A DNA stretch of 64,000 nucleotides from Candidatus Aminicenantes bacterium (GCA_963702005.1 OY969696.1:1408001-1472000); one strand, 5' to 3'; numbered from the stretch's first letter, positions 1 through 64,000 are shown. Translations and numbers: made by a program. Notes: generated by a model from the sequence alone, not told the origin.

Positions 1-828
1 ACGGGCGGGTCGGGCCGGCTCCACATTCAGGACTTCATGACGACAAACCACTACGGCGCCACCGGAGACGGACTCGTGTTGGGCTACCGTGCCGGAGTGC
101 CCCTGAAATTCCTGCACACCGTCCAGTACCATCCGACGGGGGCTGTCTTCCCCGAACAGGCTGAAGGTCTTCTCATCACCGAGAAGTTTCGGGGGGCGGG
201 GGCCAATGTCCTCAACATCGACGGCGAGCAGTTCGTTTACGAGCGCGAGCCCCGCGACGTCGAGTCCGCGGCCTTCATCCGCGAGTGCCTGGAACGGGGC
301 AAGGGCGTTCCGACACCGACCGGAAAATTCGGCGTCTGGCTGGACTCGCCCATGATCGACGTCCTCAAGGGCGAGGGCACGGTCCGCAGGGAATTCCCCG
401 GCAAATGGATCCTCTTCCACCGCTACGGGATCGACATCACCAAGGAGCCGATGCTCGTCTATCCGACGCTTCACTATCAGAACGGAGGCCTCCAGATCAA
501 CCGCCGGACCGAGACCGTCGTCCCCGGCCTCTTCGGAGCCGGGGAGGTCAGCGGCGGCATCCACGGCGAGAACCGCCTGATGGGCAATTCTCTGCTCGAC
601 GTCGTCGTCTTCGGCCGGATCGCCGGCTGCGCCGCCGCCGAGTTCGCGAAATCGGCCACCAAGGACGGCGCCCCATCTCTCGACCACGTTCGGGCGTATC
701 ACAAAGCGCTCGCTGAGGCCCGTATCGTCGTCGACAGCCGGGTCGCGCCGATGCTCCTGCCGGACTACTCGAACCCCGACGTCCGGAAAAAACAATTGAC
801 GACGAGCTATCACGGAACGCTGCGGTAA
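1..828 (+). CDS. Fumarate reductase/succinate dehydrogenase-like flavoprotein subunit (5' end outside window)
   Basis: Frame is open from base 1 (TGGSGRLH...). Motifs TGDG, QYHPT, TE.FRG.G, PRD, HYQNGG, GEVSGGIHGENRLMGNSL are typical of the FAD_binding_2 SdhA/FrdA family. Confidence 0.85.
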   Translation, partial: TGGSGRLHIQDFMTTNHYGATGDGLVLGYRAGVPLKFLHTVQYHPTGAVFPEQAEGLLITEKFRGAGANVLNIDGEQFVYEREPRDVESAAFIRECLERGKGVPTPTGKFGVWLDSPMIDVLKGEGTVRREFPGKWILFHRYGIDITKEPMLVYPTLHYQNGGLQINRRTETVVPGLFGAGEVSGGIHGENRLMGNSLLDVVVFGRIAGCAAAEFAKSATKDGAPSLDHVRAYHKALAEARIVVDSRVAPMLLPDYSNPDVRKKQLTTSYHGTLR

Positions 829-848
829 TCCATGAACGAGGTTCAGCC

Positions 849-1127
849 ATGCCCGTAAGGCAAAGAGAAAAACCGTTCGGGCTTCCCAAACCGGAAACCC
901 CTCACGGGGAGATCGTCATCCTTGAAGAGCGCTGCAAGGGCTGCAGCTTCTGCATCGAGTACTGCCCGCACGACGTGCTGGTCATTTCGACGAAGTTCAA
1001 CGCTAAGGGCTACCACCCGCCGGAAATCCAGAAGTCCGACCTCTGCGTCAACTGCGGCTTTTGCCGGATGATCTGTCCGGAGTTCGCCATCTACACCTAC
1101 GAGCTCAAGACTGGGGAAAAACCATGA
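849..1127 (+). CDS. korD: 2x[4Fe-4S] ferredoxin, delta subunit of 2-oxoacid:ferredoxin oxidoreductase
   Basis: Two CxxCxxCxxxCP motifs; ATGA overlap with the alpha subunit. Confidence 0.85.
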   Translation: MPVRQREKPFGLPKPETPHGEIVILEERCKGCSFCIEYCPHDVLVISTKFNAKGYHPPEIQKSDLCVNCGFCRMICPEFAIYTYELKTGEKP

Positions 1128-2293
1128 AAGCCGATCCCAAAGGTGTTCTTACGGGATCCCATTACCTCGACGGCGACCACGCCTGTTGCGAGGGCGCTCT
1201 GGCCGCCGGCTGCCGGTTCATCGCAGGTTATCCGATTACCCCGTCGACCGAGGTTGTCGAACGGTTCGCCCGGCGCGCCCCGTTGGTGGAAGGAGCGCTC
1301 TTCATCCAAATGGAGGACGAGCTGGCCGCTTCGATCGCCATCCAGGGCGCCGTCTGGGCCGGCAAAAAGGCCATGACCGTGACCAGCGGGCCCGGCTTCT
1401 CCCTGATGATGGAGCACATCGGCCTGGCAGCCATGACGGAGACGCCGTGCGTTTTCGTCGACGTCCAGCGCGGCGGTCCGTCCACGGGTCTGCCCACGCT
1501 TCCCGGCCAGGCCGACATGCTGCAGGCCCGCTGGGGCTCCCACGGCGATTACGAGATCATCGCCATCTCGCCCAACTCGCCCCAGGAAAGCTTCGACCTG
1601 ACGATCGACGCCTTCAATCTTTCGGAGCAGTACCGGGTACCGGTCATGTTCATGATGGACGAATGCGTCGGCCACATGATGGAGCGGGTCGTCATCCCCA
1701 AGGCCGATCAAATCGAGGTCACCCCCCGCCGGTACACGAAGCTGCCGCCGGGGGAGTACCTGCCGTTCAAGCCCGGCGAGGACCTCGTGCCGGATATGTT
1801 CAAGGCCGGAGACGGCTACCGGCTCCACGTGACCGGGCTGACCCACGACTATCGGGGCTACCCGGTCATGAGCGCCGAGGTCCAGGAGCAACTCGTCCAT
1901 CGGCTGGTCGACAAGATCCGCCTCAACGCCCCGAAGATCTGGCGCTACGAGGAGCACAACGTCGCCGACGCCGACGTCGTCATCGTTTCCTACGGGATCA
2001 CCTCCCGCGTCGCCGTCGAGGCGATCGAGGTCGCCCGGAGCCAGGGCATCAAGGTCGGAATGCTGCGCCTGATCGTCGTCTGGCCCTTCCCCGAAAAGCG
2101 CATCTTCGAGCTCGCGAGCCAGGGCAAGGCCATAGTCGTGGCCGAGATGAACTACGGCCAGGTCTTTTACGAAGTGGACCGCGCCGCCCGGGGAAAGGCC
2201 CCGGTCGTCCTGGCCGGGCACGGCGGCGGTACGGTTCACAACATCGAGGACATTGCCAAGAAAATCGAGGAGGCGTACCGGTGTCAGTCCTAA
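1124..2293 (+). CDS. korA: 2-oxoacid (2-oxoglutarate):ferredoxin oxidoreductase alpha subunit
   Basis: AGYPITPSTE, QMEDE, TSGPGFSLM, QRGGPSTGLPT motifs; ATG at 1124. Confidence 0.92.
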   Translation: MKADPKGVLTGSHYLDGDHACCEGALAAGCRFIAGYPITPSTEVVERFARRAPLVEGALFIQMEDELAASIAIQGAVWAGKKAMTVTSGPGFSLMMEHIGLAAMTETPCVFVDVQRGGPSTGLPTLPGQADMLQARWGSHGDYEIIAISPNSPQESFDLTIDAFNLSEQYRVPVMFMMDECVGHMMERVVIPKADQIEVTPRRYTKLPPGEYLPFKPGEDLVPDMFKAGDGYRLHVTGLTHDYRGYPVMSAEVQEQLVHRLVDKIRLNAPKIWRYEEHNVADADVVIVSYGITSRVAVEAIEVARSQGIKVGMLRLIVVWPFPEKRIFELASQGKAIVVAEMNYGQVFYEVDRAARGKAPVVLAGHGGGTVHNIEDIAKKIEEAYRCQS

Positions 2294-3180
2294 ACGAACT
2301 CGAAAAAGCGTCTTTGAGCCCGGGCCCGGATTTCCAGCCTGAAAAGCACCCGATGGACGATTTCCTACGGATGGACCGGATGCCCCACATCTGGTGCTCG
2401 ACCTGCGGCATCGGCGTCAGCGTCAACTGCTTTGCCAAGGCCCTTGAGAAGCTGGCCATGCCGCTGGACGATGTCGTCGTCGTCTCGGGCATCGGCTGCA
2501 CCGGCCGCGTCGCCGGCTATATCAAAGTCGATTCCTTCCACACGACTCACGGCCGGGCCATCCCTTTCGCGACCGGGCTGAAGCTGGCCAACCCCAAGCT
2601 CAAGGTCATTGTCTTCAGCGGGGACGGCGACATCATCGCCATCGGCGGCAACCACTTCATCAACGCCGCGCGGCGGAATATAGACATCACGGTCATCTGC
2701 ATCAACAACTTCAACTACGCCATGACGGGCGGACAGCTGGCCTCGACGACACCTGAAGGGTCGATTCTCTCCACGTCGCCCTACGGCAGCTTCGAATTCC
2801 CCTTCAATCTGCCCTTCCTGGCGGAGTCGGTCGGGGCGGTCTATGTCGCCCGATGGACGTCCCTCCACGTCTACAACCAGACGAACTCCATGATCGAGGC
2901 CATGAAAAAGCCCGGCTTTTCGTTCATCGAGATTGTGGCCCCCTGCCCGACGATCTTCGAACGCCAACAGAAGATGGGAGACGGTCTCGACCGGCTGCGC
3001 TGGTACTGCGAAAACAGCGAGATCCGCCATGACGCCGGGACCAAGGAGGCCGACATCCGCCTCCGCGACAAGTTGATCGTCGGCAAGTTCGTGGACAAGG
3101 AACGGCCGACCTACCTCGAGGCGATGAACGCGCACTACCAGGAACGCCTCGGTCCGAAGTACAAGGTCTACGAGGGATAA
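2281..3180 (+). CDS. korB: 2-oxoacid:ferredoxin oxidoreductase beta subunit
   Basis: WCSTCG, VSGIGC, HGRA and the TPP-binding GDGD...NN motif; GTG start after a GAGGAGG SD. Confidence 0.92.
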   Translation: MSVLNELEKASLSPGPDFQPEKHPMDDFLRMDRMPHIWCSTCGIGVSVNCFAKALEKLAMPLDDVVVVSGIGCTGRVAGYIKVDSFHTTHGRAIPFATGLKLANPKLKVIVFSGDGDIIAIGGNHFINAARRNIDITVICINNFNYAMTGGQLASTTPEGSILSTSPYGSFEFPFNLPFLAESVGAVYVARWTSLHVYNQTNSMIEAMKKPGFSFIEIVAPCPTIFERQQKMGDGLDRLRWYCENSEIRHDAGTKEADIRLRDKLIVGKFVDKERPTYLEAMNAHYQERLGPKYKVYEG

Positions 3181-3181
3181 C

Positions 3182-3733
3182 ATGGCCAAGACGGAGATCA
3201 AGATCGGCGGGTTCGGCGGCCAGGGTGTCATCCTGACCGGATACATCATCGGTAAAGCCGCTTCGCTTTATGACGGTAAAGATGCCACCATGACGCAGGC
3301 CTTCGGGCCGGAGGCCCGGGGCAGCTCCTGCAGCGCGCAGGTCATCGTCTCCGACGGCGCCATCCGCTATCCCTACGTCAAGAAGCCCCAGGTCATGGTC
3401 ATCATGAGCCAGGAGGCGTACACCAAGTTCTCTCCCGAGCTTGACCCGAACGGGATGGTCCTCATCGAGGAAGAGCTTGTGGACCCTAAGGGGCTCCCCG
3501 CGACGGTCAAAGTCTACGGCATCCCGGCCACCCGGATCGCCGAGGAGCTCGGCCGCAAGGTCGTCCTCAACATGGTCATGGCCGGCTTCTTCACGGCGAT
3601 GAGCGGCCTCATCTCCAAGGACGCCATGCGCAAGGCGATCGAGACCTCCGTGCCGAAGGGCACGGAGGGTCTCAACCTGCTGGCCTTTGAGAAAGGCTAC
3701 GAGTACGGCCTGGGCAAGGCCCAGGTCCATTAA
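3182..3733 (+). CDS. korC: 2-oxoacid:ferredoxin oxidoreductase gamma subunit
   Basis: GGFGGQGV, GPEARG and NMVMAG motifs. Confidence 0.92.
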   Translation: MAKTEIKIGGFGGQGVILTGYIIGKAASLYDGKDATMTQAFGPEARGSSCSAQVIVSDGAIRYPYVKKPQVMVIMSQEAYTKFSPELDPNGMVLIEEELVDPKGLPATVKVYGIPATRIAEELGRKVVLNMVMAGFFTAMSGLISKDAMRKAIETSVPKGTEGLNLLAFEKGYEYGLGKAQVH

Positions 3734-3769
3734 TCCACCGGCGGGCGCCGGGCTTATGGAGGGACAATC

Positions 3770-5380
3770 ATGCCGGACTTCATCTTCACGCCCCTGTTTC
3801 CCCAGGGACCGGACACGACCGATTATGAACGGATCGGCCGGGACCACGTCTCGACCTCCGTTTTTGATGGCCGGACCGTCCTCAAGGTCGCCCCGGATGG
3901 CCTGACATTTCTGGCCGAACGGGCCTTTCGCGACGTGGCGTTCCTGCTCCGGCCGTCCCACCTGAAGCAGCTGACCGGGATCCTCCAGGATCCCGAGAGC
4001 TCGGCCAACGACCGCTATGTCGCCCTGGAGCTGTTGAAAAACGCCGTCATCTCGGCCGAGGGCCTGTTCCCGATGTGCCAGGACACGGGGACGGCCATCA
4101 TCAACGCCAAGAAAGGCCAGGCTGTCTTTACGGGCGGCGGCGACGAGGAGGCCCTCTCCCGCGGCGTCTTCAACGCCTACGCCAAGAACTATTTCCGGTA
4201 TTCCCAGAACTCCCCGCTCACGATGTATGACGAGAAGAACACCGGCACGAACCTGCCTGCCCAAATCGACATCTCCGCCGTAGCCGGCGACGAATACGAT
4301 TTCCTGTTCATCGCCAAAGGGGGAGGCTCCGCCAACAAGACCTACCTCTTCCAGGAAACCAAGGCCGTCCTCAACCCGGACGCCCTGACGAAATTCCTGG
4401 TCGGCAAAATGAAGGCCATCGGCACGGCGGCCTGCCCGCCCTATCATCTGGCGGTCGTGGTCGGCGGGACTTCGGCCGAGCTCGTCCTCAAAACCGTGAA
4501 GCTGGCCTCGGCCCGCTATCTCGACCGCCTGCCGACGGCGGGCGGGCCGGGCGGGCACGCCTTCCGCGATCTCGAGCTCGAGGCGCAGTTGCTTGAGGCG
4601 TCCCGCAAGATCGGCCTGGGCGCCCAGTTCGGCGGGAAATATTTCTGCCTCGACGTCCGGGTCATCCGCCTGCCCCGGCACGGCGCCTCCTGCCCGATCG
4701 GCATGGGCGTCAGCTGCAACGCCGACCGGAACGTCAAGGGCAAGATCAGCCGCGACGGAATTTTCCTGGAGCGGCTCGAAACCGATCCGGCCCAATATCT
4801 TCCCCAGCCGGCCGAAACCGAAGCGCCCGCGGTCCCCATCGACCTCAACCGGCCGATGGGCGAGATCCGCGCGACGCTCTCCAAGTTCCCGGTGGCGACG
4901 CGGCTTTCGCTCAGCGGCCCCATCATCGTGGCCCGCGATATCGCCCATGCCAAGCTCAAAGAGAAAATCGACAAGGGCGAGGACCTGCCGGCCTATTTCA
5001 AGGACCACGTCATTTACTACGCCGGCCCGGCTAAAACCCCGCCCGGATTCCCGTCCGGATCGTTCGGCCCGACCACGGCCGGCCGCATGGACGATTACGT
5101 GCCGCTCTTCCAGAAAATGGGGGGGTCGCTGGTCATGCTGGCCAAGGGCAACCGGTCGAAGGGCGTCACGGAGTCGTGCAAGGCCAACGGCGGGTTTTAC
5201 CTGGGCTCGATCGGCGGACCAGCCGCCCGGCTGGCCAAGGACTGCATCACGAGCCAGGAAGTCGTCGCCTATCCCGAGCTGGGCATGGAAGCCATTTTCA
5301 AGATCACGGTCAAGAACTTCCCGGCCTTCGTTCTCGTCGACGACAAGGGGAACGATTTCTACGAGAAGATTGTCTCCTGA
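3770..5380 (+). CDS. fumA: Class I Fe-S fumarate hydratase
   Basis: [35 protein letters not shown] motifs; 536 aa. Confidence 0.95.
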
Positions 5381-5412
5381 TTCTGCTCCCCACAGGATTG
5401 AGGAGAATAATT

Positions 5413-5490
5413 ATGAAAAAGGAAAAACATTATATTTTGACCGTTGATGCTTTTGAGATTAGTTTGGAAAAAAGCCGTAAGAACACCTAA
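5413..5490 (+). CDS. Possible 25-aa small ORF or gene stub upstream of aor
   Basis: GAGGAGA SD upstream of the ATG; MKKEKHYILTVDAFEISLEKSRKNT; stop is 2 nt before the aor GTG; AT-rich. Confidence 0.3.
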   Translation: MKKEKHYILTVDAFEISLEKSRKNT

Positions 5491-5492
5491 TC

Positions 5493-7229
5493 GTGAAAGG
5501 CGTTTTCCATAGGCTGCTACGTATTAATCTGACAGAAAACGCTTATCTGTATGAAAATATCCCGGATGAGTTCCTGGCCTGCACGCTGGGCGGCAAGGGA
5601 TTGGGAACGGCGCTCCTGCTGGCCGAAACTCCGCCGGGCGTCGATCCCCTTTCGCCCGAGAACAGATTCATCCTGACGACCGGCCCCGCCACCGGCACCG
5701 CGATGTGGGGGCAATCCCGCTTCGGGGCGTACGCTAAAAGCCCGGCGACAGGGGGATTCGCCGAATCTTACTGCGGAGGGACGCTCGCCCCGAGGATCAA
5801 GGGTTGCGGCATCGACGCCGTGATTCTGGAGGGGCGGTGTCCATCGCTGACATTCGTGGTTGTTGACGAAGGCGGGGCTGTCTTCCGCGACGCGGCGCCC
5901 TATCGAGGCTGGACGACGGACCGGGCCGAGGAAGCCCTTCTGGCCGCCTCCCCGGCCGGCGCGCGGGCCATGACGATAGGTCCGGCGGGCGAAAACGGCG
6001 TTCGGTTCGCCTGCGTCAAGTCCGATCGCTGGCGCAGCCTGGGCCGCTGCGGCCTGGGCGCCGTCCTCGGCGCTAAAAACGTCAAGGGGATCTCCTTTGC
6101 CGGAAACCGGAAGGCGGACATCGCCGACCCGGACCTGATGCGCCGGACCATCCGGGCCATCGCGCAAAAGGGGAAGCGGCATCCGGCCACGGCCCTCTAC
6201 CGAAAGTACGGCACGCCGATGCAGGTTGCGATCACCAACGGCCAGAACTGTTTTCCAACTCGCTACTGGCAGTCCGGCCGCTTCTCCAAATGGGAGAGCC
6301 TCTCGGCCGAATACATGGTCGAAAATTTTGAGGTCGCTGCCCACCCCTGCCCGGACTGCTTCCTGCAGTGCACGAAGCTCTGCCGGGTCAGACGCGGCCG
6401 CCATGCCGGGCTGACGCTCGAAGGGCCCGAGTACGAGACGATCTATGCGTTGGGCGGGCTCAACGAAGTGGACAGCCTGGAGGAGGTGGCCTGGCTCAAC
6501 GACGTCTGCGACAAGCTCGGCCTGGATACGATGAGCGCGGGGAACATCTCCGCCTTCGCCGTCGAGGCGAGAAAGCGGGGCCGGCTCGGCTGGGATATTG
6601 ACTACAATCAACCCGACCGGATGGCCGAGCTCTTTGGACTGATCGCCGCGGGCGAGGGCGTAGGCGCGGTCCTGGGACAGGGGATCAAGCGGGCGTCCGC
6701 GGAGTTAGGTCTCGAGGACTTGGCCGTCCACGTCAAGGGGCTCGAGCCGGCGGGTTTCGAGCCCAGGGTTCTCAAGGGTATGGCTCTGGCCTACGCCACG
6801 GCGGCCCGCGGCGCTTGCCACCTGAGGGGAACGTTTTATAAGGCCGAGTTGGCCGGCTTGGTCGACAAGGACATGATCCGGGGGAAAGCCGCTCACTTCG
6901 TGGACTATGAGGACAGAGCCGCCCTGTTCGACAGCCTGATTCTCTGCCGTTTCTTCCGGGACATCATCCTTTGGGACGAGCTCGCGGCGATCCTGGCGGG
7001 CGCCACGGGTCTGATTCTCTCTAAAACGGAGCTCGAAATCTTGGCCAACGACATCACTCAACAAACCCGGTTTTTCAACGCCCGCGAGGGTCTGGCCGAG
7101 TCCGAAGACCGTCTGCCGGCCAGGTTCCTCCGTGAGAAGACGGCCGAGGGCGCCGGGTTGCTCCCGGAGGAATTGGCCATTATGCTCGAAGAGTATAATG
7201 CGCTACGGCGCGGCCGCCAACTTTCTTGA
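5493..7229 (+). CDS. aor: Aldehyde:ferredoxin oxidoreductase (tungsten-pterin AOR family)
   Basis: LGGKGLG, KSPATG, IGPAGEN, GAKNVK, CxxCxxxC, GPEYET, LGLDTMS, RGACH motifs. Confidence 0.92.
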   Translation: MKGVFHRLLRINLTENAYLYENIPDEFLACTLGGKGLGTALLLAETPPGVDPLSPENRFILTTGPATGTAMWGQSRFGAYAKSPATGGFAESYCGGTLAPRIKGCGIDAVILEGRCPSLTFVVVDEGGAVFRDAAPYRGWTTDRAEEALLAASPAGARAMTIGPAGENGVRFACVKSDRWRSLGRCGLGAVLGAKNVKGISFAGNRKADIADPDLMRRTIRAIAQKGKRHPATALYRKYGTPMQVAITNGQNCFPTRYWQSGRFSKWESLSAEYMVENFEVAAHPCPDCFLQCTKLCRVRRGRHAGLTLEGPEYETIYALGGLNEVDSLEEVAWLNDVCDKLGLDTMSAGNISAFAVEARKRGRLGWDIDYNQPDRMAELFGLIAAGEGVGAVLGQGIKRASAELGLEDLAVHVKGLEPAGFEPRVLKGMALAYATAARGACHLRGTFYKAELAGLVDKDMIRGKAAHFVDYEDRAALFDSLILCRFFRDIILWDELAAILAGATGLILSKTELEILANDITQQTRFFNAREGLAESEDRLPARFLREKTAEGAGLLPEELAIMLEEYNALRRGRQLS

Positions 7230-7320
7230 TTCGAGGCCAGGCTCCTTGGTCTCACAGACGCTGATCTTCTCGCCGATGATGGCCGGGACCGGTTTCAATT
7301 CGATTTCTCCTCGTCAACGT

Positions 7321-7833
7321 TTACTTTTGGAACGGATTCGTGTTCTTTTCCAGGTCCGTCCAGATCTCGGCTCGCCGCAGCAGAGTCTCGAGGTAGAGCC
7401 TGAGGTTGATGATCTCTTCGCCGAACGCCTTGGCGAACGGCCCGAGGCGCTTGTCCTTCTGGCAGGAAATGTCCTCTCCGCTGACGTCTAGGACGAAGGC
7501 GTTGATCTCACGTTCGACCAAGGGGCCCACAACCGATCCATCCGGATCGGGCAGGATGGAAAGCCGGAAGAGGTTGATCATACGGGAGAATTTCGAGTAG
7601 AAGATAAGGTCGATTTTCTCTTCGGCTCGGGCCTTATTGGCGTCGGTCAGGATCTGCTGGAGGGCCTTGTCAGCGTTCCCCTTCCCGTCCGTCCCGGTCT
7701 GGGCCAAGGTCTGAAACATATTGACCAGATCGTTGAGAAGGGCGTATCCGGCCTTAGCGTCGATCCTAGCCTCGGCCCCGAGATTCGCGGCCAAGGTCAG
7801 AAAACAAATCACGACGATTGTTTTACGTAACAT
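7321..7833 (-). CDS. Hypothetical secreted helical protein
   Basis: Signal peptide (MLRKTIVVICFLTLAANLGA), GAGGAGG SD, 1 nt downstream of the anti-sigma-like gene. Confidence 0.7.
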   Translation of the reverse strand: MLRKTIVVICFLTLAANLGAEARIDAKAGYALLNDLVNMFQTLAQTGTDGKGNADKALQQILTDANKARAEEKIDLIFYSKFSRMINLFRLSILPDPDGSVVGPLVEREINAFVLDVSGEDISCQKDKRLGPFAKAFGEEIINLRLYLETLLRRAEIWTDLEKNTNPFQK

Positions 7834-7834
7834 C

Positions 7835-8398
7835 TTAATTATCCTCCTCTTTCTTGAAGTATTCGGAAAAAAAAAGCTCGAGCTTATGTCCTTGGATCAG
7901 TTCCCCGATCTTTCGGTCCAGCTCTTCCACGGAAACGGGCTTTGGAGTATAGGAGGCGCTATCTCCGAGAGGCGCGGACAGGGACCTTTGAAACAGCGGG
8001 CACAGGGCCCTTTCGAAGGAATCTTCGAACGGGCTGGGCGAAGCGGCTGACAGGACGGGGGCGGAGGGCTTGTCCGCTGATGTCGGATGAAAAAGCGGGC
8101 TCCCGGCCAGGACGGTCTTGATTGTAGCGAAGGCCGTTCCTACCCGGGAGGCGCGCGAGCGGATCCAGACTCCGACCGAGACGCCTGAAACGAGGATCAG
8201 AGCCAAGCCAGCCCAGGCCAGAACACGCCGCCGTCCCGGACGCCGGGTCCGGCCGGGGCGTTCCGACTCCGAACGGATCCAGCCGCGGAGGCGCGCCTCG
8301 AAATTTGAAGCCCGGAACGTGCGGAGAGCGGAGCCGATCTCGTCCCCGACAATCGTCTCGAGTTCGGGCCCCGTCCGTTCCGTCTCAGGCTTTTGCAT
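7835..8398 (-). CDS. Putative anti-sigma factor (single TM helix)
   Basis: Overlaps the ECF sigma stop; Arg-rich stretch then one TM helix (VLAWAGLALILVSGVSVGVWI). Confidence 0.6.
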   Translation of the reverse strand: MQKPETERTGPELETIVGDEIGSALRTFRASNFEARLRGWIRSESERPGRTRRPGRRRVLAWAGLALILVSGVSVGVWIRSRASRVGTAFATIKTVLAGSPLFHPTSADKPSAPVLSAASPSPFEDSFERALCPLFQRSLSAPLGDSASYTPKPVSVEELDRKIGELIQGHKLELFFSEYFKKEEDN

Positions 8399-8930
8399 CG
8401 GCTTCCTCCTTCATCTTTCGTTCGAGGCCGGCCCGCGCCCGATTGAGCCGGGACATGACCGTTCCCTCTTTGATCTTGAGGCTCCGCGCGATCTCCCGGT
8501 AGGACAATCCTCCGTAGGTGTGCAGGACGAAAACCGCCCTGAGTTTTTCGGGAAGGTTCCGGACCGCTTCCTTGAGGGCTTGAACTCTCTCATCCCGTTC
8601 GACGGCGGGAACAGGGTCCGGGCGGAGATTGAAGCCCCGTTCATAAAAAAAAGGAAGAAGGCGGCCGAGCCTGTCCTTGCGCCTGTGGTCGACACAGGCA
8701 TTCCGGGTAATCGCGAACAGCCATTCCCGGCCGGACCCCCGGTTCGAGAGCCCGTCTAAGCTCTGGTAGGCCCTGAGATAAACCTCCTGTGTCAAATCCT
8801 CGGCGTCGGGGTAATTCTTGGCGTAGCCGAGGCAGATCCTGAAAACGGTTTCCTTGAGGGCGAGAAGCTCCTCGAAGGTTCTGGACCGTTCATCGACGGA
8901 GGGTTCCATGATCCGCATCTTCTCTCTCAT
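8385..8930 (-). CDS. ECF RNA polymerase sigma factor (start could be 8930, 8918 or 8909)
   Basis: [26 protein letters not shown]...[11 protein letters not shown] (regions 2 and 4). Confidence 0.93.
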
Positions 8931-8976
8931 TGATCCAAGACGTCCAGGCCCAAAGATTATTCCATTCCGGACAGGG

Positions 8977-9069
8977 GGGGTCAAACGCCGTCCCTACGAA
9001 TTCCGGATCTATGGGACGGCCGGAGCCCCGGTTCGCTCGGATCGGCTTAAAGGTATAGGTTTGGCCCCG
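8977..9069. repeat. Structured intergenic element bounded by an inverted repeat, related to the 26523-26680 repeat
   Basis: GGGGTCAAAC (8977) ... GTTTGGCCCC (9068); internal stem GCCGTCCC/GGGACGGC. Confidence 0.5.
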
Positions 9070-9106
9070 CTTTTTTGTTATCATAGTAGCGCTGATCGGA
9101 GCAAAC

Positions 9107-9634
9107 ATGACGCGATCGACGACTGTCATTTGCATCAAGCACGGCGGCAAGACGGCCATGGCCGGCGACGGCCAGGTCTCGATGGGGGAAACCGTCCTCA
9201 AGCAGACGGCCCAGAAAATCCGCCGGCTCCACAAGGGCGCCATCCTGGCCGGTTTCGCGGGCGCGACCTCGGACGCCTTCGCCCTGTTCGCGCGCTTCGA
9301 GGCCAAGCTCGAGGAGTATCGGGGGAACCTGTCGCGAGCCGCCATCGAGCTGGCCAAGGACTGGCGCCTCGACAAGGCCCTGCGCCAGCTCCAGGCCTTG
9401 CTGATCGTGGCCGACAAGGACGGCATGTTCCTCATCTCGGGAACGGGGGACGTCGTCGAACCCGACGACGGGATCCTGGCGATCGGCTCGGGCGGGCCCT
9501 ACGCCCTGGCCGCCGCCCGCGCCCTCCTCCTCCACACCGGCCTTTCGGCCCGGGAGATCGCCCTCGAGGCCATGAAGATCAGCGCCGGGATCTGCGTCTT
9601 CACCAACGCCGAGATCACCGTGGAGGAGCTGTGA
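9107..9634 (+). CDS. hslV: ATP-dependent protease subunit HslV
   Basis: TTVICI...AGDGQV, GFAG, IGSGG.YA and ICVFTN motifs. Confidence 0.96.
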
Positions 9635-10980
9635 TGGCCGACGACGCCGAGTTGACGCCCCGCCAGATCGTCGCCGAACTCGACAAGTACATCATCGGCC
9701 AGCAAGCCGCTAAGAAGGCCGTCGCGATCGCCCTCCGCAACCGGTTCCGCCGCCGCAAGCTCCCCGCCGAGCTCGCCGACGAAATCGCCCCCAAGAACAT
9801 CCTGATGATCGGGCCGACCGGAGTCGGTAAGACCGAGATCTCGCGCCGGCTGGCCAAGCTGACGTCTTCGCCTTTCCTCAAGATCGAGGCCAGCAAGTTC
9901 ACCGAGGTCGGCTATGTCGGCCGCGATGTCGAGTCCATGATCCGGGACTTGGTCCGGATCGCCGTCGACATGGTCAAGGCCGAGAAGATCGAGGAGATCA
10001 ATGAGAAGGCCGTCCGGAACGTCGAGGAGAAGCTCCTCGACCTTCTTCTCCCCGGCAAGAGGCGGGACGGCGGGCTGGCCGAGACCGAGCCGGATCACTT
10101 CCAGGACACCCGGGAGAAGCTTCGCAAGCAGCTCCGCGAGGGCTTCCTCGAGGAGCGGATCGTCGAGGTCGAGGTCAAGGAGAAGTCGACGGCCCCCCTC
10201 GAGATCATCTCCAACAGCGGCATGGAGGAGATCGGAATCCAGATGCAGGAGCTCATCCCCGGCTTTCTGGGCGGCAAGACCAAGAAACGGAAGTTCAAGG
10301 TCAAGGAAGCCCGGGAAGTCCTGCTCGAGGATGAGCAGAAGCGGCTCATCGACATGGACCAGGTCGCCCGGCTGGCCATCGAGCGGGTCGAGCACAGCGG
10401 CATCATCTTCCTGGACGAGGTCGATAAGATAGCCGGCCGCGAGTCGGGCCGCGGGCCCGAGGTCAGCCGAGAGGGCGTCCAGCGCGACCTGCTGCCGATC
10501 ATCGAGGGGACGACCGTCAACTCCCGCTACGGCCTGGTCCGGACCGACCACATCCTGTTCATCGGCGCCGGCGCTTTCCATGTCTCCAAGCCGGCCGACC
10601 TCATACCCGAGCTCCAAGGCCGGTTCCCGATCCGGGTCGAGCTGACTCCGCTCGACAAGGGCGATTTCATCCGGATTCTGACCGAACCCGAAAACGCCCT
10701 CATCAAGCAGTACGAGGCCCTGATGGCCACCGAGGGCGTCCGGGTCAAGTTCAGCCAGGACGCCATCGACGAGATCGCCGACACGGCTGAGAAGGTCAAC
10801 GAAGACGCCGAGAACATCGGCGCCCGCCGGCTCCATACGATCATGGAGAAGGTCATGGAGGAGATTTCCTTCGAGGCCCCCAATATCAAGCTTAAGGACA
10901 TCCGCATCGACCGCGATTATGTCCGCGACCAGCTCAAGGACATCATGAAGGATCAAGACCTGAGGCGCTTTATCCTCTGA
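9634..10980 (+). CDS. hslU: ATP-dependent protease ATPase subunit HslU
   Basis: [20 protein letters not shown] pore loop, GARRL, C-terminal RFIL. Confidence 0.97.
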
Positions 10981-12371
10981 TGACTCGACGCGCGTTCCTG
11001 TTCCTCCTCGCTTTCGGGATACTCCTTGCCCCGGGCTGCGGGAAAAAAGGTCCGGTCCAGGCTCCCCTCATCCGGATCCCTCAGAAGGTCGAGGATTTCA
11101 AGGCCTTCCAGAGAGGGGACAAGCTCCGCCTCGAATGGAAGCTGCCCGTGACCTATTCCGACGGGACCCCTTTTTCCAAGCCGGTCGAGGTCGAAATCTG
11201 GCTGGTCAAGGAAGAGCCCCCGGCTCTTCCGCTGCCCCCTGCCGGGAAGGAACAGGCCGCGAAAAAGCCGGAGACGGCCGCCTCAAAACCCGCCCAAGCG
11301 GAGGAAAAGGCGCCGGCCCCCGTCGCGGCGATCCCTACGCCGGAAATAAAACAGGCCCAAACCGAGACGCCTCCGGCGGCGCCGCCCGAAAAGGCTCCCG
11401 CTCAAGCCCAAGCCGCGGCGGCCCAGACCGAAAAGACTCAAGCGCAGGCCGCTCAAACGACGACGACTCAAGCGGCTCCGGCGCCCGTCCAAACCCTGGA
11501 AAGCCCGGAGGGTGTTTCGGTCTCGGGCGAAATGCCCTTGGAGATGTTCAAGGACAAGGCGGTCTTGGCCTCGAGCGTCCCGACGGATTTCCTGGCCCAG
11601 CCGCCCAAGGCGCCGGAGTTAGCCTCTCTCTCCCAGTCCTACGAGTATGCCCTGGACCTCGGCCAACTCAAGAGCCGCTACACGTTCGCCGTCTGCGTCA
11701 AAGACCACCGTAAAAAATATTCGGACTATTCGTCGAGGATCACGCTCGCCCCCAAGATCATGACCCAGCCCCCGAGGAACCTGAAGGCGACCCTTTATCC
11801 GGAGAAGATCGTTTTGTCCTGGGAGCCGCCCGCCGCTAATATCGACTCTTCGCCGTCGGTTGCGGTTCCCGGCTATTCCGTTTTCAGATCCCGAGGGAGC
11901 GACCTCCCCGAGATCATGAACAAATGGAGCCTGGTGAAAGAGACGGAATTCGTGGACCGGGAGTTCGAATTCGGCGTGATCTACCGCTATACGGTCCGGG
12001 CCGCGCTCAACGAAGCCCCTCCGCGCCTGGAGAGCGCCGATTCTCCGGTCGTTGAGATCACGCCCAAGGACACCTTTCCGCCCGCGGCGCCCTCGGGCCT
12101 CAAGACCATCGCCGGGGCGGGTTTCATCAGCCTGAGTTGGGAGAGCAACCAGGAAACGGACATGGCCGGCTATCGGGTCTGGCGGAGGACCCAGGCCGAG
12201 GAAGAGTTCCGGCTCCTGACCGAAGCGCCCATCCTGGAGACGAATTATAGCGACAGATCGGTCCAATCCGGAGTCCATTATTTGTACGCCCTTTCAGCCC
12301 TGGATAAAAGCGGAAACGAGAGCCGCAAAGCGAAAGCCGTCTCCGAGACGGCCCGGAGTCCGCGGCCGTGA
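10980..12371 (+). CDS. Lipoprotein with fibronectin type III domains and a Pro/Ala/Gln-rich linker
   Basis: Lipobox LAPGC followed by GKKGP; FN3 signatures (LSW...GY.V.R...Y.Y.V.A, DTFPPAAP, GNES). Confidence 0.8.
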   Translation: MTRRAFLFLLAFGILLAPGCGKKGPVQAPLIRIPQKVEDFKAFQRGDKLRLEWKLPVTYSDGTPFSKPVEVEIWLVKEEPPALPLPPAGKEQAAKKPETAASKPAQAEEKAPAPVAAIPTPEIKQAQTETPPAAPPEKAPAQAQAAAAQTEKTQAQAAQTTTTQAAPAPVQTLESPEGVSVSGEMPLEMFKDKAVLASSVPTDFLAQPPKAPELASLSQSYEYALDLGQLKSRYTFAVCVKDHRKKYSDYSSRITLAPKIMTQPPRNLKATLYPEKIVLSWEPPAANIDSSPSVAVPGYSVFRSRGSDLPEIMNKWSLVKETEFVDREFEFGVIYRYTVRAALNEAPPRLESADSPVVEITPKDTFPPAAPSGLKTIAGAGFISLSWESNQETDMAGYRVWRRTQAEEEFRLLTEAPILETNYSDRSVQSGVHYLYALSALDKSGNESRKAKAVSETARSPRP

Positions 12372-13138
12372 AGATTTACCGCTTCGAACGGGCCGGGATC
12401 GTGTCCTACGGCCTTCTCGATGAGGACCTCCTCCGGGTCGTCCGCGGCTCGATCAGCGAGGGCTTCGAGTCCGGACCCGAGGCGGTTCCGATCGGCGAGG
12501 TTCGCATCCTGGCGCCGACCCTTCCCTCCAAGATCGTGGCCGTCGGCGTCAACTATAAAGCCCATGCCCTCGAGCGCGGCCGCGGCCTTCCTTCCGAACC
12601 GCTCCTCTTCCTCAAGCCGCCCAGTGCGCTCATCGGGCCCGGCGACGCCATCGTCCATCCTCCCATGTCCGCACGGGTCGACTTCGAGGGCGAGCTGGCC
12701 CTGGTCATCCGGAAGACGGCCGCCCGCCTCAAGGACGACGACCCCGTCGAGGATTACATCCTGGGCTACACCTGCTTCAACGATGTCACCGCCCGCGACC
12801 TCCAGGACAAAGACGTCCAATTTACGCGGGCCAAGTCGTTCGACACCTTCGCCGCGGCCGGCCCCTGCATCGCCACGGGCCTCGACCCCGGTCGCCTCGC
12901 CCTCAAGACGTTCGTCAACGGCAAGCTTCGGCAGTCCGGGCACACCTCCGACCTGATCTTCCCCGTGCCGGTCCTCGTCCGGTTTATCTCCCGGATCATG
13001 ACCCTTCTGCCCGGCGATATCATCACGACCGGGACTCCCTCCGGGATAGGTCCGCTGGCGCCCGGGGACCGCGTCGACGTCCAAATCGAGGGGATCGGAA
13101 CCCTGTCCAATCACGTTATTATGGGAGAAGGAGGCTGA
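12368..13138 (+). CDS. Fumarylacetoacetate hydrolase family protein
   Basis: [37 protein letters not shown] motifs. Confidence 0.92.
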
Positions 13139-13139
13139 G

Positions 13140-13784
13140 ATGAAGTTCTTCCTGGATACGGCCAATCTCGAAGAGATCAAGGCGGTCGCCGCCTGGGGGA
13201 TTCTGGACGGCGTCACCACGAATCCGTCGCTCGTTTCCAAGGAGAGCCGGCCGTTCAAGGACCTCATCGCGGAGATCAGCCGGATCGTGCCCGGTCCCAT
13301 CAGCGTCGAGTGCGTTTCGACCGAAGCCGGCGCCATCGTCCGGGAGGCCAAGGCTCTGGCCGGGATCGCGCCCAACGTCGTCATCAAGATCCCGATCGGA
13401 GTCGAGGGGCTCAAGGCCACCAAGGCCCTGGCCCGGGACGGCGTCAAAGTCAACATGACCCTCATCTTTTCGTCGGGACAAGCCCTCCTGGCGGCCAAGG
13501 CCGGCGCCGCCTACGTCAGCCCCTTCATCGGCCGGCTCGACGACGTCTCCCAGGATGGGATGGAGCTCATCGAGGAAATCGCGGCCATCTACGGCAATTA
13601 CGACTATACGACCGAGATCATCGTCGCCAGCATCCGCCATCCCCGCCACGTCATCGAAGCCGCCCTTATCGGCGCCGACATCGCCACGATCCCCTTCGCG
13701 GTCATGGAAAAACTCGTCCAGCACCCGTTGACCGACATCGGGATCGCCAAGTTTCTCAAGGATTGGGGGAAGGTCAAATCCTGA
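13140..13784 (+). CDS. fsa: Fructose-6-phosphate aldolase/transaldolase (TalC type)
   Basis: [34 protein letters not shown] motifs. Confidence 0.93.
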
Positions 13785-13794
13785 CCGAGCGCTC

Positions 13795-16700
13795 ATGGCC
13801 TCATGGCGGAAGCTCAGACCGATCGCGGCCGTCCTGGTCGTCGGAGGGCTCATCCTGGCCGCGGGACAATTTGCGAAGTCCTATTTCCTGAGCCAAGTCC
13901 GCCGCAGGGTTGAAGCGTCCTTTCTTTTCGACGAGCTCCGGGTGTCCTTTTTCCCGCCCGCCCTGGTCCTCAAGAACGTCCGGACCAAGCCGCCCTCGGA
14001 GGTCTTCGCGGCCCGGGCCGTGGCCGTTCAGATTTCCTACCTCTCCCTGCTCAAGAGGGACAAGCCCCTCGTCGTTTTCATGGACGGGCCCGTCCTGTCT
14101 TTGGATGATGCCATCTGGCGCTCCGCCGGGAAGAAGCGGCGCCCCCTGTTTCCGCTGCCCTTTTCCATCGAGCGCGGCCTCGTCAAGGACGGCAGGATTA
14201 TCTTTAAAAATAAGGATCTGATCCTGGACCTCCGGAAATTCAGGGCCGTCCTGAAGCAGAAAGGGAGCTCATTCTCCTGCCGCGGCGACTGGGAGGATTC
14301 CCTTCTCAGGGTCGTCGCGTCCGGCCGCGAGCTGGCCGGAGCGGGAAGCCTGTCCCTGTACGGAGAGGGCGAGGAGATCAACGTCAAGAAGTTGGCCCTG
14401 TCCGGGACCGAGCTGAGCCTGAACGCGAAAGGCCGGATCGTCGGCCTAAACGACCCAAAGCTCCGTCTGAAAGTCTTCGTCCGCCTCCCCGCGGACGTTC
14501 CGGCCCGGATCATCGGCCTCCCCTTTGTCTGGAGCGGCCGCATCGAAGGAAAGGGCGATCTCCTCCGGGACGCCAAGGGCTTTTTCTGCAGAGCGGCCCT
14601 TGCCAGCCGGGACCTCGTCCTCAACCGGGTGCCGCTCGGGCGCGTCTCGGGGAATCTCGAGGTCGGGCCCAAGCTGACCGGCCGGGTCGAGGTCAATATC
14701 CTCAGCCGGGAATCGCGCCTCGAGTTCGCCGCCATCGACTTCGAGGGAGACCGTGTCCGGGGCATCGTCCGCAACTTCGGGCTCGAACCCATCGTAAGCG
14801 GGTTCGACATCCCCTGGCCGGTCCGGTCGCCGTTCTGGGGCTCCTTTAATGCCATCTCCCAAAGGGTCACCGCCGACGGGGAATTCAGGGATGAGATCCA
14901 GAAGCCGACCGGATCGCGCTTCCATTTCAACGGGCCGGTCAGCTTGACCTGGGACGGAAAGGAGACGCTCCTCTTCTCCACCCCCGAGATTCGCTCCAGC
15001 TTCGCCGTCGTCAAGGCCAAAGGCCGCTTGAACGTCCTTAAGGATTGCGATATCGAGATCGGCGGCGACGTCCTGGATGTCCGCCAGACCCGGCGCTTTC
15101 TCTCGCTCATCCTGCGCCAGACCTGGACTTTTCCCGACATCCGCGGCCGCGGCAAGGCCCGGGTCCGGATCACGGGCCGGTCCGCGCTTCCCCGCGTCGA
15201 CGCCGAGGTGGACCTGGCGCCGGGGGGCTTCGACAAGTTCAACGCCCGGTCCGTGACCGGAACGGCCCAGGTCCTCGGCTACCGCTTCCAGGGCCGGTTC
15301 GCCGTCAAGGATCCCCAGTTCGAGGGCGAGGTCACCGTCGACGCCGACGCCGAGAAATATAGCACCCGGCTTCGGGCCGACCGGGCCAGGGTCGAAACGG
15401 TCCTGGCCGGGCTCGAGATCCCGCTCCCGCTCAAGGGGGAAGCTCGAGGGACCTTCGACATCTCCCAGAAGATCAGCGACCCGGACGTGACCGCCGACGG
15501 GGATTTCACGGCGACCGAATTGTCGTTCCTGGATCAAAAGCTCAGCGACGTTTCGGGGCGGTTGGGCTGGGCGAACGGGACTCTGTCCTTGAAAGGCCTG
15601 CGCTTCGCCGTCTGTCGCGGCGAAGTCCAAGGAGACGCTCGGCTGGGAATCCTGGATCACGGCTTCGACCTCGACATCAAGGGCCGGGGGATCGATCTCG
15701 CCGCCTTCGCCCCCAAGCTCCAGGGCCGGCTCCGCTTCGACTGCAAGGGCAAAGGAACCTTCGGGACGGAAACGGCGCCCGGGACGTTCGCCCTCGAAGA
15801 TGTCCTCATCGATCCCTTTCCAAAGACGCGGGCCGCGGGCGGCCTCGAAGTCAACTACGATTTCTCCGCCAACGTCCTGGGCCTCAAGGTCAAGGGCAAC
15901 GTTGAGCCCGGGGCCAATGATTTCGACGCCGAATGCCGCATCCCCTTCGACCAGCGCCCCGTCGACATCAACCTCAAGGGGTCGTTCAGCAACCTCGAGC
16001 TCCTCGTCCCCTTCAAGGGCGCCCAGGGGAAGGTCAATTATCTCGGCGAAGTCCGGGCCGAGAAGGGGGGGCCCGGGTCCGGGGCGTCGTCGATTTCCAG
16101 GGTCCGGTCTTCCCGATTCCCTATTTCGCCCACGCCGTCAACGACTATTCCGGGCTCGTCTTCGTCGAGAACGAGCGCCTCATCGTCCGCTCCCTGCGCG
16201 GGACTCTCGGCGGCGGCGTCGTCCAGGGCTCGGGCGAGATCGGTCTCGGGGAAGGGAGCGTTGCCACGATCGACCTCCGGGCCGAGGCCCGCGACATGCT
16301 CGTCTCTCCCTTCGAGCGGACCAGGGGCCTCGCCGACGGCTCCGTCCACCTCGTCAAGAATCCGGGCCAGTTCCTTCTCGAGGGGACGTTCGACGTCAAG
16401 CGTTTGTCTTGGCGGAGGGAGGTCTACGAGGAAGTCACCTTCTCGACGGCCGAAGAGCTCGGACCCCGCCCGCCCGGCTTCTTCGACGACCTCAACCTCA
16501 ATCTCCGCTTCCGGTCGGCGGGCGACGCTTGGCTGGATAATTCTCTGGGCCGGGTCAACGGCCGCTTCGACCTGACCGTGATCGGGAGCGTCCGCTCGCC
16601 CATCCTGCTCGGCGACATCGAGGCCTTGGACGGAAGCGTCAACTTCCAGGACCGGACGTTCAAAATCCTCAAGGGACGGGTCAGCTTCCTCAACCCCCTC

Positions 16701-17210
16701 GTCGTCGAACCGACCATCGATATCAAGGGCGAGACCTACGTCAAGGACTATCGGGTCACGGTTTCGGTCGCAGGCTCGTTGGACCGGCTCAAAACCGAGT
16801 TCAGCTCATCGCCGCCGCTGCCGCCCGAGGACGTCCTGGCCCTGCTGGCCTTGGGCGAAGCCTTCCGGCGGACCTATTCCTACGACCGGAGCACCCAGCA
16901 GAGCACGGCCTCGCTCCTCTCTTTTCAACTCGCCGAGAAGGCCAAGCTGGGGACGCAGAAGCTCTTCGTTATCGACCGTTTCCGGATCGATCCCTTCATC
17001 ATGGGGACTTCGGCCGAGATGACGGCGCGGCTCTCGCTGGGGAAGAAAATTACTAAAAACCTGTTCATCCTCTATTCGACCAATCTCACCACCCAGCGCG
17101 AAGAGATCGTCCGGATCGAATGGGAGATGAGCAACGAGTTCTCGCTGGTGGGCATCCGGGACGAACTCGGCCGGGTCAGCTTCGACCTCAAGGTCAGGCG
17201 GAGGTTTTAG
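13795..17210 (+). pseudogene. tamB: TamB/AsmA-like translocation-assembly protein, split by a 1-nt frameshift near 16065-16073 (may be a sequencing error)
   Basis: N-terminal TM plus beta-taco-like sequence in ORF 13795; the TamB-like C-terminus (FSSSPPLP.EDVLALL, ...KVRRRF) is in ORF 15933-17210; the switch falls at the G7 run. Confidence 0.85.
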
Positions 17211-17213
17211 GGA

Positions 17214-19961
17214 ATGGGGATGAGGAGGACAACGGCCGCGATCCTGCTCCTGGCGGGGAGCGTTTCCATCCCGCGGGTCGTTCCTGGTGCGCCGCAGTCA
17301 GCGCAGCCGACCGTCCCCGTGGTCGCTTCGGTCGAGGTCCGGGTTGACGGACGGATTGCCGATCCGGACATCGCCGAACTCATTCCGATCCGGGCCGGCG
17401 AGGCGTTCTCGTTGAAGAGGATCACGAACGCGATCAAACAGGTCTACCTGACCGGACTTTTTGCCGACGTCCAGGTCCTCAAGGACGGGACGAACCGCAT
17501 CGCCCTGACCTTCCTGCTCGCCCGCAAGGTCGTCGTCGGCAGGATCTCCGTTACGGGAGACGAACGGATCCCCCAGAAAAGGATCCTGGCTCGGCTCGAA
17601 TCCCTCAAGCCGGGAGGGGAATTCAGCGAGGAAAAAAGCGGGCGGGCCGTCGAGGAGGTCAGGGCCGCCCTGGAGAGCGAAGGATTCTTTTCTTCCGACG
17701 TTCGCCTCCTGACCGAACGCGACCCGTTGTCCAACACGGCCGACGTCCGGTTTGAGGTCCGTTCCGCCCGGCGCTTTATGATCCAGCGGATCGATTTCAT
17801 CCCCCAGGGCGAACTCGTCCGGGACGACAAGCTCAAGGATCGGATGAAAAGCCGGGAGGGGAGCGAATTCGTCCCGGCCGTCCTCTCCGAGGACCTGGCG
17901 CGGATCAAGGCCTTTTACGTCGGGCGCGGCTACCAGCGGGCCGAGGTCGCCGTCGAGAATCAGGTCTTCGACCAGAAGAGCCGTCACATCCACTTGACCT
18001 TGAGGGTCGCGCTCAACGAACGGATCGAGATCGTCGTCAAGGGAGCCCGCGTGCCGGCCGACCTCGTCAAGCCCATCTGGGAGGAACGGATCTTCGAGGA
18101 ATGGGGCTTGAGCGAGGGCGAGGCCAGGATTGTGACTTATCTGCGGAGGAGGGGATATCTATTCGCGTCGGTCCGCTCCTCGATCGAACGGGACGGGAAC
18201 TTGATCCGGATCATCCATGATGTCGATCCCGGTCAGCGCTTCACGGTGACTCGGCTGTCCTTCGTCGGAGCCTCCTATTTCGGCGAACGGGGCATCAAAC
18301 GCGAGCTGGGCTTGAGCGAAACACTCTCCCTGTTCGGCGTCATCGAGGGAGACCGCCTGTTCGGCTTGCCCCGCGAGATCGAGCTTCTCTACCGGTCTCA
18401 AGGTTTCGCCAATCCCAAGGTCGCCTTCGACTTGACCCAGGAGGGGGCAAAGATCCGGGCCGTCTTCAAAATCGACGAGGGCCCCCAGCAGCGGGTCGAA
18501 AGCATCCTCATCGTCGGGGCCTCGCTTTTCAGCGCCGAGACCCTGCTCGTGACCATCAAAAGCCGGCGGGGCGGGCCCTATTTCGCCGCCAACATGCAGC
18601 GCGACATCGAGGAGATGGAGACTTTCTACCTCGACCAGGGAATCCGGGGGACCACGGTCGTGACCCGGGTCGAGGAACCCCGGCCCAACGCGTTCACCGT
18701 CCGTTTCGAGGTCGATGAGGGCCAGCAGGTCCGCATCGGCAAGATCCTCATCTCCGGAAACAGGATCACCCGGCGCAGGACCATCCAGCGCGAGATAAGA
18801 GTCGGCGAGGGCGAGCCGGCCCGCTATCGCTCCATCCAGGAGACGAAGCAGCGTCTCGAGAACCTGGGGATCTTTTCCGAGGTCAAGGTCGAAGAAGTCC
18901 CGGTCGGGCCGGGCCTCGAGAACCTCGTCGTCAGCGTCAGGGAGGGCGAGCTCAACTACGCAGGGCTCGGCGTCGGACTCGAAACCAAGAACGAGCCCAA
19001 GACCTTCGCCGTTTGGGACAACGTCATCCGGCCCCGCGGTACGGCCGAGTACATCCGGACGAACGTCTTCGGGACGGGCGCCCAGCTGAGCCTGGTCGGA
19101 CAGTTCAGCCTCAAGGAGAAACGGGCGGTCGCCTCCTGGGAGCAGCCCTATCTGTTCGGCCTTCGGCTCGAGACCTTCCTTAACGCCTGGATCGAGCGCG
19201 AGGAGCGGACGAGCTATGGATTCGAGCGGCGCGGCATCAGCCTGACCTCGATCAAGCCCTTGTCCAAGGAGTTCATGGTCCTGGGCACTCTTCGCTGGGA
19301 TCGGACCATTCTCTATTTTCTCGAGATCTCGGAGTCCGAGGTCGACCGCGAGCACGTTCCCTACTCGACGACCTCCCTGTCGACGAGTTTCATCTGGGAC
19401 CGGCGGGACGACAGCGCCAACCCGGTCCGGGGCTCTTTCCTGAGCGGGGCGGTCGACTGGGCCTACCCGCTGTTCAAGACGGAATCCGTCTACCTGAAAT
19501 CGTTTGTCAAATACCAGCATGTCGTCCGCATCCTAACGGATTTCGGCTTTCACCTGACGGGGCGGATGGGCTTGGGGATGGGCCGGATGCCGATCCACGA
19601 GCGGTTCTTCGGCGGGGGCAGCAATTCCTTCCGGGGCTGCGAATTCGAGAAGCTGGGGCCCAAGGATGCGTCCTCCGGTCTTCCGCTGGGAGGGAAAGCC
19701 CTCCTCCTCCTCAATTTCGAGCTGCGCTTTCCCCTGTTCACCTCGTTTCGCGACCTGAGCGGAGCGATCTTCCTGGACGCGGGAAACGTCTGGAACAATA
19801 GGAAGGAATTCAACCTGTTCGCCTTGGAGCGGGCCCTGGGCTTCGGTATCCGCTACCGGACGCCGCTCGGCCCGGTCCGCTTCGACCTGGCCTGGAACTT
19901 GGACGCGCCCGAGCGCAAAGGGAAGCCTCTGGCGTTCATCACGATCGGCAACGTGTTTTAA
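17214..19961 (+). CDS. Omp85 family outer-membrane assembly factor (BamA/TamA-like) with multiple POTRA domains
   Basis: Signal peptide, repeated POTRA patterns, RFFGGGSNSFRG, GFGIRYRTPLGPVRFD, terminal Phe; directly follows tamB. Confidence 0.9.
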   Translation: MGMRRTTAAILLLAGSVSIPRVVPGAPQSAQPTVPVVASVEVRVDGRIADPDIAELIPIRAGEAFSLKRITNAIKQVYLTGLFADVQVLKDGTNRIALTFLLARKVVVGRISVTGDERIPQKRILARLESLKPGGEFSEEKSGRAVEEVRAALESEGFFSSDVRLLTERDPLSNTADVRFEVRSARRFMIQRIDFIPQGELVRDDKLKDRMKSREGSEFVPAVLSEDLARIKAFYVGRGYQRAEVAVENQVFDQKSRHIHLTLRVALNERIEIVVKGARVPADLVKPIWEERIFEEWGLSEGEARIVTYLRRRGYLFASVRSSIERDGNLIRIIHDVDPGQRFTVTRLSFVGASYFGERGIKRELGLSETLSLFGVIEGDRLFGLPREIELLYRSQGFANPKVAFDLTQEGAKIRAVFKIDEGPQQRVESILIVGASLFSAETLLVTIKSRRGGPYFAANMQRDIEEMETFYLDQGIRGTTVVTRVEEPRPNAFTVRFEVDEGQQVRIGKILISGNRITRRRTIQREIRVGEGEPARYRSIQETKQRLENLGIFSEVKVEEVPVGPGLENLVVSVREGELNYAGLGVGLETKNEPKTFAVWDNVIRPRGTAEYIRTNVFGTGAQLSLVGQFSLKEKRAVASWEQPYLFGLRLETFLNAWIEREERTSYGFERRGISLTSIKPLSKEFMVLGTLRWDRTILYFLEISESEVDREHVPYSTTSLSTSFIWDRRDDSANPVRGSFLSGAVDWAYPLFKTESVYLKSFVKYQHVVRILTDFGFHLTGRMGLGMGRMPIHERFFGGGSNSFRGCEFEKLGPKDASSGLPLGGKALLLLNFELRFPLFTSFRDLSGAIFLDAGNVWNNRKEFNLFALERALGFGIRYRTPLGPVRFDLAWNLDAPERKGKPLAFITIGNVF

Positions 19962-19962
19962 A

Positions 19963-20643
19963 ATGAGAAAAGGACGGTCTCTTCCGTTTCGAGCCGGCGC
20001 GCCGGCCGCCGCCGTCCTCGTTCTTTGCCTCGCCGCGCCGGCCGGCGAGATCGTCGACTGCCTGGCGGCCGTCGTCAACGGCCAGCCCGTGACGCTGACC
20101 GATGTCCGGATCGTCGACGCCTTCGGGCTTTACCGCGAGGAGCTCCCGGCCGCCCCCGGCGACCGGCTCTTCCGAATCCTGGAGAGGATCGTCGACCAGA
20201 AGGCCGTCATCCAATTCGCCGGGGGAAGCGTCTCCATCCCCGAGGCCGAGATCCAATCGGCTCTGCGCAATCTCCTCGATGAGATCGGCCCGGACGCCGT
20301 TCAAGAGAAGCTCCAGACTTTCGACATCGACCTCGACGATGTCATGAGAATCCTCCAGGAGAAATTCGTATTCCAAAGGATCATCGAGCTGAGGTTCAGC
20401 CGGAGTGTCACGGTCAGCCTCCAGGAAATAGAGGACTATTATCAACGCGTTTATGCATCCGATCAAACCCGGAAAGGACTTCAGCCCGAGCCGATGATCG
20501 CCCTTCTCCAAGACATCGAAGCCCGGATCCGCCAGGAGAAGATCGACGCCCAGGCCGCGCTCTGGATCCGGAATCTGCGCGGCCAGGCCGAAATCGAGTT
20601 CCGCTATGACTGGATGAGACAAATCTTCCGCAACAAGGAGTGA
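19963..20643 (+). CDS. SurA N-terminal-like periplasmic chaperone with no visible PPIase domain
   Basis: EIVD.LAAVVNGQPVTLTDV, ...LRGQAEI; follows the Omp85 gene. Confidence 0.75.
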   Translation: MRKGRSLPFRAGAPAAAVLVLCLAAPAGEIVDCLAAVVNGQPVTLTDVRIVDAFGLYREELPAAPGDRLFRILERIVDQKAVIQFAGGSVSIPEAEIQSALRNLLDEIGPDAVQEKLQTFDIDLDDVMRILQEKFVFQRIIELRFSRSVTVSLQEIEDYYQRVYASDQTRKGLQPEPMIALLQDIEARIRQEKIDAQAALWIRNLRGQAEIEFRYDWMRQIFRNKE

Positions 20644-20646
20644 AGG

Positions 20647-21570
20647 ATGGGCCGCACGGCGTTCCTCTTTCCCGGGCAGGGTTCCCAAGCTGTCGGCATG
20701 GGCCGCGATTTTTACGAGCTCTCCCCGAAGGCCAAGGAGCTCGTCGAGCGGGCCGATCGGATCCTGGGCTTCCCGCTCTCCCGGCTCTGCTTTGAAGGTC
20801 CCGAGGAGGAGCTGAAGCTGACCCGGAACACGCAGCCGGCCCTTCTTCTTGTCAGCACGCTGGCCTACAACCTGCTCGGGCGCGAGCCGGATATCGTCGC
20901 CGGCCACAGCCTGGGCGAGTATTCGGCCCTGGTCGCGGCCGGCGCCCTCGCCTTCGAAGACGCCCTCCTGCTCGTCCACAAGCGGGGCCGCTACATGCAG
21001 GAGGCCGTCCCGGTCGGGGAGGGGGCCATGGCCGCCATCATAGGTCTCGACCTCGACAAGGTCCGGGAGGGCCTCGCCCGGGTCCGGAACGGGACGGTCG
21101 AGGTCGCCAACTGGAACAGCCAGGAACAGATCGTCATCTCCGGACACAAGCTGGCCGTCGAGAGCGCTCTGGAGATTCTCAAAGCTCCGCGCTCGGTCCT
21201 CCTTCCGGTTAGCGCGCCGTTTCATTCGAGCTTGATGAAGAGCGCCGAAGAACGCCTCGCTTCGGATCTGGATCGGACGGAGTTCCGCGACCTGAAGTTC
21301 CCGGTCGTGACCAACGTCGACGCCCGGCCCATCCGGAGCGGGGCCGAGGCCCGGGACGCCCTCAAGCGCCAGGTCTGCCGCCCGGTCCTTTGGCAGCCTT
21401 CGATGGACGTCCTCCATCAGGAGGGCGTCGACCGCTTCGTCGAGGTCGGCTCGGGCAAAGTCCTGACGACGCTCATCAAGCGGATCGCCCGGCCTTGGGG
21501 CGTTCCGGTCACGGTCTTGAGTGCGGACGGCTGGGAGGCCGTCGAGCAGGCGCGGGCTGCCCTGTCATGA
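20647..21570 (+). CDS. fabD: Malonyl-CoA:ACP transacylase
   Basis: FPGQGSQ, GHSLGEY, VSAPFHS motifs. Confidence 0.96.
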   Translation: MGRTAFLFPGQGSQAVGMGRDFYELSPKAKELVERADRILGFPLSRLCFEGPEEELKLTRNTQPALLLVSTLAYNLLGREPDIVAGHSLGEYSALVAAGALAFEDALLLVHKRGRYMQEAVPVGEGAMAAIIGLDLDKVREGLARVRNGTVEVANWNSQEQIVISGHKLAVESALEILKAPRSVLLPVSAPFHSSLMKSAEERLASDLDRTEFRDLKFPVVTNVDARPIRSGAEARDALKRQVCRPVLWQPSMDVLHQEGVDRFVEVGSGKVLTTLIKRIARPWGVPVTVLSADGWEAVEQARAALS

Positions 21571-22110
21571 GTTGCGGGAGGAGAGGAGTCGCTTACCGAA
21601 CCTGAGATAGTAATCGGCGCCCGAGATCACGGCCGCAGCCAGGGTCAGCCACAGGCCGAGCGGAATAAGGAAGGCGAAAGGGCCCAAGAATTTCTTCCCA
21701 GCCAGGATGAAGGCGATGGTCCAGCTCTCGCAGACCATCTTGGCCTTGCCCAGGATCGAAGCCGGAATCTGGACGCCCTGCGCCGAGGCGATGGCCCGCA
21801 GGCCGGAGACGGCCAGCTCGCGGCCGATGATGACGACGACCATCCAGGCCTTGACGAGGCCCAGCTCGACCAGGCAGATGAAGACGGAGGCGATCAGCAG
21901 CTTGTCGGCGATCGGGTCGAGGAGCTGGCCGAGGACGGTCACCTGTTTCTTCCAGCGGGCCCAGAGGCCGTCGACCCAGTCCGTCAACGAGGCGAACACG
22001 AACAGGATGAAGGCGACGGTCATGTGCCCTTCAAAAGGCGTCACCAGGACGGCGACGCAGGCGGGAATGGTCAGGATGCGGAGGATGGTCAGGATGTTGG
22101 GGCCGTTCAT
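21565..22110 (-). CDS. pgsA: CDP-diacylglycerol--glycerol-3-phosphate 3-phosphatidyltransferase
   Basis: PNILTILR and D..DG..AR...G..LDP.ADK CDP-alcohol phosphotransferase motif. Confidence 0.93.
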   Translation of the reverse strand: MNGPNILTILRILTIPACVAVLVTPFEGHMTVAFILFVFASLTDWVDGLWARWKKQVTVLGQLLDPIADKLLIASVFICLVELGLVKAWMVVVIIGRELAVSGLRAIASAQGVQIPASILGKAKMVCESWTIAFILAGKKFLGPFAFLIPLGLWLTLAAAVISGADYYLRFGKRLLSSRNS

Positions 22111-22183
22111 CGCGAGGCTCAGTATACCATAACAAAGAATACGATCCCACTCTATATAACGGAATTTTGTTCAATCATACCAC

Positions 22184-22212
22184 TTGCAAAAATAAAATTA
22201 TAATTTTATACT
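22184..22212 (+). promoter_or_regulatory. Sigma70-type promoter with a palindrome filling the spacer
   Basis: TTGCAA-17 nt-TATACT; perfect palindrome ATAAAATTATAATTTTAT at 22192-22209. Confidence 0.55.
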
Positions 22213-22450
22213 TTTTGTCAGTTTGTCAGTAGGTTATCCTTTGAAATTTGCGTTCTTGTTATCTAGCATCTGAATAAGAGACCCATAAAAAGGCAAGCTA
22301 AAAAAATTGCTAAAGCAATTTTCTAAACAGATGCATTCTATGCAGTGTCATGTCAAGGCGTCTCGGTCAAGCTCATAGCTTTATAGGCAGCGATTCGCAA
22401 GGGATCGCACGCGAGCATAAACTGAATTTGGCTGTTTGTGGGAAACGAAG

Positions 22451-23737
22451 ATGGTTATTGAGGCAAAACAAAGAGCAAGATTTGCTTTAGCCATTTGTAC
22501 TACGGCGGGCATGCTCATCTTATGGGCATTTTATTTTAAAATCCCCCTTTCAACGGATGATTGGCACTGGGGCAATGTTCTTAAGCAGGGTATCCCACTT
22601 CCGCTCATAGACCCCTATTTCTTTAGGCTCCCAGTCTGCAAAGCCATATTTAATCTTACGTTCCCGATTCTCCTTCATTTTCCCTTTTGGGGTAAATTGC
22701 TCGTTTGGGGGCTGGGAATTTTTGGGATTTATCTCCCTCTCTCTTGGTTCTTTCGCAAGTACCACTATTATCTTTCTCTTTTGCCGTTGACCGCTCTTTT
22801 GATTTTTTTTGCGCCAAATCAATATGAGCTAAATTACAATTTATCTTCATTGCCATTTTGTTTTGGGTTTCTTTTTGTCGGTCTCGGATTCCACTTATTC
22901 AGAAAAGGATTGAGGTTTCCGGGAGTGTTTTTGTACTTGCTATCATTTCTAACGCTTGAAAGCTTTATTGTTCTAATAATTCTCCTTGAATTTTCTGCAT
23001 ATCTTCCTGATCTAACTCATCGAAAATCATGGATGGCAATAGGACGCAATCTTCTTTCCATTTTTATCCCCTATGCAGTCATTAGGCTTGTCTTGTACTT
23101 CATTCATCCCTATGGCTACAATGTTGCACAGTCCATCAAGCTTACGCAGGTAAGAGGCCTCGTCATCCACAGCTTTTTAATCAGTTTTTTCAAACTGAAT
23201 TCTATCCTTTCTTTTCTCCAGCTTCTGCTCTTCGGTTTCCTTGCGATTAAAATTATAAAATCTCTCCATCCTAACAAGAGGAGGGACTGGCTTCTTTCGA
23301 TTATTATTCTTGCGATTCTTTTCTTCGCGGCGAGCAGTTATTATTTTATTCTCGGCTATCCGGCAGGACGAGCATTAGCAGGACAGGTAGCTTTTTGTTG
23401 GGGATCATATTTATTGCTTGTTATTTGCTATATTAATAAGAGACGCGTTAGCCTTCCAGCCGGAATTATTTTGTTGATCATTTTTATATCGGTCCAAATC
23501 GCCAGTCAAACGCTTATTTATAGGACCAAAGATAATAATTATCGTCAGATATCTCATGAAATTGCCTCAATCAGGAATGAGCTTGACATGAAAACGGGTT
23601 CGGTGGACATCGACGCGACCAAAGTTCGATCACATTTCAAGAGAGATTGGATATTCGGCTCTAACGAGGATGTTGAAATGATGTTCAGGTATTTTCTTAC
23701 TCCTTTTGAATTCTCCCGTTTGCATGTCAGAAAGTAG
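22451..23737 (+). CDS. Polytopic membrane protein, probable GT-C/GtrII-like glycosyltransferase, in a low-GC islet
   Basis: About 10-11 hydrophobic segments; DD motif after TM1 (STDDW); codons much more AT-rich than the flanks. Confidence 0.6.
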   Translation: MVIEAKQRARFALAICTTAGMLILWAFYFKIPLSTDDWHWGNVLKQGIPLPLIDPYFFRLPVCKAIFNLTFPILLHFPFWGKLLVWGLGIFGIYLPLSWFFRKYHYYLSLLPLTALLIFFAPNQYELNYNLSSLPFCFGFLFVGLGFHLFRKGLRFPGVFLYLLSFLTLESFIVLIILLEFSAYLPDLTHRKSWMAIGRNLLSIFIPYAVIRLVLYFIHPYGYNVAQSIKLTQVRGLVIHSFLISFFKLNSILSFLQLLLFGFLAIKIIKSLHPNKRRDWLLSIIILAILFFAASSYYFILGYPAGRALAGQVAFCWGSYLLLVICYINKRRVSLPAGIILLIIFISVQIASQTLIYRTKDNNYRQISHEIASIRNELDMKTGSVDIDATKVRSHFKRDWIFGSNEDVEMMFRYFLTPFEFSRLHVRK

Positions 23738-23859
23738 CGTAAGACATCCCGCCTCCTTATCGAATAAGAAGGGATTGTGATAGCTTACAGCCGTAATCTC
23801 GGGCAAAAAATGATGGAGCAATGTCCAAAATAATACAAGTCTTTCGTTAATCAGTATCC

Positions 23860-23888
23860 TTGAAAAAGGCCAAGCCTCTGAGTATAGT
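23860..23888 (+). promoter_or_regulatory. mutS sigma70 promoter
   Basis: TTGAAA-17 nt-TATAGT, ending 10 nt before ATG 23899. Confidence 0.55.
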
Positions 23889-23898
23889 TAGGGCTGCG

Positions 23899-26520
23899 AT
23901 GACGGACGATCTATCCCGGACCCCGATGATGGAGCAGTACCTCCGGATCAAGCGGGCCCATCCGGGAGCGCTCCTTTTCTTCCGGCTGGGCGATTTCTAC
24001 GAGATGTTCTACGACGACGCCAAGACGGCATCGCCCCTGCTCGAGATCGCCCTGACCTCCCGACAGAAAGTCCCGATGTGCGGCGTCCCCCACCATTCCG
24101 TCGACGGCTATCTGGCCAAGCTCCTCCGGCTCGGCTACAAGGTCGCCGTCTGCGAGCAGCTCGAGGATCCGCGCCTGGCCAAGGGCGTCGTCAAGCGCGA
24201 CGTCGTCAAGGTCCTGACGCCCGGAACGGCCGTCGAGGTCGAGCTCGAAAGCGCCAAAACGCCCCTCTTTATCGCCGGACTCGTCCTGAGGGAGGAGGGT
24301 TGGGGGCTGGCCCTCCTCGACCTGGGCGCGGGCCGGATCCGGACCTTCGCGGGCGGCCCGGACCGCAAAGCCCTCAGCGACGAACTGTTTAAAGCCGCGC
24401 CCCGGGAGGTCGTCTTCCCTCGGGAAGCGGAGGCGGGGACGGCGGAATTTCTGTCCCGGAGCAACCTGGCCGAGGCCGCCCGGAGCCCGGCCGATGATTG
24501 GACCTTCGACTCTCCACCGGCCCGGGAGCTCCTCCTCCGGCATTTCAAGGTCGCCTCCCTGGCCGGGTTCGACCTCGAGGACAAGCCCCTGGCCGTGGCG
24601 GCGGCGGGAGGCCTGCTTCAGTATCTGAAGGGGGTTCGCAAGGACTCGCTGGCGCTCGTCCACGCCATCTCCTTTCAGGCGACGGGCACGGCCATGGTCC
24701 TGGACGCTACGGCCGTCAAGAACCTCGAGCTCATCCGGAACCTGCGCGACGGCCGCGTCAAGGATTCTCTGCTCGGCGTCATCGACTGGACGGTCTCGCC
24801 CATGGGCGGCCGCCTCCTTCGGGACTGGCTCCTTCAGCCCCTCCTCGATATCGCCGCGATCGGGGAGCGTCTCGACGCGGTCGAGGATATGTTGGGACGA
24901 ACGATCGAGCGGCAGGAGCTCCGATCGACCCTCAAGGGCCTCTTCGACCTCGAACGTCTGTCGGGCCGGATCTCGCTCTCCGCCGCCCATCCGCGCGACC
25001 TGGTGGCGCTCAAGAAGTCGCTGGCCGTCTGCCCCCGCCTCCGCGGTCTCCTTGAGCCGTTCCGGTCGCCCCTCGTTCGGTCGATCAAGGACGGCTGGGA
25101 CTCCGGCGCCGACATCGCCGACCTCATCGACCGCTCCATCCTTGAGGAGCCGGCCGTCCTCCTGACCGAAGGGGGCATCATCAAGGACGGCTACGACGCC
25201 GAGCTCGACGAGCTGCGGGCGGTCAGCCGCTCCGGAAAAGGGTTCATCGTCGGCCTCGAACGTCGCGAGCGGGAGCGGACCGGGATCGGCTCGCTCAAGG
25301 TCCGCTTCAACAAGGTGTTCGGCTACTTTATCGAGGTCACCAAATCCAACCTCGCCCAGGTCCCGGCCGACTATATCCGCAAGCAGACCCTGGTCAACGC
25401 GGAGCGGTTTCTGACGCCCGAGCTCAAGGCCTATGAGGAGAAAGTCCTCCACGCCGAAGAGCGGATCGGGGAGATCGAGTACCGGCTGTTCGGCGAAGTC
25501 AGGGCCCGGGTCGCCCGCGAGACCGAGAGAATCCATCGGATCGCGGCCGCCCTGGCCGCGCTCGATGTCCTGGCCGGGCTGGCCGAACTGGCCGCCCAGC
25601 GCGGTTTCCGCCGTCCCTCCGTCGACGGCGAGGATCGGATACGGATCCGGGACGGCCGTCATCCCGTCGTCGAGATCAGCCAGGCCGAGCCGTTCATCCC
25701 CAACGATACCCTGCTCGACCGGAGCGAGAACCAGATTCTGATCGTGACCGGTCCCAACATGGGAGGCAAGTCGACCTATCTTCGCCAAGTCGCGTTGATC
25801 ACGATCCTAGCCCAGATGGGCTCCTTCGTCCCGGCCGTGGAAGCCGCCATCGGCGTCGTCGACCGGATCTTCACCCGGATCGGCGCCATGGACTTCCTGA
25901 GCGTGGGCCAGTCGACGTTCATGGTCGAGATGATCGAGACGGCCGCCATCCTCGCCAGCGCGACGCCGCGCAGCCTCATCCTCCTCGACGAGGTCGGCCG
26001 GGGGACGAGCACCTTCGACGGCCTGAGCATCGCCTGGGCCGTCGCCGAATACCTCCACGAGCGAGAGGAGGTCCGGGCCATGACGCTGTTCGCGACCCAC
26101 TACCACGAGCTGACCGAGCTCGCCCTGACCCATCCCCGCATCCAGAATCATCACGTCGCCGTCAAGGAGTGGAAGGAGGACATCGTCTTCCTTCGCAAGA
26201 TCGTGCCCGGGCCCTCCGACCAAAGCTACGGGATCCACGTCGCCAAGCTCGCCGGCATCCCCCGGGCCGTCATCGAGCGGGCCCGCGAGATCCTGTTCAA
26301 CCTCGAAAAGCAGGAACTCGACGCGGCCGGCCGGCCCCGGCTCGCCTCCCACCCGGTCCCGGGCGGCGACAAATCCCAGCTCCTCCTGTTCGACGAGGAC
26401 CGGGACTTGGCGCTTCTCGAGGAGATCCGCGGCGAGCTCGGCGTCTGCGACCTCGCCCAGCTGACGCCCCTCGCGGCCCTCGAATTCCTCTACAAACTCC
26501 AGGACAAGCTAAAAAAGTAA
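23899..26520 (+). CDS. mutS: DNA mismatch repair protein MutS
   Basis: TPMMEQY, GDFYEMF, TGPNMGGKST, DEVGRGT, FATHYHE; C-terminal QLLLF clamp motif. Confidence 0.98.
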   Translation: MTDDLSRTPMMEQYLRIKRAHPGALLFFRLGDFYEMFYDDAKTASPLLEIALTSRQKVPMCGVPHHSVDGYLAKLLRLGYKVAVCEQLEDPRLAKGVVKRDVVKVLTPGTAVEVELESAKTPLFIAGLVLREEGWGLALLDLGAGRIRTFAGGPDRKALSDELFKAAPREVVFPREAEAGTAEFLSRSNLAEAARSPADDWTFDSPPARELLLRHFKVASLAGFDLEDKPLAVAAAGGLLQYLKGVRKDSLALVHAISFQATGTAMVLDATAVKNLELIRNLRDGRVKDSLLGVIDWTVSPMGGRLLRDWLLQPLLDIAAIGERLDAVEDMLGRTIERQELRSTLKGLFDLERLSGRISLSAAHPRDLVALKKSLAVCPRLRGLLEPFRSPLVRSIKDGWDSGADIADLIDRSILEEPAVLLTEGGIIKDGYDAELDELRAVSRSGKGFIVGLERRERERTGIGSLKVRFNKVFGYFIEVTKSNLAQVPADYIRKQTLVNAERFLTPELKAYEEKVLHAEERIGEIEYRLFGEVRARVARETERIHRIAAALAALDVLAGLAELAAQRGFRRPSVDGEDRIRIRDGRHPVVEISQAEPFIPNDTLLDRSENQILIVTGPNMGGKSTYLRQVALITILAQMGSFVPAVEAAIGVVDRIFTRIGAMDFLSVGQSTFMVEMIETAAILASATPRSLILLDEVGRGTSTFDGLSIAWAVAEYLHEREEVRAMTLFATHYHELTELALTHPRIQNHHVAVKEWKEDIVFLRKIVPGPSDQSYGIHVAKLAGIPRAVIERAREILFNLEKQELDAAGRPRLASHPVPGGDKSQLLLFDEDRDLALLEEIRGELGVCDLAQLTPLAALEFLYKLQDKLKK

Positions 26521-26522
26521 TC

Positions 26523-26680
26523 CGGGGTCAAACCTGCATTCCGCCCTAAAGTGCAATCCGATGCGTGAAGCCCTTTCTGTCTGGATTAGGACGAAGTCAT
26601 AGAGTGCAGGTTTAACCCCGTACGGGGTCGGGCTGGATTAGTACACGGTCATAAAGTGTAGGCTTGACCCCGGACGGGGT
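26523..26680. repeat. REP/BIME-like cluster: one inverted plus two tandem ~48-nt units ending in ACCCCG-NN-CGGGGT palindromes
   Basis: 26581-26628 vs 26633-26680 match at 39/48 nt by eye; 26523-26541 is an inverted copy of 26602-26620. Confidence 0.75.
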
Positions 26681-26689
26681 TGGGGCGGG

Positions 26690-27019
26690 TCAGAAGTGAT
26701 CCGAGTCGTCCTCGATGTCGGCTCCTGCTTCTTCTTCCTCTTCTTCCTCGTCCTCTTCGTAGTCTTCTTCCTCGAAGGGGGCCGCGCCGTCCTCCTCGAG
26801 CTGCTTCTCGATGGCGATCTCAAACTCTTCGCGATCGTCGTAGCGGCGGAGATAGTTCGAGGACGCGTCGCTGTAGTAGAGTTCTAGGAAGTCGTCCTCG
26901 ATGACGCAGAAGACGGATTGAGAGTGGCCGGTCTGCAGGTTGCCGACGGTCTCGACGACCTGGGCCGCTTTCTTGATGGCCTCGAGGGTGCTCCAGCTGG
27001 CGATTTCGATCTCTTCCAT
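26690..27019 (-). CDS. Small, highly acidic hypothetical protein
   Basis: 109 aa, ~35% D/E, GC3-rich codons, GGGAG SD, TTGACA upstream. Confidence 0.75.
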   Translation of the reverse strand: MEEIEIASWSTLEAIKKAAQVVETVGNLQTGHSQSVFCVIEDDFLELYYSDASSNYLRRYDDREEFEIAIEKQLEEDGAAPFEEEDYEEDEEEEEEEAGADIEDDSDHF

Positions 27020-27039
27020 GAAATCCACTCCCAAGAAAA

Positions 27040-27090
27040 TAAATATCTATTTTTATCGAATTGTCAAGAGAAAAAGGAAAAGGATAGAAT
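27040..27090. promoter_or_regulatory. Divergent overlapping promoters for clpB and the acidic gene
   Basis: TTGTCA(27061)-18 nt-TAGAAT on +; TTGACA(27067) on - followed by an AT-rich -10 region. Confidence 0.5.
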
Positions 27091-27108
27091 GGATATGGAG
27101 GATCGATC

Positions 27109-29691
27109 ATGAAATGGGACAAATGGACCGTCATGTCGCAAGAGGCCCTGCGCCTCGCCCAATCCAAAGCCGAGGAGCTCGGTCATGCCGAGATCGGGCC
27201 CGAGCATTTTCTCTGGGCGTTTCTGACCCAGGAGGAAAACATCGTCACGGCCGTGCTGGCCAAGATCGGCGCGAATCCGGCCGCCCTGCGCGGCGCTCTC
27301 GAATCGGCCCTGGCCCGGATGCCCAAGGTCCGCGGCGGCGGGCCGCTCGTTCCCTCCGGCCTTCTCCAGAAGATTTTAGCCGAGGCCGAAAAAGAAGCCG
27401 ACGCCCTCAGGGACGAATATATCTCGACCGAGCACATCTTCCTGGCCCTCCTTAAGGAAGAGACGTCCGAAGCCGCCCGCCTTCTCAAGGAACAGGGCGT
27501 CGGCCGGGACGCGGTCCTCCAGGCCCTCCGGTCGCTGCGCGGCTCCCAGCGCGTCACCGACCCCGAGCCGGAAGGCAAGTTCCGCGTCCTGGAGAAATAC
27601 GCCCGCGACCTGACGGCCCTCGCCAGGCAGGGAAAGATCGATCCCGTCATCGGCCGGGAGGACGAAATCCGGCGGGTCGTCCAGGTCCTGTCGCGGCGGA
27701 CCAAGAACAATCCCGTCCTGATCGGCGAGGCGGGCGTCGGCAAAACGGCCATCGTCGAAGGCCTGGCCCAGCGGATCGCGAACGGCGATGTCCCGCAGTC
27801 CCTCAAGGACAAGCGAGTTCTCGCCCTCGACATCGGGGCCCTCGTCGCCGGCACCAAATACCGCGGCGAGTTCGAGGACCGTCTCAAGGCCGTCCTGCGC
27901 GAGATCAAGGACGCGGGCGGCGAGGTCATCCTGTTCATCGACGAGCTCCACACCGTGGTCGGGGCGGGCGCGGCCGAAGGGGCCGTCGACGCCTCGAACA
28001 TGCTCAAGCCGGCCCTGGCCCGGGGCGAGCTCCGCTGCGTCGGGGCGACGACCCTCAGCGAGTACAAGAAGCACATCGAGAAGGACCCCGCCCTCGAGCG
28101 CCGTTTCCAGCAGGTCTATGTCGGCGAGCCCTCGGTCGAGGACACGATCTCGATCCTGCGCGGGATCAAGGAGAAGTACGAAATCCATCACGGCGTCAAG
28201 ATCAAGGACGCGGCCCTCGTCGCGGCCGCGACCCTCTCGAACCGCTACATCGCCAACCGGTTCCTTCCCGACAAGGCCATCGACCTCGTCGACGAGGCGG
28301 CCAGCCGAATCCGGATCCAGGTCGACAGCCTTCCCGAGGACGTCGACGAGCTCGAGCGGCGCATCCTCCAGCTCGAGGTCGAGAAACAAGCCCTCAAAAA
28401 GGAGAAGGACGCGGCCGCCAAGGATCGACTGGCCAAGATCGATAAGGAGCTGGCCGACCTCAAGGAACGGGCGGCCGGCCTCAAGGGGCGCTGGCAGAGG
28501 GAGAAGGACCTCATCGGCGAGGTCGGGAAACTCAAGGAAACCATCGACGGCCTCAAGGTCGAACAGGCCAACGCCGAGCGGCGGGGAGATCTCGAACGGG
28601 CGGCCGAGATCCGCTACGGGAAGCTTATCGAAGCCGGCCGGAAGCTTGAGGACACGACGGCCAGGCTGGCCGAGCTCCAGAAGACTGGCAAGATGCTCAA
28701 GGAGGAGGTCGACGAGGAGGACGTCGCCCAGATCGTCTCGAAATGGACCGGCATCCCCGTCTCCAAGATGCTCGAAGGCGACGCTGCCCGGCTCATCATG
28801 ATGGAGTCCAACCTCGCCCGACGGGTCGTCGGCCAGGACGACGCCCTGCGCGCCGTCGCCGACACGATCCGGCGGGCCCGGGCCGGGATCCAGGATCCCT
28901 CGCGGCCGATCGGCTCTTTCCTGTTCCTCGGCCCGACCGGCGTCGGCAAGACCGAGTTGGCCCGCGCCCTGGCCGAGTTCCTGTTCGACGACGAAAAAGC
29001 CATGGTCCGCCTCGACATGTCCGAATACATGGAGAAGCACACGGTGGCCCGGCTGATCGGAGCTCCTCCCGGCTACGTCGGATACGAAGAGGGCGGCCAG
29101 CTGACCGAGGCCGTCAAACGGCGGCCCTACTCGATCGTCCTCCTGGACGAAATCGAGAAAGCCCATCCCGATATCTTCAACGTTCTTCTTCAGATCCTCG
29201 ACGACGGCCGGCTGACCGACGGCCAGGGTCGGACGGTCGACTTCCGGAACACGCTCATCATCATGACCTCGAACTTGGGGAGCCAGGTCATCAAGGAGCT
29301 GGGCCGGGACCACGAGCGGATGGAGAATGAGGTCAAGGCCATCCTCGAGAGCCAGTTCAGGCCCGAATTCCTCAACCGGGTCGACGAGGTCATCATCTTC
29401 CGTGCCTTGGCCAAGGAAAGCCTCCTTAAAATCGTGGACATCCAGCTCGGCCTGCTCCGGGATCGGCTCGCGGAAAAGAAGATCGGGATCGAGGCCAGTC
29501 AGGCCGCCAAGGAGCTTCTGGCCCAACGAGGCTATGACCCCGTCTACGGCGCCCGGCCCCTCAAGCGGGTCATCCAGCGGGACATCCAGAACCAGCTCGC
29601 CCACAAGATCATCGTCGGCGAGTACAAGGATGGGGACACCGTCCGGATCGACGCCGACAAAAGCGGCGGCTTCACGTTCACCCGGAAGTAA
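27109..29691 (+). CDS. clpB: Chaperone ClpB
   Basis: Two AAA+ modules ([16 protein letters not shown]), coiled-coil M domain, [13 protein letters not shown]. Confidence 0.97.
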
Positions 29692-29750
29692 AATCCCGCC
29701 GTCCGCCCCGGTTTGACCCGTTCGCCGCCGCTACCCCGCCTTGCGGTACT

Positions 29751-29778
29751 CATACTAAGCCGGAAACGGCTTAGTATG
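29751..29778. terminator. Perfect 12-bp hairpin with GAAA tetraloop after clpB (terminator or processing stem)
   Basis: CATACTAAGCCG-GAAA-CGGCTTAGTATG; no clear U-tract. Confidence 0.5.
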
Positions 29779-29790
29779 GGTGTCGAGGGT

Positions 29791-29819
29791 TTGACTTTGC
29801 CTCAGGCGCGATTTATATT
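29791..29819 (+). promoter_or_regulatory. Sigma70 promoter of the SPT-like operon
   Basis: TTGACT-17 nt-TATATT. Confidence 0.65.
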
Positions 29820-29852
29820 AGGGTGCCCGAGATCAGAGGAAAGGACGTACGC

Positions 29853-31085
29853 ATGGATCTTTTCGAAAAATGCAGGGGATTTTATTCGGACCCGCGAGTC
29901 GCCCAGAAGTACGGCTATCCCACAAATCCGAGAACGGCCCAGGCCTTGGGGATCTTCCCCTATTTCATCCCGATCGATCAGGCCGAGGGCACCGAGGTCG
30001 TCATCGACGGCAAGACATACATCATGATCGGATCGAACAACTACCTCGGACTGACCAGCCATCCCAAGGTCAGGGAAGCGGCCATCGAGGCCATCCGCAA
30101 ATTCGGGACGAGCTGCACCGGTTCCCGATTCCTCAACGGGACCCTCCATATGCACATCGAGCTCGAGGAGCGGCTGGCCCGCTGGGTGGCTATGGAGGCG
30201 GCCCTCGTCTTCAGCACCGGATTTCAGGTCAACCTGGGAAGCATTCCCGCCATCATGGACCGCAACGACATCATCGTCACCGATAAAGAGGTTCATGCCA
30301 GCATCATCGACGGCGTGCGCATGGCGAAAGCCCAGAAGTCCGTCCACACCCGGTATTTCAAGCACAATGACCCCGGCGACCTGGACGTCATCTTGAACGG
30401 CCTCGACAAGGAGTCCGGCAAGCTCGTCATCGTCGACGGCGTCTTCAGCATGGGCGGAGACATCAGCCCCCTGGCCGAAATCGTGCCGATCTGCAAGAAA
30501 TACGGGGCCCGCCTCATGGTCGACGACGCGCATTCCCTGGGCGTGCTCGGCGGCGGACGCGGAACCGCCCACCATTTCAACCTGGCCGGCCAGGTCGACC
30601 TCATCATGGGAACCTTCAGCAAATCCTTCGCCTCGGTCGGGGGATTCATCTCCGGACCCAAAGAGGCCATCCACTGGATCCAGGTCTTTGCCCGTCCTTT
30701 CATATTCAGCGCCAGTCTGCCGCCCCCCAACGTGGCGACCGTCCTGGCCTGTCTCGATGTCATGGAGCAGGAGCCGGAGCGCGTCGAGCGGGTCCTGGCC
30801 ATCGGCGAGCGGGTGCGGACCGAACTCCGGGGCATGGGCTACAACATCGGGAACAGCCAGACGCCGATCATCCCCATCGTCATCGGCGACATGATGGATA
30901 CCATGAAGGCCTGGAAGATCCTGTTCGCGGCCGGGATCTACACGAACGTCGCCATGCCGCCGGCCGTCCCCCCCAACGAATCGCTCCTGCGGACGAGCTA
31001 TATGGCGACGCACACCGACGAGCAGGTCGACCGGGTGCTTGAAACCTTCAAGCGCCTCAAAGACCAGATCCATATCGAGCCCTAA
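29853..31085 (+). CDS. PLP alpha-oxoamine synthase, most like bacterial serine palmitoyltransferase
   Basis: GIFPYF...GSNNYLGL, GSRFLNGT, HASIIDG, VDDAH, GTFSKS. Confidence 0.8.
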   Translation: MDLFEKCRGFYSDPRVAQKYGYPTNPRTAQALGIFPYFIPIDQAEGTEVVIDGKTYIMIGSNNYLGLTSHPKVREAAIEAIRKFGTSCTGSRFLNGTLHMHIELEERLARWVAMEAALVFSTGFQVNLGSIPAIMDRNDIIVTDKEVHASIIDGVRMAKAQKSVHTRYFKHNDPGDLDVILNGLDKESGKLVIVDGVFSMGGDISPLAEIVPICKKYGARLMVDDAHSLGVLGGGRGTAHHFNLAGQVDLIMGTFSKSFASVGGFISGPKEAIHWIQVFARPFIFSASLPPPNVATVLACLDVMEQEPERVERVLAIGERVRTELRGMGYNIGNSQTPIIPIVIGDMMDTMKAWKILFAAGIYTNVAMPPAVPPNESLLRTSYMATHTDEQVDRVLETFKRLKDQIHIEP

Positions 31086-31113
31086 GGGAACGCAAAGTTC
31101 CAGGGAGGTTGAC

Positions 31114-32418
31114 ATGAAACGCGCCCTAACGCTCCTCGGCGTCTTGGGATTGGCCGCCGCCTTGGCCGGACCGGTCTTCGCCAACGGACTGAACCTCAAC
31201 AGCCTGGGCTCGCGGGCCCTGGCCATGGGGGGCGCCTATGTCGGGCTGGCCAACGACTTCAGCGCCATTTTCTGGAACCCGGCCGGGATCGCCTCCATCA
31301 AGCAGCGGACCTTCGGATTCTACGGGACCGACATCATTCCCAAAGGGAGCTACCGTTTCGACGCCCTCGATCCCGACCTCGGTGAAGTCACTATGGTCGA
31401 CGCCAAGACGAAGACCAAGCACTACCTGGCCGGGCTGGCGGCCTACTATGTCCCCTTGAGCAAGACCGTCACGGCCGGGCTCGGCGTCTACGTCCCCTCC
31501 GGTCTGGGCGCCGCTTGGAAGGGCGACGACTTCAAGAAGATCTCGCTGGGGACGGCCTACGAATGGTCGAGCAAGGTCGGCCTGGTGACGATCGCGCCGG
31601 CATTGGCCTGGCAGGTTGACGATAGGATCGCGGTCGGCGCGACCCTCGACATCAACTACGGCAGTTTCGACCTCAAGACCCACGCCGGCTCGGTCCCCGG
31701 CGCGAACGGGCCGCGTGACCTCGGCCAATACGAAGAGAACCTCAAGGGCTGGGGATACGGAGCGACGCTGGGCATCCTCGTCAAGCCCCATCGGCTCTTC
31801 AGCCTGGGCGCAACCGTCCGGACGGCCAGCAAGGTCAGCCTCGAGGGCGAGGCCCGGATCTCGAACCTGGCCTACCTCGGCCTCAAGGACGTTTCGGACA
31901 TCAAGCGGGACGTGGCCTGGCCCCTCTGGCTCGCGGTGGGGGTCGCCTTCTACCCCAGCCAAGTCTTAACCCTAACGGCCGACGTCCAATACACGCGCTG
32001 GTCCAAGATGGACGTCATGAAAACCCAGTATCTGGACCCGTTCTGGGCCGTCCTCATGGCCGCCGACGCCGAGCGGCCCATGCACTGGAAGGACGCGACC
32101 CAAATCCGCTTCGGGGCCGAGTACCGCATCCGTCCGGACCTGGCGCTGAGGGCGGGCTACTATTGGGACCCGACGCCCGTCCCGGATCAGACCATGAACG
32201 TCCTTCTCCCCAGCTACGACTTCAACGTCGCGACCTTCGGCTTGGGCTATGTCCTGGACGGCCTGGCCATCGACCTCGGGTTTGAGCTCTTAATGGGGGC
32301 CAAGCGGACCGTCGGCTTCCTCAACTGGTACTTCGATCCCGAGTACAAATCGGCCATGCCCGGGACGTACGAGATGACGCTCCTCGTCCCGAACCTGTCC
32401 ATCCGCTACGAGTTCTGA
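31114..32418 (+). CDS. FadL/OmpP1 long-chain fatty acid outer-membrane transporter
   Basis: Signal peptide, GSRALAMGGA...FWNPAG hatch motif, LRAGY, terminal YEF. Confidence 0.88.
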   Translation: MKRALTLLGVLGLAAALAGPVFANGLNLNSLGSRALAMGGAYVGLANDFSAIFWNPAGIASIKQRTFGFYGTDIIPKGSYRFDALDPDLGEVTMVDAKTKTKHYLAGLAAYYVPLSKTVTAGLGVYVPSGLGAAWKGDDFKKISLGTAYEWSSKVGLVTIAPALAWQVDDRIAVGATLDINYGSFDLKTHAGSVPGANGPRDLGQYEENLKGWGYGATLGILVKPHRLFSLGATVRTASKVSLEGEARISNLAYLGLKDVSDIKRDVAWPLWLAVGVAFYPSQVLTLTADVQYTRWSKMDVMKTQYLDPFWAVLMAADAERPMHWKDATQIRFGAEYRIRPDLALRAGYYWDPTPVPDQTMNVLLPSYDFNVATFGLGYVLDGLAIDLGFELLMGAKRTVGFLNWYFDPEYKSAMPGTYEMTLLVPNLSIRYEF

Positions 32419-32441
32419 GCGGGAGATCTCGAGGTTCGCCC

Positions 32442-33308
32442 ATGAGCGTCCGTAAAGCCGTCATCCCCGCAGCCGGGTTCGGGACACGCTTCCTCCCCGT
32501 CACCAAGGCCCTCCCCAAGGAGATGCTCAACGTCATCGACAAGCCCCTCATCCATTACTGCGTCGAGGAGATTCTGGGCGCCGATATCCGCAAGATCGGG
32601 ATCGTCACCAGCCGGGGCAAGAGCGCCCTCGAAGATTACTTCGACCGGAGTCCCGAGCTCGAGGAGTTCCTCCGGGCCAAGGGGAAGCTCGACCTGCTCG
32701 AGGAGGTCCGCCGGATCGCCGGCCTGGCCGAGTTCAGCTACATCCGTCAGCCCCAGGCCCTCGGACTGGGACACGCGATCCTGATGGGCGAGACCTTCGT
32801 CGGCAACGAGCCGTTCGCGGCCTTGACGCCCGACGACATCTACGATTGCCGGCCGTCCTGCGTCAAACAGCTCGTCGACTGCTTCGGCGAGCGGGGAGGG
32901 ACCGTCATCGTCCTGGGCCGGATCGACGCCGAGGGGACCACCAAGTACGGCGTGATCAAGCCTCTGCCGATCTCGGACCGCGTCTTTCAGGTTCTCGACC
33001 TCGCCGAGAAACCCGGCCCGGAGCGGGCCTTCTCGGACTTGGGCGTCCTCGGCCGCTACGTCTTCACGCCCCGCATCTTCGACGCCATCAAGCGGACGCC
33101 GCCCGACGCCCGGGGCGAGATTCAGATCACGGATGCCATCCGGGTCCTCCTCGACGAGGAGCCCGTCTACGGCCTGCTGTTCGAGGGGCGCCGCTACGAC
33201 TGCGGGGATAAATGGGGTTTGCTCGAGGCGACCGTCGAGCTGGCCCTCAACCGCCCCGAATTCAAGGACGACCTGAAGGCCCTCATCGACCGTTTGAGCC
33301 GGGGCTGA
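32442..33308 (+). CDS. galU: UTP--glucose-1-phosphate uridylyltransferase
   Basis: [40 protein letters not shown]. Confidence 0.93.
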
Positions 33309-33345
33309 TCCGGAACGACCTGCCAGCGACCCGAAAGGACGCGCC

Positions 33346-34794
33346 ATGAAGAGCCTGTTCATTACCAAAGACATCGAGAAGGTCCAGGAGGAAGCGCGGG
33401 ACGACAGCCACGGGCTGCGGCGGGTCCTCGGACCCTGGCACCTCCTCCTCCTCGGCGTCGGGGCCATCATCGGCGCCGGGATCTTCGTCCTGACCGGCCA
33501 CGCGGCGGCCCTGTACGCCGGACCGGCCATCGTCCTCTCCTTCGTCCTGGCCGGGATCGCCTGCGGCCTGGCCGGCCTCTGCTACGCGGAATTCGCCTCG
33601 ATGATCCCGATCTCGGGGAGCGCTTACACCTATGCCTACTACACACTGGGCGAGTTCGTGGCCTGGATCATCGGCTGGGACCTCATCCTCGAATACTCAC
33701 TGGGCGCCACGGCCGTCTCGATCGGCTGGTCGGGCTACATCACCAGCCTTCTCCGGGACATTGGAATCGCTCTTCCCGTGAAGCTGACGTCGGCGCCCTA
33801 CGCTTTCAACCCGGAGTCCGGACACTGGACGGCGACGGGCGCCTGGGTCAACGTTCCGGCCGCCTTCATCGTCCTCCTGATCATGTCCCTTCTCGTCATC
33901 GGGATCCGCGAGTCGGCCCGGGTCAACGCGGTTATCGTCGTCGTCAAGGTCATGGTCATCGTCGTCTTCATTGTGGCCGGCCTCTCCTTCATTAAGCCCG
34001 CCCTCTGGAAACCGTTCATCCCGGCCAACACGGGGTCGTTCGGGTTCTTCGGCTGGAGCGGAATCCTGCGGGGCGCCGGCGTCATCTTCTTCGCCTACCT
34101 CGGTTTCGACGCCGTCTCGACGACGGCCCAGGAGGCCCGGAATCCCCAGAAAGATATGCCCTTCGGCATCCTGGGGAGCCTCGCCGTGTGCACGGTCCTC
34201 TACATCGTCGTCACGATGGTCATGACCGGGGTCGTCCCCTTCACGGAGCTCAACGTCGCGGCTCCCGTGGCGGTCGCCATCGACGCCATGAAGCTCCCCT
34301 GGCTCCAGATCCTGGTCAAGATCGGAGCCGTGGCCGGCATTACTTCGGTCATCCTCGTCCAGCTCCTGGGCCAGCCCCGGATCTTCTTCGCGATGGCCAA
34401 CGACGGGTTGCTGCCCCGTGCGGCCTCGCGGGTCCATGCCAGGTTTCGGACTCCCTACGTCACGACGATCACGACCGGCGTTGTCGTGGCCGGGCTGGCG
34501 GCGTTTCTGCCGATCGGGATCGTGGGCGAGCTCGTCAGCATCGGGACGCTGATGGCCTTCATGATCGTCTGCGGAGGGGTTCTCGTCCTAAGATACAAGA
34601 GGCCGGACCTACACCGGCCGTTCAAGACGCCCTGGGTTCCTCTGGTCCCTATCCTCGGGATCCTATCCTGTCTGTACTTGATGTTCAGCCTGCCCCGGGA
34701 CACCTGGATCAGGCTCCTTGTCTGGCTCGTCGCCGGGTTCGCGATCTATTTCGGATATGGGAGGCGAAAGAGCCGGCTGCGGCAATCCAAATAG
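33346..34794 (+). CDS. APC family (CAT-like) amino acid permease
   Basis: [30 protein letters not shown] motifs. Confidence 0.92.
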
Positions 34795-34838
34795 CCGCGG
34801 CCGGGTCCGATCGAATCCGATTCCATTCATAAGCGCCG

Positions 34839-36221
34839 ATGAAAATTCTGCTCGTCCAACCCAAGCTGGAACGAAGCTTCTTCGGCGACATCCGGCTTCC
34901 CCCGCTGGGACTGGCCTTTTTGGCCGGCGTCCTGCGGGAGGCGGGCCATGAAGTGAGGATCCTCGACGCCATCCTGACTCGCCGCCAGCTAAGCGCCATC
35001 GCTGAGGCGGCCGGGGACTTCGAGCCGGAGGTCGTGGGCGTCAGCGCCACCTCGCCCCTGGCCGGGACGGCCTGCCGGATCGCCGCGCTCGTAAAGACGA
35101 TCGTCCCCGCCGCGACCACGGTCCTGGGCGGGGTCCATCCGACCTTGTTCCCGGAAGACATGCTGCGGGAGCCTGCGGTCGACTATGTCATCCGTGGCGA
35201 GGGCGAGAGCAGCCTGGCTGCCCTGGTGGACATTCTGGCCGGGGGCGGCCGTCCCGATCGGGTGGACGGATTGGCTTTCCGACGCAACGGCGAGGTCGTG
35301 GTCAACCCGCCTGCCGCTCCGCCTCCGGACCTTGATGCCCTGCCGTTTCCCGCCTACGACCTTTTTCCCATCCGTAAGTACTATAGCCTCCAGATCGCCG
35401 AGCACCCGTTCGGATCCATGATCACCAGCCGGGGCTGTCCCTACCAATGCATATTCTGCAGCGCGCGGGCCACGATGGGAGCGCGCTACAGGGCTTATTC
35501 TCCGCGCCGGATCGTCGCCGAGATCCGTTTCCTGGTGGACCGATTCCAAGTCCGAGAAATCCTGTTCAAGGACAGCGAGTTTACGCTCGACCCGGCCCGG
35601 GTCGAGGCGTTCTGCGAGCTCCTCCTGGCGGAGGGCCTCCGGGTCCGTTGGTCCTGCAACGGCCGGATCGGCCGGGCGAGCCTGGCCCTGCTCGAAAAGA
35701 TGCGGGCGGCCGGCTGCCGGCTCATCGAATACGGCATCGAATCGGGCGATGACGAGATCCTTGAGACCCTCGACAAGCGTATCACCGTCGATCAGGTCCG
35801 GGAGACATTTGCCCTGACCCGCCGGGCCGGCTTGAAAACGATCGCTAACTTCATGATCGGGAATCCCGGCGAGACGAGGCGTTCCGTGGAAAAGACGCTC
35901 CGGCTGGCCAACGAGATTCGGCCGGATTTCTGCGATTTTTCATTTGCCACCGCCTTACCGGGGACGAGGCTTTATACCATGGCCCTTGAGAACGGCTGGC
36001 TGCTGAAAAGCTACGATCCGTCCCATATCCGGCTGGACGAGTGCGTCATGAACGCGACCCGCATGAGCCTGACCGAATTGCGCCGGATGTTCAAGAAGGC
36101 CTACCGTTCGTTCTACCTGCGTCCGGGCTATATCCTAGACCGGGCGGCGCGTCTTCATCCGTTCGAATGGAAGATGAGCGCTATCGGGATGCTCCGGGTC
36201 CTGGGCTTGCGGCAGAGGTAG
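34839..36221 (+). CDS. Cobalamin-binding radical SAM protein
   Basis: PPLGLA..AG, GGVHPT, TSRGCPYQCIFC, GIESG, FMIGNPGET. Confidence 0.92.
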   Translation: MKILLVQPKLERSFFGDIRLPPLGLAFLAGVLREAGHEVRILDAILTRRQLSAIAEAAGDFEPEVVGVSATSPLAGTACRIAALVKTIVPAATTVLGGVHPTLFPEDMLREPAVDYVIRGEGESSLAALVDILAGGGRPDRVDGLAFRRNGEVVVNPPAAPPPDLDALPFPAYDLFPIRKYYSLQIAEHPFGSMITSRGCPYQCIFCSARATMGARYRAYSPRRIVAEIRFLVDRFQVREILFKDSEFTLDPARVEAFCELLLAEGLRVRWSCNGRIGRASLALLEKMRAAGCRLIEYGIESGDDEILETLDKRITVDQVRETFALTRRAGLKTIANFMIGNPGETRRSVEKTLRLANEIRPDFCDFSFATALPGTRLYTMALENGWLLKSYDPSHIRLDECVMNATRMSLTELRRMFKKAYRSFYLRPGYILDRAARLHPFEWKMSAIGMLRVLGLRQR

Positions 36222-36276
36222 GAGATACTCGAGTTTTCTCCGGGACGCAGCGGACCGCGTCGCCGCTCGCCGGATC

Positions 36277-38361
36277 TCAGCGCGGCTCGCCCGCCCGCTT
36301 GGCCTCGACCGGATTCGGGCTCGACAGGACTTTCAGTCCGGTGACGCGCCCCGCCGGGTCGAGGCTGAAACCGATCTCGCTCGTCCGGCCCGTGCTCAAG
36401 TCATAGCTGGCGAAAGTCGTCTGCGATTGGGGCAGGAAGGCGATCGCCGGAGGCGCCGGCTGCGGGCGGATTCCGACCAGGCTCCCGCCGCCCCACATGA
36501 ACAGCGTATAAGCTGAGCCGCGCTCGAAGTCGTAACGGATGATCGTCGTCGCGTCCACCGGGCTCATGGTCGTCCGAGGGCCCCGCGACGCCGCCTGGAG
36601 GACGGTCCCCAGGACATGAGTGCCTTGCAGTGCGCCGAAAGCCTCCGTCCGTTGCTTCCGGACCGTGTCTTCCCGTTTTTGGATTTCTTCCAGCGGCAAG
36701 GGCAGCTGCGGGCCCAAAGCCTTGGACAGGGGTCCGTAGTCGCCCTTGGCGGCCGCGTCCACGATGGCCATAGAGCGGGCGTTCAGCTCTTGGAGGCGGG
36801 CCGTCGCGTCGGGACCGTCGCCCATGAGAAGGCTTATCGCTTCTTGTCCTTCGGAGACCAGGGCAAGGCCGTCGCCATCGACGGTCACGATCAAACGCGC
36901 GCCGGACGTCAGCCGATAGCCGCCCGCGTACTTCGCCGATACCCCCGGAGCGAGCTTGACAACCCGCGGGGGCGGCGGGACGTCGCGGCCTTTGACGATG
37001 GGGACGATCGTCCGCTCCAAGTCCATGGCCCTCATCCCGGCATCGGTCGAGGCGATGAAGACGGCCAATCCCAAGGCCGGTTCCCGATAATACACGAAGT
37101 AGTGTATGCCGTCGCCACCGACCAGCGTCAGCGGCTTGTCCTGAGGGAAGAGCCTAGCCTTGGATTCTTGGGAAAGAAGCGCATCTCCTTCCAGGGCGAG
37201 GTAAAACCGGTACATGTCGCCCAGGGTCGAGAGCGTGCCGCCGTTTCCGCGCAGGTTCCAGTGGGGTCCGTCCGGGGCGTGGGGGTAATCGAAGGTCGAT
37301 CCGCGATCTTGGCCGCCGGAGTAGCTGTGCGCGATCTGGCCCGGCTTCCACTTCGGCAGCACATATCCGGTTTGGGACATCCCGGCCGGCTTGAAAATAT
37401 GCTCGTCGACAAACGCCTCGTAGGATTGCCCCGAGATTTTTTCGATGACGGCGGCGAGCAGGCTGTAGCCCGGGTTGGAGTATTTCATTTCCGTCCCCGG
37501 CTTGGCCACAAGCTGGGACTCGAACATTCGCTTGAGGAATTCGTCTCGGGAGACGGCCTCTTCGTCGGGGCCCGAGTAGAGCTTCAGGCCGGCCGTGTGC
37601 TCGAGGAGTTGTCCGATCGTTATCCCCGCCTTATCCGGGGGCACGCCGTCGAAATACTTGCCGATCGGGTCGTCGAGCCGGAGCCGGCCCTGTTCGGCGA
37701 GCTGGAGAACGGCCGTTTTGGTGAAGTCTTTGGTGTTCGATCCGATGTCGAACGCCGTTTCCGCGCCGCAGGGAGTCGAATTTGACCGATCGGCCAGGCC
37801 GCAGCCTTTTTCGAGGAGGATCGTCCCTTTCCGGGCGATCAGGACGCCGCCGGAAAAACCGAACGCCTCGAGCCGCGTCATGAATTCAGCCAACTTCTGA
37901 CGGAGTTCGTCGTCGCCGATCGAGGACGAAAGGGCCGTCTCGGGCGCGGAGGACGGCGGCTCGGATTGTTCAATGCGGATCTGGTCGATTTTATAGGGCG
38001 GTTTCGGCGTCAATAGGAACGAAAAAGTGAACCAGCCGCCCTTGCCCGCGCTGGCCAAGACGGATATCGCCGTCTCGGTCGAATCGGCGACGGAAAAGAC
38101 GGTCAGGGCGCCCATCCGAGACCACATCTGACGGTAGTAACGGAGACGTTCATCGACCGATCGGCGCAGCAGGGCCTCCTGGCCGATAGTGTCGATGAAG
38201 AACCGGGCCATGACCTGGTCGGACCCGGAATTGAAACTCTTAATGTATTGAGCGGCTATCCGGCCGGCCGGAGTGTCGGGGATCGGGACGCCCTGGACCG
38301 CGAGACCCGACCAGGGAGCCCACGCCATAAGAATGAGTGCCGCGAACCGTTTAAGCTTCAT
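36277..38361 (-). CDS. Secreted serine hydrolase (beta-lactamase/AmpC-like fold) with extra N- and C-terminal domains
   Basis: Signal peptide; SxxK (GSNTK), LLEHTAG, YSN motifs. Confidence 0.85.
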   Translation of the reverse strand: MKLKRFAALILMAWAPWSGLAVQGVPIPDTPAGRIAAQYIKSFNSGSDQVMARFFIDTIGQEALLRRSVDERLRYYRQMWSRMGALTVFSVADSTETAISVLASAGKGGWFTFSFLLTPKPPYKIDQIRIEQSEPPSSAPETALSSSIGDDELRQKLAEFMTRLEAFGFSGGVLIARKGTILLEKGCGLADRSNSTPCGAETAFDIGSNTKDFTKTAVLQLAEQGRLRLDDPIGKYFDGVPPDKAGITIGQLLEHTAGLKLYSGPDEEAVSRDEFLKRMFESQLVAKPGTEMKYSNPGYSLLAAVIEKISGQSYEAFVDEHIFKPAGMSQTGYVLPKWKPGQIAHSYSGGQDRGSTFDYPHAPDGPHWNLRGNGGTLSTLGDMYRFYLALEGDALLSQESKARLFPQDKPLTLVGGDGIHYFVYYREPALGLAVFIASTDAGMRAMDLERTIVPIVKGRDVPPPPRVVKLAPGVSAKYAGGYRLTSGARLIVTVDGDGLALVSEGQEAISLLMGDGPDATARLQELNARSMAIVDAAAKGDYGPLSKALGPQLPLPLEEIQKREDTVRKQRTEAFGALQGTHVLGTVLQAASRGPRTTMSPVDATTIIRYDFERGSAYTLFMWGGGSLVGIRPQPAPPAIAFLPQSQTTFASYDLSTGRTSEIGFSLDPAGRVTGLKVLSSPNPVEAKRAGEPR

Positions 38362-38447
38362 GCCGCCTCCCGTAAGAACTTATTGTAAGCGAACGGCGGA
38401 TAAAGCGCGAGTTCTCCACGCGACGGCAATATGTCGAAAATAAAAAA

Positions 38448-38520
38448 TGGCAAGGGACGGAATCGAACCGCCGACGCAGGGATTTTCAGTCCCTCGCTCT
38501 ACCTGCTGAGCTACCTTGCC
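38448..38520 (-). tRNA. tRNA-Phe(GAA), CCA not encoded
   Basis: GGCAAGG/CCTTGCC acceptor stem, AGGGA-CTGAAAA-TCCCT anticodon arm, GGTTCGATT T-loop. Confidence 0.97.
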
Positions 38521-38539
38521 ATTCGGCCTCGCGGCGCCC

Positions 38540-38571
38540 ATTATATTAATTTTATGGGCTGGCTTTGTCAA
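38540..38571 (-). promoter_or_regulatory. tRNA-Phe promoter
   Basis: TTGACA-17 nt-TAATAT, with an overlapping TATAAT. Confidence 0.6.
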
Positions 38572-38634
38572 GACGATAGGAAATGCTTCAGCCGGGGACT
38601 TGCTGCCGTTTTTTTGGTAGAATACCGACTGTCC

Positions 38635-39621
38635 ATGCTCAGGATCGCCGCGCTTCTTCCCCATACCGAGGTCTTCGGAGGGGTTCGCCGTTACATCGAG
38701 ATCGGGAACGAATTCGCCCGGCGCGGCCATGAGTTTACCCTGTTCACTCCCTCCGGCGAGCCTCCCGCCTGGCTCCCGTATCGGGGACGGCTCAAATCCT
38801 TCGCCGATCTCGCCCGGGAGGCGTTCGACATCGGTCTCTGCAGCGAGTACTCCATCCTGGACGGATTCGACGGGCTGCGGGCGTCCCGGAAATACTTCTA
38901 TTTCGTCCTCGAAGGCCATAAGCGGGAGCGCGAAGTCGTCCGCCGGAATTTCCTTTTTCTGGGGAATTCCGAGGGCCTTTGCCGCCGGATCGAGCGCGTC
39001 TACGGCGTCGTCTGCCGCCGCGCCCCGGGCGGCGTCAACGCCGAAATCTTTCACCCTCTCGATCCCGCCGAGAGGCCGGCCCGGCCGCCCGGCCAGTTCC
39101 GAGTCCTCTGTTACGGACGGGTCGCCAAGCGGCGGAAGGGCGTCCCGCTGGCCATCAAGGCCGTCGAGCGGCTCCGCCGCCGCCACGCCGGCCTCAGGCT
39201 CGTCTTCTTCGACAGCCTGGTCGGCGCCGACCGGCGCGATCCCCGCCCCTTGATAAGAACGTCTATCCCCCATGAGTTCCACCTCAACCTTCCCCAGAGC
39301 CGGATGGCCTGGCTGTTCGGAAGCGCCGACGCCTTCGTCTCCGCTGAAAAGCGGGCCGGCTGGGCCAACACGGCCGCCGAGGCTATGGCCTGCCGCCTCC
39401 CGGTCGTGTGCACCCCGAGCGGGACCATGGATTTCGCGCTCCCCGGGGAGACGGCCCTGGTCGTCCCCATCCGCCGCCCTTATTTCATCGCCCGCGCCCT
39501 CCGCCGCCTGATCGAGGACCCCGCCCTGGCCCGACGCCTGGCCGAGGCCGGGTTCCGGAAGATCCAGGAATTCACCTGGCCGGACCTCGTTTCCCGCCTG
39601 GAAGCCTATTTCAGGGAATAG
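38635..39621 (+). CDS. Glycosyltransferase family 4 (GT-B)
   Basis: GGVRR...N, GW..TAAEAMACRLPVV, GETAL, FTW motifs. Confidence 0.88.
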   Translation: MLRIAALLPHTEVFGGVRRYIEIGNEFARRGHEFTLFTPSGEPPAWLPYRGRLKSFADLAREAFDIGLCSEYSILDGFDGLRASRKYFYFVLEGHKREREVVRRNFLFLGNSEGLCRRIERVYGVVCRRAPGGVNAEIFHPLDPAERPARPPGQFRVLCYGRVAKRRKGVPLAIKAVERLRRRHAGLRLVFFDSLVGADRRDPRPLIRTSIPHEFHLNLPQSRMAWLFGSADAFVSAEKRAGWANTAAEAMACRLPVVCTPSGTMDFALPGETALVVPIRRPYFIARALRRLIEDPALARRLAEAGFRKIQEFTWPDLVSRLEAYFRE

Positions 39622-39689
39622 GGGAGCCTCCGGGCTAAATTGAATTAGCTCTCCGGATGTGCTAATCTTGTGCGTTGGAGGACGGCTTC

Positions 39690-39911
39690 ATGGAAGAGAG
39701 AGAGCTCAAGGAACGCATGCTCCGCGAGAATGAAGAGTTCAGGCGGGTCTTTGAGGAGCATCGGAATTTCGACCGGGCCCTCGAGGCGCTCCGACGGAAA
39801 TCCGCCCCGTCCGAGGAGGATCTCCTCGCCGAAAAGGAGCTCAAGAAGAAGAAGCTCGCCCTCAAGGACCGGATGTACCTCATGATGGCGGAGTACCGCG
39901 GATCCGTCTGA
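39690..39911 (+). CDS. DUF465/YdcH family coiled-coil protein
   Basis: EEH..FD...LKKKKL.LKD pattern; GGAGG SD. Confidence 0.8.
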   Translation: MEERELKERMLRENEEFRRVFEEHRNFDRALEALRRKSAPSEEDLLAEKELKKKKLALKDRMYLMMAEYRGSV

Positions 39912-39929
39912 GCCCGGAAACCGATCGGC

Positions 39930-40967
39930 ATGAAGACGAAAGCCCCTCTCCGTTGCGCTCTGGTCGGCACCGAAACGCTGCGGGGGAAGGAGCTCAAAGA
40001 CGTCCTGGATGAAAAGAAATTTCCCGTCAAGGTCATGGAATTCTACGACGCTGACGTCCGGGGGGAGTACAGCAAGTTGACCGAGTTCCGGGGGGAACCC
40101 AAGGTCATCCATCCCCTGGATCGGAGCCTCCTCGACGGGCTGGACATCGTTTTCCTGGCCGGGGATCCGAAGCTGAACCGGGAGCTAGGCCGCCTCGCCC
40201 TAGAAGGACGGTTCAAGGCCGTCGACGTCGCCGACAGCTTCAACGCGGACGCCACGGTCCCGATCGTTGTCGCCGGCGTCAACGACGACCGGGCGCGCCA
40301 GCTGAAGCCCCGGCTGGCCGCCAATCCCCATCCGGTCACGGTCATCCTCTCCCATGTCCTCGACGCTCTGCGCGGGCCGTTCGGAATCCACAAGGCGGTC
40401 GCCTTCGTCCTGGAGCCCGTTTCGGCCTTCGCGGATGCGGGGATCGCGGAGCTCGCCAACCAGAGCTTCGCCATGCTCAGCGGCGGTGGATCGGATGAAA
40501 AGAGCGTCTTTCCCGAGAAGATCGCCTTCAACCTCCTGTGCCGAACGGAGAAGGGCCTCCCGAGCGGGTTCTCGGCCGTCGAGCGCAGGATCATCTCCGA
40601 GGTCCGAAGGGTCCTCGACGACCCGGCCTTTCCCTTGTCCCTATCCCTCGTCTTGGCCCCAATCTTTCATACCTATTCCGTCATGATCTTCGTCGAGCTC
40701 GCCAAGGACGCGGGCCTCGCCGATCTCGAGAAGACCTTCAAGGATCGGCCGCTCTTCGCGCTCGAAAAGCCGGGCGCCGTCTGCTCCGTGTCCCCCGTCT
40801 CGGTCGCCGGGACGGAAGGGATTTCGATCGGGTCGCTAAAACGCGAGGAGGCTTTTCCCAGGGCCTTCTGGGTCTGGGCTGTCGCCGACAACCTGACCCG
40901 GGGTTCGGCCTTGAACGCCTTGGGCATCGCGAGCCTGCTCGCGGCGGCTTCCGAACCGGTATCATGA
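39930..40967 (+). CDS. Aspartate-semialdehyde dehydrogenase-like (Usg-like) protein lacking the catalytic Cys
   Basis: VP.VV.GVN, IAFNL, ADNLTRGSALNA retained; NPNC is replaced by NPHP. Confidence 0.8.
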   Translation: MKTKAPLRCALVGTETLRGKELKDVLDEKKFPVKVMEFYDADVRGEYSKLTEFRGEPKVIHPLDRSLLDGLDIVFLAGDPKLNRELGRLALEGRFKAVDVADSFNADATVPIVVAGVNDDRARQLKPRLAANPHPVTVILSHVLDALRGPFGIHKAVAFVLEPVSAFADAGIAELANQSFAMLSGGGSDEKSVFPEKIAFNLLCRTEKGLPSGFSAVERRIISEVRRVLDDPAFPLSLSLVLAPIFHTYSVMIFVELAKDAGLADLEKTFKDRPLFALEKPGAVCSVSPVSVAGTEGISIGSLKREEAFPRAFWVWAVADNLTRGSALNALGIASLLAAASEPVS

Positions 40968-42766
40968 AAGAGATCCTCCAGCTCTTCCGGCTCTCCTTCA
41001 AGGAGAAAAGGCTTCTCTTCCTCTCCTTCGCCGCCAACCTTTTTGTCGCCTTTTTCACTTACCTGTTCGTCAACCTCGTCCAGCCGATTATCGATAAACT
41101 GTTCCCGCACGTTTCGGGCCCGGTCCCGGCCAAGACCCGGCTGCTCGATGTCTTTTTCAGCCGCCTCCATGTGACGGACGCGGACCTGAAGTGGGTCCTT
41201 CCTCTCCTGATCGTCATCGTCATCTTTGGGAAGGGCCTCTTCGACTATTTTTCGGCCTTCTTCATGAAAGCGGTCGGCCATAGAGTCATCAAGAAGATTC
41301 GGGACGACCTTTATGTCCGCCTCATCTATCAATCCGCCGGCTTCTTCGACCGCATCTCGACCGGCGAGCTCATGTCGCGCCTGACCAACGACGTCGATAA
41401 GATTCAGCAGGCGGTCTCGGGCAGCCTGGGGGACTTGGTCGAGGAGCTGTTCATCCTGGTCGCTCTTCTCGTCAGTGTCTTCGTCATCGATTGGCATCTG
41501 GCCGTGACCTCCTTCGTCGTCACCCCGCTGGCCCTCATCCCGCTGGCCGCCTTCAGCCGGCAGCTCAAGAAAAAAAGCCTCCAGGGCCAAGTCAAGATGG
41601 CCCGTATCTACGAGCTTCTTCACGAGACGATCGCCGGCCACCGGATCGTCAAGGCCTTCACGACCGAGGAGTTTGAGATCAAGCGCTTCCTCCAGGCCAC
41701 CTACAGCTATTTCAAGACGAACATCAAGCTGGCCCGGATCGGGAGCATGGCCTCGCCCTTCATGGAATTCATCGGCGGGATCGCGGGCGCCTTCATCCTC
41801 ATCGTCGGGACGAAGCGGATCGGCCAGGGTGATATCAGCCCCGGCGACTTCGGAGCCTTCGTCATGGCGGTATTCTCCATGTATATGCCGATCCGCCGCC
41901 TGAGCCGGGCCAACAACCAGGTCCAGCAGGGAGTCGCCAGCTGGGGACGGATCGAAGAGTTGCTCAAGGCCGTCCCCCAGGTCCAGGATCCGCCGCTGGC
42001 CTACCCGATGCCGCCGGTCAAAGGGCGGGTCCGCTTCGAGGATGTGTCCTTCAGCTACAACCAGGACAGGCCCGTCCTTAACCACGTCGATATCACGGTC
42101 GAGCCGACCGAGACGGTCGCCCTGGTTGGCCTGAGCGGCGCCGGCAAGACGACCATCATCAACCTCCTGACCCGGTTTTACGACGCGACGGACGGCCGGA
42201 TCACGATCGACGGGATCAACATCCGCGAGGTGACCCTGGCCTCCCTGCGCTCCCGGATCGGCCTGGTCTCCCAGGATATCATTCTCTTCAACGACACGAT
42301 CCGGAACAACATCGCCTACGGAATGGCCGAGGCCTCGGCCGAGCAGATCGAAGCGGCCGCCCGAGCCGCCGAAGCCCACAACTTCATCACGGACCTGCCC
42401 AAAGGTTATGATACGGCGATCGGAGAGAGGGGAGGGCTCCTCTCGACCGGCCAGAAACAGCGGCTGGCTATTGCCCGGGCTCTTCTCAAAGACCCTGCGA
42501 TTCTCATCCTGGACGAGGCGACCTCGGCCCTCGATTCGGAGTCCGAGTCCCTGATCCAGAAGGCCTTGGCCAATATCCGGCACAGTCGAACCACGATCAT
42601 CATCGCCCACCGCCTGTCGACGGTCCGGAGCGCGGACAAGATCTTCGTCGTCGACAAGGGGACGATCGCCGAATGGGGGACCCACGAGGAGCTCTGCCGC
42701 CAGAACGGCATCTACTGGAAGCTCTACGACCTTCAGTTCCCCGAGGACGAGGAGATCCAACGATGA
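40964..42766 (+). CDS. msbA: Lipid A export ABC transporter, MsbA-like
   Basis: Six-TM domain plus NBD (GLSGAGKT, LSTGQKQR, LDEATSALD). Confidence 0.8.
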   Translation: MKEILQLFRLSFKEKRLLFLSFAANLFVAFFTYLFVNLVQPIIDKLFPHVSGPVPAKTRLLDVFFSRLHVTDADLKWVLPLLIVIVIFGKGLFDYFSAFFMKAVGHRVIKKIRDDLYVRLIYQSAGFFDRISTGELMSRLTNDVDKIQQAVSGSLGDLVEELFILVALLVSVFVIDWHLAVTSFVVTPLALIPLAAFSRQLKKKSLQGQVKMARIYELLHETIAGHRIVKAFTTEEFEIKRFLQATYSYFKTNIKLARIGSMASPFMEFIGGIAGAFILIVGTKRIGQGDISPGDFGAFVMAVFSMYMPIRRLSRANNQVQQGVASWGRIEELLKAVPQVQDPPLAYPMPPVKGRVRFEDVSFSYNQDRPVLNHVDITVEPTETVALVGLSGAGKTTIINLLTRFYDATDGRITIDGINIREVTLASLRSRIGLVSQDIILFNDTIRNNIAYGMAEASAEQIEAAARAAEAHNFITDLPKGYDTAIGERGGLLSTGQKQRLAIARALLKDPAILILDEATSALDSESESLIQKALANIRHSRTTIIIAHRLSTVRSADKIFVVDKGTIAEWGTHEELCRQNGIYWKLYDLQFPEDEEIQR

Positions 42767-43641
42767 TCCTGAGCATGACCGGTTTCGCCGAAAGAGACTT
42801 CCATTCGCCCTCCCTGCGGGCCCGCTGGAGCATCAAGAGCCTCAATCACCGCTTCTTCGAATGGACCTACAAAGGGGCGCCCATCGGGGGGGTCGAACAA
42901 CGGCTCCGCGTCCTCTGCCAGGAGCGTGTTCGGCGCGGCCGGATCGAGGTCGGTCTCGACCTGACCTCCTTGTCCAAGGCGAGCTGGGAAGTCTTTATCA
43001 ACGAGGGGCTCCTCGAAAAGGTCCTGGCTTCGATGGCCCGGATCACGCGCCGGATCGGGGCGGGGGCATCCCTGTCCCTGGAAACGTTGTTCCGGATTCC
43101 CCAACTCGTCGAGATCCGCCGCAAGGACCTCAGCGCCGAAGAAACGGCCTTCCTGGAGAGGAGCTTCCTCAGGGCGCTCGATCTCGTCCTCAAGTCCCGG
43201 GAGCGCGAAGGGCTTACGACCGGGCGTCAGCTCAGCGTCCACATCCGGACGATTGAGCGGAGCGTGCGCCGGATCGAACGGCTCGTCAAGGCCCAGCCGG
43301 CTCTCATCCAAGAGCGCATCAAGTCGCGGATCAAGGAGTTCAAGCTCGAGTCGGCCGTGTCCGAAGGGAAGATTTCCGAGGAGGCCGCCTATCTCGCCCA
43401 GCGCTACGACATGGCCGAGGAAGTCCTGCGGCTCAAGAGCCATTCCGAAGCCATCCGGCTCGCCCTGTCGTCCAAGCAGAGCGACCCGGTCGGCCGGACC
43501 CTGGACTTCCTGGCCCAAGAGCTGTACCGGGAGGCCAACACGATCAATTCCAAATCCCAGAACATCGAGATCATCCGGGAGAGCCTGGTCATCAAGGGCG
43601 AGATCGAGAGCATTCGCCAGCATGCTCAGAACATCGAATAG
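42763..43641 (+). CDS. yicC: YicC/YloC family endoribonuclease
   Basis: SMTGF, SLNHRF, GRTLDFLAQEL.REANT..SK, QNIE. Confidence 0.92.
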   Translation: MILSMTGFAERDFHSPSLRARWSIKSLNHRFFEWTYKGAPIGGVEQRLRVLCQERVRRGRIEVGLDLTSLSKASWEVFINEGLLEKVLASMARITRRIGAGASLSLETLFRIPQLVEIRRKDLSAEETAFLERSFLRALDLVLKSREREGLTTGRQLSVHIRTIERSVRRIERLVKAQPALIQERIKSRIKEFKLESAVSEGKISEEAAYLAQRYDMAEEVLRLKSHSEAIRLALSSKQSDPVGRTLDFLAQELYREANTINSKSQNIEIIRESLVIKGEIESIRQHAQNIE

Positions 43642-43662
43642 ACGGGAGACAGGACGAGAGCC

Positions 43663-44274
43663 ATGATCTTTGTCGTCTGCGGGCCTTCGGGTTGCGGGAA
43701 AACGACCCTGGTCGGACGGGTTCTGGCTGAGCACCGGGACGTACGTTTCTCCGTCTCGCACACGACGCGTCCCCGGCGGAAAGGCGAACGAGAAGGCCGC
43801 GAGTATCATTTTATAGGCCGGGCCGCCTTCGAGCGAATGATCGCCGGCCGTCGTTTCGTCGAGTGGGCGGTCGTCCACGGCCATTACTATGGGACCTCCA
43901 AGGCCGAGCTCGAGGCCAAGGGGAGAAGGGGCGACCTGATCCTGGACGTCGATGTTCAGGGCGCCCGCGCCATTCGGGCTCGTTTCAAAGAGGCAACCTC
44001 CATCTTCATCCTGCCGCCTCGCTACGCCGAGCTCCGTAAGAGACTGCTCGCCCGCAGCCTGGACGATCCGGACACGATCCGGACGCGGCTCGTCAACGCC
44101 CGGCGCGAAATCCGCTGCTACCGCGAGTTCGACTACCTCGTCATCAACGATGACCTGGCCACGGCGGTCGGGGAGCTCGAAGCCGTCATTCTCGGCCAGC
44201 GCTGCCGGAGACAGGCCAGGGAAAAGGCGATCGGGCCCATCCTTCGCAGCTTCCGGGCCGGGGAGGAGAAGTGA
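43663..44274 (+). CDS. gmk: Guanylate kinase
   Basis: GPSGCGKT, SVSHTTR..R.GE..G.EYHF, YYGT. Confidence 0.96.
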   Translation: MIFVVCGPSGCGKTTLVGRVLAEHRDVRFSVSHTTRPRRKGEREGREYHFIGRAAFERMIAGRRFVEWAVVHGHYYGTSKAELEAKGRRGDLILDVDVQGARAIRARFKEATSIFILPPRYAELRKRLLARSLDDPDTIRTRLVNARREIRCYREFDYLVINDDLATAVGELEAVILGQRCRRQAREKAIGPILRSFRAGEEK

Positions 44275-44276
44275 CG

Positions 44277-45479
44277 ATGGGGACCACGATCGCCCTGGGC
44301 GTATCCTCCTCGATCAGCATCTACAAGGCTTGCGAAGTCCTCCGCGGTTTTCAGAAAAACGGCCTCGATATCCGCGTTCTCATGACCCGGAACGCATCCC
44401 GGATGATCGCCCCCCTCTTGTTCAGCGCCTTGGCCCGGTCCAAGGCCATCATCGACCCCTTTGAGGAGGAGTCAGGGGGATCGATCGCCCATATCGATCT
44501 GGCCCGCGAGATCTCGCTCCTCTGCGTCGCGCCGGCCACGGCTAACGTCATCGCCAAGTTCGCCAAGGGTGTCGCCGATGATTTTCTATCGACCTTCTAC
44601 CTGGCCGTAGACAGCCCCGTCCTTATCGCCCCGGCCATGAACGAGGCCATGTTCCTCCATCCCCGGACCCAGGCCAACATCCGCGCCCTGAGAGCGGCCG
44701 GCGTCGAGTTCGTAGAGCCGGAACGGGGCTACCTGGCCTGTCGCGAAGAAGGGTGGGGGCGGCTCGCCGCGCCCGAGCGAATCGTCGAGGCGGGGATGCG
44801 GCTCGTCCGGCGGAGCCGGAGCATGGCCGGGAAGCGCGTTCTTGTCACGGCCGGTCCGACGCGCGAGTACCTGGATCCGGTCCGGTTTCTGTCGAACCGG
44901 TCCTCGGGCAAAATGGGGTACGCCCTGGCCGCCGAAGCTCTCAGCCGCGGCGCGGATGTCACTCTGGTCTCGGGGCCGACCTCCCTTCTTCCCCCCTTCC
45001 GGGCCAAACTCGTCCCGGTCGAGACGGGCGGGGAGATGGAAGCCGAAGTCACGGCCCGGGCGGCGGAAGCGGACGTCATCGTTATGGCCGCTGCGGTTTC
45101 GGATTTTCGGTTCCCGGAAACGGCCGGCCGGAAGCTCAAAAAAAAGGAGTTCGACGGCCGGGTCACCCTCGTCTCCGCCCCGGATATCCTGGAGGGCCTG
45201 GGGCGGGCCAAGCGCGGGAAGGCCGTCCTGGTCGGGTTCGCCGCCGAGACGGAACGGGTCGAGGAGAACGCCCTCGGGAAACTTCGCGAGAAGAACCTGG
45301 ATCTCATCATCGCTAATGACGTCGCGGCCGAAGGAATCGGGTTCGACGCCGAGGACAATCAAGTGGTCATCCTCGACCGGAGCGGAAGAGCGGTGCGGAC
45401 CGATCGCCTCAGCAAGCGGGAGATCAGCCGCCTTATCCTGGACGAAGTCGAGGGCGTACTTGGCCAGAAAAATCGATAA
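44277..45479 (+). CDS. coaBC: Phosphopantothenoylcysteine decarboxylase/ligase
   Basis: APATAN, PAMN, LAC.E.G.GR, TAGPTRE..DPVRF.SN.SSGKMG, GFAAET. Confidence 0.96.
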   Translation: MGTTIALGVSSSISIYKACEVLRGFQKNGLDIRVLMTRNASRMIAPLLFSALARSKAIIDPFEEESGGSIAHIDLAREISLLCVAPATANVIAKFAKGVADDFLSTFYLAVDSPVLIAPAMNEAMFLHPRTQANIRALRAAGVEFVEPERGYLACREEGWGRLAAPERIVEAGMRLVRRSRSMAGKRVLVTAGPTREYLDPVRFLSNRSSGKMGYALAAEALSRGADVTLVSGPTSLLPPFRAKLVPVETGGEMEAEVTARAAEADVIVMAAAVSDFRFPETAGRKLKKKEFDGRVTLVSAPDILEGLGRAKRGKAVLVGFAAETERVEENALGKLREKNLDLIIANDVAAEGIGFDAEDNQVVILDRSGRAVRTDRLSKREISRLILDEVEGVLGQKNR

Positions 45480-46131
45480 GCTCCTCCTCGGACTCGAGGA
45501 CCATCTCCGCTTCCTGGATCAGTCGGGCGCGCAGTTCGCCGCTCGCCGCCCCGAAAAGAGCCCGGATCGAGATAAGGGATTTCAGGACGTCTGTAAACAG
45601 ATTCTGGTCTGCCGGCTCTGCCCCCTGGCCCGGACGCGAACCAAGGCCGTGCCCGGGGAAGGGAACCCCCGGACCGAGCTCATGTTCGTAGGAGAAGCGC
45701 CGGGCCATGATGAAGATGTCCAGGGCCGTCCCTTTGTAGGCCGGGCTGGCCAGCTCCTGACCAAAATCATCGAGGCCATGAGCTTCCGGCGGGATGAGGT
45801 TTTCATCACCAACGTCGTCAAGTGCCGCCCCCCCGAAAACCGGACGCCCGTCCGGGAGGAAGTCGAGAAGTGCGGCCCCTACCTGACGGCCCAGATCGAA
45901 ATGATTCGTCCCAAGGCCATCGTCGCCCTGGGCAAGGTCGCAACCGATTTTTTCATCCGGAGTTCCAAAGGGATGTCCCAGCTCCGGGGCGAGTTCTGTG
46001 ATTACCGCGGCATCCCCGTCATGCCGACCTTTCATCCCTCCTATGTTCTCCGTCAGGAGAATATCAAGGACGTCAAAAAACAGGTCTGGCAGGATATGCA
46101 GATGGTCATGAAGCTCCTCGGCCGAAAATGA
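45460..46131 (+). CDS. Uracil-DNA glycosylase family 4
   Basis: C..C, GEAPG..ED..G.PFVG.AG, KCRPP.NR, HPSY; TTG start inferred. Confidence 0.92.
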   Translation: MARKIDKLLLGLEDHLRFLDQSGAQFAARRPEKSPDRDKGFQDVCKQILVCRLCPLARTRTKAVPGEGNPRTELMFVGEAPGHDEDVQGRPFVGRAGQLLTKIIEAMSFRRDEVFITNVVKCRPPENRTPVREEVEKCGPYLTAQIEMIRPKAIVALGKVATDFFIRSSKGMSQLRGEFCDYRGIPVMPTFHPSYVLRQENIKDVKKQVWQDMQMVMKLLGRK

Positions 46132-48281
46132 CGCTCTGCGCGGATGTCGTCGTCCCCCTCCCCCTCGAGCGCGCCTTCCGCTATCTTGTTCCCGAAAACG
46201 CAGGCCGGACGCTCCAGCCCGGCGTCCGGGTCCTAGTCCCTTTCGGGCGGAGGGAACTGACCGGATTCGTCGTCGGGGTGCTCGGCGCGCCTCCGCCGGG
46301 CGGCCCCGCCCTCAAGGAAATCAAGGCCGTCCTTGACGAGGAACCGATTTTTTCGAGCACCTTTCTATCCTTTACACGAGAGCTCTCACAACGCTCCTAT
46401 TCCTCTTGGGGGGAGATCCTCCAGTCGGCCGTGCCGCCTTCCCTCCTGGTCAGGACGCTGACGACCGTCGCTCTGACCCCGGCGGGCGAACAGGCCGTCC
46501 GGAAGGGCGGTCTGGGCAAAAGGGAGAAGGAACTGGCACGTTTCCTCGGGGCACGGGCCTACAGTCCCTCCTTCCTGGCTCGGAAACTCAGGCTGTCCGA
46601 TATCGGCGGGCTCGTATCCCGCATGGAAGCGAAAGGGCTGCTCCTGGTTCGTAAGAGCGTCGGAGGCCTCGAGCGACGAAGGCGCTCGCGCTTGGAGGCG
46701 TCTTCCCCGGCGGGGATTCAGCTGGAATTCGACTTCCCGTCCGGAACGCCCTCCGAGCCGGCCCTGCGACCGTTGTTCGATCGCCTCGGAAGGGGCGGCT
46801 TCGCCCCCTTCCTGATCCGCGCCCCCCGTCAGAAGAGAGTCGAGATCTATCTCGGTCTGCTCCATGAAATCATCTCTCGTTCAGGGAAAGCCCTAGTCCT
46901 CCTTCCCGAGGTTTCACTGACCCGAACCCTGGCCGAGAGGCTGGAGAAGCGATTGGGGAAAACCGTCGCCGTGCTTCACGGCGAGCTGTCCGAAGCGCGC
47001 AGGGAGCGGGAATGGCGGCGCGTCCGTGACGGCCGGGCGTCCGTTGTCTGCGGAACCCGATCGGCTCTGCTGGCGCCGATTGAGCGTCCCCGCCTGATCA
47101 TCGTCGACGAGGAACAGGAGGATTCCTACATCCAGGACCATCCCGCTTTCGACGCCCGCCGGGGAGCACGGCTAAGAGCCGAGGTCGAGGAATGCCTGCT
47201 CGTCTCCGGGGCCGATTTTCCGACGGTTGAGTGCTTCCAGGCGGCCCGGGAAGGCGGATGGCTGATTGATTTAGGTGAGGAGGCAACCCGAGTCCGGGTT
47301 GAGGTCCTGGATGCCAAGCTCGAGAAGAGCTTTATCGGCGCCCGCTTGAAACGGGCTCTCGGGGACGTTCTTTCCAGAGAAGAGCGGGCGATCGTTTTCT
47401 TCAACCGGCGCGGCTATGCGACCTCACTCATCTGCTCCCATTGTTCCCATATCCCGAAATGCCGCCGCTGTGATATCCCCCTCGTCCTCCACAAGCGGGC
47501 CAAGAGGCTCATCTGCCCTCTCTGCGGAGAAAGCGGGGCCGAGCTGGCCGCCTGCCCGCGCTGCGGCCGTTCATTCCGAACCAGGGGCGCCGGCATCGAA
47601 GCAGTTGCGGAGGAGCTCCGCCGCCTGTTCCCGGAAGCGCCCCAGGCCGTTTTCAACACCGATGTCTTATCCTCCCGGGCGGCCCAGGAGGCCGTCCTCA
47701 AGCGGTTTGTTCGAGGCGGGATTAAGATCCTTATCGGGACTGAGCTGCTGGCACACCGGCGGGATCTTCCGGCCGTGCCTTTGGTGGCCATTCTCGCGCC
47801 GGAAATGACCCTGGCCCTGCCCGATTTCAGGGCCGGCCAGAGGACTTTTCAGGCTCTCCTTCGGATGATCCGATTCTGCCCGGCGGGGGAGGGGAGCGGC
47901 GTCATTATTCAGACCGCTCTCCCCGATCACTATATCGTCCGGAGCGCCGCTGCTCAAGACTATGGGGCTTTTTTCAGGGAGGAGATTTCTTTCCGACGGC
48001 TGATGGGCTATCCGCCTTTCAGCGAGATGACCGAGGTCGTCCTCGAAGGGCGCGACCTGAGAGCCCTGGGACGGGAAGCGAGGCGGGCGGCGGAAGCCAT
48101 GAGAGCGGCCTCCCCCTCGGTTGAGGTCTTGGGACCGGCCTTGGCAGCCGTCTCCCGCGTTAAGGGGCTTTTCCGTGTCCAGGTCGTGCTCCGGGCCGAG
48201 AGCCGGGAGGCCATCGATGCGCTCCTGGCCCGGAGCCTGCCCCCGCAGGGGGGGCGAAGATCGGTCAGCGTCCTGAGCTAA
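46128..48281 (+). CDS. priA: Primosomal protein N' (PriA) with degenerate helicase motifs
   Basis: RVLVPFG, PEVSLT, GTRSAL, IIVDEE, NRRGY, four CxxC, YPPF, GP; Walker A absent. Confidence 0.92.
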   Translation: MTLCADVVVPLPLERAFRYLVPENAGRTLQPGVRVLVPFGRRELTGFVVGVLGAPPPGGPALKEIKAVLDEEPIFSSTFLSFTRELSQRSYSSWGEILQSAVPPSLLVRTLTTVALTPAGEQAVRKGGLGKREKELARFLGARAYSPSFLARKLRLSDIGGLVSRMEAKGLLLVRKSVGGLERRRRSRLEASSPAGIQLEFDFPSGTPSEPALRPLFDRLGRGGFAPFLIRAPRQKRVEIYLGLLHEIISRSGKALVLLPEVSLTRTLAERLEKRLGKTVAVLHGELSEARREREWRRVRDGRASVVCGTRSALLAPIERPRLIIVDEEQEDSYIQDHPAFDARRGARLRAEVEECLLVSGADFPTVECFQAAREGGWLIDLGEEATRVRVEVLDAKLEKSFIGARLKRALGDVLSREERAIVFFNRRGYATSLICSHCSHIPKCRRCDIPLVLHKRAKRLICPLCGESGAELAACPRCGRSFRTRGAGIEAVAEELRRLFPEAPQAVFNTDVLSSRAAQEAVLKRFVRGGIKILIGTELLAHRRDLPAVPLVAILAPEMTLALPDFRAGQRTFQALLRMIRFCPAGEGSGVIIQTALPDHYIVRSAAAQDYGAFFREEISFRRLMGYPPFSEMTEVVLEGRDLRALGREARRAAEAMRAASPSVEVLGPALAAVSRVKGLFRVQVVLRAESREAIDALLARSLPPQGGRRSVSVLS

Positions 48282-48303
48282 GCCTCCCTGGGCTATTTCC
48301 TGC

Positions 48304-49851
48304 TTATTCTTGCTTTTTGACCCTGATGTAGACGTCCGAGTAGATCATGGGCTCCGACCCGGTCGTCTCGAGCTGGGCCCGGACGTAGATCCCGATTTCC
48401 CAGTTGAACTCGTCTTTCGTCGGACCAAGATAGGTGACGGCCGCTTCGCCGTTCTCATCCGTCGTCGCGATTTGGGAGCGCGTCCCATTGCCGAACTTGC
48501 CCGGGGCGTTGTTGAGGATGCTGAAGTAGACGCGACGCCCCTTCACCGGCATCGCGCCCAGCTTGGCGGTCGCCCGGATCTCGGACTTGGGACGCGTGCT
48601 CGTGGCGAAGAGGACGTTGGGATTGGCTACGGCGCTGAACGTCAAAGTCTGGAGGTCCTGGAGAATCTGGATGGGAGCGCTGCCTTCGATGAAGTCCTGA
48701 CCCTGGTAGCCGACCGTGCCCCAAATATAGACCGTCAGGCTCGAGGTGATCTCGCTGGCCAGGGGTCCGTAGTAGCGGGTGTGAACCCGGCCCTGGGAGT
48801 CGGTGACCTTCGTGATATAGGTCTGGTTGCCCTCGAAGTAGCCGACGTTCTGCTGGGTCCCCGTCGAGTCGGCGACCTTGAAGGTGACGCTTTTGTTGGC
48901 GATGGGCGCCCCGTTGGGCTTGGTCAGGATGGCCGTGACCGCGGAGTCCTCGCGCGCAGCCCCGGCGACGAGAACGTTGGGGTTGGTCTGTACGGTCAGA
49001 GTCCAGGACGAGACGGGCTCCTGAAGAATCTGAATGGGCGTACTCCCCTCGACGAAGGCCTGGCCTTGGTAATCGGCCGTGCCCCAGATATAGACGGTCT
49101 GGCTCTGGGTGATTTCCTCTGACAGCGGGCTGTAGTAACGGGTCGTGATCATCCCGCGCTCGTCCGTGACCTTCGTGATATAGGTCTTATTGCCCTCGAA
49201 GTAGCCGATGTTGAGCGGGGTCCCGGTGTCGTCGGAGATCTTGAAGGTGATCGATTTGTTGGGGATGGGCGAGCCGTCGGATTTGGTCAGCTGGGCCGCG
49301 ATCTGGGACCGTTCCCTCTCGGTCCCGGCGACAAGGACGTTCGGAGTGGCCGCGACGGCCAAGTACCACGCCTCGAGCGGTTCCTGCAGGATCTGGAGGG
49401 CGACGCGTTCGGTGATGAAATCGGCCGCTTCCCAAGCCGCCCGGACCCAAATATAGATGGCTCCGGTCTGGGTGATCTCCTCGGCCAGGGGGCCGCGGTA
49501 GACGACCTTGACGGTGCCGGTCCCGTCGGTGATCTTGGAGGCGACCCCCTGCTGATCCTCGAAGAAGCCGACGTTGAGCTTATTGCCGTCGGCATCGCCG
49601 ATCTCGAAATAGATCGTCTTATCCGAGAGTGGGGTTCCGTTGTACTTCTTGAGGGTCGCCGTGATGACGGTCGTTCCCCGGGAGCTTCCCGCGTAGATGA
49701 CGTTCGGGTTGGCGGATACCATCAGGAGGGTTGCTACGGAGGAGGGGCCGACCGGTGAAGGGGTCTTGACCGCGTCCCGTTTGCAGGAAGAGACAGCGGC
49801 CACGGCCAACACGATCAGGCCGAGCGTGATAAGAGTCCTTTTCGTGTTCAT
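48304..49851 (-). CDS. Lipoprotein with four tandem Ig-like (Big_1/invasin-type) repeats
   Basis: Lipobox VSSC; ~121-aa repeats (PNV..AG...TD..G...Y.GP); DNA repeat period 363 nt. Confidence 0.85.
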   Translation of the reverse strand: MNTKRTLITLGLIVLAVAAVSSCKRDAVKTPSPVGPSSVATLLMVSANPNVIYAGSSRGTTVITATLKKYNGTPLSDKTIYFEIGDADGNKLNVGFFEDQQGVASKITDGTGTVKVVYRGPLAEEITQTGAIYIWVRAAWEAADFITERVALQILQEPLEAWYLAVAATPNVLVAGTERERSQIAAQLTKSDGSPIPNKSITFKISDDTGTPLNIGYFEGNKTYITKVTDERGMITTRYYSPLSEEITQSQTVYIWGTADYQGQAFVEGSTPIQILQEPVSSWTLTVQTNPNVLVAGAAREDSAVTAILTKPNGAPIANKSVTFKVADSTGTQQNVGYFEGNQTYITKVTDSQGRVHTRYYGPLASEITSSLTVYIWGTVGYQGQDFIEGSAPIQILQDLQTLTFSAVANPNVLFATSTRPKSEIRATAKLGAMPVKGRRVYFSILNNAPGKFGNGTRSQIATTDENGEAAVTYLGPTKDEFNWEIGIYVRAQLETTGSEPMIYSDVYIRVKKQE

Positions 49852-49865
49852 GGTCGTTCTCCTTA

Positions 49866-50465
49866 TTAATCGGCGTAGTCGCCGAAGTAGATGGCCAGGT
49901 ATCCGGTCGCGTGGACGTTCTTGTTCATCATGTCGTGTCCGTAGAAGTCGATCTGGGCCGTGACCTGGAGCACGCCCTCGTACCGCCCGCTGCCCAGGTT
50001 CAAGAGGGGAGGCTCGAGCTTGGCGGCTGCCCGGACCACGAGCAAAGAGAGTGATGTGGTCGAGTCGATCTTGATCAAGGTCGACAGCGAGCCCTCGAAG
50101 GAGTAGGGGACGTCGATCCCCTCGCGGTTCTTGCCGTCGCTCCTGGAATAGCGGACAACATAGCGGTCGACAAGGATGTCGTTGTACTGCGAGGTGCCGA
50201 GAGTGGGGCTGGGGGTGAGAAGTTTGGCCCCTAAAGTCACGGCGGCCGGGTCGGCCGTCACGTAGGCGTTGCCCGTCGTGTCCAATTTAACGACGTCGGA
50301 CTCAAGGTAGTTCGCGACCTTCCCATCCGCTGCAACTCCGCTGATATCCTCGACGATGAGGAGGCTGCTTGATTCGGTCTTGTTCTCGAGCGGATTGCAG
50401 GAGAGGAGGGCGAGACAGCCGAAGACCAAAACCGTTGCCTTTAATCCCATTTTCATGGTTTTCAT
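49866..50465 (-). CDS. Hypothetical beta-rich lipoprotein downstream of pilQ
   Basis: Lipobox LLSC; 15 nt downstream of pilQ; GAGAGG SD. Confidence 0.8.
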   Translation of the reverse strand: MKTMKMGLKATVLVFGCLALLSCNPLENKTESSSLLIVEDISGVAADGKVANYLESDVVKLDTTGNAYVTADPAAVTLGAKLLTPSPTLGTSQYNDILVDRYVVRYSRSDGKNREGIDVPYSFEGSLSTLIKIDSTTSLSLLVVRAAAKLEPPLLNLGSGRYEGVLQVTAQIDFYGHDMMNKNVHATGYLAIYFGDYAD

Positions 50466-50480
50466 GGCACGTTTCCTCTC

Positions 50481-52799
50481 TTATTTCATGATCCGGGGCG
50501 TAATGAAGATGAGCAGCTCCCGGTTCTGCTTCGTCCGGGCTAAAGACCGGAACAAGTTCCCCAGGATGGGGATCTTATTGAGGAAGGGAACGTCGTTCCG
50601 GGTCAGGGAATCCTCCAACCGGTAGATGCCGCCGATGACGGTCGTCCCTCCGTCCGGGACCATGACCGTCGTTTTGGCGCTCTGGGTCGTGATAGGCGGG
50701 ATTCCGTTGACCAGGTTGCCGAAGTCCGCCGCGTTGTTCTTGATGTCCAGGTTCATGATGATCGTGCCTTCGGCCGTGATTTGGGGGGTCGCTTTGAGCT
50801 CGAGGGCGGCGTTGACGTATCTGGTCGAGACCGTGAAGTTGGCCACGGTCTGGACCGGGATCTGCCGGCCCTGGATAATCTCGGCCTCTTGGTTGTTCTG
50901 GGCGGTAACCTTGGGGCAGGAAATGATCTTGCCGTTGCCCGTAGTCTCAAGGGCCGAAAGGGCCAGGTCGAGCCGGAAGGTATCCAGGACGTTGGCGAAG
51001 GAAACCCCGAGGGCGGTGTTGAAGGCTGGAGCCGGCAAGTTGACGGCGTAGCCTCCCAGGGGGCCGCCGATGCCCTTGGTCACGATGCCCGTAGGGATCA
51101 GGGCGCCGTCGGCCAGAACTTTGCTCGGGAACTGGAGGGAAGTCGGGTTTCCGTAGAAGGGGTCGGCAATGCCTTTGAATCCCCATTGGATGCCCAGGTT
51201 GCGGACGAAGGACGCCGTCGCCTCGACGATCCGGGCCTCGATCGAGACCTGGGGTGTGGGCGTGTCGACGACCGAGATGAGCCGCTCGATCAGGTCCAGT
51301 TTGTCCTTGACGTCCGAAATAATGAGAGTGTTCGTCCGGTCATCGGTGATGATCTCGCCGCGCCGGGATTTTTTGGTCTGGAGGAGCTTGAGGACGTCGC
51401 TGGCCTTGGAGTAGGAGAGTCTCACTGTTTTGACCTGGAGGGGGCCGGCCAGCTCTTTGCTCTCCCGGATCTGGCGCTGTTCATCCTCCTCACGGGTCAG
51501 GACGGTGACGGGCGCGATCCGGAGGACGTTGCCCTCGATCGTTTTCCCCATTTTATTGTTGCGGAGGATGATGTCGAGGGCCTGGTCCCAGGGAATGGAA
51601 TCGAGGTCGCAGGTCACGATCCCCCGGACGTCCGGGTCGAAGATGACGTTCAGGTTGGCGAATTCGCCCAGGTAAAGGACGACGTCGCGGAGGTCGGCGT
51701 CCTTAAACTTCATGCTGATGATATCCCCCGTGTATTTCTCTTCCTGGGCCATGATCGTCTGGGGCTTGAACTTATCCTCCTGGTCGGTCTGGGAAGCCGC
51801 TTTATCCACGGTTTGGGCCGGTGCCGGAGGCTGGGATTGCTGGGGGGCGGATGAAACGGGATCGGGGGAGACGGGTTTGGGCTCGGGGCGAGTCTGGGAT
51901 CGTTCGGGGATGGTCACTGCGGGGAGGACGGGCGGCTTCGAGCCGTTCGGCGTCGTCTCCAGCGCGGTCCGGGCAGCCACCGGGGCGGTCGTCATCTGGG
52001 GAGCGGCCTGATTCTTGAGAAAGGCCAGAGTCAGCTCGCGCTCGCCGTTCTGAAGGTCGAAGCGGCCGGGCTCGGAGAGATCGCAAACGAGCCTGGCGAC
52101 CAGGCGGGGATTGCCCTTCTGGAACTGGCCGACTCGAACCCTTTCCAAGCCGTTCCTGTTAACCGGGTAGATATCGCCGCTCCTGCTGTAGCTTGCGTCG
52201 AACAGATCGACGACGAGCCGGGGCGGATTGTCCAGGGCAAATATCTGGGTGGGGACGGGGCCGCTCAACCGGGCCTTAACCAGGACCCGGTCCTCGGACT
52301 CGGCGATGTCGATTCTGTCGAAAAGAACCCGGCCTTCCTTCCGTTCCCGGAGGGCCTGCTGAAGGCTGGGATCGATCCAATAGTCGCTTAGCCCTCTCTG
52401 GATTTTGACCAGTTCGAGGATGGTCGACTTGGGCCCGCTGGCGATCCGGAAGGGAACCCGCTCGCTCAAGGCGACCAGGCAGTGGACTTGGCCGTCGTCG
52501 GTCTTCTCCCACTGGATGCTCTTGATGAACGAAGCTTCCTCGGCCGGGATGGGCGGAGTCTGGAGGACTTGGACCGAACCCAGGTCGAGTACGATCGTCT
52601 GGGGGAGCTCACGGGCATAATAGGCCTTCTGGAGGGGGAGGCTCGCGTCCGTCTCGAAGACGACGCGGGCGGAGAGCTTGCCGGGCTGGACGGAGATCCT
52701 CTGGACGTTGACGCTGGCCGCGCCGGCCTGTGCGGCGAGGTCGATCAGGGCCAGAAGGCAGAAGGCGATCAGGACCTGTCGGCAAATGTTCCTTTTCAT
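50481..52799 (-). CDS. pilQ: Type IV pilus secretin with AMIN domains
   Basis: AMIN (LDNPPRLVVDL), PWDQALD, D.RTNTLII, QVSIEARIVE, VPFL..IPILG.LF, ELLIFITPRI. Confidence 0.96.
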   Translation of the reverse strand: MKRNICRQVLIAFCLLALIDLAAQAGAASVNVQRISVQPGKLSARVVFETDASLPLQKAYYARELPQTIVLDLGSVQVLQTPPIPAEEASFIKSIQWEKTDDGQVHCLVALSERVPFRIASGPKSTILELVKIQRGLSDYWIDPSLQQALRERKEGRVLFDRIDIAESEDRVLVKARLSGPVPTQIFALDNPPRLVVDLFDASYSRSGDIYPVNRNGLERVRVGQFQKGNPRLVARLVCDLSEPGRFDLQNGERELTLAFLKNQAAPQMTTAPVAARTALETTPNGSKPPVLPAVTIPERSQTRPEPKPVSPDPVSSAPQQSQPPAPAQTVDKAASQTDQEDKFKPQTIMAQEEKYTGDIISMKFKDADLRDVVLYLGEFANLNVIFDPDVRGIVTCDLDSIPWDQALDIILRNNKMGKTIEGNVLRIAPVTVLTREEDEQRQIRESKELAGPLQVKTVRLSYSKASDVLKLLQTKKSRRGEIITDDRTNTLIISDVKDKLDLIERLISVVDTPTPQVSIEARIVEATASFVRNLGIQWGFKGIADPFYGNPTSLQFPSKVLADGALIPTGIVTKGIGGPLGGYAVNLPAPAFNTALGVSFANVLDTFRLDLALSALETTGNGKIISCPKVTAQNNQEAEIIQGRQIPVQTVANFTVSTRYVNAALELKATPQITAEGTIIMNLDIKNNAADFGNLVNGIPPITTQSAKTTVMVPDGGTTVIGGIYRLEDSLTRNDVPFLNKIPILGNLFRSLARTKQNRELLIFITPRIMK

Positions 52800-52800
52800 C

Positions 52801-53262
52801 TTAGCGCTCCTCCGCAGCGATTTCCTTGACGATATCCTTCGGTCTCATCAGCGGGATCCCTCGTTCGTTGACCTTCCGGAAGACGACCTGGGTCTCGGAG
52901 ATGGAGAGGATATAGCCGTCCGCGAATCGGGTTCCGGTGTGGACGAATAGGGGAAAGCCCTGGGGGCCGCTGAGGATGGCCGTCAGCTTGCCCCGGGCCT
53001 TGACGATCCCCTTGAGGATGAGATCATCGATGGCCAACTCGTTCATCTCCCCGGAACCCGCCTTCTCCTTGAACTCCTTGCCCGCCAGGAGGTCCTTGAA
53101 GGGATCCCTCCGGCCGGCCGGGTTGTAGAGGGAAGGCTTGGACAGATCCAGCCCCTCGAGCGTAGGCTCTTGAGAACCGGCGGCCGTGGTCTGGGCCATG
53201 ACCAGCCCCGAGGCTAAGGTCAGGAACGCCAAAACCAGCAAGCCGTGGACAATTTTTCTCAT
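52801..53262 (-). CDS. pilP: Type IV pilus assembly protein PilP
   Basis: YNP.GRRDPF, L.GIV...TAIL motifs; lies between pilO and pilQ. Confidence 0.85.
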   Translation of the reverse strand: MRKIVHGLLVLAFLTLASGLVMAQTTAAGSQEPTLEGLDLSKPSLYNPAGRRDPFKDLLAGKEFKEKAGSGEMNELAIDDLILKGIVKARGKLTAILSGPQGFPLFVHTGTRFADGYILSISETQVVFRKVNERGIPLMRPKDIVKEIAAEER

Positions 53263-53855
53263 TTGGCACCCCCCGTCTTGACCGGCGCTTTCTTGGCCGT
53301 CTTTTTGGCCGGGGCCGGCAGCTCCTCGTGGAAGAAATAGGTCTGGGCCGTCCAGGTCGCCGATACGGTCGCCGCCTCCGTTTGCTTGGCCAGGGCCCGG
53401 ATCGTGAAGTTTTCGACGGTGAACAGGCGCGAGAAGCGGCTGAGACGGTCGAAGAATATCGCGAGGTTGTGGTAGGTCCCGGTGATCTCGATCGGGATCT
53501 GCCACTCCGAATGGAATTCCTTGATGACTTCCGGCTTGGGCGTGAACTTGATGATGTTGAGGCGGGAGTCGTAGGCCAGCTGCTGGATCTTCTTGAGGAT
53601 GTCCCCCGATTCCTTCTGGTCGGGGATGATCTGCTGGAGGTCCCTGAGGCGCTGATCGAGGTCGACCAGCTCTTTCTCGATTTTGTCGAGCTGCTGCTTC
53701 TTGACGCGAAGCTTGGAGACTTCATCCTCGATTTTGATCCGTTCCGTCTGGACCTTCTTGAGTTCGCCCGACTTGGGCTTGTAATAGAAAAGGAAGAAGA
53801 GTCCGAAGATGATGACGGCCAGGACGAGATATCCGTACCAGGGCCAATTTTTCAT
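53259..53855 (-). CDS. pilO: Type IV pilus assembly protein PilO
   Basis: TM plus coiled coil, IP...E, PI.I.G.YH.L..FF... Confidence 0.92.
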   Translation of the reverse strand: MKNWPWYGYLVLAVIIFGLFFLFYYKPKSGELKKVQTERIKIEDEVSKLRVKKQQLDKIEKELVDLDQRLRDLQQIIPDQKESGDILKKIQQLAYDSRLNIIKFTPKPEVIKEFHSEWQIPIEITGTYHNLAIFFDRLSRFSRLFTVENFTIRALAKQTEAATVSATWTAQTYFFHEELPAPAKKTAKKAPVKTGGAK

Positions 53856-54517
53856 TTCGTACCCCCTTTGGCGGCGGGCTTCTGGACGGTCGGCGCCGCG
53901 GCCGTCCCGGCCGGGGGCGTCCCCGGCGGAGGTGCGGCCGTTTCCGGTTGAGCGGAGACGTTGGCGGTCAGCAGGAACTCCAGAAACTGGTTGTTCTGGA
54001 CCGTTTTCTGGGTTGAAGACTTGATGTCGACCTTGGCCAGGAAGGGGCTGTTCTCGAGGGCGATCATGTAATCGGCGATCAGGTTGTTGGACAGGGCCTT
54101 TCCTTTGATCGAGACGACCCCCTTGTCGTAGGATGCCTCGGTCAGCCAAACCCATTCAGGGAGGGCCTTGCTGACCTCGTCCATGATGTGGACGATGACC
54201 GCCTGCCGGGCCTGGAGCTCGGTGATGAGGTTGATCTTCTTCTCAAGGTTCGCCTTCTGGGCCTCTATCTCGGCGAGCTTGGTGATGACGTATTGGAGCT
54301 TGTTCTTCTCCTGCTTGGCCTGGCTGAGGAGGTCCGCCTCCCTGTCCAGGGCCCGTTTCTGGACGTAGAAGAGGGCGGCGATTCCGACGACGGCCAGAAG
54401 GATGATGAGATTCCCCGAGGGCGCCTTGCCCTTCTCCTTGGGAATTTCCTGGACGGGCAGGGCCGAGACATCCTTCCATTCCTTTTTTTCGGGTTTGAGA
54501 AGGTTGATTCGGATCAT
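53852..54517 (-). CDS. pilN: Type IV pilus assembly protein PilN
   Basis: MIRINLL, TM, LPE.VWLT. Confidence 0.93.
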   Translation of the reverse strand: MIRINLLKPEKKEWKDVSALPVQEIPKEKGKAPSGNLIILLAVVGIAALFYVQKRALDREADLLSQAKQEKNKLQYVITKLAEIEAQKANLEKKINLITELQARQAVIVHIMDEVSKALPEWVWLTEASYDKGVVSIKGKALSNNLIADYMIALENSPFLAKVDIKSSTQKTVQNNQFLEFLLTANVSAQPETAAPPPGTPPAGTAAAPTVQKPAAKGGTK

Positions 54518-54523
54518 GGTTGG

Positions 54524-55600
54524 TTATTCCGCCTTTCGGGTGGCCAGCCCCACGGCGACCCCGAACAGGGAGGCCATCTCCCTGGCCAGGACGGGATCCA
54601 ACTTTTTCTCATCGTAGGGGATGTTCCGGAAAGAGTTGAAGATCTCCGTCTTGATGCCGAAGCGCTGCTCGAAGGACGGGCTGATGTTCTTGAGGTTGGC
54701 CAGGCCTCCGCTCAAGAAGATCTGCTCGATCTTCCGTTCCCGTTTCTCGGTCGCCTCGTAGAAGGAAAAGGTCTTCTCGATCTCGTCGAGGAGATCCTTG
54801 ATGTTCATGGCCAGGACGGCGTCGAGCTGTTCGGCCTCGACGGCCTTGACGGGGAGGCCCTTGAGGAGCTTCTCGGCGTCGTCGAAGCTTATGTTGAGTT
54901 CCTTACGCATGTTCTCGGTGAAGAACAGGCCGCCCAGCGACAGGTCCCGGAACAGCTGGGGCGTTCCCCGCTCGAGGATGGCGACGTTGATGATGTTGGC
55001 CCCCAGGTTGATGAGGGCGATCGTTTTGCCGTTGAAGCTGTCGGGGTAATTAATCTCGAGGGCGTTCTGTAGGGCGAAAACGTCGACCTCGATCGCGACC
55101 AGGTTTTTGCGGGCCTGGTGGATGACGTTGCTGTAATTGGCGATCTTGTCCTTCTTGGCGGCGACCAGGAGGATGTCCAGGTTCCGCTCCCGGGCTTCTC
55201 CGGCCGGCTTGAGGATGACGTAATCGACGTTCGTCTCCTCGTAGGGATAGGGGATGTTGTGCTTGGCCTCCCAGATGATGGACTCGGCCAGCTCTTCCTT
55301 TTCCATCGCCGGAAGGGAGATCTTCTTGATGATGACGGAGTTTCCCGAGACCGAGATGACGATGTTCTTGGCCCCGATCTTGTTCTCCTCGAAGATCTGA
55401 CGGATCGTCTCGACGACGGCCGTCGAATCGATGATGGTCCCTTCGACGATGGCGTCGTGGGGGAGGAGGGCATAGCCGAGCTTGACGAGACGGTAGCTCT
55501 CATGACCCCCGCGCCGGCGGGTGATCATTTCGACCGCCTTGACCGCGTGGGAGCCGATGTCCAGCCCCACGCAGCTTTTGTCGTGTCCTAGTCCGAACAT
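54524..55600 (-). CDS. pilM: Type IV pilus assembly protein PilM
   Basis: VGLDIGS..VK, actin-like LSGG, AVGLA.R. Confidence 0.94.
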   Translation of the reverse strand: MFGLGHDKSCVGLDIGSHAVKAVEMITRRRGGHESYRLVKLGYALLPHDAIVEGTIIDSTAVVETIRQIFEENKIGAKNIVISVSGNSVIIKKISLPAMEKEELAESIIWEAKHNIPYPYEETNVDYVILKPAGEARERNLDILLVAAKKDKIANYSNVIHQARKNLVAIEVDVFALQNALEINYPDSFNGKTIALINLGANIINVAILERGTPQLFRDLSLGGLFFTENMRKELNISFDDAEKLLKGLPVKAVEAEQLDAVLAMNIKDLLDEIEKTFSFYEATEKRERKIEQIFLSGGLANLKNISPSFEQRFGIKTEIFNSFRNIPYDEKKLDPVLAREMASLFGVAVGLATRKAE

Positions 55601-55613
55601 GTTGGGCCTGCCT

Positions 55614-56132
55614 TTAGACGTATTGCCTCAAACCTTTCGGTTTTCGGGAGATGTCTGTCAAGCGCCGTTCAACGACGGAAGGGACGAGACCCTGGATACA
55701 CCCCCCCAGCAAAAAGACCTCTTTGACCAGGCTCGAGCTGAGGAAAGTGAAATGGAGGCTGGGCATCATGAACAGGGTCTCAATCGCCGGGTCCAGGGTT
55801 CGGTTCATGAGGGCCATCTGGAGCTCAAACTCGAAGTCCGAGACTGCCCGCAAGCCGCGGATGACGGTGTGGATCTTGTTCCGCCGGATAAAGTCCGCCA
55901 GCAGACCGCGGAAAGCCTTGACCTCGATGTTGTCCTGGCGGCGGAAAACCTCGCGGATCATCCGGACCCGGTCCTGGGTAGAGAACAGGGTCTTCTTTTT
56001 GGGGTTCTCGAGGACGGCCACGATGATTTTGTCGAAGATCTTAAGCCCTCTTTGAATAATATCGACGTGCGCGTTGGTCATGGGATCGAATGACCCGGGA
56101 TAGACCGCCCTTTTCTCCATGGCCTGGCTCAC
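55614..56132 (-). CDS. coaD: Phosphopantetheine adenylyltransferase (start GTG 56132 or ATG 56120)
   Basis: YPGSFDP.T..H, RGLR..SDFE.E, SSSLVKE. Confidence 0.96.
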   Translation of the reverse strand: MSQAMEKRAVYPGSFDPMTNAHVDIIQRGLKIFDKIIVAVLENPKKKTLFSTQDRVRMIREVFRRQDNIEVKAFRGLLADFIRRNKIHTVIRGLRAVSDFEFELQMALMNRTLDPAIETLFMMPSLHFTFLSSSLVKEVFLLGGCIQGLVPSVVERRLTDISRKPKGLRQYV

Positions 56133-56239
56133 TCCTGGTCCTCGCGGCCGGCGTCCCGGATCGGCTTGAACCTAACAAAAATTGTCAGTTCATCCATGGG
56201 CGTGACCTTTCTCCACCTGAAAGACGGTCGGTTCGTCAA
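56129..56239 (-). CDS. Possible 36-aa leader ORF coupled to coaD
   Basis: GGAGGAG SD, TTG start, GTGA overlap with coaD. Confidence 0.3.
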   Translation of the reverse strand: MTNRPSFRWRKVTPMDELTIFVRFKPIRDAGREDQE

Positions 56240-56464
56240 GTCTGTCTCTCCTCCGGGCAAGCCCTTTCCAGATACCGGGATAGCCGAACGGTCTTACTAT
56301 AATCCAGGCGGGTATAGAGAGGTCAATCACCCCCCAGGGGGATTTCATGGATGAATTTGAATTTTTTTTTCTCACCTCAAAGGGTTAGGGGATATAATCT
56401 TGCTTTTCCGGTACTTGACAGGGGAGAATTTAGGTTCCATTAATATAGTTATCCGAGCGTAAGC

Positions 56465-57229
56465 ATGAAACGGAAAATCTTACGGCAGTGGGAATGGGGC
56501 GGTTTATGGCTACTCTTGGCCGTTGGGTTAAGTCAGGCGGCGTATAGGGGGTATTTCCTCCAGAAGACCGATGATGAGGCCTTCTACCTCCGCCTCAGGC
56601 AGAGAATGGTCAGCGAACAGCTTGCGGCCAGGGATATCGTGGATGGGCGCGTGCTGGAGGTCATGGGAAGCGTCCCCCGTCACCTTTTCGTGCCTCCGGA
56701 CCTCAGGGGACAGGCCTATGAGGACTACCCCCTGCCGATCGGCGACGGCCAGACCATTTCCCAGCCGTATATCGTCGCCCTGATGACCCAGTGGACCTCC
56801 CTTAAGGGGACGGATAGGGTCCTGGAAGTCGGGACCGGCTCGGGCTATCAGGCAGCCGTTCTTTCCCGGCTCGTGGATCGCGTTTTTTCCGTCGAGATCG
56901 GCAAGGATTTGGCGCTCCAAGCGGCCCGCAGGCTCAAAGACCTGGGCTTTCTCAACGTCGAAGTGAGGTGGGGGGACGGCTATCTGGGTTGGGAAGAGAA
57001 AGCTCCGTTCGACGCCATTCTCGTAACCTGCGCCGCCCGCCTCTTGCCTCCTTCTTTATTCAGTCAGCTCAAAGAAGGGGGGCGCCTGGTCATTCCTCTT
57101 GAAAAGCCCGGCTTCATCCAGATCTTGACTCTGGTCGAAAAATCGGGAGGACGACCCCGCCTCAAACCCATTCTCGAGGTCCGTTTTGTCCCTATGACGG
57201 GCGCTATCGATAAAATCAAGGCCCCTTAG
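56465..57229 (+). CDS. pcm: Protein-L-isoaspartate O-methyltransferase with a hydrophobic N-terminal extension
   Basis: VPRHLF, GQTISQPYIVA, VLEVGTGSGYQAA, APFDAI, VRFVPM. Confidence 0.93.
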   Translation: MKRKILRQWEWGGLWLLLAVGLSQAAYRGYFLQKTDDEAFYLRLRQRMVSEQLAARDIVDGRVLEVMGSVPRHLFVPPDLRGQAYEDYPLPIGDGQTISQPYIVALMTQWTSLKGTDRVLEVGTGSGYQAAVLSRLVDRVFSVEIGKDLALQAARRLKDLGFLNVEVRWGDGYLGWEEKAPFDAILVTCAARLLPPSLFSQLKEGGRLVIPLEKPGFIQILTLVEKSGGRPRLKPILEVRFVPMTGAIDKIKAP

Positions 57230-57290
57230 CCGGGGCGCCTCGCCAAGTTGCATTTCCCCCCTTGATATGCTAATGTCCCTATTAGGTAGG

Positions 57291-58691
57291 ATGATTAAAT
57301 TCGGAACCTCCGGATGGCGGGCCATCATGGGGGAAGAATTCACTTTCCACAACGTCCGAATCGTCGTCCAAGCCGTCGCTGATCACCTCAAGAAAACCTT
57401 CGCGGACGGCCCCGTTTCCGTCGTAGTCAACTATGACACCCGGTTTCTTTCCGAAAAATACGCCTCCGAGGCCGCCCGGATCCTGTCCTTGAACCGGATT
57501 CATGTCTATCTGGCCGACCGAGATGCCCCCTCCCAGGCTCAGTCTTTCCAGATCCTGCGCAGGAAAGCCCAGGGAGGGATCAATTTCACCGCCTCCTTCA
57601 ACCCCCCCGAGTACAACGGGCTCAAATTCAACGTCGAGACGGGCGCGCCGGCACTCCCCGAGGTGACCAACCGGATCGAAAAGGCGGTTCGGGCCCTTCA
57701 GGTTCGATACACTCCCCCGGCCGTCTATCCGCAGGAAGAGTTCATCGAGAAAATCGACCTCCAGGCCGACTACTTGGCCTTCATCCAGAAAAAGGTCGAT
57801 TTCGACCTCATCCGCGGGGCCCGTCTCAAGATCGGTGTCGACCTCCTCTACGGCACGAGCCGGGAATATTTAGACGGAATCCTGGAGGACAACGGGATCC
57901 CGATCGAGGAAATCCACGGCTACGTCGATCCTTATTTCGGCGGGGTCATTCCTTCCTGCACCGAAGAGAACCTCCGCGAGCTGAGGACGCTCCTTAAAGC
58001 CAAAAAGTGCCAGCTCGGGATCGCAACCGACGCGGACGGCGACAGATTCGGCATCCTGGATCACAAGGGGAGCCTTGTCGAACACAATATTATTATTTCC
58101 CTGCTCCTCGATTACCTGGTTCGGGTCAAGGGGCTGAGGGGCGGCTTGGCCCGGTCCGTAGCCACGACGCACCTTGTCGACCGGATCGCGCGGGCTTATA
58201 ACCTCCCTCTATTCAAGACCCCGGTCGGCTTTAAATATCTGGCCGATCTGTTCCTCCGCCAGGAGATCATCTTCGGCGGCGAAGAGAGCGCCTGCATGGC
58301 CATCAAGGGGCACCTCCCCGAAAAAGACGGCATCTTTGCGGGCCTCCTCGTCGCCGAGATGGTCGCCGCCTCCGGGAAAAGCCTTGTCGAGCTCCAGGAA
58401 GATCTCTTTGCCAGGTACGGCCGGCGCGAGGGAGGGCAGAAGAACGTCGGTCTGACCCCGGAGCGGGGGCGCAATCTCCGAAAGCTCATCAAGAACCCGC
58501 CGGCCCGCCTCGACGGTCGCCGCGTCATCGGCGTCGAAACGCTCGACGGACTCAAGCTGGACTTCGACAACGACGACTGGCTTCTTCTCCGTTCTTCAGG
58601 CACGGAACCGCTCATTCGCTGCTACGCCGAGGCGGATTCCCGCAAGGAGATGGAGAGGCTCATGAAGCGCGGGCTGGAGAAGTTGGCATGA
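57291..58691 (+). CDS. Phosphoglucomutase/phosphomannomutase family protein (TASFNP variant)
   Basis: FGTSG.R, DADGDR, GEES, RSSGTEP; upstream TTGCAT-17 nt-TAATGT promoter. Confidence 0.9.
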   Translation: MIKFGTSGWRAIMGEEFTFHNVRIVVQAVADHLKKTFADGPVSVVVNYDTRFLSEKYASEAARILSLNRIHVYLADRDAPSQAQSFQILRRKAQGGINFTASFNPPEYNGLKFNVETGAPALPEVTNRIEKAVRALQVRYTPPAVYPQEEFIEKIDLQADYLAFIQKKVDFDLIRGARLKIGVDLLYGTSREYLDGILEDNGIPIEEIHGYVDPYFGGVIPSCTEENLRELRTLLKAKKCQLGIATDADGDRFGILDHKGSLVEHNIIISLLLDYLVRVKGLRGGLARSVATTHLVDRIARAYNLPLFKTPVGFKYLADLFLRQEIIFGGEESACMAIKGHLPEKDGIFAGLLVAEMVAASGKSLVELQEDLFARYGRREGGQKNVGLTPERGRNLRKLIKNPPARLDGRRVIGVETLDGLKLDFDNDDWLLLRSSGTEPLIRCYAEADSRKEMERLMKRGLEKLA

Positions 58692-59005
58692 ATGAGGGGC
58701 GGCGGCGGGGGCGCGTCGGCTGGCGGAAGAAGCTCGTCGTCGGCGCAGGCGTCTTTGTCTTCCTAACCCTCCTGATCACTTCGATTTTTGGGCGGAAGGG
58801 GCTTCTTGAGATGAACCGCGCTAAAAAGGACTATCAGGACAAGGTCGAGCAGGTCCGGCGGCTCGAAAGGGACAGGGAGCGTCTCGTCCGCCAAATCCGG
58901 GAGCTCGAGCGGAATCCCAAAGCGGTCGAGCCCGAGGCCAGGGAAAGAATTTGGCTGGTCAAACCCGACGAGAAAGTCATTGTCAAGAAGGCCGAGGCCC
59001 ATTAG
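58688..59005 (+). CDS. ftsB: Septum formation initiator FtsB/DivIC
   Basis: TM, G..G, coiled coil, E..ARE...LVKPDE. Confidence 0.85.
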   Translation: MNEGRRRGRVGWRKKLVVGAGVFVFLTLLITSIFGRKGLLEMNRAKKDYQDKVEQVRRLERDRERLVRQIRELERNPKAVEPEARERIWLVKPDEKVIVKKAEAH

Positions 59006-59070
59006 TGGCCTTGTGCTTCCCCCTCTCTTCTTTGAAGTCGGCCCGATCGCCTTCAGCCGACGAGCTTCGT

Positions 59071-60783
59071 CTATTCGACGGCGAGGGCGGTGGGCATCAA
59101 AGCCCAGATCCGTTCGTTCTCGAGGAGACGGAAGAGAGCTAACCCTTTTTTGAGCTTGGGATCCAGGGGCAAGTTGGCGTCGGCATCGGCTCGTCCCCAG
59201 AAGACGCTCCAGAACGAACGCTTTTTAGGCCAGACGGCCAGCCTGACCTCCCGGTCGGTCGGGATTCCGGCCAACTCCTTGGCCATCCGGAGGGCGACTT
59301 GAATCCCTCCGACCTCGTCGACAAGCTTCCGCTCCTTGGCTTGACGGCCCGTCCAGACCCGGCCCCGGCCCAGGGCGTTGACCTGGTCCTTGGTCAATTG
59401 CCGGCCTTCGGCCGCCTTGGCCAGGAACCGGTCGTAGATCCAGAGGATTTGGCTCTTGAGGAGGGCGTGCTCCTGGTCGGTCAGGCTGCGGAAGGAGGTA
59501 AAGATGTCGGCTTCCTTGCCGAAGGTCAGTTTCTCGTTCGTGATGCCGAGCTTCTCATAGAGGCCGGACATGTCGAATTTCCCGCTCAGGACGCCTATCG
59601 AGCCGGTCAGAGTCTGGGGCTGGGCGACGATTTTGTGGGCGGCCATGGCGATCCAGTATCCGCCCGAGCCGGCGACATCCGACATCGAAACGACGAAGGG
59701 CTTGACCTTGCGGGTTAGGTAGACTTCGCGCCAAATGACGTCCGAGGCGACGGCCGAGCCGCCCGGGCTGTCGATCCGCATGACGACGGCCGCGATCGAA
59801 TCGTCCTCGCGGGCCGTTTTGATCCAGCGGGCGAGTGTCGCAGACCCGATGCTCTGGGAAAGGCTTTCCCCGGGCAGGATGGGGCCGACCGCGTAGATAA
59901 GGGCGATTCTTTTCCCGGGGAAGAGATTCGCGGGAGACACGGAGACGCGGCTGTAGTCCTCGAGGCTGATTCTATGCTCGCTCCGGCTTTGCTTGCCGAG
60001 CCTATCCAGCAGCTCGTCCTCGTAGAGAACCTGGTCGACCAGGCCGGCCGCGAGGGCTTGTTCGCCCTGGAAAAAGCCCTTGTCGATGAGGGCCCTGATA
60101 TCGGCCTCGGTCTTGTTCCTGGCTTGAGCGACGGCCCTGACGTACTCATCGAAGATATCCCCGTATAAGGACTCCATCATTTCCTTGTGGGCCGGCGTGA
60201 AGCCTTCTTCGGTGAACTGGTTGTAAGCCGTCTTGTATTCCTCGACATGCTCGAATTCGGCCCGGATCCCGAGCTTGGCCAGGCTCTTCTTCATGAAGGG
60301 GACATAGCCGCCGATGCCGTTGATCCCCAGCATCCCCAGGGGATGGAGGATGATTTCATCGCAGCCGGTCGCCAAATAATATTCCTTGTCGAAATCCATC
60401 CCTTCCTCGATGTAGGCGTAGGCCTTTTTACCCGACTTCCGGAAGTCGAGGACGGCGTCGCGGATCTCGCTGGTTTTGGCCCAATCGCAAACGAGGACAT
60501 TCAGCCGGAGAAGGAGACAGCCGATACGGCCGTCCGTTTTGGCCTTGCGGATGTTCGTCCACAGATCGTGGAGGGAGACGGGACGGACGCCTAAAAACAG
60601 GCTGGTGAAAAAGTCGGGGGTGGAGATTTCCACGACCTGGCCGGACAGACTGATCTCCAGATAGGAATCGCTCTTGACCGTGACGGGACGCTTGAACTCC
60701 CAGACGAAGAAGGAGACGGCGGCGGCGACGATCAGGGCCAGAAAGACGAGGAAGATAATCAGGACGTAGGTACCGCGCTTCAT
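59071..60783 (-). CDS. sppA: Signal peptide peptidase SppA (long type)
   Basis: YYLA, YKTA, RIDSPGGS, SGGYW, TGSIGV, GRVWTG. Confidence 0.94.
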   Translation of the reverse strand: MKRGTYVLIIFLVFLALIVAAAVSFFVWEFKRPVTVKSDSYLEISLSGQVVEISTPDFFTSLFLGVRPVSLHDLWTNIRKAKTDGRIGCLLLRLNVLVCDWAKTSEIRDAVLDFRKSGKKAYAYIEEGMDFDKEYYLATGCDEIILHPLGMLGINGIGGYVPFMKKSLAKLGIRAEFEHVEEYKTAYNQFTEEGFTPAHKEMMESLYGDIFDEYVRAVAQARNKTEADIRALIDKGFFQGEQALAAGLVDQVLYEDELLDRLGKQSRSEHRISLEDYSRVSVSPANLFPGKRIALIYAVGPILPGESLSQSIGSATLARWIKTAREDDSIAAVVMRIDSPGGSAVASDVIWREVYLTRKVKPFVVSMSDVAGSGGYWIAMAAHKIVAQPQTLTGSIGVLSGKFDMSGLYEKLGITNEKLTFGKEADIFTSFRSLTDQEHALLKSQILWIYDRFLAKAAEGRQLTKDQVNALGRGRVWTGRQAKERKLVDEVGGIQVALRMAKELAGIPTDREVRLAVWPKKRSFWSVFWGRADADANLPLDPKLKKGLALFRLLENERIWALMPTALAVE

Positions 60784-60963
60784 GGGACCTCCTCTTTCAT
60801 CTACGGCCCGCTCCGGGTCGGGTTTAGCTTCCACTATAGCAAAATTCGGTCTCCCGGGAAACGGCCCGCCTCGGACCGGCGGGACTCCCTTAAACTCGCT
60901 TTCAGAAAATCCGTATTATGACTATAATCGTGGTCGCCGGTGACCGCGAACGAGGTGAAAAGG

Positions 60964-61884
60964 ATGTATGCGCTCGAAATCGAAAATGTTACCAAGCGGT
61001 TCGGCGAATTCTACGCCGTCCGTAACCTGTCCTTCCGAATCCCCCGGGGGACCATCTACGGGCTTCTCGGGCCGAACGGCGCGGGAAAGACGACGACTAT
61101 CCGGATGGTCATGAACATCATCATCCCCGACGAGGGGGGGATCAAGGTCCTGGACCGCCGGATGGATGAGGCCATGAAAGCCCGGGTCGGGTACCTTCCC
61201 GAGGACCGGGGTCTCTACCCCAAAATGAAGGTCGGGGAGATGATGCTGTTTCTGGCCGAGATCAAAGGGATGGCCGGGGACAAGGCCAAGCCGGCCATCG
61301 ACCGCTGGCTGAAGCGGCTCGAGCTCAGCGACTGGCGGGGCAAAAAAGTCGAGGCCCTTTCGAAGGGGATGCAGCAGAAGATCCAGTTCATCGTCACCGT
61401 CCTTCACGAACCGGACCTGATCATCCTCGACGAACCGTTCGCGGGCCTGGATCCGGTCAATGTCAAGCTCATCAAGGACATCATGCTCGAGTTCAAGGAC
61501 AAGGGCAAAACGATCATTTTCTCGACTCATCGCATGGAGCAGGTCGAAATGATCTGCGACAACATCTGCCTCATCAACAAGGCCCGGATGGTCCTCGAGG
61601 GGAGCCTCCAGGAGATCAAGAAGAGATACGGTAAGAACACCGTCGTCCTCGATTATGAGGGGGAGGGCGACTTCGTCAAGGGCCTGCCCGAGGTCGCCAA
61701 GGTCGACGACTACGGGCGGTCCATGGAGATCAAACTCCGGGACAGGGCCGACCCCCAAACCCTGCTGCGGAGCCTGGTCGGGCGGGTCCGGGTCAACCGC
61801 TTCGAGATCCAGGAGCCCTCCCTCAATTCCATCTTCATCGACAACGTCGGAGCCGAGCATGAGAAAGATCTTATCGGTCATTAA
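60964..61884 (+). CDS. ABC transporter ATP-binding protein (NatA/YhaQ-like)
   Basis: GPNGAGKTT, LSKGMQQ, LDEPF.GLDP, EPSL..IF. Confidence 0.92.
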   Translation: MYALEIENVTKRFGEFYAVRNLSFRIPRGTIYGLLGPNGAGKTTTIRMVMNIIIPDEGGIKVLDRRMDEAMKARVGYLPEDRGLYPKMKVGEMMLFLAEIKGMAGDKAKPAIDRWLKRLELSDWRGKKVEALSKGMQQKIQFIVTVLHEPDLIILDEPFAGLDPVNVKLIKDIMLEFKDKGKTIIFSTHRMEQVEMICDNICLINKARMVLEGSLQEIKKRYGKNTVVLDYEGEGDFVKGLPEVAKVDDYGRSMEIKLRDRADPQTLLRSLVGRVRVNRFEIQEPSLNSIFIDNVGAEHEKDLIGH

Positions 61885-63133
61885 GCGGGAATACCTCCAG
61901 ATCGTCCGGACCAAGGGGTTCATCATCGGGACCGTTCTCGGGCCGATCGCCATGGCCGCCCTGATCTTCATCCCGATGCTGATCGCGATGGCCTCCGGGG
62001 GGGAGAAGAAGACGATCGCCGTCATCGACACGACGGGCGAGATCTTTGCCGACCTCGACCAGAAGCTCGACTACAAGATGAGCGACGGGAGCCGCCGTTA
62101 CGCCTTGAGCGAAGCCGCGCCCGGCCCGGATGTCGCGGGCCAGCGCAACGGCCTCGGCCAGAAGGTGCTGGCCAAGAAGCTCTCCGCCTATATTTTCGTC
62201 CCGGCCGACATCCTGACCGGCGGCACGGCCGAATATGCCGCCCTCAACGTCTCCGACTTCGACGAGGTCAAGCGGATCAACGAGGCCCTGAACGCGGTCG
62301 TCATCGAGAAACGCCTCAAGAAGGAGGGCCTCGACCCGGCCAAAGTCGCCCAGTACACCCAGCGCGTCGGGCTCAAGACGATCAAAGTCACCGAGCGGGG
62401 CGAGCAGGAGGACGTCGGCGGAACGTTCGTCATCGCTTACGTCCTGGTCCTGATCCTGTACATGACCCTCTTCTTTTACGGCTCGATCATCATGCGGGGG
62501 GTGATCGAGGAGAAAAGCAACCGGGTCGTCGAGGTCGTCCTGAGCTCCCTCCGCCCCTTCGAGCTCATGGCCGGCAAGATCCTGGGCATCGCGGCCGTCG
62601 GGTTCACCCAATACACCATCTGGGCCCTGTTCGGATTCCTGGCCAGCCGCTACGGAGGGATGCTCGCGGCCGGAGCCGTGCCCGGCGCCTCCGGGTTCAA
62701 GATGGCGACCATCCCGCCCTATGTTTTCATCTACTTCGTCGTCTTTTTCATCCTCGGCTATTTTCTGTACAGCGTCCTGTTTGCGACCGTCGGTTCCCTG
62801 GTCAACTCCGAAAAGGAAGCCCAGCAGCTTCTGTTCCCGATCTCCATGCTCCTGGTCGTTCCGATGCTCATGATGATGATGATCCTCAAGAGCCCCAGCG
62901 GCTCGACCTCGGTCGTCCTGTCCCTGATTCCCTTCTTCGCGCCCATTCTGATGCTGATGAGGATCTGCGTCCTGCTGCCGCCCTTTTCCCAGATCGCGGC
63001 CTCGATCGGCCTCCTCGTCCTGACGATCGTCGTCCTGATCTGGATCGCCGCCAAGATCTACCGGGTCGGGATCCTCATGTACGGAAAGCGGCCCAGCCTC
63101 CGCGAAATCGCCAAGTGGATCCGGTACAAATAG
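61859..63133 (+). CDS. ABC-2 permease (NatB/YhaP-like)
   Basis: REY...VRTK.F, EEK.NRVVEV.LSS, GKILG, IYR.GILMYG. Confidence 0.9.
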   Translation: MRKILSVIKREYLQIVRTKGFIIGTVLGPIAMAALIFIPMLIAMASGGEKKTIAVIDTTGEIFADLDQKLDYKMSDGSRRYALSEAAPGPDVAGQRNGLGQKVLAKKLSAYIFVPADILTGGTAEYAALNVSDFDEVKRINEALNAVVIEKRLKKEGLDPAKVAQYTQRVGLKTIKVTERGEQEDVGGTFVIAYVLVLILYMTLFFYGSIIMRGVIEEKSNRVVEVVLSSLRPFELMAGKILGIAAVGFTQYTIWALFGFLASRYGGMLAAGAVPGASGFKMATIPPYVFIYFVVFFILGYFLYSVLFATVGSLVNSEKEAQQLLFPISMLLVVPMLMMMMILKSPSGSTSVVLSLIPFFAPILMLMRICVLLPPFSQIAASIGLLVLTIVVLIWIAAKIYRVGILMYGKRPSLREIAKWIRYK

Positions 63134-63242
63134 CCCTTGATTTCCCGAAATCCTTGTGACAGAATGAATTGATTTTCGGCCGTCGTGCGTCGCGCCGGCG
63201 AAGGGGCCGGCCGCGGCCGGAGGGTCAAGGAGGTTTTGTCTG

Positions 63243-63533
63243 ATGTCTTTCAAGAAGCTTTATGTGGGCAACCTCAACTACAAAACAAACGACGAGAGGT
63301 TGAAGGAATTGTTCTCCCAGTTCGGAGAGGTGACCTCGGTCAACATTCTCCAGGGACGAGGATTCGGGTTCGTCGAGATGAACACCCCCGAAGCGGCCCA
63401 GGAAGCCTTGGGCAAGCTCAACGGCAGCGAGTTCGACGGACGCCGAATCATAGTCAACGAGGCCAAGCCCAGGGCCGAAAAGGGAGGCGATGGACGCATG
63501 GGCGGCGGGGACAGGCCCTTCCGCAAGTTCTGA
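63243..63533 (+). CDS. RRM RNA-binding protein
   Basis: LYVGNL (RNP2), RGFGFVEM (RNP1), Gly/Arg tail; AGGAGG SD. Confidence 0.95.
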   Translation: MSFKKLYVGNLNYKTNDERLKELFSQFGEVTSVNILQGRGFGFVEMNTPEAAQEALGKLNGSEFDGRRIIVNEAKPRAEKGGDGRMGGGDRPFRKF

Positions 63534-63681
63534 ATAGACCAAACGGTTTTTCCCTTATTCCAGCATCCCCGGCTCGGGGTGGAGAGCGCCTTCCCGGGGC
63601 GCTGTCTGCCTTTTTTAAGGGTATGAACCTTTTTTCGGGCCGGAACGTAGGGACTTGTGAAAGCCTAAAACGAGGTCAACG

Positions 63682-64000
63682 ATGAGAATGAATCGCACGG
63701 CTCTCACGGTCGGAGGCCCGATCCTCCTCTCGCTCGCGCTTGCCGGCTGCGTCGGGGTCCGGATCGACCGGGACGTGGCCGATCCCGACGCCGCCTTCGC
63801 CCGGGCTGAAGGCCAGATCGGGGCGCTCGAATCCAGTCATCCCGGTCGGGCCGGCCATGCCCACAGGCTGTACTTAATGGCCTACGACGGCGACGATAGA
63901 GAGCTGGTCCGAATCTCCGTGCCGCTCTGGATCGTCGACGTCTGCTTGGACTTGGCCGAGGGCTCCGACCACGCGGACAAGGTTCATCGGCTCGAGGACC
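63682..64000 (+). CDS. Hypothetical lipoprotein (runs off the window end)
   Basis: GAGG SD; MRMNRTALTVGGPILLSLALAGC lipobox; frame open to the end. Confidence 0.7.
   Translation, partial: MRMNRTALTVGGPILLSLALAGCVGVRIDRDVADPDAAFARAEGQIGALESSHPGRAGHAHRLYLMAYDGDDRELVRISVPLWIVDVCLDLAEGSDHADKVHRLED

Follow-up and report, generated by a model that had tools for sequence, protein, structure and literature searches.

Among the described systems, the serine palmitoyltransferase (SPT) of Sphingobacterium multivorum (SmSPT; 3A2B/8GUH; NF047600) is the one that most resembles the SPT-like alpha-oxoamine synthase (AOS) reported here, hereafter type A. It provides both the best HMM and the best solved match, with an alignment that is near full length (residues 29-409), and the AOS, which is soluble, has a single domain and measures 410 aa, shares with it the Schiff-base Lys of the GTFSKS motif, the stacking His and both the Asp and the His on PLP. 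The AOS differs from SmSPT in that it lies 160 bits under the equivalog cut-off, carries Ile in place of Met271 and is known here from the sequence of an uncultured Aminicenantes. Outside the classical clade, Ding et al. (2024, ISME J) placed a clade B of Spt-like proteins from many phyla, with Anaerolineae prominent, which are often unclustered with bCerS/CerR. The nearest relatives of type A outside the Aminicenantes, from Chloroflexota and Bipolaricaulota, recall this clade as the main text of the paper presents it (PMC11334938). The term 'Acidobacteriota' has 0 occurrences in that main text; the supplementary tables may list such bins. The Caulobacter/Rhodobacteria cluster (spt, acpR, aasR, cerR, bcerS), whose CerR is described as NDUFA9-like (PMC11087976), resembles our case in having an SPT-like gene, and a Rossmann-fold reductase adjoins the second SPT-like gene (type B) of our genome. 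In contrast to this cluster, types A and B lie without an adjacent ACP or acyl-ACP synthetase gene, the reductase belongs to the epimerase family PF01370, and a PF13444 search yielded no candidate for bCerS. This search gave no match in the own genome and was likewise silent in Caulobacter; Roseomonas spt-neighbour proteins had no match in the own genome either.

The DNA analysed, here called the window, is a stretch of 64,000 nucleotides from this Candidatus Aminicenantes bacterium (GCA_963702005.1 OY969696.1:1408001-1472000), whose genome is a single contig and 94% complete. Families were assigned to the open reading frames (ORFs) using Pfam and NCBIfam, and G001 and G002 denote two other genomes of the same genus. 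The relevant features are:

27109..29691, + strand: clpB, the upstream flank of the array (TIGR03346 ClpB, 1335.5 bits, above the cut-off of 1232)
29748..29781, + strand: hairpin after clpB, 15-nt arms and 4-nt loop (inverted repeat I14, 93% complementary)
29791..29819, + strand: sigma-70-type promoter TTGACT-17-TATATT (sequence scan; hexamers kept in G001 and G002)
29853..31085, + strand: SPT-like alpha-oxoamine synthase, type A, 410 aa (NF047600, SmSPT match, tree)
31114..32418, + strand: OMPP1/FadL/TodX-family outer-membrane channel (PF03349, 158 bits, full-length coverage)
32442..33308, + strand: GalU, UTP-glucose-1-phosphate uridylyltransferase (TIGR01099, full-length)
33346..34794, + strand: APC-family amino acid permease, BcaP-like (PF13520, 202.6 bits)
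34839..36221, + strand: B12-binding-domain radical SAM protein, rSAM (PF02310 and PF04055)
36277..38361, - strand: convergent beta-lactamase-fold protein, 694 aa (PF00144, 192 bits)
38431..39621, + strand: GT4 glycosyltransferase (PF00534 and PF13692)
40538..42766, + strand: MsbA-like ABC lipid exporter (TIGR02203, 540.9 bits vs a cut-off of 602); the gene probably starts downstream of 40538

The five co-directional genes from the AOS to the rSAM were found as the initial annotation had described them, all on the + strand and separated by gaps of 28, 23, 37 and 44 nt, behind the TTGACT-17-TATATT promoter. The ATG of the AOS lies 33 nt downstream of this promoter, within an intergenic gap of 161 nt that also holds the hairpin, which is without a T run and is possibly the terminator of clpB. 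Sites of the same promoter type are not in excess over chance in 8 kb (1 seen vs 1.3 +/- 1.1 in shuffles). In G001 and G002, the two hexamers and the 5' leader are conserved, with diverged spacer and upstream DNA, and in other families consensus-like promoters are present ahead of FadL at the same relative place. A scan for terminator-like sites found none in the four intergenic gaps; two sites on the + strand were both intragenic. The short gaps, the terminator-free junctions and the conserved promoter make co-transcription of the five genes plausible, which would amount to co-expression by insertion and is no evidence for a shared pathway.

Such a pathway had been proposed for the five genes, i.e. 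a single unit for import of fatty acid and serine, synthesis of a long-chain base, glycosylation with UDP-glucose and modification of the lipid by the rSAM. The layout and the promoter kept within the genus agree with this proposal, as do the GT4 glycosyltransferase and the MsbA-like exporter 2-5 kb downstream, the top score of the permease with BcaP, and DNA contigs from wetland metagenomes that retain the FadL/GalU, GalU/APC and APC/rSAM junctions. Nevertheless, we consider it very unlikely on the basis of the gene histories and family assignments described below.

The claim that the first gene is closer to bacterial SPT than to BioF or Kbl was supported. Its translation contains GIFPYF as well as GSRFLNGT, and the latter motif is common to the AOS and SmSPT in the alignment. 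The best NCBIfam model was NF047600, SPT (CFB), with 479.6 bits, followed by SPT (Beta) with 397.3, TIGR01825 with 373, BioF with 370.5 and Kbl with 344.4, so that SPT (CFB) was ahead of the best non-SPT model by 107 bits. All curated SPT cut-offs were missed (NF047600 479.6/640, NF047599 397.3/500, NF047603 322.2/670), and the AOS is thus no SPT equivalog by the NCBI standard. Against the PDB, the AOS scored 360 bits with SmSPT, 283 with the S. paucimobilis SPT and 279 with Thermus BioF/Kbl, and lower with E. coli Kbl (232), cysteate acyltransferases (217-223), BioF (~190) and ALAS (185); the top ten PDB sequences were all SPTs. Of the 15 active-site residues of SmSPT listed in PMC10196870, 14 are identical in the aligned AOS (N52, G80, S81, F114, H138, S185, D210, A212, H213, T241, S243, K244, S273 and A274), the sole change being Met271 to Ile, at a position that contributes its contact through the main chain. 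Taken together, these comparisons make it credible that the AOS is an SPT-like lipid enzyme.

The initial annotation had suggested placing the AOS in a tree with characterised SPT, BioF, Kbl and HemA. Our trees included E. coli BioF and Kbl and left out HemA, CqsA, CFAT and characterised SPT; the SPT side was represented by four proteins called SPT by HMM cut-off only, two from Bacteroidales (683.8 and 700.5 bits vs a cut-off of 640) and two from Roseomonas (625.5 and 613.2 vs 500). Types A and B grouped with these anchors: their separation, together with the anchors, from BioF and Kbl had a support of 99/97 in a careful 41-row tree, and the same split was supported at 98 in a quick tree of 103 rows. 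On the SPT side of the 41-row tree, both types, the two groups of anchors and an AOS from a Priestia plasmid formed a polytomy.

The AOS could alternatively be a BioF or Kbl of ordinary metabolism that merely resembles SPT, as might be concluded from its BioF HMM score and from the JGI annotation of many close homologs as 8-amino-7-oxononanoate synthase. However, the SPT anchors have BioF scores similar to that of the AOS (316-390 bits), and the AOS reaches neither the BioF (TIGR00858, 426.45) nor the Kbl (NF005394, 460) cut-off and is split from both E. coli enzymes in the tree. Furthermore, neither BioA (best 247 bits vs a cut-off of 405) nor BioB (best 43 vs 225) was found in the own genome, which encodes a separate Kbl equivalog elsewhere (paralog C; 569.2 vs 460). 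We therefore regard this alternative as extremely improbable.

A further question is which amino acid is used. An enzyme of the SPT-like clade might accept alanine, glycine, cysteate or lysine instead of serine and give rise to a non-sphingoid amino lipid; the missed SPT cut-offs leave room for this, Ding et al. (2024, PMC11334938) suggest that other amino acids may serve as substrates of Spt-like enzymes from uncultured anaerobes, and two SPT-like types occur together in three genomes (G000, G005 and G025). On the other hand, the SmSPT residues that contact the carboxylate and hydroxyl of serine (Asn52, Gly80, Ser81, His138 and Ser243) are all identical, the cysteate acyltransferases score far below SmSPT, and the near mutual exclusion of types A and B described below suggests one common job. 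A substrate other than serine thus appears unlikely to us, and the AOS would most probably condense L-serine with a long-chain acyl-CoA or acyl-ACP in a PLP-dependent reaction that most likely releases CO2 and forms a 3-keto long-chain base.

The history of the locus was assessed by comparison with 10 loci that contain GalU in other families of this order. The order mutS-clpB-GalU was held in all of them, clpB adjoined FadL or GalU in 10/10, and FadL lay between clpB and GalU in nine, with no AOS there. A GT4 gene followed GalU at 0.1-2.6 kb in 7/10 loci, and an MsbA-like gene was located downstream in 7/10. By contrast, the AOS, the APC permease, the rSAM and the beta-lactamase-fold gene were found in none of the 10 arrays. 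The order-wide array accordingly reads mutS, a small ORF, clpB, the FadL-family porin and GalU, followed further on by GT4 and the MsbA-like gene. As none of the other-family arrays contains an AOS, type A entered the array within this genus, in the space from clpB to FadL and straight behind the sigma-70-type promoter. Judged by the same comparison, the permease, the rSAM and the convergent beta-lactamase-fold gene represent a second set of insertions between GalU and GT4, of which the permease entered in this genus and the rSAM is specific to the lineage. The five-gene patchwork of this lineage thus looks recent.

The surroundings of type A relatives point in the same direction. Only 2 of 80 species-representative loci, G001 and G002, share neighbours with the window, and in the other 78 all four partner genes are absent from the vicinity. 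The 13 type A loci in other families have unrelated neighbours (e.g. SecA, DUF362, ECF sigma, PhzF, MetK and PEPCK), with a divergent FadL paralog in two of them as the sole exception. The proposed conservation of the five-gene synteny did not hold: the two genomes that share any of the order belong to the same genus, and G001 even lacks FadL. Other families have FadL, GalU, GT4 and MsbA without any AOS, which argues against a single unit.

The FadL-family ORF starts with an ATG ahead of a signal-peptide-like N-terminus. Like E. coli FadL, the protein belongs to PF03349 over its full length and has such an N-terminus, but unlike E. coli FadL, it scores only 30.7 bits on the FadL equivalog NF007988 (cut-off 585), and its closest solved chains are TbuX and TodX (48-53 bits) rather than FadL (20 bits). 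This counts against the proposed unit. The slot is without the gene in G001, and the G002 copy shares only 58% identity.

A more limited link is conceivable, in which the AOS and the channel cooperate, for example in uptake of the acyl substrate or in moving the hydrophobic product across the outer membrane, and the other three genes (GalU, permease, rSAM) are bystanders. Two arrangements of FadL beside type A speak for it, one in tandem (the window and G002) and one divergent with an ADI-like gene in between (L036, L063, L064, G005 and G025). The divergent FadL is another paralog, 40-43% identical compared to 47-57% for the clpB-linked orthologs, which suggests two independent juxtapositions. 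However, the pairing occurs in just 4 of 22 Aminicenantes species loci, three of them with the divergent paralog, and in 0/57 loci of other phyla; G001 retained the AOS and lost FadL from the slot, and the neighbourhood of FadL with clpB and GalU is much older than the insertion of the AOS. Such a cooperation is, in our view, quite unlikely.

GalU covers TIGR01099 at full length with 322.8 bits (cut-off 326.8), and 30 of the 41 genomes from the order contain a match to it. In the own genome it is the one match, and besides it only a nucleotidyltransferase of 29% identity was found; GalU is the single housekeeping copy, required for the general supply of envelope sugars, which is at odds with a role confined to one lipid pathway. 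The permease obtained its top score with NF053761 BcaP (618.4 vs 690); it follows GalU also in G002, and a 44% identical paralog is encoded elsewhere in the own genome. The rSAM is far below the NCBIfam equivalogs BchE (234/481), HpnJ (TIGR03471, 226.8/577.6) and HpnR (TIGR04367, 127.8/650) as well as the ladderane model TIGR04072 (152.8 vs 360), and its closest solved chain is the diol dehydratase AprD4 (134 bits), no lipid methylase. Its best matches are 49% (G003) and 48% (a paralog in the own genome) identical, and no match was found in G001 and G002 at E<=1e-80. These data speak against its place in the proposed unit. Together with the lost synteny, a FadL-GalU pair that is older and occurs without the AOS, and the single-copy GalU, they led us to abandon the operon for a glycosylated or methylated sphingolipid.

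We propose instead, with a probability of about three in four, that the five genes are a mosaic of unrelated genes and no pathway operon, and that the SPT-like AOS has its likelier partners in a block around the type B paralog. Type B is encoded 0.96 Mb from the window in the own genome, in a block consisting of FabH, a 227-aa ORF, a NAD-epimerase-family reductase divergent from AOS_B, an S55-like gene and a beta-propeller gene. The block was conserved in 20/20 B loci. Among the 41 genomes, 13 had only type A, 21 only type B and three both; another SPT-like type (45-46% identity) was present in two, and no SPT-like type in the remaining two, which are 89% and 69% complete. In A-only genomes, the block was intact without AOS_B in 9 of 10 loci, the tenth ending at a contig edge, and just 120-220 bp separated the reductase from the S55-like gene at the expected place of AOS_B. 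Both states of the block, with and without AOS_B, were found within each of the families f3, f7 and f9.

This distribution suggests that types A and B are interchangeable and have the same function. Since the block of A-only genomes lacks exactly AOS_B, the partners of the window enzyme, possibly including the reductase, are likelier to be found there, 0.96 Mb away, than next door. The claim that type A depends on the reductase is weakened by G010 and by the complete genome G023, which have type A without a reductase ortholog of at least 43% identity; the best matches were 36-37% identical, and G023 also contains a 120-residue fragment.

Among the 57 type A-related loci in other phyla, 17 had a same-strand adh_short SDR directly upstream and four an AMP-binding ligase directly downstream, and such neighbours are compatible with long-chain-base synthesis.

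The window spans positions 1408001-1472000 of the genome (G000:C1), a single 4.31-Mb contig of about 63% G+C whose closest named protein relatives come from metagenome bins of Aminicenantes and Acidobacteriota. An initial annotation of the region, made from the sequence alone, had described five co-directional genes behind one strong promoter as a candidate (glyco)sphingolipid operon. The arrangement itself was confirmed, as the promoter, all five ORFs and the short gaps between them (28, 23, 37 and 44 nt) were found as follows:

29791-29819, promoter TTGACT-17-TATATT, before the alpha-oxoamine synthase gene
29853-31085, + strand, alpha-oxoamine synthase (AOS)
31114-32418, + strand, porin of the OMPP1/FadL/TodX family
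32442-33308, + strand, GalU
33346-34794, + strand, amino acid permease of the APC family, BcaP-like
34839-36221, + strand, radical SAM protein with a B12-binding domain (rSAM)

One promoter-type site was observed in 8 kb, compared to 1.3 +/- 1.1 in shuffled sequences; both hexamers and the leader are kept in the two same-genus genomes, with the surrounding DNA diverged. Terminator-like sites were absent from all gaps of the five-gene string. DNA contigs from four wetland runs of three studies bridged the junctions FadL/GalU, GalU/APC and APC/rSAM, and no listed contig piece spanned the AOS/FadL junction with at least 31 nt on each side; since the best-matching run may be the source sample itself, these contigs do not provide independent support. 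A joint between 32391 and 38436 in X1 and X3, with 30 other letters between sides of 36-37 nt, was not counted, as it resembles the porin C-terminus of another organism. The GC3 values of the five genes (0.81-0.90) match those of their neighbours, so that base composition does not point to a recent foreign origin.

Synteny was examined from two starting points, AOS and GalU. Orthologs of the window AOS at 72% identity or more, hereafter type A together with the window enzyme, occur in 16 of the 41 genomes of the order, and neighbours in common with the window were limited to the two same-genus genomes, one of which carries clpB-AOS-GalU without FadL (G001) and the other AOS-FadL (58% identical)-GalU-APC up to a contig end (G002). 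The AOS neighbours were unrelated at 13 loci from other families (SecA, DUF362, ECF sigma factor, ADI-like, PhzF, MetK, PEPCK and others; 65 of 78 ORFs were scanned, 13 ORFs of two near-duplicate loci being omitted). Across phyla, the neighbourhood was matched in 2 of 80 species-representative loci, a biased sample consisting of the best matches to type A, and both were from the same genus. GalU is present in a single copy and has orthologs in 30 of the 41 genomes. Ten GalU loci of other families showed the order mutS - 114-aa ORF - clpB - FadL - GalU, with FadL between clpB and GalU in nine and a GT4 glycosyltransferase plus an MsbA-like exporter downstream of GalU in seven. AOS was missing from all ten, as were the permease, the rSAM and the beta-lactamase-fold gene, and in other genomes the 0.1-2.6 kb that separate GalU from GT4 are occupied by different small ORFs. 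At E<=1e-80, neither G001 (completeness 92%) nor G002 (83%) gave a match to the window rSAM, whose top matches were 49% (G003) and 48% (own paralog) identical.

Judged from the neighbour comparisons on the AOS and GalU sides and from the rSAM distribution, this part of the window is an old clpB-FadL-GalU...GT4-MsbA array with two sets of insertions. AOS entered the 5' end of the array within this genus; downstream of GalU, a convergent beta-lactamase-fold gene was added along with the permease and the rSAM. In other families, consensus-like promoters precede FadL, at the place where the 29791 promoter precedes AOS; this fits an insertion of AOS behind a pre-existing promoter, the sequences being too short to prove common descent. 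A search for direct or inverted repeats around the two insertions gave only GC-rich chance matches, and no mobile-element signature was found there. The interpretation of the five genes as a sphingolipid pathway operon was therefore not borne out, since the gene order is limited to the same genus and the FadL-GalU array stands without AOS; the part that held is the assignment of the first gene as similar to serine palmitoyltransferase (SPT). What looks like a lipid operon, with a strong promoter, closely spaced genes in one direction and names suggestive of lipids, can thus be a recent patchwork, which is exposed by comparing the neighbours gene by gene, beyond the lead gene. Alternatively, the string could be a young, still-assembling glucosyl-sphingolipid operon, in which the SPT-like gene uses the promoter of the old FadL-GalU...GT4-MsbA-like array and the permease and rSAM feed or tailor the lipid. 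We regard this as very improbable; if true, long-chain-base synthesis would be co-expressed with a hydrophobic outer-membrane channel, the provision of UDP-glucose, a glycosyltransferase and a flippase for lipids.

With regard to the first gene, the NCBIfam model for SPT (CFB type) scored best (479.6 bits), followed by SPT (Beta) (397), TIGR01825 (373), BioF (370.5) and Kbl (344), all of these scores, including those for SPT, lying below the curated cut-offs. Among all PDB sequences, the top ten matches were bacterial SPTs (S. multivorum 360 bits, S. paucimobilis about 283), followed by Thermus BioF/Kbl (279), E. coli Kbl (232), cysteate acyltransferases (217-223), BioF (about 190) and ALAS (185). 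Alignment to the Sphingobacterium multivorum enzyme (SmSPT) showed that 14 of the 15 SmSPT active-site residues named in PMC10196870 are identical in AOS; the sole change is Met271 to Ile, at a residue that contacts the substrate via its main chain.

The genome holds four AOS paralogs, among them paralog B (AOS_B, C1:2396076-2397260), which represents a second SPT-like type (type B), is 51-54% identical to the window AOS and reaches 510 bits on the SPT (CFB) model. The trees were anchored by E. coli K-12 BioF and Kbl and, from PLSDB records, by two Bacteroidales AOS (683.8 and 700.5 vs a curated SPT cut-off of 640) and two Roseomonas AOS (625.5 and 613.2 vs 500). A quick tree contained 103 rows, after removal of 21 of 124 rows that were at least 96% identical to a retained row. 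For a careful tree of 41 rows (LG+C20+F+G4), every third of the other rows was taken in addition to the anchors, the window protein, paralogs B and C of the genome and an AOS from a Priestia plasmid; the genome's paralog D, which is long-branched, and one Kbl-like row were not included. In both trees, a single branch divides Kbl and BioF from types A and B together with the SPT anchors, which are SPT by HMM cut-off in trees built without biochemically characterised SPT, HemA or CqsA; support for this branch is 98 in the quick and 99/97 in the careful tree. BioA (247 vs cut-off 405) and BioB (43 vs 225) were not found in the genome, and a separate Kbl equivalog (569 bits) is present. Taken together, the HMM and PDB rankings, the active-site residues, the trees, the absence of BioA and BioB and the separate Kbl equivalog argue that the window AOS is SPT-like rather than BioF or Kbl, though under the curated SPT cut-off.

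As to the other gene products, the porin scored 30.7 on the FadL equivalog (cut-off 585) and, among solved structures, is closer to TbuX/TodX (48-53 bits) than to FadL (20 bits). The rSAM stayed under every equivalog cut-off, those of the lipid enzymes (HpnJ, HpnR, ladderane type) included. Among solved structures it is closest to AprD4, a diol dehydratase (134 bits), and its proposed role in lipid modification found no support. The BcaP-like permease is below the cut-off as well (618 vs 690). A sphingolipid in place of LPS was rejected, as the genome contains LpxC (268.7 vs cut-off 187) and LpxB (277.2 vs 190). The array of clpB, FadL-family porin, GalU, variable slot, GT4 and MsbA-like exporter (window 27109-42766; L159-L168) is kept across the families of the order, with a consensus-like promoter before its porin, and may on its own form a module for an envelope glycolipid or one related to LPS. 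Between the GT4 and MsbA-like genes lies a semialdehyde-dehydrogenase-like ORF (39930-40967; 127-140 bits on asd models, below cut-offs), which overlaps the long MsbA-like ORF call, so that the MsbA-like start probably lies near 40970.

Paralog B is located in a conserved block (L029:6309-14257 = G000:C1:2393309-2401257), in which it is divergent to a reductase of the NAD-epimerase family (PF01370). FabH and a conserved 227-aa ORF without family, which retrieved unnamed clusters only in an ESM Atlas search, flank this pair on the reductase side, and S55-peptidase-like (607 aa) and beta-propeller (717 aa) genes on the other. All 20 loci of type B, which represent at least eight families, keep the block, with FabH seen in 18 and the other two reaching contig ends; orthologs of the reductase occur in nearly all of the 41 genomes. 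Ten loci were fetched from genomes with type A only: nine hold the whole block minus precisely AOS_B, the reductase and S55-like genes being only 120-220 bp apart, and the tenth reaches a contig end. In plain counts that include kin and thus non-independent genomes, 13 of the 41 carry A only, 21 B only and three both (G000, G005 and G025); two (G018 and G040) carry a third SPT-like type (45-46% identity) away from the reductase, and two (G029, 89% complete; G034, 69% complete) have no SPT-like gene, giving 39 of 41 carriers. Both states were found inside families f3, f7 and f9, indicating that replacement occurred several times. From this pattern we infer that types A and B share one job and that the B block genes are most likely the partners of type A. 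Counting against this partnership, two type A carriers, the complete genome G023 and G010, lack an ortholog of the reductase at or above 43% identity.

When the tree was rooted on BioF, type A of Aminicenantes (100/100) was sister to a Bipolaricaulota/'Thermotogae'-labelled group (100/98) and nested among Chloroflexota sequences (99/99), and type B formed a distinct clade (100/100). This topology fits a transfer of type A between these anaerobic lineages, in either direction. In other phyla, with counts that are lower bounds due to crude gene calling, an adh_short SDR lies directly upstream of the type A relative on the same strand in at least 17 of 57 loci, and an AMP-binding ligase directly downstream in at least four; an SDR and an acyl-activating enzyme next to AOS would fit long-chain-base synthesis. 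The SDR-preceded loci of Anaerolineae, Bipolaricaulota and 'Thermotogae'-labelled bins (L047, L050-L056, L072, L073, L076, L077, L079, L081, L084, L092 and L100) are candidates for a compact long-chain-base cluster of SDR, AOS and, in part, ligase. For the Anaerolineae SDR and Bipolaricaulota ligase partners, the own genome gave generic matches only (27-35% identity). A gene of the ADI/DDAH superfamily (about 292 aa) directly precedes the type A AOS, in the same orientation, in several Aminicenantes species (L033:5395-6276, L035, L036, L063, L064, L017 and L018); the own copy (C1:271271-272138) matches as two pieces in different frames and is possibly frameshifted.

Several probes for later ceramide genes were considered. 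NF047601 and NF047602 were rejected as ceramide-gene families, as they are unrelated MscS families, and PF13444, taken as a stand-in for bCerS, had no match in the genome and was rejected as a probe, since it had none in Caulobacter either. Roseomonas hypothetical proteins encoded beside spt, possible bCerS probes that belong to no Pfam family, had no match in the own genome, and one of them shows no similarity to the reductase next to paralog B. Genes for an ACP, an acyl-ACP synthetase or a recognisable ceramide synthase were not found beside the SPT-like genes of the order. The presence of an SPT-like gene in nearly all genomes, without these adjoining genes, hints at a core sphingoid-lipid pathway in the order, for which the FabH, 227-aa ORF, epimerase-family reductase, S55-like and beta-propeller genes are candidates for later steps; the displacement between A and B, together with the conservation of the B block, thereby supplies candidate partner genes for such a pathway in this uncultured order. 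Sediments and wetlands harbour abundant Aminicenantes, which are uncultured anaerobes, and the near-universal SPT-like gene, in two interchangeable types of which one sits in a conserved block with FabH and a reductase, makes these bacteria plausible sources of environmental sphingoid lipids. A Black Sea study reports Spt-like genes in uncultured anaerobes of 38 phyla, often unlinked to bCerS/CerR, and the term 'Acidobacteriota' is absent from its main text (PMC11334938). A full-text literature search found no paper joining serine palmitoyltransferase, sphingolipid and Aminicenantes. SPT-like enzymes of uncultured anaerobes are thus already known, and the predicted Aminicenantes enzyme adds to them.

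Paralog C, the Kbl equivalog, sits in a co-directional string (L030:6687-10356 = G000:C1:633187-636856) of AcpS, an acetate/acyl-CoA ligase (NF003313, 751 bits), an 84-aa ACP-like protein with a weak match to ornithine-lipid ACP, and Kbl, followed by GatE and GatD; the ACP and ligase beside this 'Kbl' recall the acpR-aasR-spt clusters of Proteobacteria. The own 48%-identical rSAM paralog heads another co-directional cluster (L169:193-8932 = G000:C1:1224192-1232931) of B12-rSAM, NUDIX, two radical SAM proteins, a 302-aa ORF, a radical SAM/SPASM protein, a UbiA prenyltransferase and a Memo-like protein, possibly for prenyl-lipid or quinone tailoring. Finally, a low-GC island in the window (22111-23859; 0.42 vs about 0.63 elsewhere) had no Rfam match and contains a 433-aa ORF (22436-23737, + strand) without Pfam family. 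The island separates mutS from a gene for a CDP-alcohol phosphatidyltransferase; these two genes are adjacent in G038 and G007, two other genomes of the order, and the island is probably a foreign insertion.
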